In this document: piece after piece, positions 1 to 64,000 of the stretch
Layout: each line of letters opens with the position of its first letter
Numbering within the stretch: the first letter of the stretch is position 1
From: Candidatus Aminicenantes bacterium
Lineage (GTDB): Bacteria > Acidobacteriota > Aminicenantia > Aminicenantales > JAFGBC01
NCBI GenBank assembly: GCA_963702005.1
Contig: OY969696.1
Coordinates: forward strand, 1,280,001-1,344,000
Direction: 5' to 3'
DNA length: 64,000 nt
Made by a program: the position numbers and the translations under genes
Notes under the pieces: model-generated
The model's database searches: none
Told to the model about the DNA's origin: nothing
The model's input: only the letters and a program-made list of their open reading frames with translations

Positions 1-366
1 TTCCTCATCTACGCCGACCTGGACAAGATGAAATGGATCAACGACACGCTGGGCCACGCCGAGGGAGATAAGGCCCTCAAGGAGATCGCCGCCATCCTCC
101 GCAAGGCCTACCGGGAGACGGACATCATCGCCCGGATCGGCGGGGATGAGTTCGTCGTCATGGGGATTCTGGCCAGCGGGATCCCGGTCGAGGTCCTGGC
201 CGACCGGCTGAAGGGGCAGGTTGAAATCCACAACGAAAAAAGGCCCGACCCCTACCGGCTGTCCCTGAGCGTCGGGGCCGCTTCTTATCCGATCGGGGCC
301 TTCATGAACGTCGACGACCTGCTCCAGAAGGCCGACGAAATGATGTACGAGCAGAAGCGAAAGTAG
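1..366 (+). CDS. Diguanylate cyclase, GGDEF domain (5'-truncated by window edge)
   Basis: Frame open from base 1 (FLIYADLDKMKWINDTLGHAEGD...ARIGGDEF...KADEMMYEQK); intact GGDEF and RxxD I-site (RETD). Confidence 0.93.
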   Translation, partial: FLIYADLDKMKWINDTLGHAEGDKALKEIAAILRKAYRETDIIARIGGDEFVVMGILASGIPVEVLADRLKGQVEIHNEKRPDPYRLSLSVGAASYPIGAFMNVDDLLQKADEMMYEQKRK

Positions 367-382
367 ATCTGACGGGCGCGCC

Positions 383-3300
383 TCAGCGCCGCGCCCGTCC
401 CGTCCGCGAGCCGGCCGCGAGCGGAAACGCGATCACGACCTCGGTCCCGGCTTTGCTTCCCAGCGTTATCGTCCCCCCCAGCTGGGCGACCAGGCCGATG
501 ACGATCTGCATGCCGAGCGACTTCGTCCTCCTGTAATTCAACCCCGGAGGAAAGCCGACGCCGTCATCCCGGACGGTCAGATGGACCATTCCGTCGGTGC
601 CGGCCTCTAAGGCGACGAGGATCTGGCCGGTCCGGGCGCCGGGGAAGGCGTGCTTGAGGGCGTTCGAGACGAGCTCGTTGATGATGAGGCCGCAGGGGAT
701 GGCCTGGTTGATGTTGAGGGGCGTCCGTCCCAGCCGGAGCTTCAGACGAATCCGCTTCGGGTCCGCCTTGTAGAGACTGAACAGCTGGCCGGTCAGCTTT
801 TGGATATAGATGGCGAAATCGACCCGGGCCAGATCCTTGGACTGGTAGAGGCTTTCGTGGACGAGGGCCATCGACCGGATCCGGCCCTGGCTGGCCAGGA
901 AGGGCTCCCGGGCGGGCCCGTCGGTCGTGGAGTGCGACTGAAGGCGCAGCAGACTCGAGATGACCTGGAGGTTGTTCTTGACCCGGTGGTGGATCTCCTT
1001 GAGGAGGAACTCCTTCTCGCGCAGGGCGGCCTTGAGCTTGTCATCGGCCCGCTTCTGCTCGGTGATGTCCTCGATGATGCCGCTGATGTACTCGATGCCG
1101 CCCTGGCGGGCGGTGATGACCGTACCCGTGTCGCGGACCTGGAGGAGCCGGCCCTGCCGGGTCCTGAAACGGAGCTCGCTCGAGACGGTTCCGCCCTTGG
1201 CCTTCCAGAGCGCGATCAGTCGGCCTCGGTCCTCCGGATCCGCGAAGGCCGCGACGGCCGAGGTCTTCATCAAGTCCTCGACGCTCTTGTAGCCCAGGAT
1301 GGCGGCCAGGGCGGGGTTCGCGTACAGGATTCGGCCGTCGAGAGTGGTCCGGTAGACGCCGACCGGGATCTGGGAGGCCAGGGACCGGTACTTGTCTTCG
1401 CTCTCACGGAGCGCTTGCTCGGTCCGGCGGCGTTCGGCGACCTCCCGTTCGAGTTGATCGTTCGTAGCCCGTAGGGCCCGGGTCCGCTGATCGACGCGGA
1501 CCTCGAGCGTCCGGGCCTGCTCCCGAATGGCGAAGGTTCGGATCCGGTAGATGATAAGAAGCAAGACGAGGGCCGTCAGCAGGACGAGGAGCCTGAACTC
1601 CCGCCGGCCCCAGAAGGGGGGAATGATCCGGATGCGGAGAAAGACGCCCTTCTCGTTCCAGACTCCATCGTTATTGGAGGCTTTGACCCGGAAGACGTAG
1701 GATCCCGAAGGCAGGGCCGTGTAGGTCGCATAGCGGCGGTTCCCGACCAGGTTCCATTCAAGGTCGAATCCCTCCATCTTGTAAGCGTAGCGGTTCTTTT
1801 CGGGGGCCGCGTAGTGAAGGGCCGCGAACTCGAAGCTGATGACCCTCTCCCGCTGGGAGAGACGGATCTCGCTCGTCTCGGTAATGGCCGCCGTCAGAAG
1901 AGGCGGGCGACTGCCCCGAGGGCCGATCGGAACGGAACGGTTCGAGATGAGCAGATCGGTCAGGACGACCTCGGGCGGATAAGGATTGTCCCGAATTCGG
2001 TCCGGGTCGAAGACGTTGAAGCCGTTGATGCCGCCGAAGTACATGAGGCCGTCCCGGCTCAGGAGCAGGGCGCCGCTGTTGAACTCGTTGCTCTGGAGAC
2101 CGTCGCGGAGGTCGAAGTTACGGAAGGTTCGCGTCCGGGGGTCGAACCGGGACAGCCCCCGGTTCGTGCTCATCCAGAGCAGACCCCGGTCGTCCTCGAT
2201 GATCCCGTAGACGGTGTCGTTGGGGAGGCCGTCTTTTTCCCGGAAATGCTCGAACGTCCCGGCCGCGGGGCCGAAGCGGTTGAGCCCGCCCGCCGTGCAG
2301 ACCCAGAGGACGCCGGCCCGGTCTTGGAACAGGGAAAGGACTTCATTGTGGCTGAGGCTCGAGGGATTTCCGGGATCATTGAGATAACGGACCCAGGCGC
2401 CCGACGTCCGGTCGAGACGGTTCAAGCCGTTCTGAGTTCCGGCCCAGAGCGTCCCGGCCGCGTCCAGGAGGAGGGCGAAGATGGCGTTGCCGCTGAGGCT
2501 GGCCGGATCGTCGGGGTTGTTCCGATGGAGGGCGAGGCTTCGGCGGTCGGGGGCAAGCTCGAATAAGCCGTCCCGTGTCCCGACCCAAAGGCGCTTTTGG
2601 GGATCTTCCAGAAGGGCGTAGATGGGGCTGCGGCCCGATTGGCGGGACGCGCCCGTCCCGAGCTCGAACAGCCGGAACCGGCCGAAGACCGGATCGAACC
2701 GGTTGAGGCCGCCGTAAGTTCCCACCCAGCTCGTTCCCGACCGATCCCTGAGGTAGGCCATGACCAGGTCATTGCTGATGGAGCCCGGGTCGGCCGGATC
2801 ATGCCGGTAGGCGATGAAGGTCCCCCGCGCCCGGTTGAACCTGCTCAGGCCGCCGGCGTAGGTCCCGATCCAGACGGCCCCGCTGTCGTCCTCCTGGATC
2901 ATCATGACCTGATTATTGTCGAGGCTGGTTGGGTCTCCGGGGATATTCCGGTAGTGGAGGAACGGTTTCCGCTCTTTGTCCAGTTTATTAAGGCCGAGGC
3001 GGGTTCCGACCCAAAGGAGCTTCGAACGGTCTTCGTAGATGGAGCTGACGTCGTTATCGCTGAGGCTGTTCGGGTCCAAGAACGCTCTTTGATGCCGGAG
3101 GAAGCGCCCGCCGGCCGGGACGAATTCGTCGAGCCCGCCCGAGGTCCCGATCCACAGCGTCCCTGAGCTGTCCTCGAACAGGGCGTTGACCTTGTCGGCG
3201 CTCAAGCTCGAGGGGTCCCAGGGGTTGGGACGGTAAACGGTGAAACGCCGCCGGTTTCGGTCGAGGGCGCACAGGCCGCTGTCCGTCCCGACCCAAAGGA

Positions 3301-4042
3301 CTCCGTTGCGGTCCTCCAAGATCGTCGCCACGGAATCGGCGATCAGGCTGGCCGGGTCCGAAGGATCGTGCCGGCGATGGACGAAGACTTCCATATCCCG
3401 GTCGAACATGTCGAGGCCCCCGCCGCCCGTCGCTATCCAGAGGGTCCCGGACCGGTCCTCGAGGATGTCCCGCACGGAATTGTGGATGAGGCTGGTTGGA
3501 TCGGCCGGACTATGCCGGTAACGGGTCAGCCGCCGGCGCGACGGGTCGAGCTTATCGAGGCCGCCGTCGTTCGTCCCGATCCATAGGTTTCCGTCGCCGT
3601 CCTCGATGACGGCCGTGATGAAATCGCTGCTGAGGCTGTTCGGATCGGTCGGGTTATGACGGAAGTGGATGAAGCGTTCCCGGTTCGGATCGTAGCGGTC
3701 GAGGCCTCCGCCGTTCGTGGCCACCCAGACCGTTCCGGAGCGGTCTCGACACAGGGCCGTGATGTGGTTGTAGCTGAGGCTGTCGGGATCATCCGGATCG
3801 TGCTTGAAGATCCTGAACCCGGCTCCGTCATAGCGGTTGAGGCCGTCCTCGGTCCCGAACCACATGAAGCCCCGGGAGTCCTGAACAATGGCGTTGACGG
3901 CGCTTTGGGACAGCCCGCCCTCGATGCCGAGCCGCTCGAATTTTGCCGTCTGGGCTCGTCCGGCTGCCGCCCCCGATAGGCAGGCCGCCAGGCAGAGCAG
4001 GAACGGAAGGGTAGGGCGAAATGGGCCGCGTCGCGTTTCCAT
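383..4042 (-). CDS. Sensor histidine kinase: periplasmic Reg_prop beta-propeller + Y_Y_Y, TM, PAS, HisKA_2, HATPase
   Basis: Signal peptide; repeated QDSRGFMWFGT/LWIGTxGGL motifs; YTALPSGSYVFRVKASN; KEIHHRVKNNLQ; GLIINELVSNALKHAF; DDGVG. ATG at 4042 chosen over GTG 4060. Confidence 0.92.
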   Translation of the reverse strand: METRRGPFRPTLPFLLCLAACLSGAAAGRAQTAKFERLGIEGGLSQSAVNAIVQDSRGFMWFGTEDGLNRYDGAGFRIFKHDPDDPDSLSYNHITALCRDRSGTVWVATNGGGLDRYDPNRERFIHFRHNPTDPNSLSSDFITAVIEDGDGNLWIGTNDGGLDKLDPSRRRLTRYRHSPADPTSLIHNSVRDILEDRSGTLWIATGGGGLDMFDRDMEVFVHRRHDPSDPASLIADSVATILEDRNGVLWVGTDSGLCALDRNRRRFTVYRPNPWDPSSLSADKVNALFEDSSGTLWIGTSGGLDEFVPAGGRFLRHQRAFLDPNSLSDNDVSSIYEDRSKLLWVGTRLGLNKLDKERKPFLHYRNIPGDPTSLDNNQVMMIQEDDSGAVWIGTYAGGLSRFNRARGTFIAYRHDPADPGSISNDLVMAYLRDRSGTSWVGTYGGLNRFDPVFGRFRLFELGTGASRQSGRSPIYALLEDPQKRLWVGTRDGLFELAPDRRSLALHRNNPDDPASLSGNAIFALLLDAAGTLWAGTQNGLNRLDRTSGAWVRYLNDPGNPSSLSHNEVLSLFQDRAGVLWVCTAGGLNRFGPAAGTFEHFREKDGLPNDTVYGIIEDDRGLLWMSTNRGLSRFDPRTRTFRNFDLRDGLQSNEFNSGALLLSRDGLMYFGGINGFNVFDPDRIRDNPYPPEVVLTDLLISNRSVPIGPRGSRPPLLTAAITETSEIRLSQRERVISFEFAALHYAAPEKNRYAYKMEGFDLEWNLVGNRRYATYTALPSGSYVFRVKASNNDGVWNEKGVFLRIRIIPPFWGRREFRLLVLLTALVLLLIIYRIRTFAIREQARTLEVRVDQRTRALRATNDQLEREVAERRRTEQALRESEDKYRSLASQIPVGVYRTTLDGRILYANPALAAILGYKSVEDLMKTSAVAAFADPEDRGRLIALWKAKGGTVSSELRFRTRQGRLLQVRDTGTVITARQGGIEYISGIIEDITEQKRADDKLKAALREKEFLLKEIHHRVKNNLQVISSLLRLQSHSTTDGPAREPFLASQGRIRSMALVHESLYQSKDLARVDFAIYIQKLTGQLFSLYKADPKRIRLKLRLGRTPLNINQAIPCGLIINELVSNALKHAFPGARTGQILVALEAGTDGMVHLTVRDDGVGFPPGLNYRRTKSLGMQIVIGLVAQLGGTITLGSKAGTEVVIAFPLAAGSRTGRARR

Positions 4043-4215
4043 GCGAACCAATACAGACACTTCACTCGTCCATAGGAGGAGCGGCCCGACCTTATCACAG
4101 GCTCGGGGTCGCCTCCATAGCCTTTAAGGGTGAAAAGAGGGGTGAATTCTGGGCTCAAATCTCACCCCGATCCCGGATGGACGAGGTGGTCGCGGACCAG
4201 CGGCGTTCAGGGCCG

Positions 4216-5715
4216 CTATTTCTTGGGGAAAAACTTGTCCAGGACCTCCTGGGACGGCTTTTTGGTGAAGGCCGAGACGACGACTAAGCTGAGGATGACG
4301 ACGGCCAGCGCCGGATAGAGGATGGGGATGCCGAACGGATCGCCGTTCGGGTCGCCGACCGGCCTGATGATGGACGGCCAGATGGAGCCGGCCAGCTTGA
4401 GGAAGAGGGTCACCATGGTCCCCAGCACGATCGAGACGACCCCGGCCATCTTGGTCACCCTCTTCGAGACGAGGGCCGCCAGCAGCGCCGGCGTGATGGC
4501 GACGCCGTAGATCGTATAGGCGAAGTATGCGTTCTCCAGGACGGAGCGCATCCGCCAGGCCAGGAAGAAGGCCACGATCCCGACGATGACGATGAGCCCC
4601 TTCTGGATCCAGATTAAGCTCTTTTCCGAGGCGGCCTTGTCGTCCCCGGCGCTCTTCTTGCGCAGGAAGCGCTGGTAGATGTCGTGCATAAGGGTTGTTG
4701 TCGGGGAGAGAAGGTAGTTCATCCCGGTCGAGATGACGACGGCCGTGGCCGCGCCCAGGAGCATGACGCCGACCGGGAGCCAGATCATCCGCTTGGCGGC
4801 CTGGACGATGACGGCGGCGTGGTCCATGGTCCCGGCCTGGAGTTCGTTCCAGAAATAGGACGAGGCGAAGACGGCCATGACGACGGCGATGCCCTCGACG
4901 ATGATCGTCCCAACGACCCACAGGCCGGCCGCCTTGCGGGCTTCGGCCGGGTTACGGGCGCTGTAGAATTTCTGGTACAGGCTCTGGACGCCGAGGAGGA
5001 GGAGCATGGTCGAGATCCCGATGGCCGGTATCTTGAGCGCCGGGTTGGCGCCGAACGCGGGACTGACGACCGCAAAATGGGAAGGCGGCAGGACCGCTTT
5101 GATTCCGCTCCAGCCCTTGGCGGCCAGGATGACCAGCGGGGTGGCCAGGATGGTCGAGGTCAGGATGATGATCCCGTTGGGAAGGTCCGTATTGGCGATG
5201 GCGATCATCCCGCCGATGAACACAAACAGGATGACGAAGGCGGCCGACATGAACAAGCCCTGATCCTTGGAAATGGCCCCGTCCGAGATTGCGTTCAGGA
5301 TGTAGCCGCCGGCCTTGAACTGGTAGCTGACGATGACGGTGAAGCTGACGATGATGGCCAAGGCGCCGAAGACGCGGGCGACCGGCCCATAGCGGACTTC
5401 GAGGATGTCTCCGACCGTGTACTGGCCGAAGGTCCGGATCTTGGCGGCCAGGAAGTAGATGATGATGATCCCGACCCAGGCGCCGGCCGGCTGCCACATG
5501 GCGCTCCAGCCGGCCTTGGCCGCGAACTCGGCGCCGGCGATGAAGGTTCCCGACCCGATCCAGGTGCAGATGAGGGTGAAGACGAGCTTGTAGACGTTGA
5601 TCCGACGTCCGGCCAGCATCATGTCGTCCTGGCTGCGGACGCGCCGCGACTTCCAGAAATTCATGATGGTCAAGGCGGCGATATAGCAGAGGATGATCAC
5701 GAAGTAGATGTTCAT
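4216..5715 (-). CDS. Sodium:solute symporter (SSS) family transporter
   Basis: Many TM segments; DMMLAGRR, TWIGSGTFIAGAE, YTVGDILEVRYG motifs typical of SSS. Confidence 0.9.
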   Translation of the reverse strand: MNIYFVIILCYIAALTIMNFWKSRRVRSQDDMMLAGRRINVYKLVFTLICTWIGSGTFIAGAEFAAKAGWSAMWQPAGAWVGIIIIYFLAAKIRTFGQYTVGDILEVRYGPVARVFGALAIIVSFTVIVSYQFKAGGYILNAISDGAISKDQGLFMSAAFVILFVFIGGMIAIANTDLPNGIIILTSTILATPLVILAAKGWSGIKAVLPPSHFAVVSPAFGANPALKIPAIGISTMLLLLGVQSLYQKFYSARNPAEARKAAGLWVVGTIIVEGIAVVMAVFASSYFWNELQAGTMDHAAVIVQAAKRMIWLPVGVMLLGAATAVVISTGMNYLLSPTTTLMHDIYQRFLRKKSAGDDKAASEKSLIWIQKGLIVIVGIVAFFLAWRMRSVLENAYFAYTIYGVAITPALLAALVSKRVTKMAGVVSIVLGTMVTLFLKLAGSIWPSIIRPVGDPNGDPFGIPILYPALAVVILSLVVVSAFTKKPSQEVLDKFFPKK

Positions 5716-5807
5716 GCCTCACTCCTTATCCGAAGCCTATTCCGCATCGCGGCTAATATAGCATAAACCCGGAGGCGAGCCTCAGGGCTTTTTCGTTCGG
5801 ACCGGGC

Positions 5808-6671
5808 CTATTTCTTGACCGAGACGTCCTCCTTGCGGCCCATCTCCTTGTAGAGATCCCGGCGACCGGCTTTGTCCTGGTCCAGGATTTTGCGGGCGTA
5901 GGCGGCCACCGCCTCGGCCTTGGCCCGGGGTACGACGACGACGCCGTCGCCGTCGGCGACGATGACGTCCCCGGGGATGACCAGGACGCCTCCGCAGACG
6001 ATGGGCCTGTTCACGGATTCGATTTCATTCCGGCCGGGCCGGATGCCGCGGGCGGCCTTTTTCAGGTAGAGGGGGACCTGCTCGAGAATGACCTCGTCCG
6101 TGTCCCGGGCCGCCGCGCCGGTCACGACGCCGACGCAGCCTCGCTTATGCCAATCGAGGATGTTGTAGGACCCGATCGTCCCGACGTCCTGGGCGTCCTC
6201 GATGACGAGGGCCGTCCCCCTGCGGATGATCGGGATGAACAGCTCGCCGGACAGCTTGTCGTACCAGTCGCCCGCCCATTCGTCGTAGGCCTTGACGGGA
6301 AGGGCGCCGGCCGGCGGCCGCTGGGTGGGAACGTAGCGCGCGGTGACGGCGACTCCGGCGAACCGGTGCCGGAAGCGCTCTGTGTCCCGCCACAGGGGCT
6401 GGATGTCCGGATCCATCAGACCGATATCCTGGAGCCCGACGGCGTCCATGCCGTCGACGACATCGGCCACCCGCAAGCCTTTGAAGAGATCCAGAATCTT
6501 GAGGTCGTCAGCTTCGCTGGTGACGGTCGTTGGGATGAAATTCTTACCGCCGCGGAGTTCGGCCGCGGCGGCGGCTTTCTCCTGTGGGGCGCCTCCGGAC
6601 GCGGCCGGGCCTCCCAGGACCCCGACGATCGCCAAGAAACAAGAAACGGAGATCAAGGTTTGAGTTTTCAT
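5808..6671 (-). CDS. RraA/HMG-aldolase-like protein with N-terminal signal peptide
   Basis: LRVADVVDGMD, AGVAVTARY, GVVTGAAARD, GGVLVIPGDVIVADGDGVVVVP; start MKTQ at 6671 after GGAGG, 5 nt below the GH9 stop. Confidence 0.8.
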   Translation of the reverse strand: MKTQTLISVSCFLAIVGVLGGPAASGGAPQEKAAAAAELRGGKNFIPTTVTSEADDLKILDLFKGLRVADVVDGMDAVGLQDIGLMDPDIQPLWRDTERFRHRFAGVAVTARYVPTQRPPAGALPVKAYDEWAGDWYDKLSGELFIPIIRRGTALVIEDAQDVGTIGSYNILDWHKRGCVGVVTGAAARDTDEVILEQVPLYLKKAARGIRPGRNEIESVNRPIVCGGVLVIPGDVIVADGDGVVVVPRAKAEAVAAYARKILDQDKAGRRDLYKEMGRKEDVSVKK

Positions 6672-6675
6672 TTCT

Positions 6676-8523
6676 TTATTCTCCTCCCAGGGCGACGGCA
6701 AGCAAGTACCAGGCGGCGTGGGGAAGCCACTGCTCGGTCCAGCGCCAATCGTCATCCTTGCCGGTCTCGGCGAAGTGGAGGCTATAATCGATATCCTCCT
6801 CGTCCCGGTAGCCGGCCGTGATTCCGTTCGAGATCCCGCCCGGCGCGTTCGTGTACTCGTACGAGTCGAAGAACATATAGGCGGGATTGTTGCGCCCCTG
6901 GCCGTAGAGCATGCAGCTGTCGTAAGGATTCAGGCCCAGGATCCAGTTCAGCTGGTCCGCGGCAAAACGCCGCAGACTCGCCTGGAACGCTTTGTCCGTG
7001 CCGAATTGCCGGGCGGCCAGCCTGGCCGCGGCGGCCAGCGAGCCCAGCCGGGCGTTCTCGCCCTGCCACCAGGGCGCGGTCTCCGTGTCGTGGGGGAAAA
7101 AGAAGCTCGTCCGGCGGCGGCCGTCCTTGCTCTGGACGAGCTGACGGCTGTAGCCGAACGGGTTAGGGACTTCCCCGCTGACCGCGAGCTCGAAGGCCAG
7201 CGACCTCCCGACGGCCTCCAGGACCTTCGCCCGAGTTCCGGGGTCGGCGATTTCCGCGTATTCGAGAAGGCTCAGCACCGGCAGCCCGGCATCGACGGGA
7301 TGGAAAAAGGGGCGGTCGCCGTCGCCGGCCCGCCAGTAATCCTTGTAGGGACCGCTCGCCGTCAATCGCGCCGTCAGGCTCCGGGCTCGCTTGTCGGCGG
7401 CCTCTTTGTAAGCGGGCTTTCCGGTCGTCCGGGCAAGCTCCACGGCCGCAAGGAGCGCGCAATAGTCGTCGATGATGTTCTCCTTTCCGTCGTTGGCGTA
7501 GAGGAGGTTGTTCGTCTCGAGATGGGAGAAGGCGTCCTCGGCCGCTTTGAGATAGTCGGCGGCGCCGAAGTCGCCGGCGTCGCCGCAGGCCGCGGCCATG
7601 GCCAGCGCGGCGATGCACAACCCGGCCCCTTCCCGGTAGCCGGCTTCGTAGGCCGCCCGGCCCGCGATTTTCTCACGGCCGTAGTCGCGGAACGTGTCCT
7701 TGGTCTCCGGGGTCAGGATGATGTGCCGGTCCGCCTTGGGGGTAATGAGGCGATCCTCCGGTTTTTTCCCGGGGCCGCGGCCGGAGACGGTGATGATGAA
7801 CGAGCCTTCCGGGTCCTTGATCCGGACCAGGTAATCGGCTCCGAAGAGGGCCTCGTCCAGGAGCCTCCTCAGGTATTGCCGGAAGTTGGGGTCGTTCCGG
7901 CGGCCCAACTCCCGGTGCGTCCTGAACAGGCTCCAAGCCGTGAGCGAGATCTGCTGAGGGTTGAAGTAGCCCGAGAAGGAGAGATGGGACAGGTGCTTTC
8001 CGTAATCGCCGGTCGCGTCGAACCAACCGCCGTGGACGTCGACCGTCCCCGGCCGTCCCTCGAAGCGCATCATCCGATCGGCCTTGTCGAGCAACCCCGA
8101 CGAGCGCTGGCCTTTGAAGTAGTAGATGACCTCCGAGATCGTCGCCCGTTCCAGGACGTTCTTTTGGACGAGGAACGGCTCGGAGCGGACGATCCCCTTG
8201 GGCGACGAACATTCGATGGAATAAGTCCCCTCCCGCCGGACATCGGAGAAATCCGCCGTCCAGAAGCGCCAGTCCTTCCATTTCTGGACCGGTCCGACGA
8301 AAACGAAAATCCCGGACAGCGCTTCCTCTCCGGTCGCGCCGTTGAGGATTTTGAACCCGCTGAACTCGTCGCCCGCGCGGCCCAGGATGACGGCCCGCTT
8401 CGGGCCGGCCGCGTCGTAGCCGACGTGGTTGACGAGGACTTTCGCGTCCAGGGCCAGTCCGGCCCCGGCCAGTGCCAGACTCAGGCTGAAGGCCATGCCA
8501 ATCCGGATCGCTTTAGTTTTCAT
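6676..8523 (-). CDS. Glycoside hydrolase family 9 (non-cellulase, glucosaminidase-like subgroup), secreted
   Basis: Signal peptide; VNHVGY Ig-like start; DVHGGWFDATGDYGKHLSHLS; LNWILGLNPYDSCMLYG; WRWTEQWLPH. Confidence 0.88.
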   Translation of the reverse strand: MKTKAIRIGMAFSLSLALAGAGLALDAKVLVNHVGYDAAGPKRAVILGRAGDEFSGFKILNGATGEEALSGIFVFVGPVQKWKDWRFWTADFSDVRREGTYSIECSSPKGIVRSEPFLVQKNVLERATISEVIYYFKGQRSSGLLDKADRMMRFEGRPGTVDVHGGWFDATGDYGKHLSHLSFSGYFNPQQISLTAWSLFRTHRELGRRNDPNFRQYLRRLLDEALFGADYLVRIKDPEGSFIITVSGRGPGKKPEDRLITPKADRHIILTPETKDTFRDYGREKIAGRAAYEAGYREGAGLCIAALAMAAACGDAGDFGAADYLKAAEDAFSHLETNNLLYANDGKENIIDDYCALLAAVELARTTGKPAYKEAADKRARSLTARLTASGPYKDYWRAGDGDRPFFHPVDAGLPVLSLLEYAEIADPGTRAKVLEAVGRSLAFELAVSGEVPNPFGYSRQLVQSKDGRRRTSFFFPHDTETAPWWQGENARLGSLAAAARLAARQFGTDKAFQASLRRFAADQLNWILGLNPYDSCMLYGQGRNNPAYMFFDSYEYTNAPGGISNGITAGYRDEEDIDYSLHFAETGKDDDWRWTEQWLPHAAWYLLAVALGGE

Positions 8524-8696
8524 GAGTTCTCTCCTCAGCCATGGAATGAGACAGTTTCCATTCTATGGCTCCCTGCGAACGGATTGCAAGCGGGGGGCTC
8601 GGGGCAGGATGGCTCGGACGATTATGTTGACGGGAGTCGCCGTTGGCGATTACTATGTCATCCGGTGATGTTTAGTCGCGATAAAGGAGTCATCCC

Positions 8697-10679
8697 ATGC
8701 CCGCAATCCGAAGTGTCTTGAAAATCGCTCTCCTGATCCTTATTGCGGCCGGCCTGGCTTTTCCGCTCCAGGCCCAGTGGACGCCCGACGAGATGATGAA
8801 GGTCAAGACCGTAGGAGGCGTCCAGGTCTCGCCCGACGGCAAGCGGGTCGTCTACACGGTGACCGAACCCATCATGACCGAGGACAAGAGCGAGTACCTG
8901 ACCCAGATTTGGATGGCCGCCGCCGACGGCACGGAGAGCTTTCCCTTTACGTTCGGGGACAAGTCCTCCACGAACCCCCAGTGGTCGCCCTGCGGTCGCT
9001 GGATTGCGTTTACGTCGGGCCGTTCGGGGAAGACCAACATTTGGCTCATCCGCGCCGACGGAGGCGAGGCCGAGCGGCTGACCGACGTCAAGAGCGGCGT
9101 CGGCGACTTCGCCTGGTCCCCGGACGGAGGCTGGATCGCTTTTACCATGGCCGAACCCTCCAGCGACCAGGAGGAGAAGGACCAAAAGGCTCGGAACGAC
9201 CCCAGGGTTGTCGGCGAAGGCGCCAAGATGAGCCATCTCTGGGTCATCCCCGTGGCCAAGGACGCGGCCGGCAAAAGGGATGCCCGGCGCCTCACCAAGG
9301 GCGAGTTCTCGGTCAATGATTGGGATTGGTCGCCCGACGGAAAGTCGATCGTGTTTTCCCATCAGCCCACGCCGGTTGCGGACGATTGGACCCGGGCGGA
9401 CATCTCGGTCGTGGATGTCGCCTCGGCCGAGATGAAGACCTTTACGGCCGGCGGCGCGGCCGAGTCGGGGCCGCTCTATTCCCCCGACGGACGATGGATC
9501 GCCTTTACTTCAAGCGACATTCCCCCGACCTGGGCTCGCGTCGCGTGGGTCATGGTGGCTCCAGCGGCCGGGGGCGCGCCCCGGAAACTGGCAGCCACCT
9601 TCGACGAGCAGCCCGACCTTGTAGGCTGGTCGGCGGACGGCCGCGGCCTCTATTACACGGAGACAAACGGCACGGTCACTAGTCTGGGATTCCTACCCGT
9701 CGACGGCGGCTCGGCCAAGATCCTCAATCCCGGCGACACCCTCGTGTTCGCCGCCAACTTGAACCAGACCCGGACCGCGTTCGGCCTGAGCGCCCAGGGC
9801 TGGGATAGGCCGGCCGAGGCCTTCCTGATGTCGGCGGACGCTTGGTCCCCTCGTCAAGTCAGCAGGGTCAATGCCGACGCCCCCAAGCATCCCCTGGGAA
9901 AGACCGAGGTCATCCGCTGGAAGTCGAAGGACGGGCTCGAGATCGAAGGACTCCTGACCTATCCGGCCGGCTACGAGAAAGGCCGCCGTTATCCGTTGCT
10001 CCTGAACGTCCACGGCGGGCCGACCGGGGTTTTCGTCCGGAGCTTCATAGCCAACCGGGCGACCTATCCGATCGCTGCCTTCGCGGCCCAGGGTTGGGCC
10101 GTCTTGCGCTGTAACATCCGCGGCTCCTCCGGCTACGGGAAAAAATTCCGCTACGCCAACTATAAGGACTGGGGCGGGATGGACTTCCAAGACTTGATGA
10201 CGGGCGTGGATCGCGTCGTGGCCATGGGGGTGGCCGATCCGGAGCGGCTCGGCGTCATGGGCTGGAGCTACGGCGGATACATGACGTCCTGGATCATCAG
10301 CCAGACCAAAAGATTCAAGGCCGCCTCGATCGGGGCGCCGGTGACGAACCTGATGAGCTTTACCGGCACCTCCGACATCCCCAGCTTCATCCCCGATTAC
10401 TTCGGCGCCGAATTCTGGAACAACCCGGCGGCTTACCGGGCCCATTCGGCCATGTTCAACATCAAGGGCGCGACGACTCCGACCCTAATCCAGCAGGGGG
10501 AAGCGGACGTCCGGGTGCCCATCCAGCAGGGCTACGAGCTCTACAACGCCCTCAAGCGGCAGGGAACGACGGTCCGGATGGTCGTCTATCCGCGCCAGCC
10601 GCACGGCCTCCAGGAGCCTCGGCTCGTCCTCGACGCCGGCCGCCGCAACATCGAGTGGTTCAAGCAGTATCTCAAGTAG
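8697..10679 (+). CDS. S9 family peptidase (dipeptidyl/acylaminoacyl peptidase) with PD40 propeller
   Basis: WSPDG repeats; VHGGP; GWSYGG nucleophile; DVRVP and H of catalytic triad. Confidence 0.93.
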   Translation: MPAIRSVLKIALLILIAAGLAFPLQAQWTPDEMMKVKTVGGVQVSPDGKRVVYTVTEPIMTEDKSEYLTQIWMAAADGTESFPFTFGDKSSTNPQWSPCGRWIAFTSGRSGKTNIWLIRADGGEAERLTDVKSGVGDFAWSPDGGWIAFTMAEPSSDQEEKDQKARNDPRVVGEGAKMSHLWVIPVAKDAAGKRDARRLTKGEFSVNDWDWSPDGKSIVFSHQPTPVADDWTRADISVVDVASAEMKTFTAGGAAESGPLYSPDGRWIAFTSSDIPPTWARVAWVMVAPAAGGAPRKLAATFDEQPDLVGWSADGRGLYYTETNGTVTSLGFLPVDGGSAKILNPGDTLVFAANLNQTRTAFGLSAQGWDRPAEAFLMSADAWSPRQVSRVNADAPKHPLGKTEVIRWKSKDGLEIEGLLTYPAGYEKGRRYPLLLNVHGGPTGVFVRSFIANRATYPIAAFAAQGWAVLRCNIRGSSGYGKKFRYANYKDWGGMDFQDLMTGVDRVVAMGVADPERLGVMGWSYGGYMTSWIISQTKRFKAASIGAPVTNLMSFTGTSDIPSFIPDYFGAEFWNNPAAYRAHSAMFNIKGATTPTLIQQGEADVRVPIQQGYELYNALKRQGTTVRMVVYPRQPHGLQEPRLVLDAGRRNIEWFKQYLK

Positions 10680-12051
10680 CGCTTGAGCCGAAGAACTCCC
10701 GGTGCAGGGCCCGGACGGCGCGGGCCGTGTCCTTCCTGTTCACGATGAAGTAGGTTGCGACTTCGGACGCCCCGCTCGAGATCATCTCGACGTTGATCCC
10801 GGCTTTGGCCACGGCCGTGAAGATCCGGGCCGCGACCCCGCGCCGCTCGACCATCCCCTCGCCAACGACGGCGACCAGGGCCACGTCCTCCTCGAGGTCG
10901 ACCCGGGCGATGACGCCGTTCCGGTCGTTCTTGAGGGCCTGGTAGCTGCGCCGGGCGTCCTTCCGGTCGACCAGCAGGTTGATGCAGGTCTGGGCCGTGA
11001 TGATGGAATAGATGTTGATGTCGAGCGCCGAGAGCTGCCGGCCGATCCGGCCGACGATCCCCGGCTTGTAGCCGACGCCCGGCCCGTGGATCCTGATGAG
11101 GGCGATCCCTTCGTTGGCCGTGACGCTCTTGGCGACGCATGGTCTCGTCTCCGCCCGGCACCGGATCTCCGTTCCCGGATCGTCCGGGTCGAACAGGCCC
11201 TTGATCCGAACATCCACATCCAGCCCGGTCAGAGGCTCGAGCGTCCGGGGATGGAGAATCTTGGCGCCGAAATAGGAGAGCTCGGCGGCCTCGTAGTACG
11301 AGAGCCGGTCGATCTTGCGGGCGTTCTTCTCAGCGCCCGGATCGGCGCTCATGAACCCGCCCACGTCCTTCCAGATCTCGAGCGAGCGCGCCTTGAGGCC
11401 GTAGGCCACGACGGAGGCGCTGTAGTCCGAACCGTTCCGGCCGAAAAGCGAGATCTGGCCTTCGGGGGTGACGCCGAAAAATCCGGTGATGACCGGAACG
11501 GCGCGACCGCGCCGGATCTCCCCGGCCGCCCGTTTGAACTTCGTCTTGAACAGGCCCAGCTTGACCGTCGCGTTCTCCAAATTGTCGTCCGTGACCATTC
11601 CGATCCGGTCGCTGTCGAGCGGCCGAGCGGCGAAGCCTCGCGCACGGACGGCGCCCGCGACGAGCCGGGCCGCCAAACGCTCGCCGTAGCTCAGGACATG
11701 GTTGCGGATGGCCGGGCTGGCCTCGCCCGTGAAGGCGACTCCGTAGAGAAGGCGCTCGACCCGCTTGAGGGCGGCCTCGATCGACCGGACCGTTTCTTGC
11801 CGGAGGGCCTCGTCTCCGATCAAGCGCTCCGCGAACTTGACGTGCCTGGCCCTGAACGACTCGATCCGGTTCGGGATTGTCCGCTCATTGGCCAGGGCCG
11901 CGGCCACGCTTTCGATGAGATGGTCGGTGACGCCCTGGAGGGCGGAGACGACGACCACGGGCATCCGCTTTTCGCCGGCGACGATATCCACAACCCTCTT
12001 CAGCGTTTCCTCGGTCTTGAGGCAGCCTCCTCCAAATTTCATGACCTTCAT
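10672..12051 (-). CDS. lysC: Aspartate kinase with ACT domains
   Basis: MKVMKFGG, VVVSA, GERL, GRNGSDYSA, IWKDV, YYEAAELSYFGAKILHP; two C-terminal ACT domains. Confidence 0.92.
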   Translation of the reverse strand: MKVMKFGGGCLKTEETLKRVVDIVAGEKRMPVVVVSALQGVTDHLIESVAAALANERTIPNRIESFRARHVKFAERLIGDEALRQETVRSIEAALKRVERLLYGVAFTGEASPAIRNHVLSYGERLAARLVAGAVRARGFAARPLDSDRIGMVTDDNLENATVKLGLFKTKFKRAAGEIRRGRAVPVITGFFGVTPEGQISLFGRNGSDYSASVVAYGLKARSLEIWKDVGGFMSADPGAEKNARKIDRLSYYEAAELSYFGAKILHPRTLEPLTGLDVDVRIKGLFDPDDPGTEIRCRAETRPCVAKSVTANEGIALIRIHGPGVGYKPGIVGRIGRQLSALDINIYSIITAQTCINLLVDRKDARRSYQALKNDRNGVIARVDLEEDVALVAVVGEGMVERRGVAARIFTAVAKAGINVEMISSGASEVATYFIVNRKDTARAVRALHREFFGSSAT

Positions 12052-13157
12052 GGTTGAGACTCCTCTTTCTTTCGCGCGCCGACTTGGCGGGGGATAAGAC
12101 CCCGCCGAACGGCGAGTTCGGCGTTCAGGACCGAGGCCCCGGCCGCGCCGCGGACCGTGTTGTGGACCAACGCGAACAAATTTAAAAACCGGCCCGAGCG
12201 CCGGATGCGGCCGACGGTCACGGCCATGCCCCTGGCCCGTTCGGGCGAACCGGCCTCGACGTCGAGGGCGGGTTGGGGACGGTCCTCTTCGCGTCCGACG
12301 ATGACGGGCGCCTCGGGGGCGGTGGGAAGCCGGAGCCTCTGAGGGATGCCCCGAAACGAGGCGAGCGCCTCCCGGGCGTCTTCCGGATCGATCTCGCGAT
12401 CGAGCTCGAGCGCCAGGCTGAGGAGGTGCCCGTCTCGGATGGGGACGCGGGCGCAGCTCGCGTTGACCGCGAACGGCGCGGGTTCAACAGCGTTCCCGGC
12501 CAGGCGGCCTAAAATCTTTTTCGATTCCCGCGCCAGTTTCTCCTCTTCGTTTCCGATGTAGGGGACTACGTTGGCCGCGATGTCGAAGGCCGCCAGCCCC
12601 CGCCGGCCGGCGCCCGAGATGGCCTGGTAGCTCGTCGCGATGACGGTCTTGATCCCGAACGGCTCGAAGGGTTTGAGGGCCAGGACCAGGCCCGAGGTCG
12701 TGCAATTCGAGTTCGCTATGATGAATCCGCCGTGCCGCTCGATTTGGCCTCGGGCGAGCTCGATGTGATCCCCGTTGACCTCGGGAACGAGGATCGGGAC
12801 GTCCTCGTCCATCCGATGGGCGCTCGCGTTGGAGAAAACGGCCAGGCCGCCGTCGCGGAGCTTCGTTTCGACGCCGCGGGCGGTCGCGGCCGGGAGAGCG
12901 TCGAAGGCGATGGCAATTCCGGTTTCAATCAGACTCCGGGCCGAGCTGAGCAGGATTTCCATTCCGGCCGCCGCGCGGGGAACGTTCCCGCCCAAAGTCC
13001 AACTCACGGCGGCGCCGTATATTCGGCCCGCCGAGCGGGCCGAGGCGGTCAGAGCCCCGATCTCGAACCAGGGATGGTCCGCCAGAAGTCTTACGAACCG
13101 CTGGCCGACCAGCCCGGTCGCGCCCAGTACGGCTACCTTGATTTTCGAGCTATCCAT
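12048..13157 (-). CDS. asd: Aspartate-semialdehyde dehydrogenase (archaeal/eukaryote-like type)
   Basis: VAVLGATGLVGQRF, FSNASAHRMDEDVPILVPEVN, NSNCTT catalytic Cys, YQAISGAG, HNTVRGAAG. Confidence 0.94.
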   Translation of the reverse strand: MDSSKIKVAVLGATGLVGQRFVRLLADHPWFEIGALTASARSAGRIYGAAVSWTLGGNVPRAAAGMEILLSSARSLIETGIAIAFDALPAATARGVETKLRDGGLAVFSNASAHRMDEDVPILVPEVNGDHIELARGQIERHGGFIIANSNCTTSGLVLALKPFEPFGIKTVIATSYQAISGAGRRGLAAFDIAANVVPYIGNEEEKLARESKKILGRLAGNAVEPAPFAVNASCARVPIRDGHLLSLALELDREIDPEDAREALASFRGIPQRLRLPTAPEAPVIVGREEDRPQPALDVEAGSPERARGMAVTVGRIRRSGRFLNLFALVHNTVRGAAGASVLNAELAVRRGLIPRQVGARKKEESQP

Positions 13158-13911
13158 GTCGATGTCCTTTCCCGCGGAGGGGATTCTCCCTTCCGCGGTC
13201 GACGGTGCTGATTCGGCCCGGATCGACCGGAACGCGGACGATCTCGGGAACGTCTCCGCAGACGGCCAGAGTGTCTTCGATGATGACGAGCAGGCCTTCG
13301 ATCCCTTCGACCAAGAGCTTGGCCATGGCCTCCTCGATCAGGGCGCGCTCGTTGGCCTTGATGGCGTTCCCGAGCGCCGTCGCGGCAGCGTCGGCCAGAC
13401 AGGGATCCGCCGAGATGACGGTCGCCGCGTCGGCCCGGCCGAAGCTCAGGGAATGGCCGACCGTCCCCGACGATGTGCAGACGCCGACGATGCCGGGGCG
13501 CGGCTCGAAGCGGAGGCCGATGTCCCGGATCGGAGACGGTCCGGCGAATATCCCGACCGTGACCGGACGGTCCGCGGCCATCGCGATATCGCCCCCGTTG
13601 TCGACGACGGCGTGCGTCGCGCCGGCCTCGATCATGGCCCGCAGCCCGAACTCGGCCACGGCCCCCGCCACCGCCGCCATCGGACCCACCCCCATCCGGC
13701 CGGCCGCCCCGGCCATGCGGCGGACGATTTCGGGAGCATCGGCCGGGACTTCGCAGGGCGCCAGCGATTCCCGGAATTCGGGATCCCTGCGGATATAGTC
13801 CTCAAGATATCTTCGCTGGCGGGCGATCTCCCGTTCGGCGGCAGGGATGAAAACCTCCTCCGCGATAACCGTGGCGATTGTTTCCCCGATATGGATCAGG
13901 CGTCTTTTCAT
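13150..13911 (-). CDS. UPF0280 / ApbE-like protein (COG2122, MA1715-type)
   Basis: VGPMAAVAGAVAE, VVDNGGDIA, GVCTSSGTVGHSLSFGRADA, LADAAATALGN. Confidence 0.88.
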   Translation of the reverse strand: MKRRLIHIGETIATVIAEEVFIPAAEREIARQRRYLEDYIRRDPEFRESLAPCEVPADAPEIVRRMAGAAGRMGVGPMAAVAGAVAEFGLRAMIEAGATHAVVDNGGDIAMAADRPVTVGIFAGPSPIRDIGLRFEPRPGIVGVCTSSGTVGHSLSFGRADAATVISADPCLADAAATALGNAIKANERALIEEAMAKLLVEGIEGLLVIIEDTLAVCGDVPEIVRVPVDPGRISTVDRGRENPLRGKGHRHG

Positions 13912-13919
13912 ATGGAGTC

Positions 13920-15348
13920 TCAGCTTTGCCGGAGCCTCTCGGCCCGGTCATCGACGATGTTTCGGACCGGGCCGAGAAAGCGCGTCGGCTTCTTAGAGTT
14001 GGGCGGCCGGATGGCGCCGACCGGGCAGGCATCGGCGCAGAGACGGCAGCCGGCGCATGCGGATGCGTCGGCCCTGATGGCCCAGGCCCGCGTCCTGCGG
14101 AAAACGCCCCGGGGACAGATGGAGAGACATTCTCCGCATTCGATGCAGGTCGCCGCGTCCCAGGCGACGCGCCCCTTCGAAGAAAACGCAGGCGACGGCG
14201 TTCGGCCCGGGCCGCCGGGCTGGGACGGCCGCCGTTCGAGAGGCTTGACCGCCGCCTGCGTAGGAAGGTTTTCGCTGGGCGCCGTCAGAAGAAACTCGCC
14301 TCGCTCGATCCACCTCTTGAGCGCTTCGGCGATGCGCCGGGCCGCGGCGAAGCTCGAGAGGGGAGAGGTCCGGACATCGCGGCCGGCGAGTTCGATCGCG
14401 CCGGACTTGAGCTCGGCGTAGCTGACCGTTCGCAGGGCGGGCCTCGTCCGGGACGGGACGCCGTAGTCGATGACGCTCGTGAAGATATCTCCGTCGCCGA
14501 CGCCGGCCGCCCGGGCGACCCCGGCGTCAAGGACGGGGATGGGGATCCCGACCCCGACATAGAGCGTCGAGCCGTAGCCGGGGAAGGTCGCGGCCCGGAC
14601 GAACTCGGGCGACATTCTCTTGAGATCGCCCTGAACCATGAGGGTCCCGAAGCCGCTCTGGGGGCTGTGTTGGGTGCCCGGGCCGGTTACGAACCCGGGG
14701 GCGCCGCCCAGGAAGATCCGCGTCCCGATCCCGATCGTCCGGTAGCCCGGGTCGTTCGAAAGCGGCGAGAGGGCGCCGGCCCCGGAGAAGGTCACGTTCC
14801 CGAAGCGGGGGAGGAGCTTCCCCATGTAGGTCCGCAGCGTCCGCGGCCCCGAGTTCGTGGCGGCGTTGTAGCGCTGATAGCCGTTGCGGGGGTTGCTCAT
14901 GATGGCCGAGTTCAGGTCGGCGAGCTTTAGCGTGGTCACGATTCTTTTGCGCGGGTAGCAGTCCGTCCCGTAGGCGACGGCCCGGAGGACGACCGGCTTG
15001 CCGCGGAGGAGGTCCTCGATGACGTGGGCTCCGCCGTAGGTGATCCCGCGCGAACGGGAGGGCTGGGTCGCCCCGATGTAGGCGTCCACGGCCGCAACCC
15101 CCGTGTAGGCCTCGACGTCGTTGAGCCAGAACGCGGCCCATCTTGATCGGGGGTTCGGAATGGCCGAAGTTGAGCCAAACGCCCGAGGAGCACATGGCGC
15201 CGAAGGTTCCGGTCGTGACGACGTCAACCTCTTGGGCGGCCCGCTCGGGGCCTTTGGCGCGGACGAGCGACGCCATTTCGTCGGCGCGGATGACGCGGAC
15301 GGTCCCGCGGCTGATCTTTTTATTGATATCGGATAGGGTCTTGGACAC
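13920..15348 (-). pseudogene. DUF39 homocysteine-biosynthesis protein (aspartate-semialdehyde sulfurtransferase, MA1821-like) fused to 2x[4Fe-4S] ferredoxin; single-base frameshift near 15130
   Basis: GTG start after AGGAGG; N-part [30 protein letters not shown] continues in another frame as [46 protein letters not shown]; C-terminal CIECGECLSICP and CAGCRLCADACP. Could be a sequencing indel. Confidence 0.85.
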
Positions 15349-15778
15349 AGGTTTCCTCCTTGTCTGTGAAGTTATTGAACGGGGACGGAAGCCTCAGCGC
15401 TTCCGGATCGGGGGTCCCGAATTTCGGCCCTCGGGCGAGAGCCGCCATTCGGGCTTCACATTATCATAAAGGAGGGAAATACAAAGCGGGACGGAGTCCG
15501 GGATTCCGGGTGGGCCTTGACGGCCGATGTTTGGATTCTGCTTATCGGACTCATTTCGACTGCGGTTTTTAACACAGGACGGATCGTTTGTCAATGTCTT
15601 TGTTTATTTTTTTGGCGACGGCGCCGACGGCCGCGAGAAGGGACGCCGCTTCGGGCCGGGGCGGGAGGGGAATCCGTCCTTCCCAGGCCTCGGCTTCGCG
15701 GAGAGCGGGGCCGAGCCGGGACAGTTCAGAGAACTCGACGAGCCCGGGAGTCCCATGAATTGCCGATGTGGGCGATCC

Positions 15779-16492
15779 TCATGAGCGCTCAAACCGGGAG
15801 GCGATGAAGTCGTAGAGCTCCATGTCCAGGCCGTTCATGTCCTCGATGAGCTTGCGGGTCGCCGGATTCGGGGTGTCCTCGCCGGCCGGCTCGGGCGCCG
15901 TGTTCCGGCGGTTGCAGGCCGGGACCTCCCATCCCCATTTGCGGCGGAGCCGTTCCAGGAAAACCTCGAACCTCTCCGTCGTCCCCGCTTCGAAAAAGTA
16001 CTCGGCCAGATTCGTGCGGGCCTGGTCGAGCATGGAGCGGGGGCAGTGTCCCAACGGAGCTCCCCAGCCAAGGCCGGCCAGGAGGCGCGTCTGGCCGTTA
16101 TCGAGCTCCGGGCTCAACCCGCTCAGCAGGTAGTCTTTGAGGCTCATGTCGCCGTCGATGACGGACCGATGGAGATAGTGGTCCGGCCGCCGCAGGACGA
16201 AGCGATAATGACTGACGATCCGTTCGACGGGGTTCCGAACCACGGTCAAGTAGGCCGGGGGGGGCGCTTCCTGCCAGCGGTGAACCCCGAAGGCGAAATG
16301 GCCTGCGACGCAGCGGAGCTCCCGCTTCGCCTCGGGCGACATCGTCTTCAACCGGTCGATGAGCTCCCGCGTGCTGCGGCCGTAAAAAACGAGAATCGCT
16401 TCGGGCGCGTAGCGGTTCTTGAGGACCTCCTCGACGAAGGTCGTCCCGGCGCATCTGGGGATGTGGAGAAAGAAAACCGTCTTGTCGACCAT
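15779..16492 (-). CDS. Sulfotransferase family 2-like protein
   Basis: FFLHIPRCAGTTF (5'-PSB), GHFAFG, YLTVVRNPVERIVSHY (3'-PB), NGLDMELY. Confidence 0.82.
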   Translation of the reverse strand: MVDKTVFFLHIPRCAGTTFVEEVLKNRYAPEAILVFYGRSTRELIDRLKTMSPEAKRELRCVAGHFAFGVHRWQEAPPPAYLTVVRNPVERIVSHYRFVLRRPDHYLHRSVIDGDMSLKDYLLSGLSPELDNGQTRLLAGLGWGAPLGHCPRSMLDQARTNLAEYFFEAGTTERFEVFLERLRRKWGWEVPACNRRNTAPEPAGEDTPNPATRKLIEDMNGLDMELYDFIASRFERS

Positions 16493-16848
16493 GGCTTCTT
16501 CAAAGGCTCCGGTAAAGCCTTTCATCCTCTCTAACGATGGTCTTCCAGGATAGCTCGAACGCCCGCGTCCTGTTGCGGACATGGATATAGAGGCCGGTGC
16601 AGAGCGGTCTGATCCGCTCATCGGCCGTCGCTGCCGCGGTCGAGAGGCCAGGGATAAACGGGAGAGATCATAAGGATCTTCATCGTGCGATCCGGGATGG
16701 AAGCTATTGTAAATAAAAGCGCCGCCGGATTCAAACGGGCTCGCAGAAACCTTCTTTGAAGGCCGGGTTGATGCTTCCGGCGTTCATTTTTTTGGAATAA
16801 TTCAATTCATTGGATTAATAAATTTGGATATTTAGAAGTCGCAGGAGA

Positions 16849-16861
16849 TAACTTATTGATA
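16849..16861 (-). promoter_or_regulatory. IHF-binding site
   Basis: Minus strand TATCAATAAGTTA matches WATCAANNNNTTR exactly, in an AT-rich tract ~28 bp upstream of the sigma54 element. Confidence 0.6.
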
Positions 16862-16888
16862 AAAAATAGATTAGCGAATATAAAATAC

Positions 16889-16904
16889 TGGCATAATTCT
16901 TGCT
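16889..16904 (+). promoter_or_regulatory. Sigma54 (-24/-12) promoter of the TonB-dependent receptor
   Basis: TGGCATAATTCTTGCT: GG-N10-GC spacing, TGGCA..TTGCT consensus. Confidence 0.75.
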
Positions 16905-17043
16905 AAAAAATATATCATATGAGATATTTTACATTTCAGAGTGGAGGTGAGACTAAGGAGAGAGGCATGAATTTATGGGGATTTAGGCGGAGTCCCCTAA
17001 GGGGATTCCAGAGGAAGAGTCAATATGGAAAAAGGAGAGATCA

Positions 17044-20000
17044 TTGCGTAAGCTCATCATTTTCCTGTGCGTGCTTGCGTTAACGATCCCTGTCCTGGCC
17101 CAGCAGAGAGCCGGCAACATCTACGGCAAGGTTCTGGACCAGGAAGGGAACCCGCTCCCCGGCGCGACCGTGACCCTGACCGGCAGCCTGACGGCGCCGG
17201 TGACGGTGGTCACCTCGGCCGAGGGCAATTTCCGCTTTCTATCTCTGCCTCCGAGCGCGAATTACGCCATCAAGGTCGAGCTCCAGGGATTCAAGGCGCT
17301 GACCCGGCCCGACATCATCGTCAGTATCGGCAAGAACACCGAGATCGGCCTGACCATGGAAGTCGGCGCCCTGGAGGAAGAGATCACCGTCACGGCCACA
17401 TCCCCGGTCGTTGAAACCAAGAAAACGACCATCACTCAGACCGTGACCAGAGAAGTTCTCCAGTCCCTGCCGACGGCCCGCGACCCCTGGGTTATCCTCC
17501 AGCAGGCGGCCGGCGTCCAGGTTGACCGTGAGAACGTCGGCGGCAGCGAGTCCGGCCAGATGTCGGGCTTCATCGCCAAGGGCGGCGGAACGGAGATCTG
17601 GAGCGTCGACGGCGTCAACACCGAAGACCCGTCCTCCATTTCCTCGATCACCTACTACGACTTCGACACCTTCGAGGAGATGAACATTACCCAGGGCGGC
17701 GGCGACGTCACGGTCGCCACGGGCGGCATCCAGGTCAACCTGGTCACCCGCCGCGGCGGCAACAAGCTCAACATCGGCGGCCGCTTCTACCGCACGGACA
17801 AGAAGTTCCAGGCCGACAACCTGACCGACGCCCTCAAGAAGGAAGGCGTCGTCGGCACGAACGTCATCCGGGCCATCAAGGACTACGGCTTCAACATGGG
17901 CGGCCCGCTGATCAAGGACAAAGTCTGGTGGTGGGCGTCCTACGGCGTCCAGGATATCTGGACGAACAACATCTACGGCAACAAGGACGACACCCTTCTC
18001 CAAAACTACGCCGCCAAGGTCAACATCCAGATCCTGCCCCAGAACCGCTTCGAGGCCTTCCTCCAAGTCGGCGGCAAGGAGAAGTTTGGCCGCTCCTCGG
18101 GCTACAACTTCCCCCTCGGCTACCACCAGCAGAGCAAGTATTATTTCGGCACCCCCATCCTCAAGCTGGAGGACGAGCATATGTTCGGGGACAACTTCCT
18201 ACTGTCCGCCAAATACGCGTTCAGCGGCGGCGGCTTCATGTTCCTGCCCATGGCCGACGAGTCCTTCACCCATTGGCTCCAGCACAATGTGACGACCGAT
18301 ATCTTCGAGAACTCCTACTGGAACTACGGCGCTTCCCGCCCGACCCACTCGGCTCGGCTCTTGGGCAACTACTTCAACGACAACCTGTTCGGCCTCAGCC
18401 ATGAGCTCAAGTTCGGCGCCGAGTACCGGAGCAGCACGGGCGCTCACTACAGCACGACCCCCGGCAACACCTACCGGGACATCAACATCAATTACACCAC
18501 GCTCGACATCAACGGCGACGGCGAGCCGGACATGGTGCCCGGCATCAATACCCTCTATGTCTTCCGGGGCTGGCAGGACAACAACCACGTCACCGAGTAC
18601 ACGGGCTACCTCAGCGACACGATCACCAAAGGCCGCTTCAACCTGATCCTCGGCCTCCGCTACAGCTACATGAAGCCCGAGATCATGGCCTTCACGATGA
18701 ACGCGGTCGAAAAGAACAGCCCCGTCTGGCAGAACAACTTCAGCGCGACGGCGGCCGACGCCATCGCTCGGGTCCTCCCTGGGCTTGATGTCCCGGCCCA
18801 GACCGGCAGCTACAAGTGGTCCTTCCTCTCGCCCCGGATCGGCATGACCTACGACTTGTCCGGCGACGGGAAGACCATCGCCAAGTTGTCGGCGGCCCAG
18901 TACGGCGACTGGATGGGCACGGGCGAGGGCAGCTACTACGAGCCCCTCGGACTGGGCGGCTGGATGAACTTCTACTGGATGGACAACAACACGAACGGGA
19001 TCGTCGACGCGACCGAGCTCTACTGGTACACCGCGTCGAGCTACGCCCCCAACCAGGTCTTCAACGACGCCGGGGCCCTCATCGGCGACGTCAGCGGCGC
19101 CAAGGGCCTCATGTGGGGCGACTACGACATCAACAACCCGCAGAGCTTCAGCTCCCCCCGCTACACGATCGACAAGAGCGTCAACTCCCCGCGGGTCCAG
19201 GAAATCCTGTTCTCTCTCGAACGGGAAGTCCTGCCCGACCTGGGTGTCGCCATCGACCTCAGCTACCGCAAGTTCGATCACTTCAACTGGTACGTGGCCT
19301 ACGATCCCGCCACCGGCGACAAGGCCGACAAGGGCGAGTACGTCCAGGTCGGCACGATCCCCAACCAGGTCGGCCCCTATTCCACGGGCGACGCGGCCGG
19401 CAAGCCCTACTACATGCTCAAGGCCGGCGTTGCCTCCAGATTCTACCGGCTATACGAGCGGCAACCCGACTACTACCGCGACTTCCTGGGCGCCGAACTC
19501 CGGGTGACCAAGCGCCTCTCCAACAAGTGGATGCTCGATGCTTCGTTCACCTACCAGGATCAGAAGCAGCACTTCGGCAGCAACGGGTATGCCGACGGCG
19601 CAACCATGACGAACCTCTGGGCCCTCGACGGTCAGGTTTGGGGGCCTAACCTCGGCGCGGCCAGCGGAAAGATCGGCAGCAACGTCTACTCCAAGTGGCT
19701 ATTCAAGGCCTCCGGCCTGTATCAGCTCCCGCTCGACTTCAACATCTCCTTCTCCTTCAATGCCCGCCAAGGACACTTCCTCCTCGAGCAGGCCACCATC
19801 ACCGACTATAGCGCTCCCAACGCCCTGAACCGCAGCGTCCGGGTCTACCTGAGTCCCAACGGCTCCGACCGCCTCCCCACCTTCTACAACCTGAACATGC
19901 GGCTCGAGAAGGTCCTCAAGGCCGGCGACTACGGGAAGATCTACATCATGGCCGACGTCTTCAACGCCCTGAACTCTTCCATCCTGAACAGACGCTACGA

Positions 20001-20121
20001 CAAGTACCACGGAACCTATTACACAACGACCGGCGCCTTCGTCCAGAACGCGACCGACAACCTCGCCAACGAAGTCCTCAACCCGCGCATCCTCCGGCTG
20101 GGCGTCCGCTTCCAGTTCTAA
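17044..20121 (+). CDS. TonB-dependent outer-membrane receptor, Oar-like, with N-terminal carboxypeptidase-regulatory-like domain
   Basis: TTG start after AAGGAG; GNIYGKVLDQEGNPLPGATVTL; plug region LPTARDPW; C-terminal PRILRLGVRFQF; Dx[DN]xDG-like motifs. Confidence 0.9.
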   Translation: MRKLIIFLCVLALTIPVLAQQRAGNIYGKVLDQEGNPLPGATVTLTGSLTAPVTVVTSAEGNFRFLSLPPSANYAIKVELQGFKALTRPDIIVSIGKNTEIGLTMEVGALEEEITVTATSPVVETKKTTITQTVTREVLQSLPTARDPWVILQQAAGVQVDRENVGGSESGQMSGFIAKGGGTEIWSVDGVNTEDPSSISSITYYDFDTFEEMNITQGGGDVTVATGGIQVNLVTRRGGNKLNIGGRFYRTDKKFQADNLTDALKKEGVVGTNVIRAIKDYGFNMGGPLIKDKVWWWASYGVQDIWTNNIYGNKDDTLLQNYAAKVNIQILPQNRFEAFLQVGGKEKFGRSSGYNFPLGYHQQSKYYFGTPILKLEDEHMFGDNFLLSAKYAFSGGGFMFLPMADESFTHWLQHNVTTDIFENSYWNYGASRPTHSARLLGNYFNDNLFGLSHELKFGAEYRSSTGAHYSTTPGNTYRDININYTTLDINGDGEPDMVPGINTLYVFRGWQDNNHVTEYTGYLSDTITKGRFNLILGLRYSYMKPEIMAFTMNAVEKNSPVWQNNFSATAADAIARVLPGLDVPAQTGSYKWSFLSPRIGMTYDLSGDGKTIAKLSAAQYGDWMGTGEGSYYEPLGLGGWMNFYWMDNNTNGIVDATELYWYTASSYAPNQVFNDAGALIGDVSGAKGLMWGDYDINNPQSFSSPRYTIDKSVNSPRVQEILFSLEREVLPDLGVAIDLSYRKFDHFNWYVAYDPATGDKADKGEYVQVGTIPNQVGPYSTGDAAGKPYYMLKAGVASRFYRLYERQPDYYRDFLGAELRVTKRLSNKWMLDASFTYQDQKQHFGSNGYADGATMTNLWALDGQVWGPNLGAASGKIGSNVYSKWLFKASGLYQLPLDFNISFSFNARQGHFLLEQATITDYSAPNALNRSVRVYLSPNGSDRLPTFYNLNMRLEKVLKAGDYGKIYIMADVFNALNSSILNRRYDKYHGTYYTTTGAFVQNATDNLANEVLNPRILRLGVRFQF

Positions 20122-20146
20122 GCTCACTCTTACCCCGCTAGAGCTC

Positions 20147-20183
20147 AAGCCCCTCCCTTCGCTCGAAGGGAGGGGCTTTTTTT
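20147..20183 (+). terminator. Rho-independent terminator
   Basis: AAGCCCCTCCCTTCG-CT-CGAAGGGAGGGGCTT stem followed by T-run, just after the receptor stop. Confidence 0.88.
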
Positions 20184-20394
20184 GTACCATGCCCGCTCGG
20201 TCTCTCATACGGCCTTCTTCGCCATCCCCCCCCTCGCCCTTACCTCAGGCGTTCTTAACTCATTGTTTTATTCTCAGGCTGACCTCCACATGGTCGCTTC
20301 TTCCCGCTTTCAAAGCCCTCTTTCGGTGAGCGCCTTTTCGATGATTAGTCTTCAAACTAAAAACCGGATTTTGGACTAAGGATGAGGAATAGGC

Positions 20395-21576
20395 TTAGAC
20401 CTGAACGTTAGCCTTGAAGTATTTTTTGATCAAGGTCAGCCAGCGGCTCCCGTAGCCGATCTTTTGTCCGTTCATCCCCTCGAAGACGCTCGGCTCGAAG
20501 GCCGATCCCTCGTAATGCTCGTTATAGCTCGTGAGGTGGACGCCGCGGATCCGGGGGACCTCCTCGAAAAGAGCCTTGACCTGCTGGACGAAGGCCTCGC
20601 CCTCGCCCTGCTGGCAGACGAGGACCCGGCTCTTGCCGTCCTTGGGGTCGATGTTGCCGTTCCCGTCGTGGAAGGTGAACTGGACGGGGAGGAGGAGCTG
20701 GGTGTTCGGGGCATAGGTCTTGAGGAGGGACACCCAGGTCCGCACCATGCGGACGTATTCGGCCCGGAAACCGTCCTTGAGGCTCCCCCAGGTCTTGGCG
20801 ACGTAGACCGGGTTCATCCCGTAACAAGTGATGGCGTCGTACCAGTTGGGCCGGGTGAAGCGGTCGGTCTCCCAGCGTTCCGGAGGGAAGAAGATGGGCT
20901 CGCTTCCGATGAGATAAACCTTCTTGCGGGCCTTGGCGCTCGTCGCGTCGAAATATTTTAAATTATCGAGCCAGATATAGAGGACGGGACGGCCGTCGAT
21001 CCGGTGGTAGTTCTCGGCGCCGAAATGGTTGGCTTCCAGATAATCGATGTCGGCCAGGAACGTTTCCCGGTTGTAAGGGTCCCGGAAATCGAAATAATAT
21101 TTCTTTTTCCATTCGGCATCGACCGGCCGGCCGGGCGGAGCGAAAGACGGTCCTCCGGCCGCTCCCGGGGGCGAATCGAGGACCCTGGACTGGCGGAGCC
21201 GGCCCGTGATCTCATACAGGAAGCAGAACTTGCGGCTGGCGAAGTTGGCGGCCTTGAGGTAGGCTTGCTGGAATAAAAGGTAGCTGGCGCTGGTCGGTCC
21301 CCACCAGGAAACGCAGTCAACCGGGATAGAGAAAAAATTTTTCTCTTCGTTCTGGCCTTCGACGACCCGGATGTCTCCCGAGTCGTAGTGGCCGCGCAGG
21401 GGATCGGTATAGACATGCTTGGACCAGGGAAGCCGGTACCAAGCGTAATGGTCGATCAGGACTTCAGCCGGCTTGACGCGCGGCGCCGGCGCGCGTTCCC
21501 GGCCGAATCCGGACCGGTCAAGGAGCGAGGCCGCTCCCGCTGCTCCGAACGTCTTCAGCAGGTCGCGCCGTTTCAT
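20395..21576 (-). CDS. Tat-exported GH99/GH71-like glycoside hydrolase
   Basis: MKRRDLLK twin-arginine signal; HYAWY, VSWWGP, DGRPVLYIW, TSYNEHYEGSAFEP (cf. GH99 TSFNEWHEGxxIEP). Confidence 0.7.
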   Translation of the reverse strand: MKRRDLLKTFGAAGAASLLDRSGFGRERAPAPRVKPAEVLIDHYAWYRLPWSKHVYTDPLRGHYDSGDIRVVEGQNEEKNFFSIPVDCVSWWGPTSASYLLFQQAYLKAANFASRKFCFLYEITGRLRQSRVLDSPPGAAGGPSFAPPGRPVDAEWKKKYYFDFRDPYNRETFLADIDYLEANHFGAENYHRIDGRPVLYIWLDNLKYFDATSAKARKKVYLIGSEPIFFPPERWETDRFTRPNWYDAITCYGMNPVYVAKTWGSLKDGFRAEYVRMVRTWVSLLKTYAPNTQLLLPVQFTFHDGNGNIDPKDGKSRVLVCQQGEGEAFVQQVKALFEEVPRIRGVHLTSYNEHYEGSAFEPSVFEGMNGQKIGYGSRWLTLIKKYFKANVQV

Positions 21577-21640
21577 GCGTCCGTCTCTTCCGGTCAATCC
21601 ATTATTAGCAGAGGCCTCCGGCGTCGTCAATCCCCTCGCG

Positions 21641-21751
21641 GGATTCCACGGACGTTAGTCCGCGGAGGAATAGCCATCTCCCCGCTTCGGGGACAGGCGC
21701 TCCTACGCCTGAAATAAGCAGATCCCACGGACGTGAGTCCGTGGAGCTTCA
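21641..21751 (+). mobile_element. Miniature IS200/IS605-like palindromic element (two hairpins, no ORF)
   Basis: CCACGGAC-GTTA-GTCCGCGG (21646-21665) and CCACGGAC-GTGA-GTCCGTGG (21725-21744), both followed by AG; second ends GGAGCTTCA. Confidence 0.55.
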
Positions 21752-21772
21752 GTACGGGCGGCGGACGACGGC

Positions 21773-22900
21773 TCAGAGAATCTCCCGGACCAGCCCGGCC
21801 GCCAGCTCCCCGATGGCCGGCGCCGCGGTCAGGCCCGGGGATTCGATCCCGATCAAGTTGACGAGGCCGGGCAGCCCCTTGTCCTCCTCGCGGCGGATGA
21901 CGAAATCCCGGAAGCCTTCTCCCTCGCCCTGGAGCTTGGGGCGGATCCCGGCCATGGCCGGCTCGATGTCGTCCGGCTCGATTAGCGGAAGGTATGGCCG
22001 GGCGGATTCATAGAACTGGTTCCGGTGGCCGGGGTCGACGTTGTAGTCGAGGGCTACGACGTAAAAGGCATTGGGGCCAAGCTTCATCTCGCCCTGGAGG
22101 TCGAGCGTGATGTGGACTCCCAGGCCGCCGCTCTCGAGCCGGGGAACGGGGTAGATGAGGCGGCCGACCGAGGTGGCGGGCCGCCGCCGCAGGCGGAAAT
22201 ATTCGCCCTTGCAGGGGCGGATCCGGTAGCCGGCCCGGTCGGGGTCGATGCCGGCGAACGACGCCATCCGATCGCTCTCAAGGCCCGCGCAATTGACGAC
22301 GGCCCGCGCGCGGAAGGACAGCGCCTCGGCCCGCTCCCGTATCCGGACCGTGAAGCCTCTCGGGTTCGGGTCGAGGCCGACGACGTCCGTATTATAGAGG
22401 AATGTTGCGCCGCGGCTGCGGGCGGCTCCTTCGAGATATCTCATCAGGCCGTGGCTGTCGACAATCCCGGCCGAGGGCGAGAGGAGGGCCGCTTCGCCCC
22501 GGACGTTGGGCTCCAGCTTCGCCAGCTCATCCTTGGATAAGAGGACGAGGTCGTTGACTCCGCTGAGCCGGCCGTTCCGGGCGAGCTCCTCGAGGTCGGA
22601 GACCTCCTCGGGCCGGGCGGCTACGACGAGCTTCCCCATTCGGACGTGGGGGATGCCGCTCTTTTCGCAGAGTTCGTAGATCAGAGCCCGCCCCCGGATG
22701 CAGAGCCGGGCCTTGAGCGAATCGGGCGGATAGTAGATTCCCGAGTGGACGACCTCGCTGTTGCGGCTGCTCGTCTCCTGTCCGAAGCCGTCGTGCCGCT
22801 CGACGACGCAGACCTCGAGGCCGGGGCGGGCGACGCTCGCGGCGACGGCCAGGCCGACGACCCCGGCGCCGATGACGGCGACGTCGAATGAATAATCCAT
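21773..22900 (-). CDS. FAD-dependent oxidoreductase, L-2-hydroxyglutarate oxidase (LhgO)-like
   Basis: VAVIGAGVVGLA, ETSSRNSEVVHSGIYY, KGEYF, GLGVHIT, AGIRPKL, GIESPGLTAA; ATG at 22900. Confidence 0.88.
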   Translation of the reverse strand: MDYSFDVAVIGAGVVGLAVAASVARPGLEVCVVERHDGFGQETSSRNSEVVHSGIYYPPDSLKARLCIRGRALIYELCEKSGIPHVRMGKLVVAARPEEVSDLEELARNGRLSGVNDLVLLSKDELAKLEPNVRGEAALLSPSAGIVDSHGLMRYLEGAARSRGATFLYNTDVVGLDPNPRGFTVRIRERAEALSFRARAVVNCAGLESDRMASFAGIDPDRAGYRIRPCKGEYFRLRRRPATSVGRLIYPVPRLESGGLGVHITLDLQGEMKLGPNAFYVVALDYNVDPGHRNQFYESARPYLPLIEPDDIEPAMAGIRPKLQGEGEGFRDFVIRREEDKGLPGLVNLIGIESPGLTAAPAIGELAAGLVREIL

Positions 22901-23031
22901 GGGCCGGAAGTCTATCATAAATAATCCCAAGGAAAAAAAGAAGGGCTTCCAACAGGGTCTCGCTCTCAAGCGGGCTGGCGGCCCCGTCCCAAGCCGAAAG
23001 GCATTCTTCGGCCTCGGACCTAAAACGCGAT

Positions 23032-23060
23032 TTGACCCCATTTGTCGAGTATGGTATAAA
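23032..23060 (+). promoter_or_regulatory. Sigma70-type promoter upstream of the menA-like gene
   Basis: TTGACC-N17-TATAAA with TG extended -10. Confidence 0.55.
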
Positions 23061-23069
23061 CTGCCGGAC

Positions 23070-24011
23070 ATGGAACCTGCCGATCGGATTCCCCCTCTGC
23101 GAAAGTGGGTCGTCGCGGCCCGCCCCTGGGCCCTGCCGGCATCGACCATGCCGGTCCTGTTTGGGACTTCGCTGGCCGTCGTCGTGGGCCGCGCGCCCTT
23201 CTCCCCTGTCCGCTTTCTGTTGGCCCTGGCCGCCATGGTCATTCTCCATTCGGCCGGCAACATGCTCAGCGACGTATTCGATTTTAAGCGGGGCCTCGAC
23301 CGCGAGGCGACTCCGCTCAGCGGCGCCATCATCCGCGGCTGGCTGTCGGCCCGACAAGTTGTCCGCGGCTCCATCGTCCTGTTTGCCGCGGGCTCGGCCT
23401 TGGGAGTTCTCCTGGCCGTTCTATCCAGCCCGGTCCTTCTCGGGGTCGGCGGGGCCGGCCTCCTCCTCGGCGCCGGCTATTCATTCCTCAAGCGCTACGC
23501 CCTGGGCGATCTGGCCGTGTTCCTTAACTTCGGGATTCTGGGCGCGCTTGGGGCCTGGATCGTCCAGACGCGCTCCTTCTCCTGGATCCCCGTCGTATGG
23601 ACGGTGCCGATGGCCATGCTGGTCAGCGGCATCCTCCACGCCAATAACTGGCGGGATTCGGCCTCGGACCGGGAACGGGGCGTCTCGTCCTTCGCCTCCG
23701 TCCTCGGCGACAGGGGCTCGCTCGTCTATTACGGATTCCTGATCTTCGGCCCATTCGCGATCGTGTTGACGCTCATCGTCCTGCCACAGGCTACGGCCGC
23801 ATCGTTCCCGGGTATGCCCTGGACATTCCTCCTTGTCTTCCTCGCCCTGCCCAGGGCGATCTCGCTCTTCGGCCGCGGGCTGCGCAGACACGCTCCTCAT
23901 CATCCGTGGGATTTCGTGGTCCTCGACGGCGCCACGGCCCAATACAATCTTCTCTACGGACTCCTGTCCACGGCCGCTGTCTGGCTTAGTCTCCTGGTCA
24001 GATTTATCTAA
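23070..24011 (+). CDS. menA: UbiA-family prenyltransferase, MenA-like (DHNA polyprenyltransferase)
   Basis: WVVAARPWALPAS, NMLSDVFDFKRGLD, KRYALGD, ILHANNWRDSASD; multiple TMs; ATG 23070. Confidence 0.78.
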   Translation: MEPADRIPPLRKWVVAARPWALPASTMPVLFGTSLAVVVGRAPFSPVRFLLALAAMVILHSAGNMLSDVFDFKRGLDREATPLSGAIIRGWLSARQVVRGSIVLFAAGSALGVLLAVLSSPVLLGVGGAGLLLGAGYSFLKRYALGDLAVFLNFGILGALGAWIVQTRSFSWIPVVWTVPMAMLVSGILHANNWRDSASDRERGVSSFASVLGDRGSLVYYGFLIFGPFAIVLTLIVLPQATAASFPGMPWTFLLVFLALPRAISLFGRGLRRHAPHHPWDFVVLDGATAQYNLLYGLLSTAAVWLSLLVRFI

Positions 24012-24018
24012 GTTAAAA

Positions 24019-24095
24019 AATTCGGGGGACACACGACTTAATTCCGGCTTAGGGCAAGACTGAAATATGGAATTAAGTCGTGTGTCCCCCGAATT
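24019..24095. repeat. Perfect 27-bp inverted repeat with 23-nt spacer (REP/MITE-like)
   Basis: AATTCGGGGGACACACGACTTAATTCC (24019-24045) and exact reverse complement (24069-24095). Confidence 0.9.
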
Positions 24096-24152
24096 ATTGC
24101 ATTTAATGATGAGGACGGTTATCATGGAAAAAAAGTCCGAGGAGGAATCGGC

Positions 24153-25379
24153 ATGAAACAATGGGCGTTCGTTCTTGTCCTGGCGATCCCGGTCTTGGCC
24201 GCGGGCGGCTGCGTCGGAAAGAAGGCGGCGGCTCCCGCGGCCGGCTTCCGGGCCGACGTCGATTTTATTAAACAATACACGGAGGTCGCGCTGCTCGCCG
24301 GCGAGGGAGGGGCCGAAGTCGCCGTCTGCCCCGGGCTCCAGGGCCGGGTCATGACGAGCTCGGCCGGCGGGACGGGGGCCACGGGGTTCGGCTGGATCAA
24401 TCGCGAGCTGATCGCCTCGGGCCGGAACAACCCCCACATGAACGCTTTCGGGGGCGAGGACCGTTTCTGGCTGGGCCCCGAGGGCGGCCAGTTTTCGATC
24501 TTCTTCAAGGCCGGCGATCCCTTCGACCTCGATCATTGGTGGACGCCGCCGCCCGTCAACGAGGGCGCTTTCGACGTCGTGGCCCGTGACGCGGCCCGGA
24601 TCGAGTTCGCGAAGCCGATGCATCTCGTCAATTATTCGGGCACGGGCTTCGACCTCAAGGTCGGCCGCGTCGTCCGGACGCTCGGCCGGGCCGAGGCCGA
24701 AGCGCTGCTCGGGATCGCCCTCCCGGCCGGTCTCAAATTAGTCGCTTACGCCTCGGAGAACAGACTGACCAACGCCGGCCCGTCCGCCTGGCGGAAGGAG
24801 ACCGGCCTCCTCTCGGTCTGGATTCTGGGCATGTTTAACCCGGCGCCCCGGATGACGGTCATCGTCCCCTTCCAGTCCGGACCCGAGTCCGAGCTCGGCC
24901 CGGCCGTCAACGACGCCTATTTCGGCAAGGTCCCGGCCGACCGGCTCGTTGTCATGGACGGAGTCCTCTTCTTCAAGGGGGACGGGCTCCGCCGCAGCAA
25001 GATAGGCCTTTCACCGCTCCGGACCAAATCCGTCCTGGGGAGCTATGACCCGGACCTCGGCGTCCTGACCATCGTCAACTTCAACTTCCCCGAGGGCGCC
25101 CGGGACTACGTCAATTCGATGTGGCAGATCCAGGATAAACCCTACGGCGGAGACGTTGCTAATTCTTACAACGACGGCCCGGCTCAGCCCGGCGCCAAGC
25201 CGCTCGGTCCCTTCTACGAGCTCGAGACCTCCTCGCCGGCGGCGGCGCTCGATCCCGGCGCTTCGCTCGTCCACATCCACAGGACCTTCCACCTGGTCGG
25301 TCCCAAGGACGACCTCGACCGCGTAGCTTTGGCCGTGCTCGGCGTCGGCCTGGGCGAGATCGAAGCGGTCTTCAAATGA
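24153..25379 (+). CDS. Conserved hypothetical lipoprotein (DUF6786-like)
   Basis: Lipobox-like LAAGGC; AFGGEDRFWLGPEGGQFS, NSYNDGP, GPFYELETSSP motifs; GAGGAGG RBS. Confidence 0.65.
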   Translation: MKQWAFVLVLAIPVLAAGGCVGKKAAAPAAGFRADVDFIKQYTEVALLAGEGGAEVAVCPGLQGRVMTSSAGGTGATGFGWINRELIASGRNNPHMNAFGGEDRFWLGPEGGQFSIFFKAGDPFDLDHWWTPPPVNEGAFDVVARDAARIEFAKPMHLVNYSGTGFDLKVGRVVRTLGRAEAEALLGIALPAGLKLVAYASENRLTNAGPSAWRKETGLLSVWILGMFNPAPRMTVIVPFQSGPESELGPAVNDAYFGKVPADRLVVMDGVLFFKGDGLRRSKIGLSPLRTKSVLGSYDPDLGVLTIVNFNFPEGARDYVNSMWQIQDKPYGGDVANSYNDGPAQPGAKPLGPFYELETSSPAAALDPGASLVHIHRTFHLVGPKDDLDRVALAVLGVGLGEIEAVFK

Positions 25380-25927
25380 GGACGGCCATGAAATTCATCC
25401 TTTTTATCGCCTTGACCGGACTCGGGGCGGGCGTCCTTCAGGCCGCCGCTGAGAAATATCCGCCCTTGGCGACCGTCCCCCACGTCGACCTGGCCCGCTA
25501 CATGGGCACGTGGTACGAGATCGCCGCCTTTCCCCAGCGCTTCGAGAAGGGTTGCCATTGCGCGACGGCCGAATATCAGATGATGGACAAGGGGTACGTC
25601 CGCGTCATCAACAGCTGCCGGAAGGGCAGCCCCCAGGGGAAAATCAAAGTCGCCAGGGGGAAGGCCTTCATCGTAAAAGGGAGCGGGAACGCCAAGCTCA
25701 GGGTCCAGTTTTTTTGGCCCTTCCGCGGCGACTATTGGATCATCGACCTGGCCGAGGATTATAGTTACGCCGTGGTCGGGGAGCGCAGCCGAGAGTACCT
25801 CTGGATCCTTGCCAGAACGCCGCGCATGGATGAAGCCCTCTACCAGGAGATTTTAGCCCGCGCTAAGAATAAAGGATTCGATATCAGCCGGCTCCTGCGG
25901 ACCGATCAGACCTGCCAGACTCCGTAA
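25376..25927 (+). CDS. blc: Bacterial lipocalin
   Basis: VDLARYMGTWYEIA, AKLRVQFFWPFRGDYWII, YLWILARTP. Confidence 0.9.
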   Translation: MRTAMKFILFIALTGLGAGVLQAAAEKYPPLATVPHVDLARYMGTWYEIAAFPQRFEKGCHCATAEYQMMDKGYVRVINSCRKGSPQGKIKVARGKAFIVKGSGNAKLRVQFFWPFRGDYWIIDLAEDYSYAVVGERSREYLWILARTPRMDEALYQEILARAKNKGFDISRLLRTDQTCQTP

Positions 25928-25980
25928 CAGGAGCACGGACTCCCGGGCCTGCTCGGGGCCGGGGCGCACCATCGCCGCCT

Positions 25981-27519
25981 TTAGGACGCGGGGCGCTCCA
26001 CGGCTTTTTCCGCCGGTTGCAGCCCGGGAGAGAGGTCGGCGCCGCGAACGTAGTGTTCCATAAATCCGTAGGCGAGGAAACTGGCCTGGATGAACTGGGG
26101 GAGAAGCTCGCGCCGGCGAAAAAGCGTTTTAAGCAAGAGTTTCCCAAAGCGGATCCGGCCCTCGTCTTTGACGCCGAGAGTCCATAGGATCTTCAGGACG
26201 GCGCGGACCCTTTTGAGGTCGGCCCGGCGCGCGGATCGGGGGGCGCTCCGGGCCGCGGATAGGAAGCGGCCGGCCCTTTCGTAAAAGGGGCCCGGGGCGT
26301 AGACGGCATCCATGACTTCGACGCAATCCCGGAGGACCTCTCGGCTGCCCCTCTCATATTTGATGTTTTGGGGGATCGCCACTTTGCGGCCGTAGTTGTG
26401 GGGCAGGACCCGTCCTTCCCGTTCCAGCCGTTTGTAGAGGGCGGTTCCTTCGAAGGCGTGGAGGGGGTAGAGCCGGAGAAGCAGGAGTCCGCTGTCCCGG
26501 ACGAAGTCGACGATCTCCGAGGCGACCGCGGCCGATTCGCCGTCGAGTCCGACGATGAACGACCCCTCGACCGAAAACCCTCGGGCTTGGATCGTCCTGA
26601 TATCGGCCTTCATATCCCGCCCGGCGTTCATGGTCTTGCCGATGTTCCGGAGGCCTGCCGCCGCGGGCGATTCGATCCCGATGACGACATAGTTGAATCC
26701 GGCTTCGGCCATGAGGTCGAGGAGGTCTCGGTCGTCGGCCAAGCTCAGCGGTATTTGGGTCCGGAACAGGAACGGGTATTTTCGCCGGGTCTGAAAATCG
26801 ATGAAGGCGGGCAGGATCTCGCGCTTGACGAGGTCCCGGTCGGCGATGAAATTATCGTCGACGACGAAGACTTCGTTCCGCCAGCCGATATCATGGAGGG
26901 CTTCGAGCTCGGCCGCGACTTGAGCCCCGGTCTTCGTCCGGAGGGCGCGGCCCAGAAAGGAGGTCACGGAGCAGAATTCGCAGAAATGGGGACAGCCCCG
27001 CGTCACCTGGAGCCCAAGGATGGCATAGTCGGCGGGATTGATCAACCGCCAGTCCGGGATCGGCGAACGGCGGATGTCGGCCCAGGTTCCGTCGCTTTCG
27101 TAGACGCGGCGGGGCCGGCCGCGCTCCAAGTCCTCGAGGAAGGGCGGCAAGTTGAGCTCGGCTTCGCGGAGGATGATGTGGTCGGCTTCGGGAAAATCCT
27201 GGGGAACGAACGTGAACAGGGGCCCGCCGACGACCGTCCGGACCCCGAGCGACCTGCAGCGGCGGACAAGGTCCCGGGCCGAATCCCGCTGGCCGAGGTT
27301 GGCGCCGATGAGGACGATGTCGGCCGCCCCGAGATCCTCGTCTGCGATGTCCCCGACGTTCATGTCGATAAAGCGCTTCTCCCAGTCGGCGGGGAGGAGG
27401 GAGGCCACCGTCAGCAGGCCGAGCGGGGCCATGACCGCCCGGCGGCCCATCAAGCCGAGGACGATATCCCAGCTGATTAGATTGCTTCCCTTCCGGGGGT
27501 AGACGAGCAAAGCCTTCAT
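25981..27519 (-). CDS. B12-binding radical SAM protein with DUF4070-like C-terminus
   Basis: PLGLLTVASLLP, VVGGP, RGCPHFCEFC, VDDNFI, IGIESP, SFIVGLD. Confidence 0.88.
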   Translation of the reverse strand: MKALLVYPRKGSNLISWDIVLGLMGRRAVMAPLGLLTVASLLPADWEKRFIDMNVGDIADEDLGAADIVLIGANLGQRDSARDLVRRCRSLGVRTVVGGPLFTFVPQDFPEADHIILREAELNLPPFLEDLERGRPRRVYESDGTWADIRRSPIPDWRLINPADYAILGLQVTRGCPHFCEFCSVTSFLGRALRTKTGAQVAAELEALHDIGWRNEVFVVDDNFIADRDLVKREILPAFIDFQTRRKYPFLFRTQIPLSLADDRDLLDLMAEAGFNYVVIGIESPAAAGLRNIGKTMNAGRDMKADIRTIQARGFSVEGSFIVGLDGESAAVASEIVDFVRDSGLLLLRLYPLHAFEGTALYKRLEREGRVLPHNYGRKVAIPQNIKYERGSREVLRDCVEVMDAVYAPGPFYERAGRFLSAARSAPRSARRADLKRVRAVLKILWTLGVKDEGRIRFGKLLLKTLFRRRELLPQFIQASFLAYGFMEHYVRGADLSPGLQPAEKAVERPAS

Positions 27520-27535
27520 GGCGGACCCGCCTTTC

Positions 27536-27564
27536 TATATAGCCGAGGGCCGGCGCCAAGTCAA
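27536..27564 (-). promoter_or_regulatory. Sigma70-type promoter for the B12-radical SAM gene
   Basis: TTGACT-N17-TATATA on minus strand. Confidence 0.5.
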
Positions 27565-27646
27565 ACCGAAATCCGCTTTATTCTTCCGGCGCGAACATTT
27601 ACAATAAAGACTCTCGAATCCCGCAAAATCGGAGGAGGAGGACGCG

Positions 27647-28537
27647 ATGCCGGCAACCATCATCAGCGGAAAGGAGGTATCGGCCCGTATCCGGGAGGAG
27701 CTCAAGGGGCGCGTCCAGCGTCTGAAGGAGAAGGGAATCACGCCCGGCCTGGGCGTCGTCCTGGTCGGCGAAGACCCGGCCTCGGTCTCCTACGTAACGG
27801 CCAAGGCCAAGGGCTCGGAGGAGATCGGGATGTTCGAGCAGACCATCGCCCTTCCGGCCTCGGCCTCGGAGGACGAGGTCTTAGCCCTGGTCGACAAGCT
27901 CAACCGCGATCCCGGCTTCAACGGCGTCCTGGTCCAGCTTCCCCTGCCCAAATGGGTCAGCTCGGACAAAGTCATCAGCTTCATCTCGCCGGCCAAGGAT
28001 GTGGATGGCTTCCACCCCATCAACGTGGGGAAGCTGCTCCGGGGCGAACCCTGCCCCTTGCCCTGCACGCCCTACGGCGTCGTCGAAATCCTCAACCGGA
28101 GCGGCCACAGTCCCGAGGGGAAGCACGTCGTTATCTGCGGCCGGAGCAACATCGTCGGCAAACCCCTGGCCGCCCTCCTGATCCAGAAGAAGAAGGGCGC
28201 CAACGCCACGGTGACGATCTGTCACACCGGGACCAAGGACCTGGCCTCGTTCACGCGCCAGGCCGATATCCTGGTCGCCGCCATGGGGGCGCCCCGCGTT
28301 ATCACGGCCGATATGATCCGGGAGGGCTGCGTCGTCATCGACGTCGGCGTCAACCGCGTCCCCGATCCCACGGCGGCCAAGGGCTTCCGGCTGGTCGGAG
28401 ACTGCGATTTCGAGCCCATGAAGGAGAAGGCGGCCGCCATCACGCCCGTCCCGGGCGGGGTCGGGCCGATGACCGTGACCATGCTCCTCAAGAACACGGT
28501 CGAAGCCGCCGAGCGCCTGGCCGGGATCGCTGTATAG
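27647..28537 (+). CDS. folD: Methylenetetrahydrofolate dehydrogenase/cyclohydrolase
   Basis: GVLVQLPLP, KDVDGFHP, PCTP, GRSNIVGKP, ITPVPGGVGPMT. Confidence 0.96.
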   Translation: MPATIISGKEVSARIREELKGRVQRLKEKGITPGLGVVLVGEDPASVSYVTAKAKGSEEIGMFEQTIALPASASEDEVLALVDKLNRDPGFNGVLVQLPLPKWVSSDKVISFISPAKDVDGFHPINVGKLLRGEPCPLPCTPYGVVEILNRSGHSPEGKHVVICGRSNIVGKPLAALLIQKKKGANATVTICHTGTKDLASFTRQADILVAAMGAPRVITADMIREGCVVIDVGVNRVPDPTAAKGFRLVGDCDFEPMKEKAAAITPVPGGVGPMTVTMLLKNTVEAAERLAGIAV

Positions 28538-28554
28538 GGCCGAGAGGGCGCCGC

Positions 28555-29085
28555 GTGAGAACCGGACATCGGATCGCGTTTCTCGTCCTCGGTCTGGCCG
28601 TCGCGGCGATCGCCTGCGGAGGTAAAAAGGACGGCGCCGCCGCCGCGACCGCCGCGCCGGGATCCCTCCCGGTCCAGGCCGCGTCTTCGCCCAAGGCCAT
28701 AGCCGAGGCCATCGGCGACATTTACGTCGAGGCCATGACCCAGGTCGTCGACATCCTCAAGGACCGGCCCGATCCGGCCGCCGTCAAGCCCAAGATCCAG
28801 GACCTCAAGGAGCGGACCGTTCAGCGGCTCGTCGAGTTCGGGAAGAAGAAGGAGAGCTTGAGCGCCGCCGATAAAGCCGCCGTCGACCTGGCCGTCCGGA
28901 TGAGGGTCAACGCGCTTTCCGGCGGCCTGTTCTCGGCCTTCCAGCAGGCCGTCAATTATTATCTGTCCAGGGACAGCGAGCTCTTCAGCCAGGTCGGGAG
29001 CTTCAACATCATCACCCAATACGCGGATTTCGACCTTCTCAAGAAGCAGGCCCCCGAGGAGGCCAAGCGGCTGGGGATCGAATGA
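28555..29085 (+). CDS. Hypothetical lipoprotein
   Basis: GTG start; hydrophobic signal with lipobox-like AIAC-GGKK; helical body; host-like codon usage. Confidence 0.7.
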   Translation: MRTGHRIAFLVLGLAVAAIACGGKKDGAAAATAAPGSLPVQAASSPKAIAEAIGDIYVEAMTQVVDILKDRPDPAAVKPKIQDLKERTVQRLVEFGKKKESLSAADKAAVDLAVRMRVNALSGGLFSAFQQAVNYYLSRDSELFSQVGSFNIITQYADFDLLKKQAPEEAKRLGIE

Positions 29086-29092
29086 TGGCGGC

Positions 29093-29121
29093 TTGATTTC
29101 GGGGGGTAAAACCGCTATAAT
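29093..29121 (+). promoter_or_regulatory. Sigma70-type promoter of the APC transporter
   Basis: TTGATT-N17-TATAAT. Confidence 0.6.
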
Positions 29122-29222
29122 TTTCCGCTGATATAGAGGAAAAGCAGTCGAAAATCCCTGAATCATCCCTTCCCAAATTCAAGATGATGATGATCGGCCG
29201 GAACAATCTCTCCAGCTAAGGC

Positions 29223-31196
29223 TTGACCGTGCAGGACGAAAATTCGCTCGCAAGCAAGATCAGGCACACGCTGATCGGGCGGCCGCGCGACATCAAAGAT
29301 CCCTCTCTTTTTCACAAGCTGGCCTTGATCCCGATCCTGGCTTGGATCGGGCTGGGCGCGGATGGGCTGTCCTCGGCGTCCTACGGTCCAGAAGAGGCCT
29401 TCAGGGCTTTGGGGCGGCATACCTACCTGGCCGTGTTCCTGGCCCTGGCCACGGGCCTGACCGTGTTCATCATTTCCTACGCTTACTCGCGGATCATCGA
29501 GTATTTCCCGTCGGGCGGCGGCGGATACATCGTGGCGACCCATACCTTGGGGGAGAAAGCCGGCGTCGTCTCCGGTTGCGCGCTGCTCGTCGACTACATG
29601 CTGACGATCACGGTTTCGATCGTTTCATGCGGCGACGCCGTATTCAGCTTTTTCCCCGTTTCCTGGCAGCCCCATAAAGTCGAATTCGAAGTCTTCGCCA
29701 TCTTGTTTCTGGTCGTCCTCAACCTGCGCGGGATCAAGGAATCGGTCACGGTCCTTGCGCCGATCTTCCTGACCTTCTTTGTCACCCACGTCCTGATGAT
29801 CGGCTACGGGATCATCATACATATCCCCGACATCGGGCCCGTCTCCCATGTCATCCGGACGGATTTCAAGCTGGGGCTGACGACGCTGGGGGCGAGCGGC
29901 CTGCTGCTTCTTTTCCTCAAGGCCTTCTCCCTCGGCGGAGGAACCTACACCGGGATCGAGGCCGTTTCGAACGGGCTCCAGATCATGCGCGAGCCCCGAG
30001 TCCAAACCGGGAAGCGGACCATGGTCTACCTTTCGACCTCGCTGGCCTTCACGGCGGGCGGCATCCTCGTCTGCTACCTTCTCCTCGGCGTCAGCCCGGT
30101 GGCGGGAAGAACGCTCAACGCCGTCCTGGCCGGCAAGGTCTTTGCCGGCTGGGGGATGGGGTCTTTCTTAGCACTCGTGACCATCTTTTCCGAGGGCGCC
30201 CTGCTCCTCGTCGGAGCCCAGGCCGGGTTTGTGGACGGGCCGAGGGTTATGGCCAACATGGCTGTCGACTACTGGTTTCCGCACCGTTTTGCCTCCCTCT
30301 CGGACCGGTTCACGATCCAGAACGGGGTTCTCCTCATGGCCGGAGCGGCCATCGGTCTTCTTCTTTATTCCAAGGGGCGCATCTCGACCTTGGTTGTCAT
30401 GTACTCGATCAACGTTTTCCTGACCTTCTCCCTGTCCGAACTGGGGATGTCGCGATTTTTCATCAAGCACCGCAAAACCGATCCCAACTGGAAGAAACAC
30501 CTTCCCGTCCACTTGACGGGCCTGACCTTGTGCTTGACGATCCTGATCATCACCTCGATCGAGAAGTTCGCCGTCGGCGGCTGGCTGACCCTGGTCATCA
30601 CCGGCGTCGTTATCGGCCTCTGCTACCTGACTCGGGGTCATTATGGCAAGGTCCGGGCCGGCGTCCGGGAGCTCGACGACCTGATGACGAGCCTCCCCGT
30701 CAAAAGTAAGGGCACCCGGAAGCGTCCGGACATAAAGGAGATGACGGCCATCCAGCTCGTCAACGGCTTCAACGGATTCGGTGTCCACACCATGCTCTCG
30801 ATCATCCGCTCCTTCCGGGGCCTTTATAAGAACTTCATCTTCGTCTCGGTCGCCGAGGTCGACGTCGGCTCCTTTAAGGGCTCGGACGCCGTCGACCATC
30901 TCAAGGAGTCCACGGACGACGCCCTCCGGAAGTACTGCGAGCTGGCCCGCAAGCTGGGATTTCCCGCCGATTACAGGTTCGATCTGGGAACGGATATAGT
31001 CCAGACGGCCAGCAACCTCTGCGAATCCGTGGCCAAGGAATTCCCCAACTCGACCGTCTTCGCGGGACAGTCCGTGTTCCGCCAGTCATCCATGCTCCAC
31101 CGCCTCATGCACAACGAGACGGCCTTCGCCATCCAGCAGGAGCTGCGCTGGAAGGGGATCACGACCGTCATCCTGCCCATCCGCATTAACATCTGA
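29223..31196 (+). CDS. APC-family permease, KimA/YdaO-like (putative K+ transporter)
   Basis: LGADGLSSASYGPEE, FPSGGGGY, ALLVDYMLTITVS, NLRGIKES, TGIEAVSNG; cytoplasmic C-terminal domain. Confidence 0.82.
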   Translation: MTVQDENSLASKIRHTLIGRPRDIKDPSLFHKLALIPILAWIGLGADGLSSASYGPEEAFRALGRHTYLAVFLALATGLTVFIISYAYSRIIEYFPSGGGGYIVATHTLGEKAGVVSGCALLVDYMLTITVSIVSCGDAVFSFFPVSWQPHKVEFEVFAILFLVVLNLRGIKESVTVLAPIFLTFFVTHVLMIGYGIIIHIPDIGPVSHVIRTDFKLGLTTLGASGLLLLFLKAFSLGGGTYTGIEAVSNGLQIMREPRVQTGKRTMVYLSTSLAFTAGGILVCYLLLGVSPVAGRTLNAVLAGKVFAGWGMGSFLALVTIFSEGALLLVGAQAGFVDGPRVMANMAVDYWFPHRFASLSDRFTIQNGVLLMAGAAIGLLLYSKGRISTLVVMYSINVFLTFSLSELGMSRFFIKHRKTDPNWKKHLPVHLTGLTLCLTILIITSIEKFAVGGWLTLVITGVVIGLCYLTRGHYGKVRAGVRELDDLMTSLPVKSKGTRKRPDIKEMTAIQLVNGFNGFGVHTMLSIIRSFRGLYKNFIFVSVAEVDVGSFKGSDAVDHLKESTDDALRKYCELARKLGFPADYRFDLGTDIVQTASNLCESVAKEFPNSTVFAGQSVFRQSSMLHRLMHNETAFAIQQELRWKGITTVILPIRINI

Positions 31197-31295
31197 TAAT
31201 CTGAGACTCCCGTCTTCCTCTCTACGAGAACTGCTGTCGAAATGTACGGCGGGATGCTAAAATACATCAGATATCTTGAAAGGAGTCGGAGAAAG

Positions 31296-33734
31296 ATGAG
31301 ATCCCATCACGTTGCCGCCATAGCGCTGCTCGGACTGGCCTCTTCTATTATTATTTTAATCCCGGCCTGCAAGACGGCCGCGGTCGCCAAGCCGGACTAT
31401 CCGGTGACGCCGGTCTCCATGACCGACGTCAAGTTCGCGGATCGTTTCTGGGCGCCGCGCCAGGAGACGGATATCGCCGTGACGATCGCCCACGAGATGA
31501 AGCAGACCGAGATTACAGGCCGCATTAAAAACTTCGAGCTGGCCGCGGCCGCCCTCCATGGGGCGACCGGAGGCAAATTCGCGACCCACTACGCCTTCGA
31601 CGACTCCGACGTCTATAAGCTCATCGAGGCCGCGGCCTATACGCTCATGCTCCGTCCCGATGCCGGCCTCGAAGCCAAGCTCGACGCCTGGATCGCCAAG
31701 ATCGCCGCGGCCCAGGAGCCGGACGGCTATCTCTACACGGCGCGCACGATCGATCCCAAGCACCCGCTGAGCATGTCCGGCCCCGAACGCTGGGTTCAAC
31801 TCCAGGACAGCCATGAACTCTACAACCTCGGTCACCTCTACGAAGGAGCCGTCGCCTACTATCAAGCGACCGGGAAACGGGCGCTCCTTGACGTCGCGCT
31901 CAAGAGCGCGGACTTCATCGTCAAGACATTCGGCCCGGGTTCCAAGCAACTCAAGCTCGTCCCCGGCCATGAGGAGGTCGAGATCGGCCTCGTCAAGCTC
32001 TACCGCTTGACCGGCCGCAAAAAATATCTCGACCTGGCCAAGTTCTTCATCGACGAGCGGGGGAACGCGGCCGGCCACAAGCTCTACGGCGAGTACAACC
32101 AGGACCACAAGCCCGTCCTCGAACAGACCGAGGCCGTCGGCCACTCGGTCCGGGCCGCCTACCTTTACTCCGGGATGGCCGACATCGCCGCCCTGACCGG
32201 CGACAAACGCTATCTCGACAGCCTGGACCGGATCTGGGAGGACATCGTCTCCAAGAAGCTCTACGTCACGGGCGGCATCGGGGCGGCCGGCGGCATCGAG
32301 GGCTTCGGCCCCGCCTACGACCTCCCCAACGCGACCGGCTACGCCGAGACCTGCGCGACGATCGCCTACGCCCTCTGGAACTGGCGGATGTTTCTGTCCC
32401 ACGCCGACGCCAAATACATGGACCTCTTTGAGCGGGCCGCCTACAACGCTTTCCTGTCGGGCTCGGGGATGAGCGGAGATCTCTACTTCTACCCGAATCC
32501 GCTCGCCTCCTACGGCCAGCACGCCCGCAGCCCCTGGTTCGGCTGCGCCTGCTGTCCGCCCAACATCGCCCGCTTCATCGCCGAGCTGGGCGGGTTCGCC
32601 TACGCCGTCGAGGGCGATAAGGTCTTCCTGAACCTTTTCGTCCAGGGCACGGCCAAAATCGCGATCAAGGCCGGAACGCTCGGCCTGGAACAGACGACGG
32701 ATTATCCCTGGTCGGGCGATATTAAAGTCCGGGTGGCGGAAACCGTTGCCGGGCCGTGGACCTTGATGGCCCGCATCCCGGGCTGGGCCTTGGGCCGGCC
32801 TCTTCCGAGCGACCTCTACCGAGATGCCGAGGAGCCAGCCGAGAAGCCGGTCGTCAAGGTCAATGGACAGGCCGTTCCGCTCGACCTCGATAAGGGCTAT
32901 GTCGCCGTCGCCCGGACCTGGGCGGCGGGTGATACCGTCGAGATCAGTCTTCCGATGCCCGTCCGGCGCGTCCTGGCTCATCCCGGAATCAAGGACGACG
33001 TCGGCCGCGTCGCCCTCGAGCGGGGCCCGCTCGTCTACTGCGCGGAGTGGGCGGACAATGAAGGCTACGCGAGCAACCTCGTCCTCGCCGACGGCGCAGC
33101 CCTGACTCCGGTCGCCCGGCCCGACCTCCTGGGCGGGATCACGGTTATCAGCGGCGACGCGACGGCCTTGCGCTACAAGGCCGGAAAGATCGTTGCCGAA
33201 AAGAGAACACTGACCCTCATACCGTACTATTCCTGGGCCCACCGTGGAAAGGGCGAGATGGCCGTCTGGCAGGCCCGCGAGCCCGGCAAGGCCCGAGCCA
33301 TTCCGGAGCCGACCTTGGCCTCCCGCGCCAAGGTTGCCGCTTCCGAGGGGGCGCGGGGCGCCCAGGGCGTCCACGACCAGTTCGAGCCCTCAAGCTCCAA
33401 CGATCACTCCGGAAGTTTCCTCCACTGGTGGCCCCACAAAGGGACCAAGGAATGGGTCGAGTACGATTTCGGCCGTCCCGAGCGGGTTTCCGAGGCCGAA
33501 GTTTACTGGTTTGACGATACGGGAGAAGGGGAGTGCCGGATTCCCGTTTCCTGGGCGCTCTTTTATAAGGATGGGGAGGCTTGGAAGCCCGTCGCCGGTC
33601 CGTCCGGGTACGGCGTCGTCAAGGACAAATACAACAAGGCCGGCTTCCGCCCGGTCCGGACGACGGGACTCAGGCTCGAAGTCCAGCTCCCGGCCGATTA
33701 CTCATCCGGCGTCGAGGAGTGGAAAATAAAATAA
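31296..33734 (+). CDS. GH127 beta-L-arabinofuranosidase-like lipoprotein with C-terminal galactose-binding-like module
   Basis: FDDSDVYK, SHELYNLGHLYEG, PGHEEVE, GHSVRA, YAETCA, CACCPPN, RGPLVYC, IPYYSWAHRG; ATG 31296. Confidence 0.9.
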   Translation: MRSHHVAAIALLGLASSIIILIPACKTAAVAKPDYPVTPVSMTDVKFADRFWAPRQETDIAVTIAHEMKQTEITGRIKNFELAAAALHGATGGKFATHYAFDDSDVYKLIEAAAYTLMLRPDAGLEAKLDAWIAKIAAAQEPDGYLYTARTIDPKHPLSMSGPERWVQLQDSHELYNLGHLYEGAVAYYQATGKRALLDVALKSADFIVKTFGPGSKQLKLVPGHEEVEIGLVKLYRLTGRKKYLDLAKFFIDERGNAAGHKLYGEYNQDHKPVLEQTEAVGHSVRAAYLYSGMADIAALTGDKRYLDSLDRIWEDIVSKKLYVTGGIGAAGGIEGFGPAYDLPNATGYAETCATIAYALWNWRMFLSHADAKYMDLFERAAYNAFLSGSGMSGDLYFYPNPLASYGQHARSPWFGCACCPPNIARFIAELGGFAYAVEGDKVFLNLFVQGTAKIAIKAGTLGLEQTTDYPWSGDIKVRVAETVAGPWTLMARIPGWALGRPLPSDLYRDAEEPAEKPVVKVNGQAVPLDLDKGYVAVARTWAAGDTVEISLPMPVRRVLAHPGIKDDVGRVALERGPLVYCAEWADNEGYASNLVLADGAALTPVARPDLLGGITVISGDATALRYKAGKIVAEKRTLTLIPYYSWAHRGKGEMAVWQAREPGKARAIPEPTLASRAKVAASEGARGAQGVHDQFEPSSSNDHSGSFLHWWPHKGTKEWVEYDFGRPERVSEAEVYWFDDTGEGECRIPVSWALFYKDGEAWKPVAGPSGYGVVKDKYNKAGFRPVRTTGLRLEVQLPADYSSGVEEWKIK

Positions 33735-33752
33735 TAATTTTAGGAGCTGAAC

Positions 33753-35735
33753 ATGAGATCCGTTTCGCTAAAGCTCCCGGGTGCGGCTCTCATCCTCCTC
33801 GGCGCCCTGGCGGTCGTCGGAGGCCAGGGATCGTCCGACTATCCCTTCGAGCCCGTCCCCTTCACCTCGGTCCGGGTCGCCGATACGTTCTGGCTCCCCC
33901 GGATCGAGACGAACCGGACCGTGACCATCCCTTACCTCATGAAGATGAACGAGGAGACGGGTCGGGTCGATAACTTCCGGAAGGCGGCCGGGCTCATGAA
34001 AGGGGCCCACACCGGCAAGCGCTATAACGACTCGGACGTCTTCAAGATCATGGAGGCGGCCTCCTATTCCCTGATGGCCCATCCCGACCCCGCCCTGGAG
34101 AAACGGCTTGACGAGCTCGTCGCGGTCATCGCCAAGGCCCAGGAGCCGGACGGCTATCTCTACACGGCCCGGACGATCGACCCCAAGAATCCGCCGCCGG
34201 GCGCCGGCGCCGAACGCTGGTCGAACCTCCGGGTCAGCCACGAACTCTACGACGTGGGGCACATGTACGAAGCCGCCGTCGCCCATTTTCAGGCGACCGG
34301 AAAACGGTCCTTTCTCGACATCGCGATCAAGAACGCCGACTTCCTCCTCGGGACCTTCGGTCCCGGCAAGCGGCGCGGCTTTCCCGGCCACCAGGAGATC
34401 GAGATCGGGCTGGCCAAGCTCTACCGCGCGACCGGAAACTATGCCTACATCGACCTCGCCAAGTTTTTCCTCGACGAACGCGGGCATTATTATCAAGGCG
34501 AACATTACGCCCCCGACGATCCGTTCGCCATCTACAATTCCGACGTGTATCTCCAGAACCATAAGCCCGTCCTCGAGCAGGATGAGGCCGTCGGGCACGC
34601 CGTCCGGGCCGCCTATATGTATTCGGGGATGGCCGATGTGGCCGCCCTGACCGGGAGCCCCGAATACATCAAGGCCATCGATCGGCTCTGGGACAACGTC
34701 GTTTCGAAGAAGATGTACTTGACGGGGGGGATCGGATCTCAGGATACGACGGAGGCTTTCGGGGACGCCTACGAGCTCCCCAACCGGAGCGCCTATAACG
34801 AGACCTGCGCCGCGGTCGGGAACGCCTTCTGGAACCATCGCCTGTTCCTCCTTCACGGCGACGCGAGATACGCCGACGTCCTGGAGCGGATCATCTACAA
34901 CGGGCTCCTGTCCGGCGTGTCCTTGAGCGGAGACCGCTTTTTCTACCAGAACCCGCTCGAGTCCCCGGGCGGCTACGGCCGGAGCCCCTTCTTCGAAGTC
35001 GCCTGCTGCCCCGCCAACGTGGCCCGCTTTCTGCCTTCCCTGCCCGGCTATATCTATGCCCGGAAAGGCGACGACATCTATATCAACCTATTCATCCCCT
35101 CCGAGGCGGCCCTCCCCCTCAAGGACAAGAAGATCATCGTCAAGCAGGCGACCCGCTATCCCTGGGACGGAGGCGTCAGGATCACGGTCGAACCCGAAGC
35201 GAAGGCCGAGTTCGCCCTCTTCGTCCGGATCCCGGGCTGGGCGCGGAATGTAGCCGTGCCAGGCGACCTCTACCGGTTCCTAGGAGAGCCTTCCGCCCAG
35301 CCGGTCCTCAAGGTCAACGGGAAGGCCGCGGCCCTGAATCTCGAGAACGGCTACGCCGTTGTCCGACGCACCTGGGCCAAGGGGGACGTCGTGGAGCTTT
35401 CGCTTCCGATGGAAATCCGGCGCGTCGTTGCCCGCGAAGAGGTCGTTGACGACCTGGACAAGGTCGCCCTGCAGCGGGGGCCGCTCGTTTATTGCGTCGA
35501 GGGCGTCGACAACGGCGGCAAAGCGCTGGACATCGCCCTCCCGGACGGAGCGGAGCTGACGGCTGAATTCAAGCCGGCGCTTCTGGGCGGAATCGTCATG
35601 ATCTCGGGCAAAGCCTTTCGGACCGGCTCGGGAGAAGGATCGCAGCCCGCCGAAATGGCCTTCCATGCGATTCCTTATTACGTCTGGGCTAACCGCGGCG
35701 CCGGCGAGATGGCCGTCTGGCTTTCCCGGAAATAA
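33753..35735 (+). CDS. GH127 beta-L-arabinofuranosidase-like protein
   Basis: YNDSDVFK, SHELYDVGHMYE, PGHQEIE, GHAVRA, YNETCA, VACCPAN, IPYYVWANRG. Confidence 0.92.
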   Translation: MRSVSLKLPGAALILLGALAVVGGQGSSDYPFEPVPFTSVRVADTFWLPRIETNRTVTIPYLMKMNEETGRVDNFRKAAGLMKGAHTGKRYNDSDVFKIMEAASYSLMAHPDPALEKRLDELVAVIAKAQEPDGYLYTARTIDPKNPPPGAGAERWSNLRVSHELYDVGHMYEAAVAHFQATGKRSFLDIAIKNADFLLGTFGPGKRRGFPGHQEIEIGLAKLYRATGNYAYIDLAKFFLDERGHYYQGEHYAPDDPFAIYNSDVYLQNHKPVLEQDEAVGHAVRAAYMYSGMADVAALTGSPEYIKAIDRLWDNVVSKKMYLTGGIGSQDTTEAFGDAYELPNRSAYNETCAAVGNAFWNHRLFLLHGDARYADVLERIIYNGLLSGVSLSGDRFFYQNPLESPGGYGRSPFFEVACCPANVARFLPSLPGYIYARKGDDIYINLFIPSEAALPLKDKKIIVKQATRYPWDGGVRITVEPEAKAEFALFVRIPGWARNVAVPGDLYRFLGEPSAQPVLKVNGKAAALNLENGYAVVRRTWAKGDVVELSLPMEIRRVVAREEVVDDLDKVALQRGPLVYCVEGVDNGGKALDIALPDGAELTAEFKPALLGGIVMISGKAFRTGSGEGSQPAEMAFHAIPYYVWANRGAGEMAVWLSRK

Positions 35736-35791
35736 AGACAAAGGCCGTCGCCGGCTCGGAAGAAGCGGGGAACGCTCGGTTTGGCCGCAAG

Positions 35792-35821
35792 TTGACGAAT
35801 TGTCGGATTTTGGCCTATACT
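35792..35821 (+). promoter_or_regulatory. Sigma70-type promoter of the sensor/Nfn operon
   Basis: TTGACG-N18-TATACT. Confidence 0.5.
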
Positions 35822-35919
35822 GATTTCTCGAAGCGGGCAGGAAGAGGCGACCGCAAGGCCCGAGCGGCTGGGTCTGAGCCGCGGAAAAAGGATGATTGAC
35901 AGCGACCGAAACGGAGCGA

Positions 35920-36615
35920 ATGATCATGGAGAAGAAGACGGATTCCTTCATCCGGGTCTATTGTCCGGAATTGATGGATACGATCACGCCTGGAGAATGG
36001 ACGGATTGTCCTTTTTATCGCGGCCAGAAGTTCGATCTTTCGAACACGGAAGAGGCGCTCAAACAGATCTTCCGCTGTCACGTTCAGTGCGACTGCAAAA
36101 TCCAGTATCAGTATTACGACCGGGGCAAGCTCGTACAGAAGGTCGAGGAGTCCGTCGAGGACCAGGAGAGCCTCCGGCGAATCCTCTCCTTGGTGATGAA
36201 ACGGGCGAAGAAGCCCGACATCAAAAGGATTAAAAAAGTCCTCATCGTCGATGACGACCTCGATTTCCTGGAGATCCACTCCACCGTCCTGAAGAACAGA
36301 GGCTACGAGGTCACGACGGCCCAGAGCTCAAAAGAATGCCTGGAAAAGCTGGAGAAGGGCCGGCCCGACCTGGTCGTTTTGGACGTCATGATGGAACAGT
36401 TCGACGCCGGATTCGAAGTGAGCAAGAAGATCAAGAAAAAATACCGCGACCTGCCCGTGATGCTTTTAACCTCCATCGGGCTTCAGACGAGCTTGGAATT
36501 CTCGTCCAACGCCGACGTCTTGGAGGCGACCGGGGCCGATCTTCTTCTCGATAAGCCGGTCAGCCCCGAGGTCTTCGTCGCAGAGATCGAGAAATTGACC
36601 GCGGCCAAGGAATAG
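35920..36615 (+). CDS. Response-regulator receiver with Cys-rich N-terminal extension
   Basis: KKVLIVDDD..LVVLDVMM..MLLTS..LDKPV; ~100 aa N-terminal region with five Cys. Confidence 0.85.
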   Translation: MIMEKKTDSFIRVYCPELMDTITPGEWTDCPFYRGQKFDLSNTEEALKQIFRCHVQCDCKIQYQYYDRGKLVQKVEESVEDQESLRRILSLVMKRAKKPDIKRIKKVLIVDDDLDFLEIHSTVLKNRGYEVTTAQSSKECLEKLEKGRPDLVVLDVMMEQFDAGFEVSKKIKKKYRDLPVMLLTSIGLQTSLEFSSNADVLEATGADLLLDKPVSPEVFVAEIEKLTAAKE

Positions 36616-36637
36616 CGGGTAGAGATCCCTGATTTCC

Positions 36638-38725
36638 ATGGACATCCTCAGCATCTCCGACACGAGATGCCGCAAGTGCTATCGTTGCGTCCGGGAGTGT
36701 CCCACCAATGCCCTGAAGATCGACCAGGGGAAGGTCAAGCTCATCTGGAGGCGGTGTATCCTATGCGGGCTCTGTTACCGCCATTGCCCCCATGAGGCGG
36801 TGGATGTCCGGACCGGCATCAACCGGGTCCTGAAACTGCTCGAGGCCGGTGAAAAAGTCGTCGTCTGCCTCGACCCGACGTTCCCCGCCGTCCTGGACAA
36901 GGGAACACCCGCCCAGCTCGTGACGGCGCTCAAGACGCTCGGCTTCTCCGAAGTCTGGGAGTCCGCGGTCGGGGGAGACCTCGTGGCCGGGGACTACCGT
37001 TTCTGGCTCGCCCAGAACACGGAGTCCTCTTGGATCTCCTCGTTCTGCCCGTCGATCGTCTACTATATCGAGAAGTACGTGCCCGATATGGTTGACCGGC
37101 TGGTGCCGGTCGTATCCCCGATGATCGCTTGCGGCCTGGCGGTCAAACGTCTCTGCGGGCCGGAGACGAAGGTCGTCTTTGTCGGTTCCTGCATTTCCAG
37201 GATCTGGGAGCGCATGGGCCGCTTCGGAAAACAGGCCATCGATTATGTCCTGATTTATCACGACATCACGAACCTCCTGGAGGCGAGGGGGATCGACCGC
37301 GAAGCGCAAGAGCCGTCGGAGTTCGACGGACCGGCGAGCAGCCTGGGGCGGATCCTGAGCGTTTCCGGAGGCATGAGCCGCTGCGCCGGTTTCGACCAGG
37401 ACCTCCTGGGCCTGGACCACGTCGTCGAGTCCGGCGCCGAGGAAGCCATCCGGGCCATCGGACAGCTTCGCGAGGGGAAGATCCGCTCCCAGTTCCTAGA
37501 CCTTCTGTTCTGCCGGGGCTGCATCAACGGGCCGGTGACGGACAAAAAAATCTCGGGCCCCAGCCGCAAGCAGATTATCGTGGACTACATTAAGGCCCAG
37601 GAAAAACCGAAATCGTCGAGAGCGAAGGTCGGTCTCAAGGCATTCAAGGGGTTGGATTTCTCCCGGAGCTTCGCGGCGCGGGACGTTTCTGTGCCCACCC
37701 CGGCGGACGCGGAGATCGAAGCCATTCTGGCCCAGATCGGCAAATCCTACCCCAACCAGAATCTGGACTGCGGGGCCTGCGGCTATGGGTCCTGCTGGGA
37801 GAAGGCCAAGGCCGTCGTCCAGGGCCTGGCTGAGACGGAGATGTGCCACCACTACCTCCTGGAGAGCCTCCAGGGTCTTTATTCCCGCCTGGAAAAATCC
37901 CACGCCGAGCTCAAGAGTTCTCATGAGGAGCTGGAGCGGGCCCAGCGGCAGCTCATCCAGACTGAGAAGATGGCCTCCCTGGGGCAGCTGGCGGCCGGCG
38001 TCGCCCATGAGCTCAACAACCCCATCGGGACGATCATGATGTTCAGCCGGGTCATCCAGCGGGAGATGGACAAGGACAATAAATGGCAGAAGGACCTCGG
38101 CCTCGTCGTCCAGGAGGCGGACCGCGCGGCAAAGATCGTCAAGGACCTCCTGAGTTTCGCCAAGGAGACCAAGGTCCGGCCGGGGCTCGTCAACATCAAC
38201 CGGATCATCGAGGAAGCCCTCTCCCTACTCACCAAGCAGGCGCTTTTCCATAATATCGAAGTCGTCACCCGTCTCGACGACGCGCTCCCGACGACCTTCG
38301 CCGACCCGGACCTGCTGAAGCAGGTCTTTTTCAACATCATCCTCAACGGCGCCCAGGCCATGGACGGAAAAGGGGTCCTGACCGTCAGGAGCCTGAAGGC
38401 CGGCGACGGCCGCAAGATCGAGATCCGGATCGAGGATACGGGGAAGGGAATCCCCGAGAAACACATCCCCCGGCTCTTCGACCCGTTCTTCACGACCAAG
38501 GAAAAGGGCACGGGGCTTGGACTGGCCCTGGTCTATAACATCGTCGCCAAACACCAGGGAGCGATCTCCGTGGAGAGCCAGCTGGGACACGGGGCCACGT
38601 TTATCATCCTGCTTCCCGTCCTCGGCCAGGACGAATGGCTGAAGAGCGAAAGCCAAGTCGAAGGGCTGACGAGGGCTCCCGAAGGAAAGAATCATGAAGG
38701 CCAGAGGAAAGATCTTATTGGTTGA
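36638..38725 (+). CDS. [FeFe]-hydrogenase-like (group C, sensory) Fe-S protein fused to histidine kinase
   Basis: 2x[4Fe-4S] (CRKCYRCVRECP, CILCGLCYRHCP); H-domain motifs SSFCP, GSCISRIWE, FCRGCINGP; FeS domain DCGACGYGSC; MASLGQLAAGVAHELNNP; FDPFFTTK, GTGLGL. Confidence 0.88.
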   Translation: MDILSISDTRCRKCYRCVRECPTNALKIDQGKVKLIWRRCILCGLCYRHCPHEAVDVRTGINRVLKLLEAGEKVVVCLDPTFPAVLDKGTPAQLVTALKTLGFSEVWESAVGGDLVAGDYRFWLAQNTESSWISSFCPSIVYYIEKYVPDMVDRLVPVVSPMIACGLAVKRLCGPETKVVFVGSCISRIWERMGRFGKQAIDYVLIYHDITNLLEARGIDREAQEPSEFDGPASSLGRILSVSGGMSRCAGFDQDLLGLDHVVESGAEEAIRAIGQLREGKIRSQFLDLLFCRGCINGPVTDKKISGPSRKQIIVDYIKAQEKPKSSRAKVGLKAFKGLDFSRSFAARDVSVPTPADAEIEAILAQIGKSYPNQNLDCGACGYGSCWEKAKAVVQGLAETEMCHHYLLESLQGLYSRLEKSHAELKSSHEELERAQRQLIQTEKMASLGQLAAGVAHELNNPIGTIMMFSRVIQREMDKDNKWQKDLGLVVQEADRAAKIVKDLLSFAKETKVRPGLVNINRIIEEALSLLTKQALFHNIEVVTRLDDALPTTFADPDLLKQVFFNIILNGAQAMDGKGVLTVRSLKAGDGRKIEIRIEDTGKGIPEKHIPRLFDPFFTTKEKGTGLGLALVYNIVAKHQGAISVESQLGHGATFIILLPVLGQDEWLKSESQVEGLTRAPEGKNHEGQRKDLIG

Positions 38726-39101
38726 TGATGACCCCGATTTTTTGGAGATGCACAAGGCCGTCCTGCAGAACCACGGCTACGTCGTGTCCACCGCGATGAG
38801 CGGGCAGGAGGGGCTTGAGCGCGTCCGGGCCGAGATGCCGGACCTCATCATCCTCGACCTCATGATGGAGAAGCATGACGCCGGCTTCTCCTTCAGCAAG
38901 ACGATAAAGACCGACCCCCTGTTCAAGAGAATCCCCATCCTCATGGTGACCTCCGTGGCCGAAGCCACCGGCTACCGCTTCTCATTGGAGGAGGACGGGT
39001 ACTGGATGAAGACCGACGATTTCCTGGATAAGCCCGTCATGCCCGAGGTTCTCCTCGACCGGGTCGGAAAACTCCTGCAAAAGAAAGAAGAAGAATCGTG
39101 A
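38694..39101 (+). CDS. Single-domain response regulator
   Basis: ILLVDDD, IILDLMM, ILMVTS, FLDKPV. Confidence 0.92.
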   Translation: MKARGKILLVDDDPDFLEMHKAVLQNHGYVVSTAMSGQEGLERVRAEMPDLIILDLMMEKHDAGFSFSKTIKTDPLFKRIPILMVTSVAEATGYRFSLEEDGYWMKTDDFLDKPVMPEVLLDRVGKLLQKKEEES

Positions 39102-40576
39102 GCACGCCAACGAGCATTTTGGTCGTCGACGATGAGATGGGAATCCGGGAAGGGTGCCGGCGCGTCCTGGCCGAGGATGGATACGTCATCGACTTGGCCG
39201 AGGACGGGATGGCCGGGCTGGCAAAGGTCCAGGAGAAGCCATACGACCTTATTCTGGTCGACCTAATGATGCCGGGCATCGGAGGCCTGGACCTGATCAA
39301 GAAGATCAATGAGATCGACCCCGAGATCATCGTCGTCATCATCACCGGGTACGCGACCATCGAAACGGCCGTAGAGGCGACCAAGCGGGGCGCCTACGAC
39401 TATCTTCCGAAGCCTTTCACGCCCGAGGCTTTATCCGTCCTCGTCAAGCGGGGGCTGGAGAAACGGGAGCTGCGGCTCGAGGCCCAAAGGCTCAGCCACG
39501 AACGCGAGCAGAGGCTTCTCGAGCTGGCCAGCGAAAAGGGCCGGCTGCGAAGCATCATCGGCTGCATGGCCGACGGCGTTCTGGTCACCAACCTGGAACG
39601 TCAATTGGTCCTCTGGAACGCCTCGGCCGTGAGAATGTTGAAGCTCAGGGGCACAGACGAGCCCGGGAAGGCCATGGACCATTACCTCAAGAATCCCGCT
39701 CTCATCGAGTCTCTCGAGCGGATCCTGGATTTCAAGGACGACAGCTTCTCGATGATCAGCCAGGAGATCCGGACCGACGACCAAAGCTCGGTCTTGATGG
39801 CCCAGATGGCCCCCGTCCGGGACGAACAGGGAAGACTCCTGGGGGAGGTCACGGTCATCCGGGACATCACGAAGCTCAAGGAGATCGAGAAGATCAAATC
39901 CCAATTCGTCTCGATGGTCGCCCACGAGCTCCGCTCCCCCCTGGCGGCGATCGAAGGCTGGCTGGGTGTCGTGCTCTCCGGGGAGGCCGGCGGCGACGAG
40001 GAGCAGAGGCGGCAATGGCTGCTGCGGGCAAAGGAGCGGGCCAACTCCCTGCTGGCCCTCGTCCACGACCTCCTGGAGATCAACAAGATCGAGGCCGGGA
40101 AGGTCGCCCAGAAGATGGAATCCGTCCAGGTGACCGACGTCATCGGCAAGATCGTCGAATTCTTCAGGCCCGAAGCCGAACGACAGCATGTCTCGCTCCA
40201 AATGAAGCCGTCCGTCCCGCTGCCGGCCATCCAGGCCGACATCCAGGACATGGAAAAGCTCTTCACGAACCTCGTCAGCAACGCCATCAAATACAACGTG
40301 GAAAACGGTTCCGTCACGATCGAGACGTCCCTGGATGCCCATTTCGTCGGGATCCACATCCGCGATACGGGCATCGGGATTGCCCCGGCCGACCTGGCGC
40401 GGATCTTCGACGATTTCTTCCGCGTCGAGACGAAGAGGACGGACAGGATCAGCGGAACCGGCCTGGGACTGACGATCGCCAAGAAGATCGTGGACTCCCA
40501 CTTCGGGCATATCGAGGTCGAGAGCCGGCCGGATAAAGGAAGCACTTTCTCCGTGTACCTTCCTTACAAGAAATGA
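39098..40576 (+). CDS. Hybrid kinase REC-PAS-HisKA-HATPase
   Basis: ILVVDDE..VDLMMP..YLPKPF; PAS (MADGVLVTN); SMVAHELRSPL; NLVSNAIKY; GTGLGL. Confidence 0.92.
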   Translation: MSTPTSILVVDDEMGIREGCRRVLAEDGYVIDLAEDGMAGLAKVQEKPYDLILVDLMMPGIGGLDLIKKINEIDPEIIVVIITGYATIETAVEATKRGAYDYLPKPFTPEALSVLVKRGLEKRELRLEAQRLSHEREQRLLELASEKGRLRSIIGCMADGVLVTNLERQLVLWNASAVRMLKLRGTDEPGKAMDHYLKNPALIESLERILDFKDDSFSMISQEIRTDDQSSVLMAQMAPVRDEQGRLLGEVTVIRDITKLKEIEKIKSQFVSMVAHELRSPLAAIEGWLGVVLSGEAGGDEEQRRQWLLRAKERANSLLALVHDLLEINKIEAGKVAQKMESVQVTDVIGKIVEFFRPEAERQHVSLQMKPSVPLPAIQADIQDMEKLFTNLVSNAIKYNVENGSVTIETSLDAHFVGIHIRDTGIGIAPADLARIFDDFFRVETKRTDRISGTGLGLTIAKKIVDSHFGHIEVESRPDKGSTFSVYLPYKK

Positions 40577-40598
40577 ACTAAAGGCACAAGGAACGGAT

Positions 40599-42863
40599 AT
40601 GACCCCGAGTGCGGAACATGAGTTGAACGAGATCCTCAGAAAGGAACTCCTGGCACCGGGCATCGTGCTTTTCGAGATCTCCGCGCCCCTCATCGCCCGG
40701 ACGGTCCAGGCCGGCCAGTTCGTCGTCGTTCGGGCCGACGATTACGCGGAGCGGATCCCCTTGACGGTGGCCGACCGTCACCTCGAGAAGGAGACGATCA
40801 CCCTGATCGTCCAGATCATCGGCCTCTCCACGCGAAAAATGGAGCAGCTCCAGGTCGGGGACGCGTTCCTCGACGTCGTCGGACCCCTGGGGAGGCCGAC
40901 GGAGGTCCGGAAGGCCGGGACCGTCGTGTGCATCGGGGGGGGCGTCGGCGTCGCGCCCGTCTACCCTATCACCAAGGCCTTCCGCGAGGCCGGGAACCGG
41001 ATCATCTCCATCATCGGCGCCCGGAACAAGGAGATGATCATCCTGGAAAAGGAGATGCGGGCCGTAAGCGACGAGCTTTTTGTGACTACGGACGACGGGA
41101 CGGTCGGACGCCACGGGTTCGTGACGGACGAGCTCCAGCGACTCGTCGCCGACCAGACGCCGATCGACCTCGTGGTCGCCGTCGGTCCCGGGGTCATGAT
41201 GAGGGCCGTATGCGATGTGACCAGGAAAATCGGGATCCCGACGGTCGTCAGCTTGAACTCCCTGATGGTGGACGGGACCGGTATGTGCGGCAGCTGCCGG
41301 ATCACCGTGGGGGACCAGACGAAATTCGTCTGCGTCGACGGTCCCGAGTTCGACGGCCACCGGGTGGATTTCCAGGAGCTCCTCAAGCGGTCGGAAATGT
41401 ACAAGCGCGAGGAGCATCGGGCCATCTGGGACCATGAGTGCCGGCTTTTGGCCGCCGAGAAAATGCTGGAAAAGGCCAACAAGCGGGAGGCCATGCCGAA
41501 GCAGGACCCCAAGCTCCGGGTCCAGAACTTCAACGAGGTCGCCCTGGGCTACACCAAGGAGCGAACCCTGCGCGAAGCCTCGCGCTGCCTCGGCTGCAAG
41601 AAGTCGCCCTGTGTGGCCGGATGCCCCGTCGATATCGACATCCCGGGTTTCATCGCCCTCATCCGAAAGGGTGATTTCATCGGCGCCATCCACAAGATCA
41701 AGGAAAAGAACAGCCTGCCGGCCATCTGCGGACGCGTCTGTCCTCAGGAGGTCCAGTGCGAGACGGCCTGCGTGCTGTCCAAAAAAGGCCAGCCCATCGC
41801 CATCGGCCGGCTGGAACGATTCGTGGCCGACTACGAGTTCCAGCAAGGCGACGTCCGCGTGCCGAAGCGCCCGAGCCCGACCGGGAAAAAGGTCGCCGTC
41901 ATCGGGGCCGGCCCCGCGGGCCTGACGGCGGCCAGCGACCTCATCAAAATGGGGCACGGCGTCACGGTCTTCGAGGCCCTCCACAGGGCGGGGGGTGTCC
42001 TGGTCTATGGGATCCCCGAGTTCCGCCTCCCTAAATGGATCGTCCAACGCGAGAGCGAATATATCGCCAAGCTCGGAGCCGAGATCCGGGTCAGCCAGGT
42101 CGTCGGGAAATCCTTCACCGTCAACGACCTTTTCCGGAACGGGTATGACGCCGTCTTCATCGGAACCGGCGCCGGACTGCCGCACTTCATGAAGATCCCG
42201 GGCGAGAACCTCAACGGGGTTTACTCGGCCAACGAGTTCCTGACTCGGGTGAACCTTATGAAGGCCTATCTTTTTCCCGAATTCCATACGCCCGTCCACT
42301 ATGGTCGGAACATCGCCGTCGTGGGCGGGGGGAACGTGGCCATGGATTCCGCCCGGACCTCGCTCCGCCTGGGGGCGGAGAACGTCTATTTGATCTACCG
42401 CCGGGCGAGAGAGCAGATGCCGGCCCGCGAGGAAGAGATCGAGAATGCCTTTGAGGAGGGCGTCCAGCCGCGTTTGCTGACCGCTCCCGTTCGCATTCTG
42501 GGGAATGAGCGGGGCTGGGTGAAGGGGATCGAGTGCGTCCAGATGGAGCTGGGCGAGCCCGATGAATCGGGCCGCAGGCGGCCTCTCCCCAAAAAAGGCT
42601 CGGAACACGTCATCGATGTCGATATGGTCATCATGGCCATCGGCCAGGGCCCCAATCCCTTGCTGACCTCGACGACACCCGACCTAAAGCTGACCAAGAC
42701 CGGGAATATTGTCGCCGACGAAGCCACGGGAAAGACCTCGAAAAAGGGCGTCTTTGCCGGCGGCGATATCGTCACGGGCGCGGCCACGGTCATCTTGGCC
42801 ATGGGGGCGGGCAAAAAAGCGGCCCAAGCGATCGACGCCTACCTGAAGGATGGACAATGGTGA
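40599..42863 (+). CDS. nfnAB: Fused NfnAB/SudBA-type electron-bifurcating NADH-dependent ferredoxin:NADP+ oxidoreductase
   Basis: N-half AGQFVVVR..ERIPLT..GGGVGVAP..MVDGTGMCGSCR..FVCVDGPEFD; C-half EASRCLGC..CVAGCPV..ICGRVCPQEVQCE..GAGPAGL..GVFAGGDIVTGAATVILAMGAG. Confidence 0.9.
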   Translation: MTPSAEHELNEILRKELLAPGIVLFEISAPLIARTVQAGQFVVVRADDYAERIPLTVADRHLEKETITLIVQIIGLSTRKMEQLQVGDAFLDVVGPLGRPTEVRKAGTVVCIGGGVGVAPVYPITKAFREAGNRIISIIGARNKEMIILEKEMRAVSDELFVTTDDGTVGRHGFVTDELQRLVADQTPIDLVVAVGPGVMMRAVCDVTRKIGIPTVVSLNSLMVDGTGMCGSCRITVGDQTKFVCVDGPEFDGHRVDFQELLKRSEMYKREEHRAIWDHECRLLAAEKMLEKANKREAMPKQDPKLRVQNFNEVALGYTKERTLREASRCLGCKKSPCVAGCPVDIDIPGFIALIRKGDFIGAIHKIKEKNSLPAICGRVCPQEVQCETACVLSKKGQPIAIGRLERFVADYEFQQGDVRVPKRPSPTGKKVAVIGAGPAGLTAASDLIKMGHGVTVFEALHRAGGVLVYGIPEFRLPKWIVQRESEYIAKLGAEIRVSQVVGKSFTVNDLFRNGYDAVFIGTGAGLPHFMKIPGENLNGVYSANEFLTRVNLMKAYLFPEFHTPVHYGRNIAVVGGGNVAMDSARTSLRLGAENVYLIYRRAREQMPAREEEIENAFEEGVQPRLLTAPVRILGNERGWVKGIECVQMELGEPDESGRRRPLPKKGSEHVIDVDMVIMAIGQGPNPLLTSTTPDLKLTKTGNIVADEATGKTSKKGVFAGGDIVTGAATVILAMGAGKKAAQAIDAYLKDGQW
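42742..42862 (+). repeat. Direct repeat copy 1 (3' end of nfnAB)
   Basis: 121 bp, 2 mismatches to 46066-46186. Confidence 0.93.
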
Positions 42864-43148
42864 CGCCCCCTACTCTGTCATCCCGCCGGATTTCCGCCGC
42901 TTTTGAGCGTCTCTGCGGCCTTTGAGTCCGCCTTCAGCTATTTCGAGCGCAACTTGAAATCTGACGACTCTACGACTTATCATCCCTCTTCGCTCATCCA
43001 GTCAGCGCAGCAGAAAAGGAAATTATTATCCCTCCCGCCGCAAGACAGAAGCTGAAGTGTTCACCCGCCGGCTGGAAGAGGGGCAGGTCAAGGTCTTCGT
43101 AACGTCAAATCGCTGCTGGCTGGAAGAATGAGCTTTATTATTCCCTGT

Positions 43149-43928
43149 TTAGATCTTTTTTCCCGGCGGGTCAGGTTGAGGGCTCAACTGCGTAGGTGTA
43201 AAGATGATCGTAAAAGGAAGCCAGGTGGGTTCATCATCGATGACAACATAATCTGTAGGCGGTAACTTTGAAGCCGCTTCTTTGGTCAGTGTTTTAAGGC
43301 CCTGAAGAATCCCATGCGTGCCGATTATCTTTTCCGGGGGGTCTGGGTTGATGACCTCGATCGAGCCGACCGTGCCCTTGGCTCGGTCGAAGTTTATGAC
43401 TTCCGCGGTCTTTCTATCGGGAAGAAGGAACTTGAAATGGCCTTGGCCAAGCTTTTCTGCTTTCGTTCCTTTGGGCAGGATAAAAGACTGCTTTTCGGGC
43501 AGCTTGGCGCAGGGCTTCAACATAACGGCCAGGGTATTGTCGAGCTCGTTAGACTCCCTTATATAGTTTCCAAAATCCGTTTCAACTTTGACATTGATCG
43601 TTGAGGTTATGAAATAGGGTGCGAGATAGGTGGATGTCCCGCCCGGTTTCTCGATGCCTCCCCCTGTCGAAGAGGCGGCGCTTTTAAGGTCGATGGAATC
43701 GAATAATGTTGCGCTGTTGATCCACACATGCGATTTTCCAAACCATCCCTTCGCTAGAGGAGCATTGCTTGGATTGGCGATCGTAAAAGAGAGCTGGTTT
43801 TTAGGCGGCAGGCATTCTATTTTGGAGACAACGATATTTGGAAGAGGTTGAGCGAAGACGGAGCTCATGGTCACGGAGAACAAGGCGGCAGACGCCAAAG
43901 CCCACAATAAGATCTTATCTTTTTTCAT
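43149..43928 (-). CDS. Secreted protein with CARDB-like domain and C-terminal SPQPDPP motif
   Basis: Signal peptide; LPNIVV..FTIAN..ETDFGNYIRESNELDNT; ends QLSPQPDPPGKKI; more AT-rich than flanks. Confidence 0.7.
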   Translation of the reverse strand: MKKDKILLWALASAALFSVTMSSVFAQPLPNIVVSKIECLPPKNQLSFTIANPSNAPLAKGWFGKSHVWINSATLFDSIDLKSAASSTGGGIEKPGGTSTYLAPYFITSTINVKVETDFGNYIRESNELDNTLAVMLKPCAKLPEKQSFILPKGTKAEKLGQGHFKFLLPDRKTAEVINFDRAKGTVGSIEVINPDPPEKIIGTHGILQGLKTLTKEAASKLPPTDYVVIDDEPTWLPFTIIFTPTQLSPQPDPPGKKI

Positions 43929-44043
43929 TTTTCACTCTCCTGAGGCGATAAAACTTATAATAATACCGATTGTTAAATCGGATTTGTGCTCGGATTAAGT
44001 TTCCCCTTCTAAAGCCCTTATCTTCTCTCTGATGGGCATTATC

Positions 44044-44072
44044 AATATAGAACCCGCAAGGGGAAATGTCAA
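44044..44072 (-). promoter_or_regulatory. Sigma70-type promoter for the CARDB-like gene
   Basis: TTGACA-N17-TATATT on minus strand. Confidence 0.55.
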
Positions 44073-44233
44073 CCGATTGAAGAATAGGAATTTCCATGGT
44101 ATTGGCCTGCCGCCTGAAAAAACCAGGCAAAGATCACGGCGACTTCCTCAGGCTGCTGGTTTAGCATTATGCCCTTTGGCAAGTGACGGATTTATTGATA
44201 ATATTAATAAGAAAATATTTGGGGAGGTGGACT

Positions 44234-45646
44234 ATGAAAATACTGCTTGGACAAGGTTTCAATTGGGGCAAAAAGTTGACTGACAAGCATGGGCCGCAAG
44301 GACATCGGCGCGGGCGGCCTGGCTTGCTGGCGGCTGTTATCATGACGGTGCTGGCGATGTTGGCATCGGGGACAGCCCAGTCAGGCGAAGCGGCCAGCGC
44401 GCAGAAGCCGCTGGTCATGGTGATCAAAGCGGCCCGCCTGATCGACGGGTTATCGGACGGCGTGCGGCAGGGAGTGGCCGTGCTGGTCGAGGGCCAGCGG
44501 ATCAAGGCCGTCGGCCCGGCGGCTGCGATCATAGCCCAGGCGCCCAAGGAGGCCCGTGTCATTGACCTGGCCGGGGCCACACTGTTGCCCGGCTTGATCG
44601 ACAACCACACCCATATCCTGCTGCAGGGCGATCTCACGGCGGCCGACTATGACGACCAGCTCCTCAAGGAGAGCATCCCCTACCGGACGATCCGGGCCAC
44701 CATGGCCGTGCGGGCTTCGCTCCTCAACGGCTTCACTACCCTGCGCGACGTCGAGACCGAGGGGGCCATGTACGCCGACGTGGACATCAAGACCGCCATC
44801 AATAAAGGGGTCATTCCCGGCCCGCGGCTGTTTGTCTCGACACGGGCCATGACCCCCACCGGAATGTATCCGCTCTCGGGCTATTCCTGGGAGCTGAAGG
44901 TGCCCGAGGGCGTGCAGATCGTGGACGGCCCGGACAACATCCGCCGGGCGGTGCGGGAACAGGTGAAGTACGGCGCCGACTGGATCAAGTTCTACGCCGA
45001 CCGCAAATACTTTCTAGGCTCTGACGGCCGGCTGCGCTCCTGGGTGGATTTCACCGATGAGGAGATGCGGGCGCTGGTGGACGAGACGCACCGCTTAGGC
45101 AAGAAGGTCGCAGCCCACACCATCGGCTGGGACGGCATCGATGCGGCGCTGCGCATGGGCGTGGATACCATCGAGCACGGGGACGGCCTCACCGACGACC
45201 TTATCGACCGCGCCGTCAAGCAAAAGGTGTTCTGGTGTCCGACCATTTACGTGGGCGTCTCTGTGGCCGGGCCTCGGGGCGGGATCTGGCCGAAGATGGT
45301 CGAGCTGGAGCGCATTGCCTTCGGCAAGGCGGTGGCCAAGGGGATGCTGATTTCCTTCGGCACCGACGCCGGCGGCTTTCCCTGGACTGAGAATCAGGCC
45401 AAGGAATTTTCCTACATGGTGCGCTACGGCATGACGCCCATGCAGGCGATCAAATCGGCGACTTCGGTCGCGGCGCAGCTGTTGGGCCAGGAGGAGAATC
45501 TCGGCTCGGTGGCGCCGGGCCGGTTGGCCGACCTCGTGGCGGTCGCCGGCGACCCGCTCAAGGACATCACTGAGCTCGAGCGGGTCACCTTCGTCATGAA
45601 GGACGGTCTTGTCTACAAAGGTTCCGGCGCCCGGCCCTGCGATTGA
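44234..45646 (+). CDS. Metal-dependent amidohydrolase (Xaa-Pro dipeptidase-like), probably secreted
   Basis: LLPGLIDNHTH, GFTTLRD, GADWIK, VAAH, TIEHG, FGTDAG, GRLADLVAV; ATG after GGAGGT. Confidence 0.88.
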   Translation: MKILLGQGFNWGKKLTDKHGPQGHRRGRPGLLAAVIMTVLAMLASGTAQSGEAASAQKPLVMVIKAARLIDGLSDGVRQGVAVLVEGQRIKAVGPAAAIIAQAPKEARVIDLAGATLLPGLIDNHTHILLQGDLTAADYDDQLLKESIPYRTIRATMAVRASLLNGFTTLRDVETEGAMYADVDIKTAINKGVIPGPRLFVSTRAMTPTGMYPLSGYSWELKVPEGVQIVDGPDNIRRAVREQVKYGADWIKFYADRKYFLGSDGRLRSWVDFTDEEMRALVDETHRLGKKVAAHTIGWDGIDAALRMGVDTIEHGDGLTDDLIDRAVKQKVFWCPTIYVGVSVAGPRGGIWPKMVELERIAFGKAVAKGMLISFGTDAGGFPWTENQAKEFSYMVRYGMTPMQAIKSATSVAAQLLGQEENLGSVAPGRLADLVAVAGDPLKDITELERVTFVMKDGLVYKGSGARPCD

Positions 45647-45660
45647 CCAATGGTACCCGG

Positions 45661-45988
45661 GAAGTGAAGAACCCCCGGCGCTGGTGGTGCGCTGGGCAAC
45701 GTGACGCGGCTACGCAACCATCCCTTCCTGGCCCTGTGGTGCGGGAATAACGAGGTCTACATCGGCTGGAAAGACTGGAATTGGCCTCAACAGATGGGCA
45801 TCGAGCACCGGGATAGACTTTGGCAGGCCTACCAGAAAGTTTTCGGCCAGATCCTGCCGGAGGTGGTGGCCGGGCTCGACCCGGCCCGTTTCTTCTGGCC
45901 TTCTTCGCCCAAGCAGGGCTGGGGGTATCCGGTTAACACCGACGGGGATGTCCATTACTGGGGGTCTGGCACGGACAGGAGCAGGTAG
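45661..45988 (+). pseudogene. GH2 beta-mannosidase remnant with internal deletion
   Basis: EVKNPRRWWCAG (45661) abuts, in another frame, RLRNHPFLALWCGNNEVY..WPSSP..GDVHYWG; the rest of the enzyme is missing. Confidence 0.75.
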
Positions 45989-46065
45989 CTAGTTTTTGCT
46001 GAGGGCCTCCGACGTCGATTCCAGTCTTGGATTGCCAGCTTGTTGATAGATGTCCGATAATGGCT

Positions 46066-46186
46066 AAAAGGGCGACTTTGCCGGCGGCGATATCGTCACG
46101 GGCGCGGCCACGGTCATCTTGGCCATGGGGGCGGGCAAAAAAGCGGCCCAAGCGATCGACGCCTACCTGAAGGATGGACAGTGGTG
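46066..46186 (+). repeat. Direct repeat copy 2 (duplicated nfnAB 3' end, stop codon lost)
   Basis: Identical to 42742-42862 except at 46075 and 46181; TGA becomes TGC. Confidence 0.93.
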
Positions 46187-46232
46187 CCCCCCTCTGTTCG
46201 GCCATCCCGCGTCCTCCTTTGATTTTCCGGAC

Positions 46233-46307
46233 TTCCGCGCCGTTCCCTACTGTGCCTGGGCCAACCGCGGCGCCAGCGAGATGGTCGTTTGGCTCCCGCG
46301 GCAATAA
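46233..46307 (+). pseudogene. GH127 C-terminal tail remnant
   Basis: FRAVPYCAWANRGASEMVVWLPRQ* vs FHAIPYYVWANRGAGEMAVWLSRK* (35661-35735); 58/75 nt identical by hand alignment. Confidence 0.8.
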
Positions 46308-46408
46308 TAAGGAATCCGGATTATTTGACGGTCGTAAAGGCGAGGCCGCCGAAAATTTTCTTGACAATTCCCGGCGATCGGCCTATCGTCGAAATGGTTC
46401 GAGGGGTC

Positions 46409-47086
46409 ATGGCTTATACGGCTCGGGAGCTGCATCTCGATTATTTTCAAATCTACGATATCGTGAACCTGGAGCTGTCGGGGAGGATCAAGGTCTACGG
46501 TCAGTTCGACAAGGAGGACAGGATCTGTCGAGTTCTGGGGCTGGATTGGTTCGCGAATCCGGTCGTCAAGAACCGGGAACCCTTGTTCGATCGCCAGGCT
46601 CACCTGGCGGGATACAGAATTTATCCCTCTGCGCCCGAACCCACCCGGCGGATCGCCTTCGTCAACCAGTTCGGCGAACAGCGCATCATCATCGGCAACG
46701 CTTTCGCCCTGCTGGCGCCGTCCGAGAAGATCGAGCCGGGAAGCGCGTTCCCCAAGAGCCTCAGCCATTTCATCGTCTACCAAGTCCTGGAAGGGAAGTC
46801 CGTTGAAAAGACGATCGGGCTCAAGGATCAATTCGGCCCGTCCCGAGCCGCGATCATGAGTCCGTCCGGGTTCGCGGTTCCCGTCAGAAAAACGTACGGT
46901 TCCGCCGTCTATCCGGCCGTGAACAACAAAGTCCATCTGGTCCTCTACGGGATCACGCCGCGGACCGTCGAAAAAAGCTGCGTCGCCGGCGATCAGTTCG
47001 AAAAGCGGAAAGTCAGAATCGTGCGGAGCGTCCTGCTGGCCGCGCCGACGCTCAAGCGAAGGTGGAGCGTCAAGGACGGGCTTTAG
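46409..47086 (+). CDS. Hypothetical protein with internal repeats (LxH/YFxxY..QFG..PxxK)
   Basis: ATG after GAGGGG; TTGACA-N17-TATCGT at 46361-46389; repeated LDYFQIY/HLAGY/LSHFIVY/HLVLY and GQFD/NQFG/DQFG/DQFE. Confidence 0.65.
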   Translation: MAYTARELHLDYFQIYDIVNLELSGRIKVYGQFDKEDRICRVLGLDWFANPVVKNREPLFDRQAHLAGYRIYPSAPEPTRRIAFVNQFGEQRIIIGNAFALLAPSEKIEPGSAFPKSLSHFIVYQVLEGKSVEKTIGLKDQFGPSRAAIMSPSGFAVPVRKTYGSAVYPAVNNKVHLVLYGITPRTVEKSCVAGDQFEKRKVRIVRSVLLAAPTLKRRWSVKDGL

Positions 47087-47122
47087 ACGGCCGCGAGGCG
47101 CTGGTTCGGATCCTCTCCCGGC

Positions 47123-48289
47123 TCACTTGGCGTAAAACTTGTGGACGGTTAAGCTTTCGTACTTCTGCCCGGGCCGTAGGATCGTCGACGGAAAAGAGGG
47201 CTGGTTGGGGGAGTCGGGGAAGTGCTGGGTCTCAAGGCAGAACCCAAACTGCTTCTGGTAGACTTTTCCGCCCTTCCCGGTGATCGTGCCGTCCAGGAAG
47301 TTCCCGGCGTAGAACTGGAGGCCCGGCTCGGTCGTCGAGATCTCCATGACGCGGCCGGTCCTCGGCTCGGAGACGCGGGCCGCCAGGGCGAGCCGGCCGC
47401 CGCCGCCGCGGAGGACGAAGTTGTGGTCGTATCCGCCCGGGACCTGGGCGATCCGGGCGCCGATGACCGCGGGCTTCGTGAAATCGAACGGAGTCCCGGC
47501 CACGGGCGCGATCTGGCCGGTCGGGATCAGGCCTTCGTCGACGAGGGTGTAGCTCGGCGCGTCGATCATGAGCTCGTGCCCGAGGATGTCGCCGCTGCCC
47601 TGGCCGGCCAGGTTGAAGTAGCTGTGGTGGGTCAGGTTGACGGGCGTCGCCTTGTCCGCCTCGGCCTGATAACGGATGCTGAGTTCGTCCCCGTCGGTCA
47701 GAAGATAGGTCACGCTGACCCGAAGGTTCCCCGGATAGCCCTCCTCGCCGTCGCGACTCAGGTAGGCGAACTTGACGCCGCGGGCGTCCTGGGCCGAGAC
47801 AGGCTCGGCCGTCCAAAGGGCCTTATCGAATCCCTTGAGGCCGCCGTGGAGGTGATTGGGTCCGTTATTGGCCGCCAGCTTGTATTCCACGCCGTCGAGC
47901 GTGAAGCGGCCCTTGGCGATCCGGTTCCCGTAGCGTCCCACGATGCAGCCGAAGTAAGGAGACGACTTGAGGTACCCGTCGAGCGAGTCGAAACCGAGCA
48001 CGATATCCCCCAGCCGGGCCTTCCGGTCCGGGGTTTCGAGCGAGACGAGGATCCCGCCGTAGTTGATGAGCCGGGCTTTGAGGCCGTTTTTATTCACGAG
48101 CGTATAGACTTCGACCCGGCGGCCATCGGGGAGAGTTCCAAAAGTTCCCTTGAGGACGTCCATGGCGGTGCCTCCTTCCTGTGAGATCGAAATTCGCGCG
48201 GCGCGGTTTCGGCCCTGCCCTGCCCAGGCCGGTATGGCCAGGGCGGCGGCGAGCACGACAAGAAACGCCCTTAATTTCCGCTGTTTCAT
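47123..48289 (-). CDS. galM: Aldose 1-epimerase (mutarotase) with signal-like N-terminus
   Basis: GRYGNRIAKGRF, NHLHGG, EEGYPG, NLTHHSYFNL, GYDHNF, FCLETQHFPDSPN. Confidence 0.93.
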   Translation of the reverse strand: MKQRKLRAFLVVLAAALAIPAWAGQGRNRAARISISQEGGTAMDVLKGTFGTLPDGRRVEVYTLVNKNGLKARLINYGGILVSLETPDRKARLGDIVLGFDSLDGYLKSSPYFGCIVGRYGNRIAKGRFTLDGVEYKLAANNGPNHLHGGLKGFDKALWTAEPVSAQDARGVKFAYLSRDGEEGYPGNLRVSVTYLLTDGDELSIRYQAEADKATPVNLTHHSYFNLAGQGSGDILGHELMIDAPSYTLVDEGLIPTGQIAPVAGTPFDFTKPAVIGARIAQVPGGYDHNFVLRGGGGRLALAARVSEPRTGRVMEISTTEPGLQFYAGNFLDGTITGKGGKVYQKQFGFCLETQHFPDSPNQPSFPSTILRPGQKYESLTVHKFYAK

Positions 48290-48302
48290 CCTGCCCTCCT
48301 TA

Positions 48303-48414
48303 TTGACCCGTTCGCCGACGCCAAGCCCCGCCTTTCAAGGCGGGGATGAGAGCGAGGCTCAGGGTTAATCATGAACAAGCCCCGGCCTTCAGGCCGGGGA
48401 GTCGATGATTTGAC
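48303..48414. mobile_element. REP/IS200-IS605-like double-hairpin element
   Basis: CAAG-CCCCGCCTT-TC-AAGGCGGGG-A (stem 48326-48345) and CAAG-CCCCGGCCT-TC-AGGCCGGGG-A (stem 48380-48399); TTGAC at both borders. Confidence 0.55.
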
Positions 48415-48519
48415 TTCACCGTTGATATAGGGTAAAAATAACAGAGCATGGCCAGGCAGTCAAAACGAAAGGGTTTCGAATTAGCGCGAGGATTTTCGCC
48501 TTGTTTTTTTATCATTTGC

Positions 48520-48531
48520 GTTAACGTAAAC
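48520..48531. promoter_or_regulatory. Possible LacI-family operator between divergent galM and araB
   Basis: GTTAAC|GTAAAC near-palindrome with central CG in the AT-rich intergenic region. Confidence 0.3.
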
Positions 48532-48697
48532 ATCTTTGTATCTCTTTTCAGGGACGATTTCAAGCCCCAAGGATAGATAAGGATGCGATCCCTGCTCGCT
48601 TTTATTATCCCCTTGGGCCGGTATATGATAGGGACCGAAAAGGAAGGATGGATTTCCACCGCTCGGTCAAGGTCGGCCCGATGAGCTTGGAGGCGCG

Positions 48698-50410
48698 ATG
48701 AAAAGAGAGGCACCCCGCTACGGCTTGGGGCTCGATTTCGGGACGAACTCGGTCCGAGCTCTCCTTGTCGAGCTCCGCACCGGCCGGGAAACCGCGACCG
48801 CCGTCCACGCCTATGAGACGGGGCGGGAAGGGATCCTCCTGGACCGGTCCGACCCGAATCTGGCCCGCCAAAACCCGGCCGATTACCTGACCGGCACGAT
48901 CGCCTGCGTCCGGGCCGTGTTGGCCAAGGCCCGCAAAGCGGCCAAGGGTTTCGCCCCGGCCCGTGTTGTCGGGATCGGGATCGATACGACGGGATCGACG
49001 CCGCTTCCGGTGGATAGGGCGGGCGTTCCGCTCGCCTTCCGCAAGGAGTTCAGGCGAAACCCGAACGCCCAGGCCTGGCTCTGGAAGGATCACACCGGGT
49101 ACGCCGAGGCGGCCCAGATCACGGAGCTGGCGGCCCGCGAGCGGCCCGAGTACCTGGCCAAATGCGGCGGGACTTACTCCTCGGAGTGGTTCTTCAGCAA
49201 GATCCTTCACTGCCTTCGGACCGAGCCGCGCGTCTTCGAAGCGGCCTGGAGCTGGGTCGAGTGCTGTGATTATATCCCCGGTGTCCTGACCGGGACCGTA
49301 AAACCCGATGTCCTCAAGCGTGGCCGTTGCGCGGCCGGACACAAAGCCATGTTCAACGACGCCTGGGGGGGGTTGCCCGCCAAGGACTTCCTGTCCAAGC
49401 TCGATCCCCGGCTGGGCGAACTCCGCGACCGCCTCTACGGCAAGACCTACACGGCCGATGTCCCGGCCGGGGCTCTGACCGCGGAATGGGCCGGGAAGCT
49501 CGGCCTGGAAGCCGGGATTCCGGTCGCGGTCGGCGCCTTCGACGCGCATCTCGGAGCCGTCGGCGCCGGCGTCGCGCCGGGAACTCTCGTCAAGATCATC
49601 GGCACCAGCACCTGCGATATCACGGTTTGGCCGGCCGACCGCGCCTTGGCGGACATCCCCGGGCTGTGCGGTATCGTCGACGGGTCCGTCCTCCCCGGAT
49701 GCTTCGGGCTCGAGGCGGGACAGTCGGCCGTCGGCGATATTTTCAACTGGTTCGTGAGCGCCATCGCCCCGGGCGGGAAGAAGGAGGGCTCCCACGAGGC
49801 TCTGTCGCGAAAAGCGGCCCGGCTCAAGCCCGGACAGTCGGGACTGCTGGCCCTCGACTGGAACAACGGCAATCGGACCATCCTGGTTGACCAGCGCCTG
49901 ACCGGACTCCTCATCGGCCAGACCCTCCATACGGCGCCCGAGGAGATCTATCGGGCCTTGGTCGAAGCGACGGCGTTCGGGGCGCTCGCGATCATCAACC
50001 GTTTCGAGGAGTACGGCGTCAAGGTCGACCAGGTCGTCAACTGCGGAGGGATCGCCGAGAAGAATCCCTTCCTCATGCAGCTCTATGCCGACGTCCTCGG
50101 CCGCGAGATGAAGGTCGCCCGCTCGGCCCAAACCTGCGCCCTGGGATCGGCCATCGCCGGGGCGGTCGCGGCCGGGGCGGAGCGGGGCGGTTTCGCCGGC
50201 TTCGTGGAAGGCCAAGCGGCCGTCTGCGGCATCAAGCCTAAGGTCTACCGGCCCGACCCGGGGCGGCACAAGGTCTACCGCGAGCTTTACCGGCTCTATC
50301 GCCAGCTTCACGACGCCCTGGGCACCAAGTCCTGGACCGGGAACCTGCACAACGTCATGAAGGATCTCTTGGCCCTGCGGGACGTCCAGCGGTCGGCGAA
50401 AGGGCACTGA
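48698..50410 (+). CDS. araB: Ribulokinase
   Basis: GLDFGTNSVRA, ARQNPADY, GIDTTGSTP, LWKDHT, YSSEWFFSK, RCAAGHKA, AFDAHLGA, LDWNNGNRT. Confidence 0.93.
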   Translation: MKREAPRYGLGLDFGTNSVRALLVELRTGRETATAVHAYETGREGILLDRSDPNLARQNPADYLTGTIACVRAVLAKARKAAKGFAPARVVGIGIDTTGSTPLPVDRAGVPLAFRKEFRRNPNAQAWLWKDHTGYAEAAQITELAARERPEYLAKCGGTYSSEWFFSKILHCLRTEPRVFEAAWSWVECCDYIPGVLTGTVKPDVLKRGRCAAGHKAMFNDAWGGLPAKDFLSKLDPRLGELRDRLYGKTYTADVPAGALTAEWAGKLGLEAGIPVAVGAFDAHLGAVGAGVAPGTLVKIIGTSTCDITVWPADRALADIPGLCGIVDGSVLPGCFGLEAGQSAVGDIFNWFVSAIAPGGKKEGSHEALSRKAARLKPGQSGLLALDWNNGNRTILVDQRLTGLLIGQTLHTAPEEIYRALVEATAFGALAIINRFEEYGVKVDQVVNCGGIAEKNPFLMQLYADVLGREMKVARSAQTCALGSAIAGAVAAGAERGGFAGFVEGQAAVCGIKPKVYRPDPGRHKVYRELYRLYRQLHDALGTKSWTGNLHNVMKDLLALRDVQRSAKGH

Positions 50411-50411
50411 G

Positions 50412-51116
50412 ATGTACGGGGACCTCAAGGAAATCGTCTGGAAAGCCAACCTCGACCTCGTCCGGAACGGCTTGGTCGTCCTGACCTTCGGGAACGCGAG
50501 CGGAGCGGACCGGGCCAAGGGCGTCATGGCCATCAAGCCGAGCGGCCTGGATTACGCGGTCCTCAGGCCGGCCGACATGGTCGTCGTGGATCTGGACGGC
50601 CGGATCGTCGAGGGCAAACTCCGGCCGTCCTCGGATGCGCCGACCCATCTCGAACTCTACCGGGCCTTTTCCCAGGCGGGAGGCATCGTCCACGCCCACA
50701 GTCTTTACGCGACCATGTTCGCGCAGGCCGGCCGGGCCATCCCTTGCCTGGGAACGACCCACGCCGATTATTTCAACGGGCCGGTGCCCGTCACCCGGAG
50801 CCTGACGGCCCGGGAGGTCGCGAAGGATTACGAGGCGGCGACCGGCCGCGTCATCGCCGAGCGCTTCCGGGGCCTCAAACCCGCCGAGATGCCCGCGGTC
50901 CTGGTGGCCGGCCACGGCCCCTTCGCATGGGGCGCCACGGTCGAGGAGGCCGTTCGGCATGCCCTTATTCTCGAGCGTATCGCGCGGATGGCCTGGGGGA
51001 CGATGGCCTTGACCGGCAAGGCCCGGATGCTTCCCGGTTATCTGCTGCGCCGGCATTTCCACCGAAAGCACGGGCCGGACGCTTACTACGGACAGACGAA
51101 GGAGAAGTCAAGATGA
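50412..51116 (+). CDS. araD: L-ribulose-5-phosphate 4-epimerase
   Basis: TFGNAS, IKPSG, PSSDAPTH, HAHS, GTTHADYF, HGPFAWG, HFHRKHGPDAYYGQ. Confidence 0.93.
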   Translation: MYGDLKEIVWKANLDLVRNGLVVLTFGNASGADRAKGVMAIKPSGLDYAVLRPADMVVVDLDGRIVEGKLRPSSDAPTHLELYRAFSQAGGIVHAHSLYATMFAQAGRAIPCLGTTHADYFNGPVPVTRSLTAREVAKDYEAATGRVIAERFRGLKPAEMPAVLVAGHGPFAWGATVEEAVRHALILERIARMAWGTMALTGKARMLPGYLLRRHFHRKHGPDAYYGQTKEKSR

Positions 51117-52597
51117 TGAAGAACGTTCCGACCGTCAACCTGGGGATCGTCGCCGTCAGCCGCGACTGCTTCCCGATCGAGCTCTCCCGGACGCGCCGCA
51201 AGAGAGTCGCGGCCGAATGCCGGGCCAAGCGGGTCCCGGTCGTCGAGATCGAGACCATCGTCGAAAGCGAGAAGGACGTCCTGCGCGCCTTGGCCGAATT
51301 GCGGACGAAGAACGTCAATGCCCTGGTCGTCTTCCTGGGGAATTTCGGGCCGGAGGGGCCGGAGACCCTGCTCGCCCAGAAGTTCGACGGCCCGGTCATG
51401 TTCGCGGCCGCCGCCGAGGAGACCCAGAAGAACCTCATCCAGGGCCGCGGCGACGCGTTCTGCGGAATGCTCAGCGCCTCTTATAATATCGGACTCCGGA
51501 GGCTTCGGCCTTATATCCCCGAATACCCGGTCGGCACGGCGGCCAAGGTCGCCGCCATGATGGCCGCCTTCATCCCGATCGCCCGCGTCCGGCTCGGGCT
51601 CAAGGCGCTCAAGATCTTCGGGTTCGGCCCGCGGCCCCAGGATTTCCTGGCCTGCAACGCCCCCATCAAGCCGCTGTTCGACATCGGGGTGGAGGTCATG
51701 GAGAACAGCGAGCTCGACCTCTACGACATCTTCCTTAATGCCAAGGGACGGCCCGCCGTCAAATCGGTCGCCAAGGAGATGGCCAAGGAGCTGGGCGCCG
51801 GCAACACTTACCCGGGGATTCTCGAAAAGCTGGCCCAGTTCGAAGTCGCCCTGATCGAGTTCATGGAGGCCAATCTGGGAGCGTCGTCTTTCGGCGTCTT
51901 CGCCGACAAATGCTGGCCGTCCTTCGAGCGCTACTTCGGGTTCGTCCCCTGCTATGTCAACGCCCGGATGGCCGCCCGTGGCATCCCGGTCGCCTGCGAA
52001 GTCGACATCTACGGCGCCCTGAGCGAGTACATGGCGACCTGCGCCACGGAGCTGCCGGCGACGCTCCTCGACGTCAACAACACCGTCCCCGACGACATGG
52101 TCAAGGCCGCCAAGGCCAAGCTCAAAGGGTTCGGGCCGCGGGACCTGTTCATGGGCTTCCACTGCGGGAACACGGCCTCCGGCTGCCTGGTCGGGGGCGC
52201 CATCAAGTATCAGCTCATCATGAACCGGCTCATGGAGGGCGGAAAAAAGCCGGAGATCACCCTGGGGACGCTGGAGGGGAGAATTAAGCCCGGCCAAATC
52301 ACGATCTTCCGGCTCCAGTCGACGGCGGCGGGCGAGCTGCGCGCTTACGTCGCGGAGGGCGAGGTCCTGGACATCGACCCCAAGTCCTTCGGCGGCATCG
52401 GGGTCTTCGGAATCCGGGAAATGGGCCGCTTCTACCGCCACGTCCTCATCGAGAAGCGCTTCCCCCATCACACGGCCGTCGCCTTCGCCCACGCCGGGAA
52501 GGCGCTGTTCGCGGCCGTCCGCATGCTGGGCGTCGAGGACGTCGGCTTCAACCGGCCGGCCGGCTCATTCTACCCGGGCGAGAATCCGTTCGGGTGA
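51113..52597 (+). CDS. L-fucose/L-arabinose isomerase-family protein (non-canonical AraA substitute)
   Basis: ATGA overlap with araD; VSRDCFP, LGNFGPE, RGDAFCG, KCWP, ACEVDIYGA, FHCGN, FPHH. Confidence 0.8.
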   Translation: MMKNVPTVNLGIVAVSRDCFPIELSRTRRKRVAAECRAKRVPVVEIETIVESEKDVLRALAELRTKNVNALVVFLGNFGPEGPETLLAQKFDGPVMFAAAAEETQKNLIQGRGDAFCGMLSASYNIGLRRLRPYIPEYPVGTAAKVAAMMAAFIPIARVRLGLKALKIFGFGPRPQDFLACNAPIKPLFDIGVEVMENSELDLYDIFLNAKGRPAVKSVAKEMAKELGAGNTYPGILEKLAQFEVALIEFMEANLGASSFGVFADKCWPSFERYFGFVPCYVNARMAARGIPVACEVDIYGALSEYMATCATELPATLLDVNNTVPDDMVKAAKAKLKGFGPRDLFMGFHCGNTASGCLVGGAIKYQLIMNRLMEGGKKPEITLGTLEGRIKPGQITIFRLQSTAAGELRAYVAEGEVLDIDPKSFGGIGVFGIREMGRFYRHVLIEKRFPHHTAVAFAHAGKALFAAVRMLGVEDVGFNRPAGSFYPGENPFG

Positions 52598-52614
52598 TTT
52601 CCGGAGATACGCGG

Positions 52615-53748
52615 CTAGAGATCTTCCACCCAACCGTTAAGCCTGCCGATATTCCGGTTGAGGAGTTCACAGACGAATTCGTCGGGCTCAATGCAGACTT
52701 CGGGCGGCAGGACGCCGACCCCCTTGACTTTGCCTTCAACGAGCATTTGCGCCCCGACCGAAGCCGGGATGCCGGTCCCCTGGGCAATCCGTCCGGCCGA
52801 TGAATAAAATACGCGGCGGGTTTTGGTTCCCTTTTTTCCTTTGACCGCGACGCGCAAGGCTCCCTGCTTGGAGACACCCGTCAGGCCCAGACATCTTTTA
52901 TGGAAGAGAGCCGCCGCAAAATCCATCGGATCCGCCTCCCCTCCCTGGACCTGGAGCGGGCCTTCGCTGCGGCCGATGCGGCCGAGGGCTACGATCCACT
53001 CGTTGACGACGGCCGGATTAAAGGAGGCTTTGTCATCGACGACTTTGACCCCCGGGAACGACCGGGACAGGGTGATCGGCTCCGGGTGTCCGATATGGAA
53101 GACGTCAAGGGCCCCGACCGGATCGGGAAACTCGATCCGTTCTTTTCCGTCGACGAAGGATTGAACCTCGACGAGCCGGCCGTCCCGAAAGGTGAGCGCG
53201 GTGTGGGACAGCGAATACAATAGATGATAGGAGAGGGCCAGCCCTCCGGGGTCGGAGCCGCTCATGACCCAAGCCGTATGGATTTCCTCGACCTCGTCCA
53301 GTTGATTGGCGGCGGCCCGGACCAGGACATTATTCACGCCGGGGCTCGCGCCCAAACCCAAGATGATCGTAATCCCGGCCCGGCGGGCCGACTCATCCAG
53401 GTCGTACATCTCAAACGTGGTCAGGTAATCATCATTGATGTCGACCAGCGACACGCCGGCCTTGATGGCGGCGCGAGCGACCAGAGTTTCGTATTTATAA
53501 TTCGGGCCCGCGCAATTGACCACGACGTCGAAACCCTTCATGAGTCCGGCCAGATCGCCCGGCTGCCGCAGGTCCAGGGCTAAGGCCGAGGTCTTGGCCG
53601 CCCCCCCTTTCTGCCGCGCCAAGACGGTCTTGGCTTTAGCCAGGCTTCGCGTGGCGACGACAATTTCACCGAATTTTCCCGACCGATAAAGGTCCCGGAT
53701 CGCCTCTTCGCCCATTTCTCCCGAGCCTAAAACCAGCGCACGTTTCAT
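52615..53748 (-). CDS. Saccharopine dehydrogenase / lysine 6-dehydrogenase-like NAD(P)-dependent oxidoreductase
   Basis: LVLGSGEMG Rossmann motif, DVVVNCAGP, VDINDD, GLGASPGVNN, IGHPEPITL, GVLPPE. Confidence 0.85.
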   Translation of the reverse strand: MKRALVLGSGEMGEEAIRDLYRSGKFGEIVVATRSLAKAKTVLARQKGGAAKTSALALDLRQPGDLAGLMKGFDVVVNCAGPNYKYETLVARAAIKAGVSLVDINDDYLTTFEMYDLDESARRAGITIILGLGASPGVNNVLVRAAANQLDEVEEIHTAWVMSGSDPGGLALSYHLLYSLSHTALTFRDGRLVEVQSFVDGKERIEFPDPVGALDVFHIGHPEPITLSRSFPGVKVVDDKASFNPAVVNEWIVALGRIGRSEGPLQVQGGEADPMDFAAALFHKRCLGLTGVSKQGALRVAVKGKKGTKTRRVFYSSAGRIAQGTGIPASVGAQMLVEGKVKGVGVLPPEVCIEPDEFVCELLNRNIGRLNGWVEDL

Positions 53749-53766
53749 GATGCCCTCCGATAAATC

Positions 53767-54981
53767 CTAAAGGGCTTCCGGGCCGGCTCTCTTCAAGCGC
53801 GGCTCGATCGGTCCGCCGTAAATCCTGTACTCATCGAGTTGACAGGAACGGATCAGCCGGCCCTTGTAGAGCATCAGATTGAGGCAGCCGTCACATTGGT
53901 TGATCCGCCCAGCGAAGACCTCATTCGGTTGTTGGAGATTGATGCATTGGACGTAAATCTTCTCGAAGAGCGTCCTGGGGTTGCGCAGCGACGCCTTGAG
54001 GAACCGCCCCAGCGCTTTCCGGACTTGTCCGTCGACGAGGGACGGCAAAAAAATTTTCATGCCCGGCGAGGTCTGTTCTTGGAAGGCGCAATAGCGTCCT
54101 CGTCTCAGGTGATGGAAGACCTGGACCAGTTCCGCCGTTTTCGGCCCCAGGGCGCCGTAGACCTGACGCGTCGTGCCGACCGGCAGCATGATGAGAAATT
54201 TAAGGCTTTCGGGGGAGGTCGTCCCGTTCAAGTACGCGCAGGGCCTGACCTCGGGGAATCGGTCCATAAGAAGGTCGGCCATGCGATCCGTCGTCACGCT
54301 CAAATCCTCCGGACGGCGGGTCGTACACTGAAGCCGACTGGTATCGATCGGCCGGCCGTTGACTTCATAGACCCAATCGTCCCGGAGGAGGAGCGATCGG
54401 AAGGCGATCAGAGAGACGTGCTGGACTTTATGGATATTCGCCCTGGACCAGGTGATGATGTCGGGCAGAGAGGCCAGCGTCGAGGGAAAGACGGTGATGT
54501 TATAGCCGCATTGAACTCCGCCGAGATCCCAGAGCATGTCCGCGTATCTTTGGCGGAGGGTGTTCATCTCGCCCTCCGTTTTTCCGACCCAGCCGGGCCG
54601 CTGCTGGCCCGCATCGACATGGATATAGAACAAGACCAGGCCGGCGCGCTTGAGCTCCGCGGCCAGGTCCCGGGTCAGCTTCTCGCCGTTGGTGAGGATC
54701 ATGGGCTTCATCCCGTGCCGGGCGATGAACCGGACGACTTCGACGAGGTCCGGATAGAGCAGCGGCTCTCCGCCGGCGATAGCGATCCGTTCGCAATGAA
54801 GCATCTCCCGGAGGGTGAGGATCTCCTGTTCGAGCTCGGCCAGCGGCCGGTGTCCTTCCAGGGAGTGGCGGAAGCAGCCCGGGCAGTGAAGGTCGCAGGC
54901 GTCGGTCACCTCAATCCAGGCGCCCGGGTTGTCGGTCCTGGACCAGGGAAAACGGTAGAGTGTTTCTCGGGACAGGCTCAT
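53767..54981 (-). CDS. Radical SAM protein, paralog C
   Basis: EVTDACDLHCPGCF (CxxxCxxC), AGGEPL, LTNG; C-terminal CDGCxNxMxYxGRLIRSC. Confidence 0.9.
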   Translation of the reverse strand: MSLSRETLYRFPWSRTDNPGAWIEVTDACDLHCPGCFRHSLEGHRPLAELEQEILTLREMLHCERIAIAGGEPLLYPDLVEVVRFIARHGMKPMILTNGEKLTRDLAAELKRAGLVLFYIHVDAGQQRPGWVGKTEGEMNTLRQRYADMLWDLGGVQCGYNITVFPSTLASLPDIITWSRANIHKVQHVSLIAFRSLLLRDDWVYEVNGRPIDTSRLQCTTRRPEDLSVTTDRMADLLMDRFPEVRPCAYLNGTTSPESLKFLIMLPVGTTRQVYGALGPKTAELVQVFHHLRRGRYCAFQEQTSPGMKIFLPSLVDGQVRKALGRFLKASLRNPRTLFEKIYVQCINLQQPNEVFAGRINQCDGCLNLMLYKGRLIRSCQLDEYRIYGGPIEPRLKRAGPEAL

Positions 54982-56183
54982 GGGACCCCCTCCCTGCGTT
55001 TGACGGGACGAATCTCGCCGCCGAACATCCGATATTCATCCAGCCGGCAGGAATTGATCAGCCGTCCTTGATAGTGCATCATGTTGGCGCATCCGTCGCA
55101 AAGATTGACCAGGTCGCCCAGGATCTCGTTGGGCTGCTGGAGGTGGATGCTCTGAACGTAGATTCTATCGAACAGCCGGGCGGGATTCCTCAAGCACGCC
55201 TCAAGGAAGCTCCGGAAGGCCCGCCGGATCTCAGGGTCGAGCGCGGACAGGACAAATATTTTTTTCCCCGCGGGACGCCGGAGGAAGGCGCAATAGCGGT
55301 TCAGCCACAGATGGTAAAAAACCTGGACGATCTCCATGGTTTTAGGGCCCAGGACGCCGTAGATTTTCCGGGTTGAGCCGACAGGGGCGGCGATGAGGTA
55401 TTTCGTGGTCAGGGGATCGGCTGTTCCGCTCAGGTAGGCGCAAGCACGAAGACCGGGAATTTGCTTCTCCAGGACGGCGAACATGTCCTCCGTGGTCAGG
55501 CTGATCTCCTCGGGAGCGGGGACGTTTTCTTGATAGGGAGCCAGGTCCACTTTTTCTCCGTTGACCCGGTAGTCGAGATCCTCATTCCCGGGGATAAGTC
55601 GGAAAGCGATGAGTGAAATGTGCTGGACCTTGTGGATGTTCGACAGGCACCATTCCACGACCCCCGGAAGGTCATTCAAGCTGGACCGATAGACGGTCAG
55701 GTTATAGCCGCATTGCACCCCGCCCAATTCCCAGATTAAATCGGCATATCGCTGCCGGAGGGCGTTCATGCCCAGCTCGCTTCGGCCTTCCCAGCCCGGC
55801 CTGTTTTGTCCGCTGTCGACATGAAAGTGAAATTTGGCCAGCCCGGCCTTCTTGAGGTCCTTGGCCAGAGACCAGTCCAGTTTTTCGCCGTTGGTCAGGA
55901 TGACGGGTTTAATCCCGCGTCTGGCCATAAAATCCACGACCTCGACAATATGGGGATAGATGAGGGGTTCTCCGCCGGCGATGGCCATGCTGTCGCAGCG
56001 GGTCAGCCGATGGCCCTCCAGAATGTCCTTCCGCACGGCTTCGAGCGGCCGATGTCCCTCCAGCCGGTGGCGGTAGCATCCGCGGCACTCCAGGTCGCAT
56101 TCATCCGTGACTTCCACCCAAGCCCCGGGATTATCCGTCTTGGACCAGGGGAATCGATAAAGGCGGTTCCGATCAAGCGCCAT
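54978..56183 (-). CDS. Radical SAM protein, paralog B
   Basis: EVTDECDLECRGCY, AGGEPL, LTNG; CDGCANMMHYQGRLINSC; start MALDRN at 56183 aligns with paralogs. Confidence 0.9.
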   Translation of the reverse strand: MALDRNRLYRFPWSKTDNPGAWVEVTDECDLECRGCYRHRLEGHRPLEAVRKDILEGHRLTRCDSMAIAGGEPLIYPHIVEVVDFMARRGIKPVILTNGEKLDWSLAKDLKKAGLAKFHFHVDSGQNRPGWEGRSELGMNALRQRYADLIWELGGVQCGYNLTVYRSSLNDLPGVVEWCLSNIHKVQHISLIAFRLIPGNEDLDYRVNGEKVDLAPYQENVPAPEEISLTTEDMFAVLEKQIPGLRACAYLSGTADPLTTKYLIAAPVGSTRKIYGVLGPKTMEIVQVFYHLWLNRYCAFLRRPAGKKIFVLSALDPEIRRAFRSFLEACLRNPARLFDRIYVQSIHLQQPNEILGDLVNLCDGCANMMHYQGRLINSCRLDEYRMFGGEIRPVKRREGVP

Positions 56184-56841
56184 GGGCGGCTCCTCGCGGG
56201 ACGCGTTCCATCCGAATCCCGGTCCGGCTCCAGACGGCATAAAAGGCCAAGGCCAGAACCACGCCCGCGACGACGTCCCAGGCGACGTGCTCTTTTAAGG
56301 TCAGAGTCGACAGGGAGATCAGGACCGTCATGAGAACCAGGCCGGATCGCACCGGTCGCGAAGGCCATACCGAAAAAGCCAGGCAGGTGGGGAAGACGGT
56401 CAAAGCGACATGCATGGAAGGAAGACAGGCAAAAGGATGAAGCCACAACATTCGATGGACTGTTTGTTGAAGGGCGATCATCCGTGTCGGGCAAGGCGAG
56501 GCGGCGGCGAAGACATACTCGAGCCCCGCACCGGTCAAGATCATGAGGACATAGGCGGCAACAGCTCTATGGAACATTCGATGGGGGAGTTTCCAGACGA
56601 TCAGGAAGGCTCCGAGAAGGACGTAGAGATCGCCCAGATAATAAAAGCAGGCCGTCCATCCCCAGTAGGGAATCCAGGCGTCAATGAAGATGCTGTAATC
56701 ATGGATGGTCAGCGGGGCCCATTGGGTCAAAGCATTGACTAAACGGTAGCAGGCGATGTGGAAAAGAGCGACGCCCAGGATCATCACCAGATGTCCCAGC
56801 CGATGGCCGTTCGAAAGCTCGGGAGCTCTTGCCGTATTCAT
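56173..56841 (-). CDS. PAP2-superfamily membrane phosphatase/phosphotransferase (IPC-synthase/Aur1-like)
   Basis: ~6 TM; IDAWIP; FACLPSMHVA; STLTLKEHVAWDVVAG. Confidence 0.82.
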   Translation of the reverse strand: MNTARAPELSNGHRLGHLVMILGVALFHIACYRLVNALTQWAPLTIHDYSIFIDAWIPYWGWTACFYYLGDLYVLLGAFLIVWKLPHRMFHRAVAAYVLMILTGAGLEYVFAAASPCPTRMIALQQTVHRMLWLHPFACLPSMHVALTVFPTCLAFSVWPSRPVRSGLVLMTVLISLSTLTLKEHVAWDVVAGVVLALAFYAVWSRTGIRMERVPRGAAHGA

Positions 56842-58049
56842 TCCGCTTGTTTTCTTGGGCTTGGGACCGTGGTGATAAGATCGCCGAAAATCCGGTATTC
56901 ATCAAGCTGACAGGGATTGATTAATTTGTCTTGATAGATCATCGGATTCACGCAGCAATCACAAAGATTTTTTTTCCCCTCAATCATCTCGTTGGGCTGC
57001 TGAAAGTTAATACACTGAACATAAATCTTTTCGAATATTCTAATGGGATTCCTAACTACGGCTTTTAAATAGTTGACAAACGTTTTTCTGACTTCTTTGT
57101 CAACAAGGGAAAGAATAAACAATTTCTTCCCGACGACCGGATTCTTAAAAAAAGAACAGTATCTCCCTTTGAATAAATGATAAAAAACTTGAACAAGCTC
57201 GACTGTTTGTCTTCCCAAAAAACCGTATGGTCCTCTTTTGCTCCCCGCAGTGAGAATAACTAAATGTTTGTTCGTTTTGTAGGCCGTTGTCCCATTTATG
57301 TAGGCACAGGGCCGGAAGTCAGAATAGCGATTTTGGAGCATTCCAAACATTTCTTCGGTTGAAATATTAATTTCTTCAAGATTCGAATAGCCGATCGGGA
57401 CCGCGCTTGTGTCGATTTTCCGGCCATTGACCACATAGTCCATTCCCTCGACGATGGGCAGGCCCCGAAAGGCGATAAAAGTAATATGCTGGACTTTATG
57501 GATATTGGCCCGGCACCATTCCACGATCTCGGGAATATATTTTAGGTTTGAGCGAAATACCGTGACGTTATACCCGCATTGAATCCCGCCGACTTCCCAG
57601 AGCAAATCGGCATAATGTTGCCTGGCTTCGTTCAATTCGACTTCATTTTTCCCGGTCAAACCCGGCCTGTTCTGAGCGCTGTCGATATGAAAGTGGATCT
57701 TGCTCAAGCCCGCTTTTTTTAGCGCCAAAGCATAATCCCTGGTTAATTTTTCTCCATTGGTGAAAAGCACGGATTTCATTTTATGCTCGGTAATAAATTT
57801 CACGACTTCTACAAGATGAGGATAAATGAGCGGTTCTCCGCCCGCTATGCACAGACAATCGCAGTTGGTTAATTCCTGCACCGCAACAATATCATTTTTA
57901 ACCTCTTCCAAGGACCTATGCCCCTCCAGCCTGTGTCTGTAACAATCGGGACAGGACAAGTCACAATCGTCCGTTACTTCCACCCATCCGCCCTGATTAT
58001 CCGTCCTTGACCAAGGGAGCTTATAAAAATTTCTCCTCATTTCGTTCAT
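56838..58049 (-). CDS. Radical SAM protein, paralog A
   Basis: EVTDDCDLSCPDCY, AGGEPL, FTNG; CDCCVNPMIYQDKLINPC. Confidence 0.9.
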   Translation of the reverse strand: MNEMRRNFYKLPWSRTDNQGGWVEVTDDCDLSCPDCYRHRLEGHRSLEEVKNDIVAVQELTNCDCLCIAGGEPLIYPHLVEVVKFITEHKMKSVLFTNGEKLTRDYALALKKAGLSKIHFHIDSAQNRPGLTGKNEVELNEARQHYADLLWEVGGIQCGYNVTVFRSNLKYIPEIVEWCRANIHKVQHITFIAFRGLPIVEGMDYVVNGRKIDTSAVPIGYSNLEEINISTEEMFGMLQNRYSDFRPCAYINGTTAYKTNKHLVILTAGSKRGPYGFLGRQTVELVQVFYHLFKGRYCSFFKNPVVGKKLFILSLVDKEVRKTFVNYLKAVVRNPIRIFEKIYVQCINFQQPNEMIEGKKNLCDCCVNPMIYQDKLINPCQLDEYRIFGDLITTVPSPRKQAE

Positions 58050-58052
58050 GGC

Positions 58053-59690
58053 TTATTCCTCCTTCGGCAGCATTGAACGATTAATAAAGTCCTCCCCGCA
58101 TCTCTCAATATCATTAATCTTTTTGTTTGTCCTATCGATGATGAATCTGGACTGTTTTTGAAAATGCACGAAGAGCACAGCCAGCGTTACGGCCGATTCA
58201 ATCGCCCTTGGATTTCTGAAAAGAACGGTCAACAGCATTTTCCAATAGTACCAGCCTGTTGTTCTATCGAATCCCGCTTTAATGCAGACTTTCGAGAATA
58301 TGTACGCGTTCTTCAGAGTTCCACTAATGCCGGGTCTATATTTGTTGGCGGGGTTTAAATTAAGGCTCGTAGAGGTCACTCTTTGATAATAATGACCCGG
58401 ATCATAGACATATTTTAGGATACGGACAAAGTCTCTTAAAATATCCACCCTGGGCCTGGCGGTCATAAAATTTAGGCCGCTGGACATTTGATCAATTTTA
58501 ATCTCATGATCCGCCGTCGGCGTGCTCTCCTCAAACAACCTTCCTTCTTTTTTTAGGCGTTTAGCCAATTGTGTATTCGGCAATGCGTAGAGTGTTCCTA
58601 TCATGGCCATGCATATCCCCGAATCCTGAATACAGTTAATGATCTTTTCAGCGGTTTGATCGTTTTCATTATCAAAACCGATAATAAAACCCGAATCCAC
58701 TATCATCCCGAACGAATAAATCTTCTTAATAGTTTTGACAATCGGCCTCTGGAGATTTTGTTCCTTGTGGGCCAGCTTCAATACCTCGTCTTCCGGACTT
58801 TCAATGCCGATATTGATAAACCTAAAATCGACATCCTTCATCATCCGCAGAAGATCCTCATCATCCGCGATATTGAAGGGAGCCTCGGTCCCGAAATAGA
58901 AAGGATAATGGTTCGTTTCGGACCATTCTCCGAGCGCGGTCAAAAGCTCTTTGGCGCTCCTTTTATTTCCGATAAAATTATCATCGACAAAAAACACATG
59001 ACCCCGATACCCCAATTCATAAAGGCATTGAATTTCTTCAATGATTTGACCGGCCGTTTTTGTCCGCGCTTTCCTGCCGAATAATTCAATGATATCGCAG
59101 AACTCGCAATGAAAGGGACAACCGCGGGAAAATTGGATTCCGGCCATGAGATAATCTTTGGGCCTGACCAAGTCAAACCTGGGAACCACGGCTTGAGTCA
59201 TATCCGTCATTTCAGTTGATTTGTATTCGCCGCTCCCGCAACCTTTATCCAGGTCTTTTATGAAATTTGGAATGGCAATCTCTCCTTCTCCACATAAAAG
59301 GTAATCCGCCGATTGATACAAGCTGGGCTGAGATGTGGGATCCGGACCGCCAACGACAACCGGACAACCAAAGCGATGGCTTTTATCAATTATCGAAAAT
59401 GTGCCCTCCTGCTGACACAGCATGCCTCCCGTACAAACAATATCCGCCCATTCCAAGTGTTCATCCCGGAGAGGCTTAACATTTTCATCAACCAACTTAA
59501 ATTTCCATTGCTGGGGCAGCAACGCCGCCACCGTCATTAGACCCAACGGCGTGACGGGATATTTTGCTCCCGCTATTTTACATACATCGATATAGTTTAA
59601 ATAACTGAATTCCGAAAATTTCGATTGGACGATGAGACAGTTGGTCCCTTTTTCCAATAAACCATTGACAGGCTTTCCTGAACGGTTCAT
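58053..59690 (-). CDS. B12-binding radical SAM protein (class B methyltransferase-like, DUF4070-like C-terminus)
   Basis: PLGLMTVAALLP, VVGGPDPT, GEGE, FSRGCPFHCEFCDII, VDDNFIG, IGIESP, GFIIGFD, ALPNTQL. Confidence 0.9.
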   Translation of the reverse strand: MNRSGKPVNGLLEKGTNCLIVQSKFSEFSYLNYIDVCKIAGAKYPVTPLGLMTVAALLPQQWKFKLVDENVKPLRDEHLEWADIVCTGGMLCQQEGTFSIIDKSHRFGCPVVVGGPDPTSQPSLYQSADYLLCGEGEIAIPNFIKDLDKGCGSGEYKSTEMTDMTQAVVPRFDLVRPKDYLMAGIQFSRGCPFHCEFCDIIELFGRKARTKTAGQIIEEIQCLYELGYRGHVFFVDDNFIGNKRSAKELLTALGEWSETNHYPFYFGTEAPFNIADDEDLLRMMKDVDFRFINIGIESPEDEVLKLAHKEQNLQRPIVKTIKKIYSFGMIVDSGFIIGFDNENDQTAEKIINCIQDSGICMAMIGTLYALPNTQLAKRLKKEGRLFEESTPTADHEIKIDQMSSGLNFMTARPRVDILRDFVRILKYVYDPGHYYQRVTSTSLNLNPANKYRPGISGTLKNAYIFSKVCIKAGFDRTTGWYYWKMLLTVLFRNPRAIESAVTLAVLFVHFQKQSRFIIDRTNKKINDIERCGEDFINRSMLPKEE

Positions 59691-59789
59691 TTTCTTTGAG
59701 ATCAGTAAGATTGATTAAAATTTCGTTTTCTGCTGAGACGGCCCCGGGCGGCCTTTCGCAGCGGAAATCCCTTCTCCCCGTTCAGGAAA

Positions 59790-59818
59790 AGCATAACGCG
59801 AAGCTCACAACATGTCAA
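59790..59818 (-). promoter_or_regulatory. Sigma70-type promoter of the radical SAM operon
   Basis: TTGACA-N17-TATGCT on minus strand ~100 bp upstream of 59690. Confidence 0.65.
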
Positions 59819-59846
59819 GGGAAGCTGGAGCGAGCGGCTCGGTCGC

Positions 59847-60236
59847 CTAGGGGATCAAGCTTTTAATCTTCTTGAGAAAGGCGGCGGGATCGACCGGCTT
59901 TTCGATAACGGCGTCGGCCTGCGAATCCCTGACGATATGCTTGAGCGCGACTTTTTTGTAGACGGCCGTGATCAGAATGACCTTGGTCCGGGCGAGGTCG
60001 GGATCGCTCTTGATCCGGGCACAGAGGCCGAGGCCGTCCATCCGGGGCAGGACGACGTCGCTGATGACGAGGTCCGGCTTCTCTTTGCGGACGAGCTCCA
60101 GCCCGGCCTGCCCGTCCTTGGCCGAGCGGACCAGGAAGTCGTTTTGGGACAGGATGCCCTCGAGAAGACGGAGCGTCACCGGGTCGTCCTCGATGACGAC
60201 GATTTTTCTGAACATCGCTTGGTACTTTATATTCAT
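59847..60236 (-). CDS. Single-domain response regulator
   Basis: IVVIEDD, LVISDVVLP, ILITA, IEKPV; start could be 60215. Confidence 0.88.
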   Translation of the reverse strand: MNIKYQAMFRKIVVIEDDPVTLRLLEGILSQNDFLVRSAKDGQAGLELVRKEKPDLVISDVVLPRMDGLGLCARIKSDPDLARTKVILITAVYKKVALKHIVRDSQADAVIEKPVDPAAFLKKIKSLIP

Positions 60237-60360
60237 GTTTCTAAGTCCCCGCCTAATTTAGTACGACTATATAGCTCGAGCCGGATTCTTGTCAAGCCTT
60301 CTCCGTCTTGTGCCCCGGCGCGGTTTCCGCTATCCTAAAGTCGAGGAAAGGGAGGCCGCT

Positions 60361-62862
60361 ATGAAGGGTGAAGGAACGATGAATACGTGCGTCTTCAAGC
60401 GCTCGCTCGCGCTCGGTTTGCTCTCGGCGATCCTGGCGGTTTCGTCTTTTGCGGCGTCGGTCCAGACGGCGCGCTCGGCCGCGCCGGATTGGTCTCAGAC
60501 AAAAATCTGGTACCAGCATCCGGCCGCTCGCTGGGAGGAAGCGTTCCCGGTCGGCAACGGGCGGCTGGGCGCCATGGTCTTTGGAAGGACCGACGAGGAG
60601 CGGATCGCCCTCAACGAGGAGACCTACTGGTCGGGCGGGCCCTATTCCCAGACGGTCCCCGGCGCGTCCCAAAGCCTGGCCGAGATCCGGCGGCTCATCT
60701 TCGCCGGCGAGTATATCAAAGCCCACCGGCTGTTCGGCCGGACCATGATGGGCTATCCCGTCGAGCAGCAGAAGTACCAGGCCTTGGGAGATCTCCTTTT
60801 GCGTTTCCCGTCCCCGGAAAGCGGAGAGGCCGTCTATTACCGTCACGAGTTGGACCTTGACCGAGCCCTGGTCGTCACCTCCTACTCTCAGGGCGGCGTC
60901 CGGTTCGTAAGGGAGGTTTTCGCGTCGCCCCTGGACCAGGTCATCGTCGTCCGGCTTACGGCCGACAAGCCCGGTCAGGTCACCTTCCGGGCCGAACTCC
61001 GCGGCGTCAGGAACGAAGCCCACTCCAACTACGCGACGGATTACTTCCGGATGGACGGCTTGGGCGGCGACGGCCTGGTCCTGCGCGGCCGCTCCGCGGA
61101 CTATCTCGGCGTCCCGGGCCGGGTCCGCTACGAAGCCCGCCTCCTGGCCGTCCCCGAGGGAGGGGTGATGGCTGTCGACGACCTCTCACTGGCCGTCAGC
61201 GGGGCCGACGCCGTCACCCTGTTCATAGCCGCGGCCACGAACTTCGTCAGCTTCAAGGACGTCAGCGCCGATCCGGCCGAGAGGGTGAGCACGGCCCTGG
61301 CCGCCGTCCGGAATAAATCCTACACGGACATCAAGGACGCCCACATCCGCGAGCACCAGAGGCTCTTCCGGCGCGTCTGGCTGGACCTGCCCCGGACGGA
61401 GGCGGCCGCCCGGCCCAGCGACGAGCGCATCGCGTCCTACGAAAACGAATCCGACCCGTCGCTGGCGGTCCTCGTTTTCCAGTTCGGCCGCTATCTTCTC
61501 ATCTCCTCGTCGCGGCCCGGAACCCAGCCGGCCAACCTTCAGGGGATCTGGAACGCGTCGATGAACCCGCCCTGGGACTCCAAGTACACGACGAACATCA
61601 ACACCGAGATGAATTACTGGCCGGCCGAAGTCGCCAACTTGAGCGAATGCGCCGAGCCCCTGTTCCGGATGATCAGCGAGCTCAGCGAGCAGGGAAGCGA
61701 GGTCGCCCGCGAGCACTACGGCGCCCGGGGCTGGGTCTTCCATCAAAACACGGATATTTGGCGGGCCGCGGCGCCCATGGACGGGCCGAACTGGGGGACG
61801 TTCTCGACCGGCGGGGCCTGGCTTTGCACTCACCTCTGGGAGCACTACAGGTTCAGCGGCGACCTCGACTTTCTGCGGGAGGTCTATCCCATTCTCAAAG
61901 GGAGCGCCGAGTTCTTCATGGACACCCTTGTCGACGACCCGAGGGGGAATTGGCTCGTTACCAACCCTTCGACCTCGCCCGAAAACTTTCCGCTCCGGCC
62001 GGGGAACGACCCTTTCTTCGACGAGGTCACGGCCGGCATGAGTCCGGGGACGACCCTCTGCGCCGGGTCCACCATCGACCTCCAGATCCTCAACGACCTG
62101 TTCGACGCCGTGACCGAAGCGGCCCGGGTCCTGGACATCGATTGGGACTTCAGAAACAAGGCGGTGGCCGTCTGGCAGAAGCTGGCCCCGATGCAGATCG
62201 GGAAGGACGGCGGCCTCCAGGAATGGCTCGAAGACTGGGGCCAACAGGAGAAGAGCCACCGGCACATCTCGAACCTTTACGGTCTTTTCCCCGGGAACCA
62301 CATCTCGCTCCGCGGGGCCCCCAAGCTGGCCGGCGCCTGCGGGGTCGTTCTCGACCAGCGCGGCCTCGAAGGGAACGGCTGGTCCTCGGCCTGGAAGATG
62401 GCCTGCTGGGCCCGTCTCCGCGATGCGGCCAAGGCCATGGCCAACTTCCGGCATGGGATCCGCAACTACACGCTCCCCAACCTGTTCTCGACCTGCTCCA
62501 AGGCCCTCCAGGTCGACGGGAGCCTGGGGCTTACGGCCGCCATCGCCGAAATGCTCCTCCAATCCCAAGAGAACGAGATCCTGATTCTTCCCGCCCTGCC
62601 CGCGTCCTGGGAACGTGGCGAGGTCCGGGGGCTTTGCGCCAGGGGCGGGTTCGAGGTCGATCTCGTTTGGGAAGGCGGCCGCTGGATTCAAGCCCAAGTC
62701 CGTTCCAAGGCCGGCAAGTTCTGCCGGATCCGGACGGATGTCCCCGTCGATGTGACTTTGGCGGGCCAGAAGGTCAAGCTCTTCCGGCCGGAGGCGACGG
62801 TAGTCGAGTTCCGGACCAAGGCCGGGGATGCCTATCTCGTCCGGCCCAAGATGGGCCGCTGA
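60361..62862 (+). CDS. GH95 alpha-L-fucosidase/alpha-L-galactosidase, secreted
   Basis: AFPVGNGRLGAM, FQFGRYLLISSSR, PANLQGIW, YTTNINTEMNYW, PSTSPEN, HRHIS, QVDG, EMLLQS. Confidence 0.93.
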   Translation: MKGEGTMNTCVFKRSLALGLLSAILAVSSFAASVQTARSAAPDWSQTKIWYQHPAARWEEAFPVGNGRLGAMVFGRTDEERIALNEETYWSGGPYSQTVPGASQSLAEIRRLIFAGEYIKAHRLFGRTMMGYPVEQQKYQALGDLLLRFPSPESGEAVYYRHELDLDRALVVTSYSQGGVRFVREVFASPLDQVIVVRLTADKPGQVTFRAELRGVRNEAHSNYATDYFRMDGLGGDGLVLRGRSADYLGVPGRVRYEARLLAVPEGGVMAVDDLSLAVSGADAVTLFIAAATNFVSFKDVSADPAERVSTALAAVRNKSYTDIKDAHIREHQRLFRRVWLDLPRTEAAARPSDERIASYENESDPSLAVLVFQFGRYLLISSSRPGTQPANLQGIWNASMNPPWDSKYTTNINTEMNYWPAEVANLSECAEPLFRMISELSEQGSEVAREHYGARGWVFHQNTDIWRAAAPMDGPNWGTFSTGGAWLCTHLWEHYRFSGDLDFLREVYPILKGSAEFFMDTLVDDPRGNWLVTNPSTSPENFPLRPGNDPFFDEVTAGMSPGTTLCAGSTIDLQILNDLFDAVTEAARVLDIDWDFRNKAVAVWQKLAPMQIGKDGGLQEWLEDWGQQEKSHRHISNLYGLFPGNHISLRGAPKLAGACGVVLDQRGLEGNGWSSAWKMACWARLRDAAKAMANFRHGIRNYTLPNLFSTCSKALQVDGSLGLTAAIAEMLLQSQENEILILPALPASWERGEVRGLCARGGFEVDLVWEGGRWIQAQVRSKAGKFCRIRTDVPVDVTLAGQKVKLFRPEATVVEFRTKAGDAYLVRPKMGR

Positions 62863-62866
62863 TCTC

Positions 62867-63955
62867 TCAGATCGGGTAACGGTGGAGCGTCATGCCCGCG
62901 GCGGGCTCGGCCTGCTCCTTGTAGATGTTCCAGTAGTATTCTCTCGCTTCGCGGAGCTTCGCGTACAGGGGGTGCTGCTCGTCGGGCGTATGGGTCGCGA
63001 TCGCATTGAAGGCCCCGTCGACCAGGATGAGCTTCTGGCAGCGGTTGAGGATCCCGGCCGTGCCGACGCTGGCCGCCGCCACGATCTCGCCGATCTTGGC
63101 GCGACGGAGGAGCTCGCTGTACCTGAACGGCCTCTCCTCGACCCTGACGCCCATCCCCTTGAGGATGGCGACGATGCCTTGGATGGTGACCGAGGGAAGG
63201 ATCAGGGGACTTTCGGGGATCTTGACCACGGTCCCGTCCTTGAGGGCGAACAGGCAGCAGGAGGAATCCCATTCGGTGATTTCGCGCTGCTCGATCGGCC
63301 GGTCCGGCCGGTCGTCGAGGAAAAGGGCGGCGGCGGCGTCCGGGGCGATGCGCTTGGCCTCGTCGATAGCCTTGACGCTGATCAGGTAGTTGATCCCGAG
63401 CTTGAGCCAGCCCGTCTTATTGGCCCCGTGGGCCCTTACCAGATGGGGGATGACGACCCCCGTGAAAGGCTCGCCCAGGTACTGATCATAGCGGCAAGCC
63501 AAGGCGCGGAGGGCGGGCTGGTTGGGGAAGGAGACGCCGATGGATTGCTCCTCATCGACGGTGAAGGGCCGGAGGTAGCCCTGGGCGCCCATCCCGGCCA
63601 TTTCTTCCAGGAAGGGGCGCAGGGCGGGCGCTTTGAAATAGCGGTCGATGAACAGCGATTCCAGGTCGGCGACGCCGGGGACGAGGCCCTGTTGCTCGTG
63701 GCCCAAGTTGAAGGCGATGCCGCGCCGCAGGCGCTCGAGGTTTTTATGCCAGTTGAGGAAGAGGATTTCGAGCCCGCCCGAGGCGGTCTTTTTGCAGAAA
63801 AAACGGATGCCTTCGAAGCACAGGAAGATGGCATAGTTGGTGGACCGGGAGATGGCCGCGATCTTGGCGTCGGCGGCGATGAGCTCGCTCGCTTTCTCGG
63901 GCAGCCCGTAGCGAAGCTGCTGGGAAGCCCACTTGAGCCCCTCGAACTTGGCCAT
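62867..63955 (-). CDS. Class IV PLP aminotransferase, branched-chain aminotransferase-like (divergent)
   Basis: NY..CFEGIR, YLRPF, GWLKLGINY (PLP Lys), ILPSVT, VEER, VGTA. Confidence 0.72.
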   Translation of the reverse strand: MAKFEGLKWASQQLRYGLPEKASELIAADAKIAAISRSTNYAIFLCFEGIRFFCKKTASGGLEILFLNWHKNLERLRRGIAFNLGHEQQGLVPGVADLESLFIDRYFKAPALRPFLEEMAGMGAQGYLRPFTVDEEQSIGVSFPNQPALRALACRYDQYLGEPFTGVVIPHLVRAHGANKTGWLKLGINYLISVKAIDEAKRIAPDAAAALFLDDRPDRPIEQREITEWDSSCCLFALKDGTVVKIPESPLILPSVTIQGIVAILKGMGVRVEERPFRYSELLRRAKIGEIVAAASVGTAGILNRCQKLILVDGAFNAIATHTPDEQHPLYAKLREAREYYWNIYKEQAEPAAGMTLHRYPI

Positions 63956-64000
63956 GGACGACTCCTTGTTGAGGACGTTCTCCGAAGCCGGAAGAGAATC

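Follow-up and report, generated by a model that had tools for sequence, protein, structure and literature searches.

A mosaic operon of Candidatus Aminicenantes related to an uncharacterised bacterial gene cluster with a putative role in membrane lipid remodelling

An operon of six genes from Candidatus Aminicenantes is, with a probability of roughly 0.6, a mosaic form, gained by horizontal transfer, of a conserved, uncharacterised bacterial cluster for building or remodelling a membrane lipid, the targets being most likely the hydrocarbon tails and the head group. It was analysed within a stretch of 64,000 nucleotides (hereafter the window) and encodes a B12-domain radical SAM (rSAM) enzyme, three paralogous rSAMs, a PAP2 protein and a saccharopine dehydrogenase-like (SDH-like) protein (Table 1).

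Table 1. Genes and promoter of the operon, in the direction of transcription
Feature	Coordinates	Strand	Description
Promoter site	59790-59818	minus	sigma-70-like, TTGACA-N17-TATGCT, 10/12 consensus positions
B12-rSAM	58053-59690	minus	545 aa, B12-binding-domain radical SAM protein, C-terminal DUF4070
rSAM-A	56838-58049	minus	403 aa, Tes-like radical SAM paralogue, clade A
PAP2	56173-56841	minus	222 aa, PAP2_3-type integral membrane enzyme
rSAM-B	54978-56183	minus	401 aa, Tes-like radical SAM paralogue, clade B
rSAM-C	53767-54981	minus	404 aa, Tes-like radical SAM paralogue, clade C
SDH-like	52615-53748	minus	377 aa, saccharopine-dehydrogenase / carboxynorspermidine-dehydrogenase-like NAD(P) oxidoreductase

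The gene order, the junctions and the promoter hexamers reported in a preliminary description of this DNA are all present in the sequence. From 5' to 3', the junctions are a 3-nt gap, an ATGA overlap, an 11-nt overlap, a second ATGA overlap and an 18-nt gap; the 11-nt value assumes the rSAM-B start at 56183, which was set by alignment with the paralogues, the reading frame being open as far as 56240. The promoter site is one of the top two among 12 promoter-like sites in 52300-60400, a region whose shuffles yield 5.0 +/- 2.4. The leader between this site and the ATG at 59690 is untranslated and about 100 nt long; it matches no Rfam family, its fold does not surpass that of shuffles (z = -0.07), and its sole same-strand ORF, of 38 aa, begins at the TTG of the -35 hexamer. 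The six genes form a genuine operon, and their arrangement is beyond chance, given that other phyla also have parts of the set side by side, in the form of PAP2, SDH-like and two or three paralogous rSAM genes. Within the window, the operon is surrounded by sugar-catabolism genes, not lipid genes, and is flanked by a response regulator, a GH95 glycosidase and a fucose-isomerase-like gene, none of them of PKS/NRPS type.

The three paralogues (Radical_SAM, 52-64 bits; pairwise identity 53-57%) belong to a compact family that fits none of the curated models; the nearest relatives of rSAM-A are 80-89% identical, and the next step down is at 63%. By sequence and predicted fold, their closest solved relative is the archaeal rSAM Tes (GDGT-MAS), a tetraether synthase. 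A profile of the three paralogues detected PDB 7tol (GDGT-MAS/Tes) with E 5.5e-12, the runner-up being BlsE at 1.3e-5, and 7tol was also the top PDB fold for the AF2 model of rSAM-B (pLDDT 92.9), with E 6.3e-12 and 441 columns, compared to 158-268 columns and TMq 0.28-0.43 for matches to other solved rSAMs. The similarity to Tes is distant, with an identity of 16%, a TMq of 0.57 and an rmsd of 9.4 A, and the window rSAMs score 37-52 bits on the Tes model, whose cut-off is 450. All 60 aligned family members have the same six cysteines, C29/C33/C36 and C362/C365/C379, the second triad recalling Tes, which has a C-terminal auxiliary cluster with three Cys ligands, the proposed holder of the substrate radical, and works on unactivated carbons of lipid tails (PMC13459092). 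In contrast, Tes has 493-526 aa versus about 400 aa here, and roughly 110 residues ahead of its rSAM core are absent from the window rSAMs, which have no space for the rubredoxin-like and N-terminal cluster domains since their CX3CX2C motif begins at residue 29. Also unlike Tes, the family occurs as 2-4 paralogues per locus, adjoining PAP2, SDH-like and GNAT genes.

A predicted rSAM-B/rSAM-C dimer is pseudo-symmetric and scored 0.82, against 0.00 for the best of 3 controls; 58 of 80 solved complexes attained the corresponding mark, as did 2 of 110 mismatched pairs, counts that are only rough because the analysis's own alignments were used. The runs agreed in at least 91% of contacts, with a partner pLDDT of at least 86. 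In the model the interface is formed by equivalent residues of both proteins, including the conserved N-terminal motif of the family (residues 10-17, with P12, W13 and D17 invariant). It may represent a heterodimer or a homodimer interface common to these 57%-identical paralogues, which the model does not separate.

The three rSAMs could instead be members of the described bacterial Mss (membrane-spanning lipid synthase) family, which couples glycerolipid fatty-acid tails to give diabolic-acid-type lipids, although we consider this improbable; the chemistry would then be already known, and new only in its gene context. Mss of T. maritima (Tmari_0825) is, like the enzymes considered here, a bacterial rSAM, and is described as a remote relative of Tes; it comes from anaerobes and couples fatty-acid tails, and its homologues are described from the FCB superphylum, deltaproteobacteria, candidate phyla and DPANN archaea (PMC13159169). 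This range overlaps that of our family, in which one fusion protein, P0421, carries the source name 'archaeon'. However, Mss is proven in Thermotogae and Clostridia, and neither group appeared among the family sequences found, whose source names are Aminicenantes, Gemmatimonadales, Cyclobacteriaceae, Carboxylicivirga, Parcubacteria, Myxococcota and Ignavibacteriota. In addition, PAP2, SDH-like, GNAT and serine-palmitoyltransferase-like (SPT-like) partners are not reported in the available portions of the Mss accounts, on which the comparison with Mss is based.

The partner genes were surveyed in 27 related loci, 22 of them close (family members >45% identical) and 5 distant (32-38%), labelled as Aminicenantes, Gemmatimonadota, Bacteroidota, Ignavibacteriota and 'Eubacteriales'. 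Conservation of the PAP2 neighbourhood across genomes had been suggested as a check in the preliminary description: PAP2 adjoins the rSAM genes in 9 of the 27 loci (6 with orthologues 39-62% identical and 3 with a longer PAP2_3 protein). SDH-like orthologues (49-75% identical) and a GNAT-like gene each occur in 10, an SPT-like gene in 4, and CDP-alcohol phosphatidyltransferase and inositol-phosphate-cytidylyltransferase-like genes in 2. At least one of SDH, PAP2, GNAT and SPT-like is present in 19 of the 22 close loci, two of the 3 misses being contigs under 3 kb; no partners were found in locus L015, despite full flanks, or in the 5 distant loci. The GNAT assignment is weak in Pfam (E about 1e-3) and is supported by Atlas clusters scoring 0.98, with PF00583 in 65-73% of members. 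The closest locus (L004) has, on one strand, the order SPT-like, PAP2, three rSAMs, GNAT and SDH. Distant family members also occur in gene fusions: in P0421 (561 aa, seen on 38 contigs), a family rSAM with 26% identity to rSAM-B across the full length shares a polypeptide with a PlsC-type acyltransferase domain (51.2 bits, cut-off 23), and P0278 (623 aa) joins a family rSAM to a PAP2_3 domain 36% identical to the window PAP2, although this single sequence could be a gene-calling artefact.

The window PAP2 itself scores 38.6 bits on PAP2_3 (cut-off 27) and has the PS(M/G)H and H-x3-D motifs, which all 9 aligned homologues share; the Lys/Arg motif of phosphatases, KxxxxxxRP, is absent from it. 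The SDH-like protein has Sacchrp_dh_NADP (68.6 bits) and Sacchrp_dh_C (40.8 bits) domains, a GSGEMG close to its N-terminus and PDB matches to 4rl6 (1.2e-17), 4ina (3e-14) and 8deb (4e-13), and reaches no equivalog cut-off.

In relatives, the core is accompanied by an SPT-like alpha-oxoamine synthase and a GNAT-type acyltransferase, which makes a ceramide-like N-acyl amino-alcohol lipid a plausible substrate; alternatively, the substrate may be an ordinary glycerolipid. Bacterial ceramide and inositol-phosphoceramide (IPC) pathways comprise Spt, an N-acyltransferase, a reductase and a PAP2-type IPC synthase, and the cluster relatives similarly pair the SPT-like and GNAT-type proteins with a reductase that uses NAD(P) and with a head-group enzyme of the PAP2_3 or CDP-alcohol type. 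On the other hand, the L004 synthase, whose top model is serine palmitoyltransferase, scores 493 bits versus a cut-off of 640, the window PAP2 scores 15.5 bits versus 480 on the phosphoinositol dihydroceramide synthase model, and the cluster reductase is SDH-like, not SDR-type. A paper on sphingolipids (PMC11334938) reports no rSAM, the words 'radical', 'operon' and 'PAP2' having 0 occurrences in it.

The same partners leave some room for a doubtful alternative, in which the product is not a bulk membrane lipid but a soluble or signalling small molecule, for instance an N-acylated amino-ketone, amino-alcohol or polyamine-like compound, assembled by the alpha-oxoamine synthase, the reductive SDH-like enzyme and GNAT and tailored by the rSAMs. 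The top matches of the SDH-like protein are carboxynorspermidine and saccharopine dehydrogenases, and since it thus resembles polyamine and amino-acid enzymes, a soluble product would fit it equally well. Some alpha-oxoamine synthases make autoinducers, and the alpha-hydroxyketone autoinducer synthase model gives 216.9 bits for the L004 protein. In 2 Bacteroidota loci, the rSAM and GNAT genes are bordered by sulfotransferase and APS kinase genes. A lipid is favoured, in contrast, by the recurrence of the PAP2_3 membrane enzyme and of CDP-alcohol phosphatidyltransferase, by the fusions with PlsC-type and PAP2 domains, and by the best structural relative, Tes, which binds whole lipids.

The B12-rSAM differs from the conserved core in its distribution. 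It contains DUF4070 (C-terminal, 103.9 bits), Radical_SAM (66.1 bits) and B12-binding (31.8 bits, just below the cut-off of 32.1) domains and a CX3CX2C motif at C191/C195/C198, and passes no curated-model cut-off. The best fold matches of its AF2 model (pLDDT 87.2) are AprD4, a diol dehydratase, in the first place, and also OxsB, MgmA, CysS, TokK and TsrM. At least 7980 homologues, at 62-82% identity, come from KSB1, Cloacimonetes, Spirochaetes, Ignavibacteriae, Atribacteria and Bacteroidales, but none of the 27 related loci has a B12-rSAM of this type, 4 having one of another type. Gms/Gmm and GrsA/GrsB, which act in GDGT bridging, methylation and ring formation, have a similar theme, in which an rSAM that forms C-C bonds is clustered with a B12-domain rSAM and the latter decorates the lipid on which the former acts (PMC11214058). 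AhbD-like rSAMs of the Gms type occur in 2 of the 27 loci; the window rSAMs, however, reach only 31-49 bits on the AhbD model, whose cut-off is 500, and the B12-rSAM also differs from these systems in falling below all curated cut-offs. B12-rSAM (GC 0.44, GC3 about 0.49) and rSAM-A (0.43 and about 0.50) are compositionally foreign, the other four operon genes having GC3 of 0.67-0.78 and the host genes 0.853 +/- 0.027 (n=14). Thus the operon is a mosaic, with two genes of foreign composition, a B12-rSAM type absent from the relatives, and neither GNAT nor SPT-like genes anywhere in the window.

These two composition layers, neither of them host-like, the missing GNAT and SPT-like genes and a gene order unlike that of L004 leave a slight chance that the operon was pieced together recently and is incomplete, having either lost the capacity to make a defined product or not yet gained it. 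Nevertheless, none of its six frames is disrupted, their coupling is tight and the promoter match ahead of them is good; the Cys, His and Asp residues of catalysis are retained, and the missing genes could sit elsewhere on the 4.3-Mb contig.

In the membrane-lipid reading, by analogy with Tes, the three rSAM paralogues of about 400 aa would use 5'-deoxyadenosyl radicals and the C-terminal three-Cys auxiliary Fe-S cluster to activate unreactive sp3 alkyl carbons of the lipid and would then make C-C bonds (tail-to-tail links, bridges or rings), each paralogue serving its own position or step, probably as dimers. At the membrane, the PAP2_3 protein would act on a phospho-head group of the lipid, by transfer or by removal. 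The SDH-like enzyme would perform NAD(P)H-dependent keto reduction or reductive amination, either on the backbone of the lipid or on its head group, and the B12-domain rSAM may be a later add-on that decorates the chain, possibly by methylation. The preliminary description had proposed an operon that builds or modifies a membrane lipid by methylation, repeated C-C chemistry and head-group transfer or amination, a reading that is supported in part. Its link to membrane lipids is supported by the Tes relationship, by the PAP2, SDH-like, GNAT, SPT-like and CDP-alcohol neighbours and by the fusions. Methylation stays a guess, given the AprD4-like top fold, as does amination by a protein under every equivalog cut-off, and the six genes are not one conserved unit, in view of the B12-rSAM distribution and the foreign composition of two of them.

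That the rSAMs are RiPP- or SPASM-type peptide or protein maturases, as weak matches to PqqE, SuiB and SkfB might suggest, is very improbable: these matches are confined to the rSAM core (192-236 columns, TMq 0.32-0.41, versus 441 columns for Tes), a precursor-peptide gene has no space within the operon and does not fit beside it, no protease or exporter is found among the flanking genes (the preliminary description had also noted that precursor peptide, protease, exporter and PKS/NRPS are absent), and the scanned neighbours in the related loci include no peptidase or peptide-exporter families linked to the cluster.

The remark of the preliminary description that it did not recognise the gene set as a described pathway also agrees with our literature search, which found no description, including in the available text of the review PMC13459092. 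Lipid-modifying rSAM enzymes are already known; what is unstudied is the present gene cluster, to which the core of the operon belongs and which is shared by several phyla of mostly uncultured bacteria.

The analysis favours a three-part lipid pathway for the operon, in which the three radical SAM (rSAM) paralogues would activate C-H bonds of alkyl chains and form C-C bonds on them in the manner of Tes, the PAP2 protein would transfer a head group, and the saccharopine-dehydrogenase-like (SDH-like) enzyme would perform an NAD(P)H-dependent reduction. The arrangement of six genes proposed in the preliminary description for 52615-59818 was recovered as six same-direction ORFs, together with the junctions between them, namely a 3-nt gap, an ATGA overlap, an 11-nt overlap, a second ATGA overlap and an 18-nt gap. 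Each of the domain assignments was confirmed by Pfam, that of the B12-binding domain marginally (31.8 bits, the cut-off being 32.1), and the predicted promoter was located; curated NCBIfam cut-offs were reached by none of the six operon proteins. A riboswitch in the leader of about 100 nt was considered and rejected, as there was no Rfam match (one lncRNA at E 0.86) and the predicted fold did not surpass that of shuffled sequences. The stand-alone response regulator directly upstream of the operon is host-like in composition (GC3 0.83) and has its own TTGACA-18-TATAGT site.

Features of the operon and of other parts of the window
Feature	Position	Strand	Remark
Promoter TTGACA-17-TATGCT	59818-59790
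B12-rSAM	58053-59690	-	ORF
rSAM-A	56838-58049	-	ORF
PAP2	56173-56841	-	ORF
rSAM-B	54978-56183	-	ORF open to 56240; start 56183 from paralogue alignment
rSAM-C	53767-54981	-	ORF
SDH-like	52615-53748	-	ORF
Response regulator	59847-60236	-	stand-alone
Second B12-rSAM, with DUF4070	25981-27519	-	512 aa
Lipocalin, Blc-like	25376-25927
DUF6786 protein	24153-25379
Histidine kinase	36638-38725
Region of this kinase and its three flanking response-regulator genes	35896-40576
Low-GC patch	42001-44000		GC 0.545 vs ~0.64
ORF in this patch	43149-43928		GC3 0.57, no Pfam match
Low-GC patch	16001-18000		GC 0.58 vs ~0.64

The paralogues rSAM-A, rSAM-B and rSAM-C (mutual identity 53-57%) resemble, among proteins of solved structure, the archaeal tetraether synthase GDGT-MAS/Tes most. 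Its structure 7tol is their top PDB sequence match (E 5.5e-12, the next being 1.3e-5) and the best and full-length match of the AF2 model of rSAM-B (pLDDT 92.9; 441 columns, TMq 0.57), matches to BlsE, viperins, SuiB and MoaA being limited to the core. The cysteines C29/C33/C36 and C362/C365/C379 are invariant in 60/60 aligned family sequences, and the second triad may be the counterpart of the three-Cys C-terminal auxiliary cluster of Tes. According to the relevant part of the review PMC13459092, Tes carries rubredoxin-like and N-terminal [4Fe-4S] domains before the rSAM core, whereas the family proteins lack both: their rSAM motif starts at residue 29, and query residues 21-191 align with 110-287 of the PDB chain. 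Because these domains are missing, and because the Tes model NF045702 scores 52.0, 37.1 and 50.7 bits for A, B and C, respectively, against a curated cut-off of 450, the family is, as judged from sequence, set apart from Tes itself.

Other known rSAM classes were considered as well. Gms, an AhbD-like GMGT synthase, combines close AhbD similarity with an N-terminal lipid-binding extension, and the window rSAMs have neither (49.4, 30.8 and 33.2 bits with the AhbD model, whose cut-off is 500). For the bacterial membrane-spanning lipid synthase Mss, membership is defined in PMC13159169 by an E of 1e-50 or lower together with 30% or more identity to Mss of T. maritima or T. ethanolicus; the portions of that paper, of its preprint and of PMC13459092 consulted give no domain architecture for Mss. 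The assignment to RiPP maturases requires an adjacent precursor-peptide gene, and, as had been stated earlier, no such gene adjoins the operon, where the widest junction gap is 18 nt and the sole same-strand ORF of the leader begins within the -35 hexamer.

The family is widespread. Metagenomes are rich in its homologues (55-93% identity); an rSAM-B search gave 1053 clusters at E <= 0.001, and a profile of 60 sequences retrieved 321 representatives at E <= 1e-30 among 1.84 billion (50%-identity clusters). By source names and Atlas clusters, the family ranges over Aminicenantes, Gemmatimonadales, Ignavibacteriota, Myxococcota, Bacteroidota and Parcubacteria. A distant member is encoded by Carboxylicivirga marina, a species in culture. 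The window copies A, B and C fall in separate well-supported clades in a tree of 41 family members, and clades A and C are common to several phyla, which points to old duplications. Members of a fourth clade, D, are 37-40% identical to the window copies and usually adjoin an SDH-like gene. In ESMFold2, rSAM-B and rSAM-C are predicted as a pseudo-symmetric dimer with a score of 0.82 (the best of three controls scored 0.00), the runs sharing at least 91% of contacts with a partner pLDDT of at least 86. Of 80 solved complexes 58 attained the mark applied, as did 2 of 110 mismatched pairs, counts that are only rough here because our own alignments were used. The interface in the predicted model takes in the conserved N-terminal motif of the family. 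The model thus supports a putative dimerization of the family rSAMs, in which hetero- and homodimers are indistinguishable.

A single genome_contigs scan provided 27 related loci, whose genes were counted by tblastn with the window and locus proteins. At least two family rSAM genes occur in 16 of these loci and at least three in 3 of them. An SDH-like orthologue (49-75% identical) and a conserved GNAT-like protein of about 372 aa, identified as such from weak Pfam matches and Atlas clusters, are each present in 10/27, and an alpha-oxoamine synthase in 4/27. PAP2 lies beside the family in 9/27 loci (6 with the window type, 3 with a longer PAP2_3). A CDP-alcohol phosphatidyltransferase and cytidylyltransferase-like pair was found in 2/27; in two relatives the CDP-alcohol enzyme is present and PAP2 was not found in the locus. 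An AhbD-like rSAM and a sulfotransferase occur in two loci each. At least one of the SDH, PAP2, GNAT and synthase genes accompanies the family in 19 of the 22 close loci, the misses being locus L015, which has full flanks, and two contigs shorter than 3 kb; none of the four was found in the five distant loci (Bdellovibrionota, Myxococcota, Bathyarchaeia).

The closest locus, L004 (72% identity for rSAM-B, 68% for rSAM-C, 75% for SDH), carries on one strand the synthase, PAP2, three rSAMs, GNAT and SDH in this order. For its synthase the serine palmitoyltransferase (SPT) model ranks best, with 493 bits, under the 640-bit cut-off. Such SPT-like and GNAT partners in the relatives suggest a ceramide-like substrate; the 64-kb window itself contains no homologue of either gene.

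Several relatives show further local features. In two Bacteroidota loci (L008, 556-4949, and L009, 2116-5282), a single clade-A rSAM and a GNAT-like gene adjoin the sulfotransferase, followed in L008 also by APS kinase, a context that hints at a sulfated product. In two loci of Gemmatimonadales (L015, 11496-14257; L020, 16482-19415), the cluster has histidine-kinase and response-regulator genes as neighbours. One family rSAM of L011 from Ignavibacteriota (5436-6699) is split into ORFs of 239 and 180 aa, which a frameshift, a pseudogene or a misassembly could explain.

The link of the family to lipid enzymes is also seen in gene fusions, sought among the 321 profile-search representatives. In a single sequence (P0278), a family rSAM is fused to a PAP2_3 domain that shares 36% identity with the window PAP2. 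In P0421 (of the P0350 cluster; 38 contigs), the fusion is to a PlsC-type acyltransferase domain, and the rSAM part shares, along its full length, 26% identity with rSAM-B. The window PAP2 matches PF14378 (PAP2_3) with 38.6 bits against a gathering threshold of 27, and scores 15.5 bits with the phosphoinositol dihydroceramide synthase model NF052609 (cut-off 480). Its residues P141, S142, H144, H185 and D189 are invariant in 9/9 sequences, forming PS(M/G)H and H-x3-D, and the KxxxxxxRP motif is absent. We take these to be the motifs usually called PSGH-like, H-x3-D and KxxxxxxRP, and the pattern is presumably typical of phosphotransferases such as the sphingomyelin and IPC synthases. The SDH-like protein belongs to the saccharopine dehydrogenase family (PF03435, 68.6 vs 25.1 bits; PF16653, 40.8 vs 31), has a GSGEMG motif and matches PDB entries 4rl6, 4ina and 8deb, structures of saccharopine and carboxyspermidine dehydrogenases; with the carboxynorspermidine synthase model NF043000 it scores 33.2 bits against a cut-off of 800.

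The B12-rSAM is predicted to be of class B from its marginal N-terminal B12-binding match and a Radical_SAM match of 66.1 bits, and C191/C195/C198 of its CX3CX2C motif are invariant. Because its fold matches (AprD4, OxsB, MgmA, CysS, TokK, TsrM) are class B enzymes of varied chemistry, the dehydratase AprD4 ranking first, methylation would be just one option among several. Its scores lie far below the cut-offs of the lipid B12-rSAM models HpnR (50.5 of 650), HpnJ (59.6 of 577.6) and TIGR04072 (78.9 of 360). The group to which it belongs is very large and highly conserved (at least 7980 matches scored, 62-82% identical, in many anaerobe phyla), and its type occurs in 0/27 related loci. The nearest relatives of this B12-rSAM and of rSAM-A may lie on the same contigs, as judged by equal lengths only, which do not imply adjacency: P0124 (B12-rSAM, 71% identical) and P0244 (rSAM-A, 80%) are each recorded from one contig with a length of 30,641 bp, and P0156 and P0008 each from a contig of 6,836 bp. 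A second, unrelated type, 24% identical to that of the window, is found in 4/27 loci (L002, 7677-7934; L011, 9024-10604; L016, 5314-6918; L020, 11321-12877; 63-72% identical among themselves). It adjoins a family rSAM, of clade D in L011, L016 and L020 and an E-clade copy in L002, and these loci also hold an SDH-like gene. Recruitment of a B12-rSAM into this type of cluster seems to have happened at least twice. Elsewhere in the window, the B12-rSAM with DUF4070 is 34% identical to that of the operon, is host-like in composition (GC3 0.82) and adjoins the lipocalin and DUF6786 genes; DUF4070 appears, in the parts of the literature covered, in hopanoid work (HpnP among it) and in a DUF survey.

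Base composition divides the operon. The 14 surrounding genes have a GC3 of 0.853 +/- 0.027, against 0.67-0.78 for SDH-like, rSAM-C, rSAM-B and PAP2, and 0.50 and 0.49 for rSAM-A and B12-rSAM, the step sitting exactly on the rSAM-A/PAP2 border. On one side lies a fucose-isomerase-like and FGGY-kinase pair, on the other the response regulator and a GH95 glycosidase. Because of these layers and this setting the operon looks like an acquired island of two layers; in this genome, B12-rSAM and rSAM-A were probably added late. A repeat search of 52300-60400 for mobile-element scars gave paralogue repeats and short chance matches only, with no flanking repeats, and a tblastn search of 72,556 plasmids with rSAM-B gave no match at E 1e-10. 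The two low-GC patches of the window may be other acquired segments. The histidine kinase, flanked by its three response-regulator genes, has an N-terminal [FeFe]-hydrogenase large-subunit-like domain with ferredoxin-type Fe-S motifs and looks like a hydrogenase-type sensor kinase.

Targeted literature searches yielded no account of a lipid gene set of rSAM, PAP2 and saccharopine dehydrogenase, nothing on rSAM and Aminicenantes membrane lipids, and irrelevant items only for rSAM with serine palmitoyltransferase in bacterial gene clusters. The 2026 review PMC13459092 has sections only for Tes, Mss, Gms, GrsA/B, Gmm, Cds, HpnH, HpnJ, HpnP/R, Jaw5 and the ladderane enzymes. The neighbouring literature consulted comprises the Mss/Ger paper PMC13159169, the Gms/Gmm paper PMC11214058 and the Black Sea GDGT paper PMC11868695; the Black Sea sphingolipid paper PMC11334938 contains no match to 'radical', 'operon' or 'PAP2'.

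A bolder proposal, to which we would give perhaps one chance in seven, is that dimers of the Tes-like rSAMs cross-link or cyclise the two alkyl chains of ceramide-like phospholipids derived from SPT and GNAT, and that two unrelated types of B12-rSAM were independently recruited to decorate them.

To our knowledge, rSAMs that join or modify unreactive lipid tails (Tes, Mss, Gms, Grs, Gmm) have been recognized only since 2019. Such enzymes are the basis for reading sedimentary lipid biomarkers. Here we describe a probable further rSAM family, distinct from Tes, in several phyla of uncultured anaerobes. Its association with genes for PAP2, GNAT, SPT-like and SDH-like proteins points to a lipid class of which neither producers nor structure have been described, and the family supplies concrete genes for expression. 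If ceramide cross-linking were true, macrocyclic or membrane-spanning sphingolipid-type lipids would exist in bacteria of anoxic sediments and peat, with Aminicenantes, Gemmatimonadota, Ignavibacteriota and Bacteroidota as hosts. They would be a bacterial, non-glycerol counterpart of the archaeal tetraethers and could be one origin of the orphan lipids of sediments.
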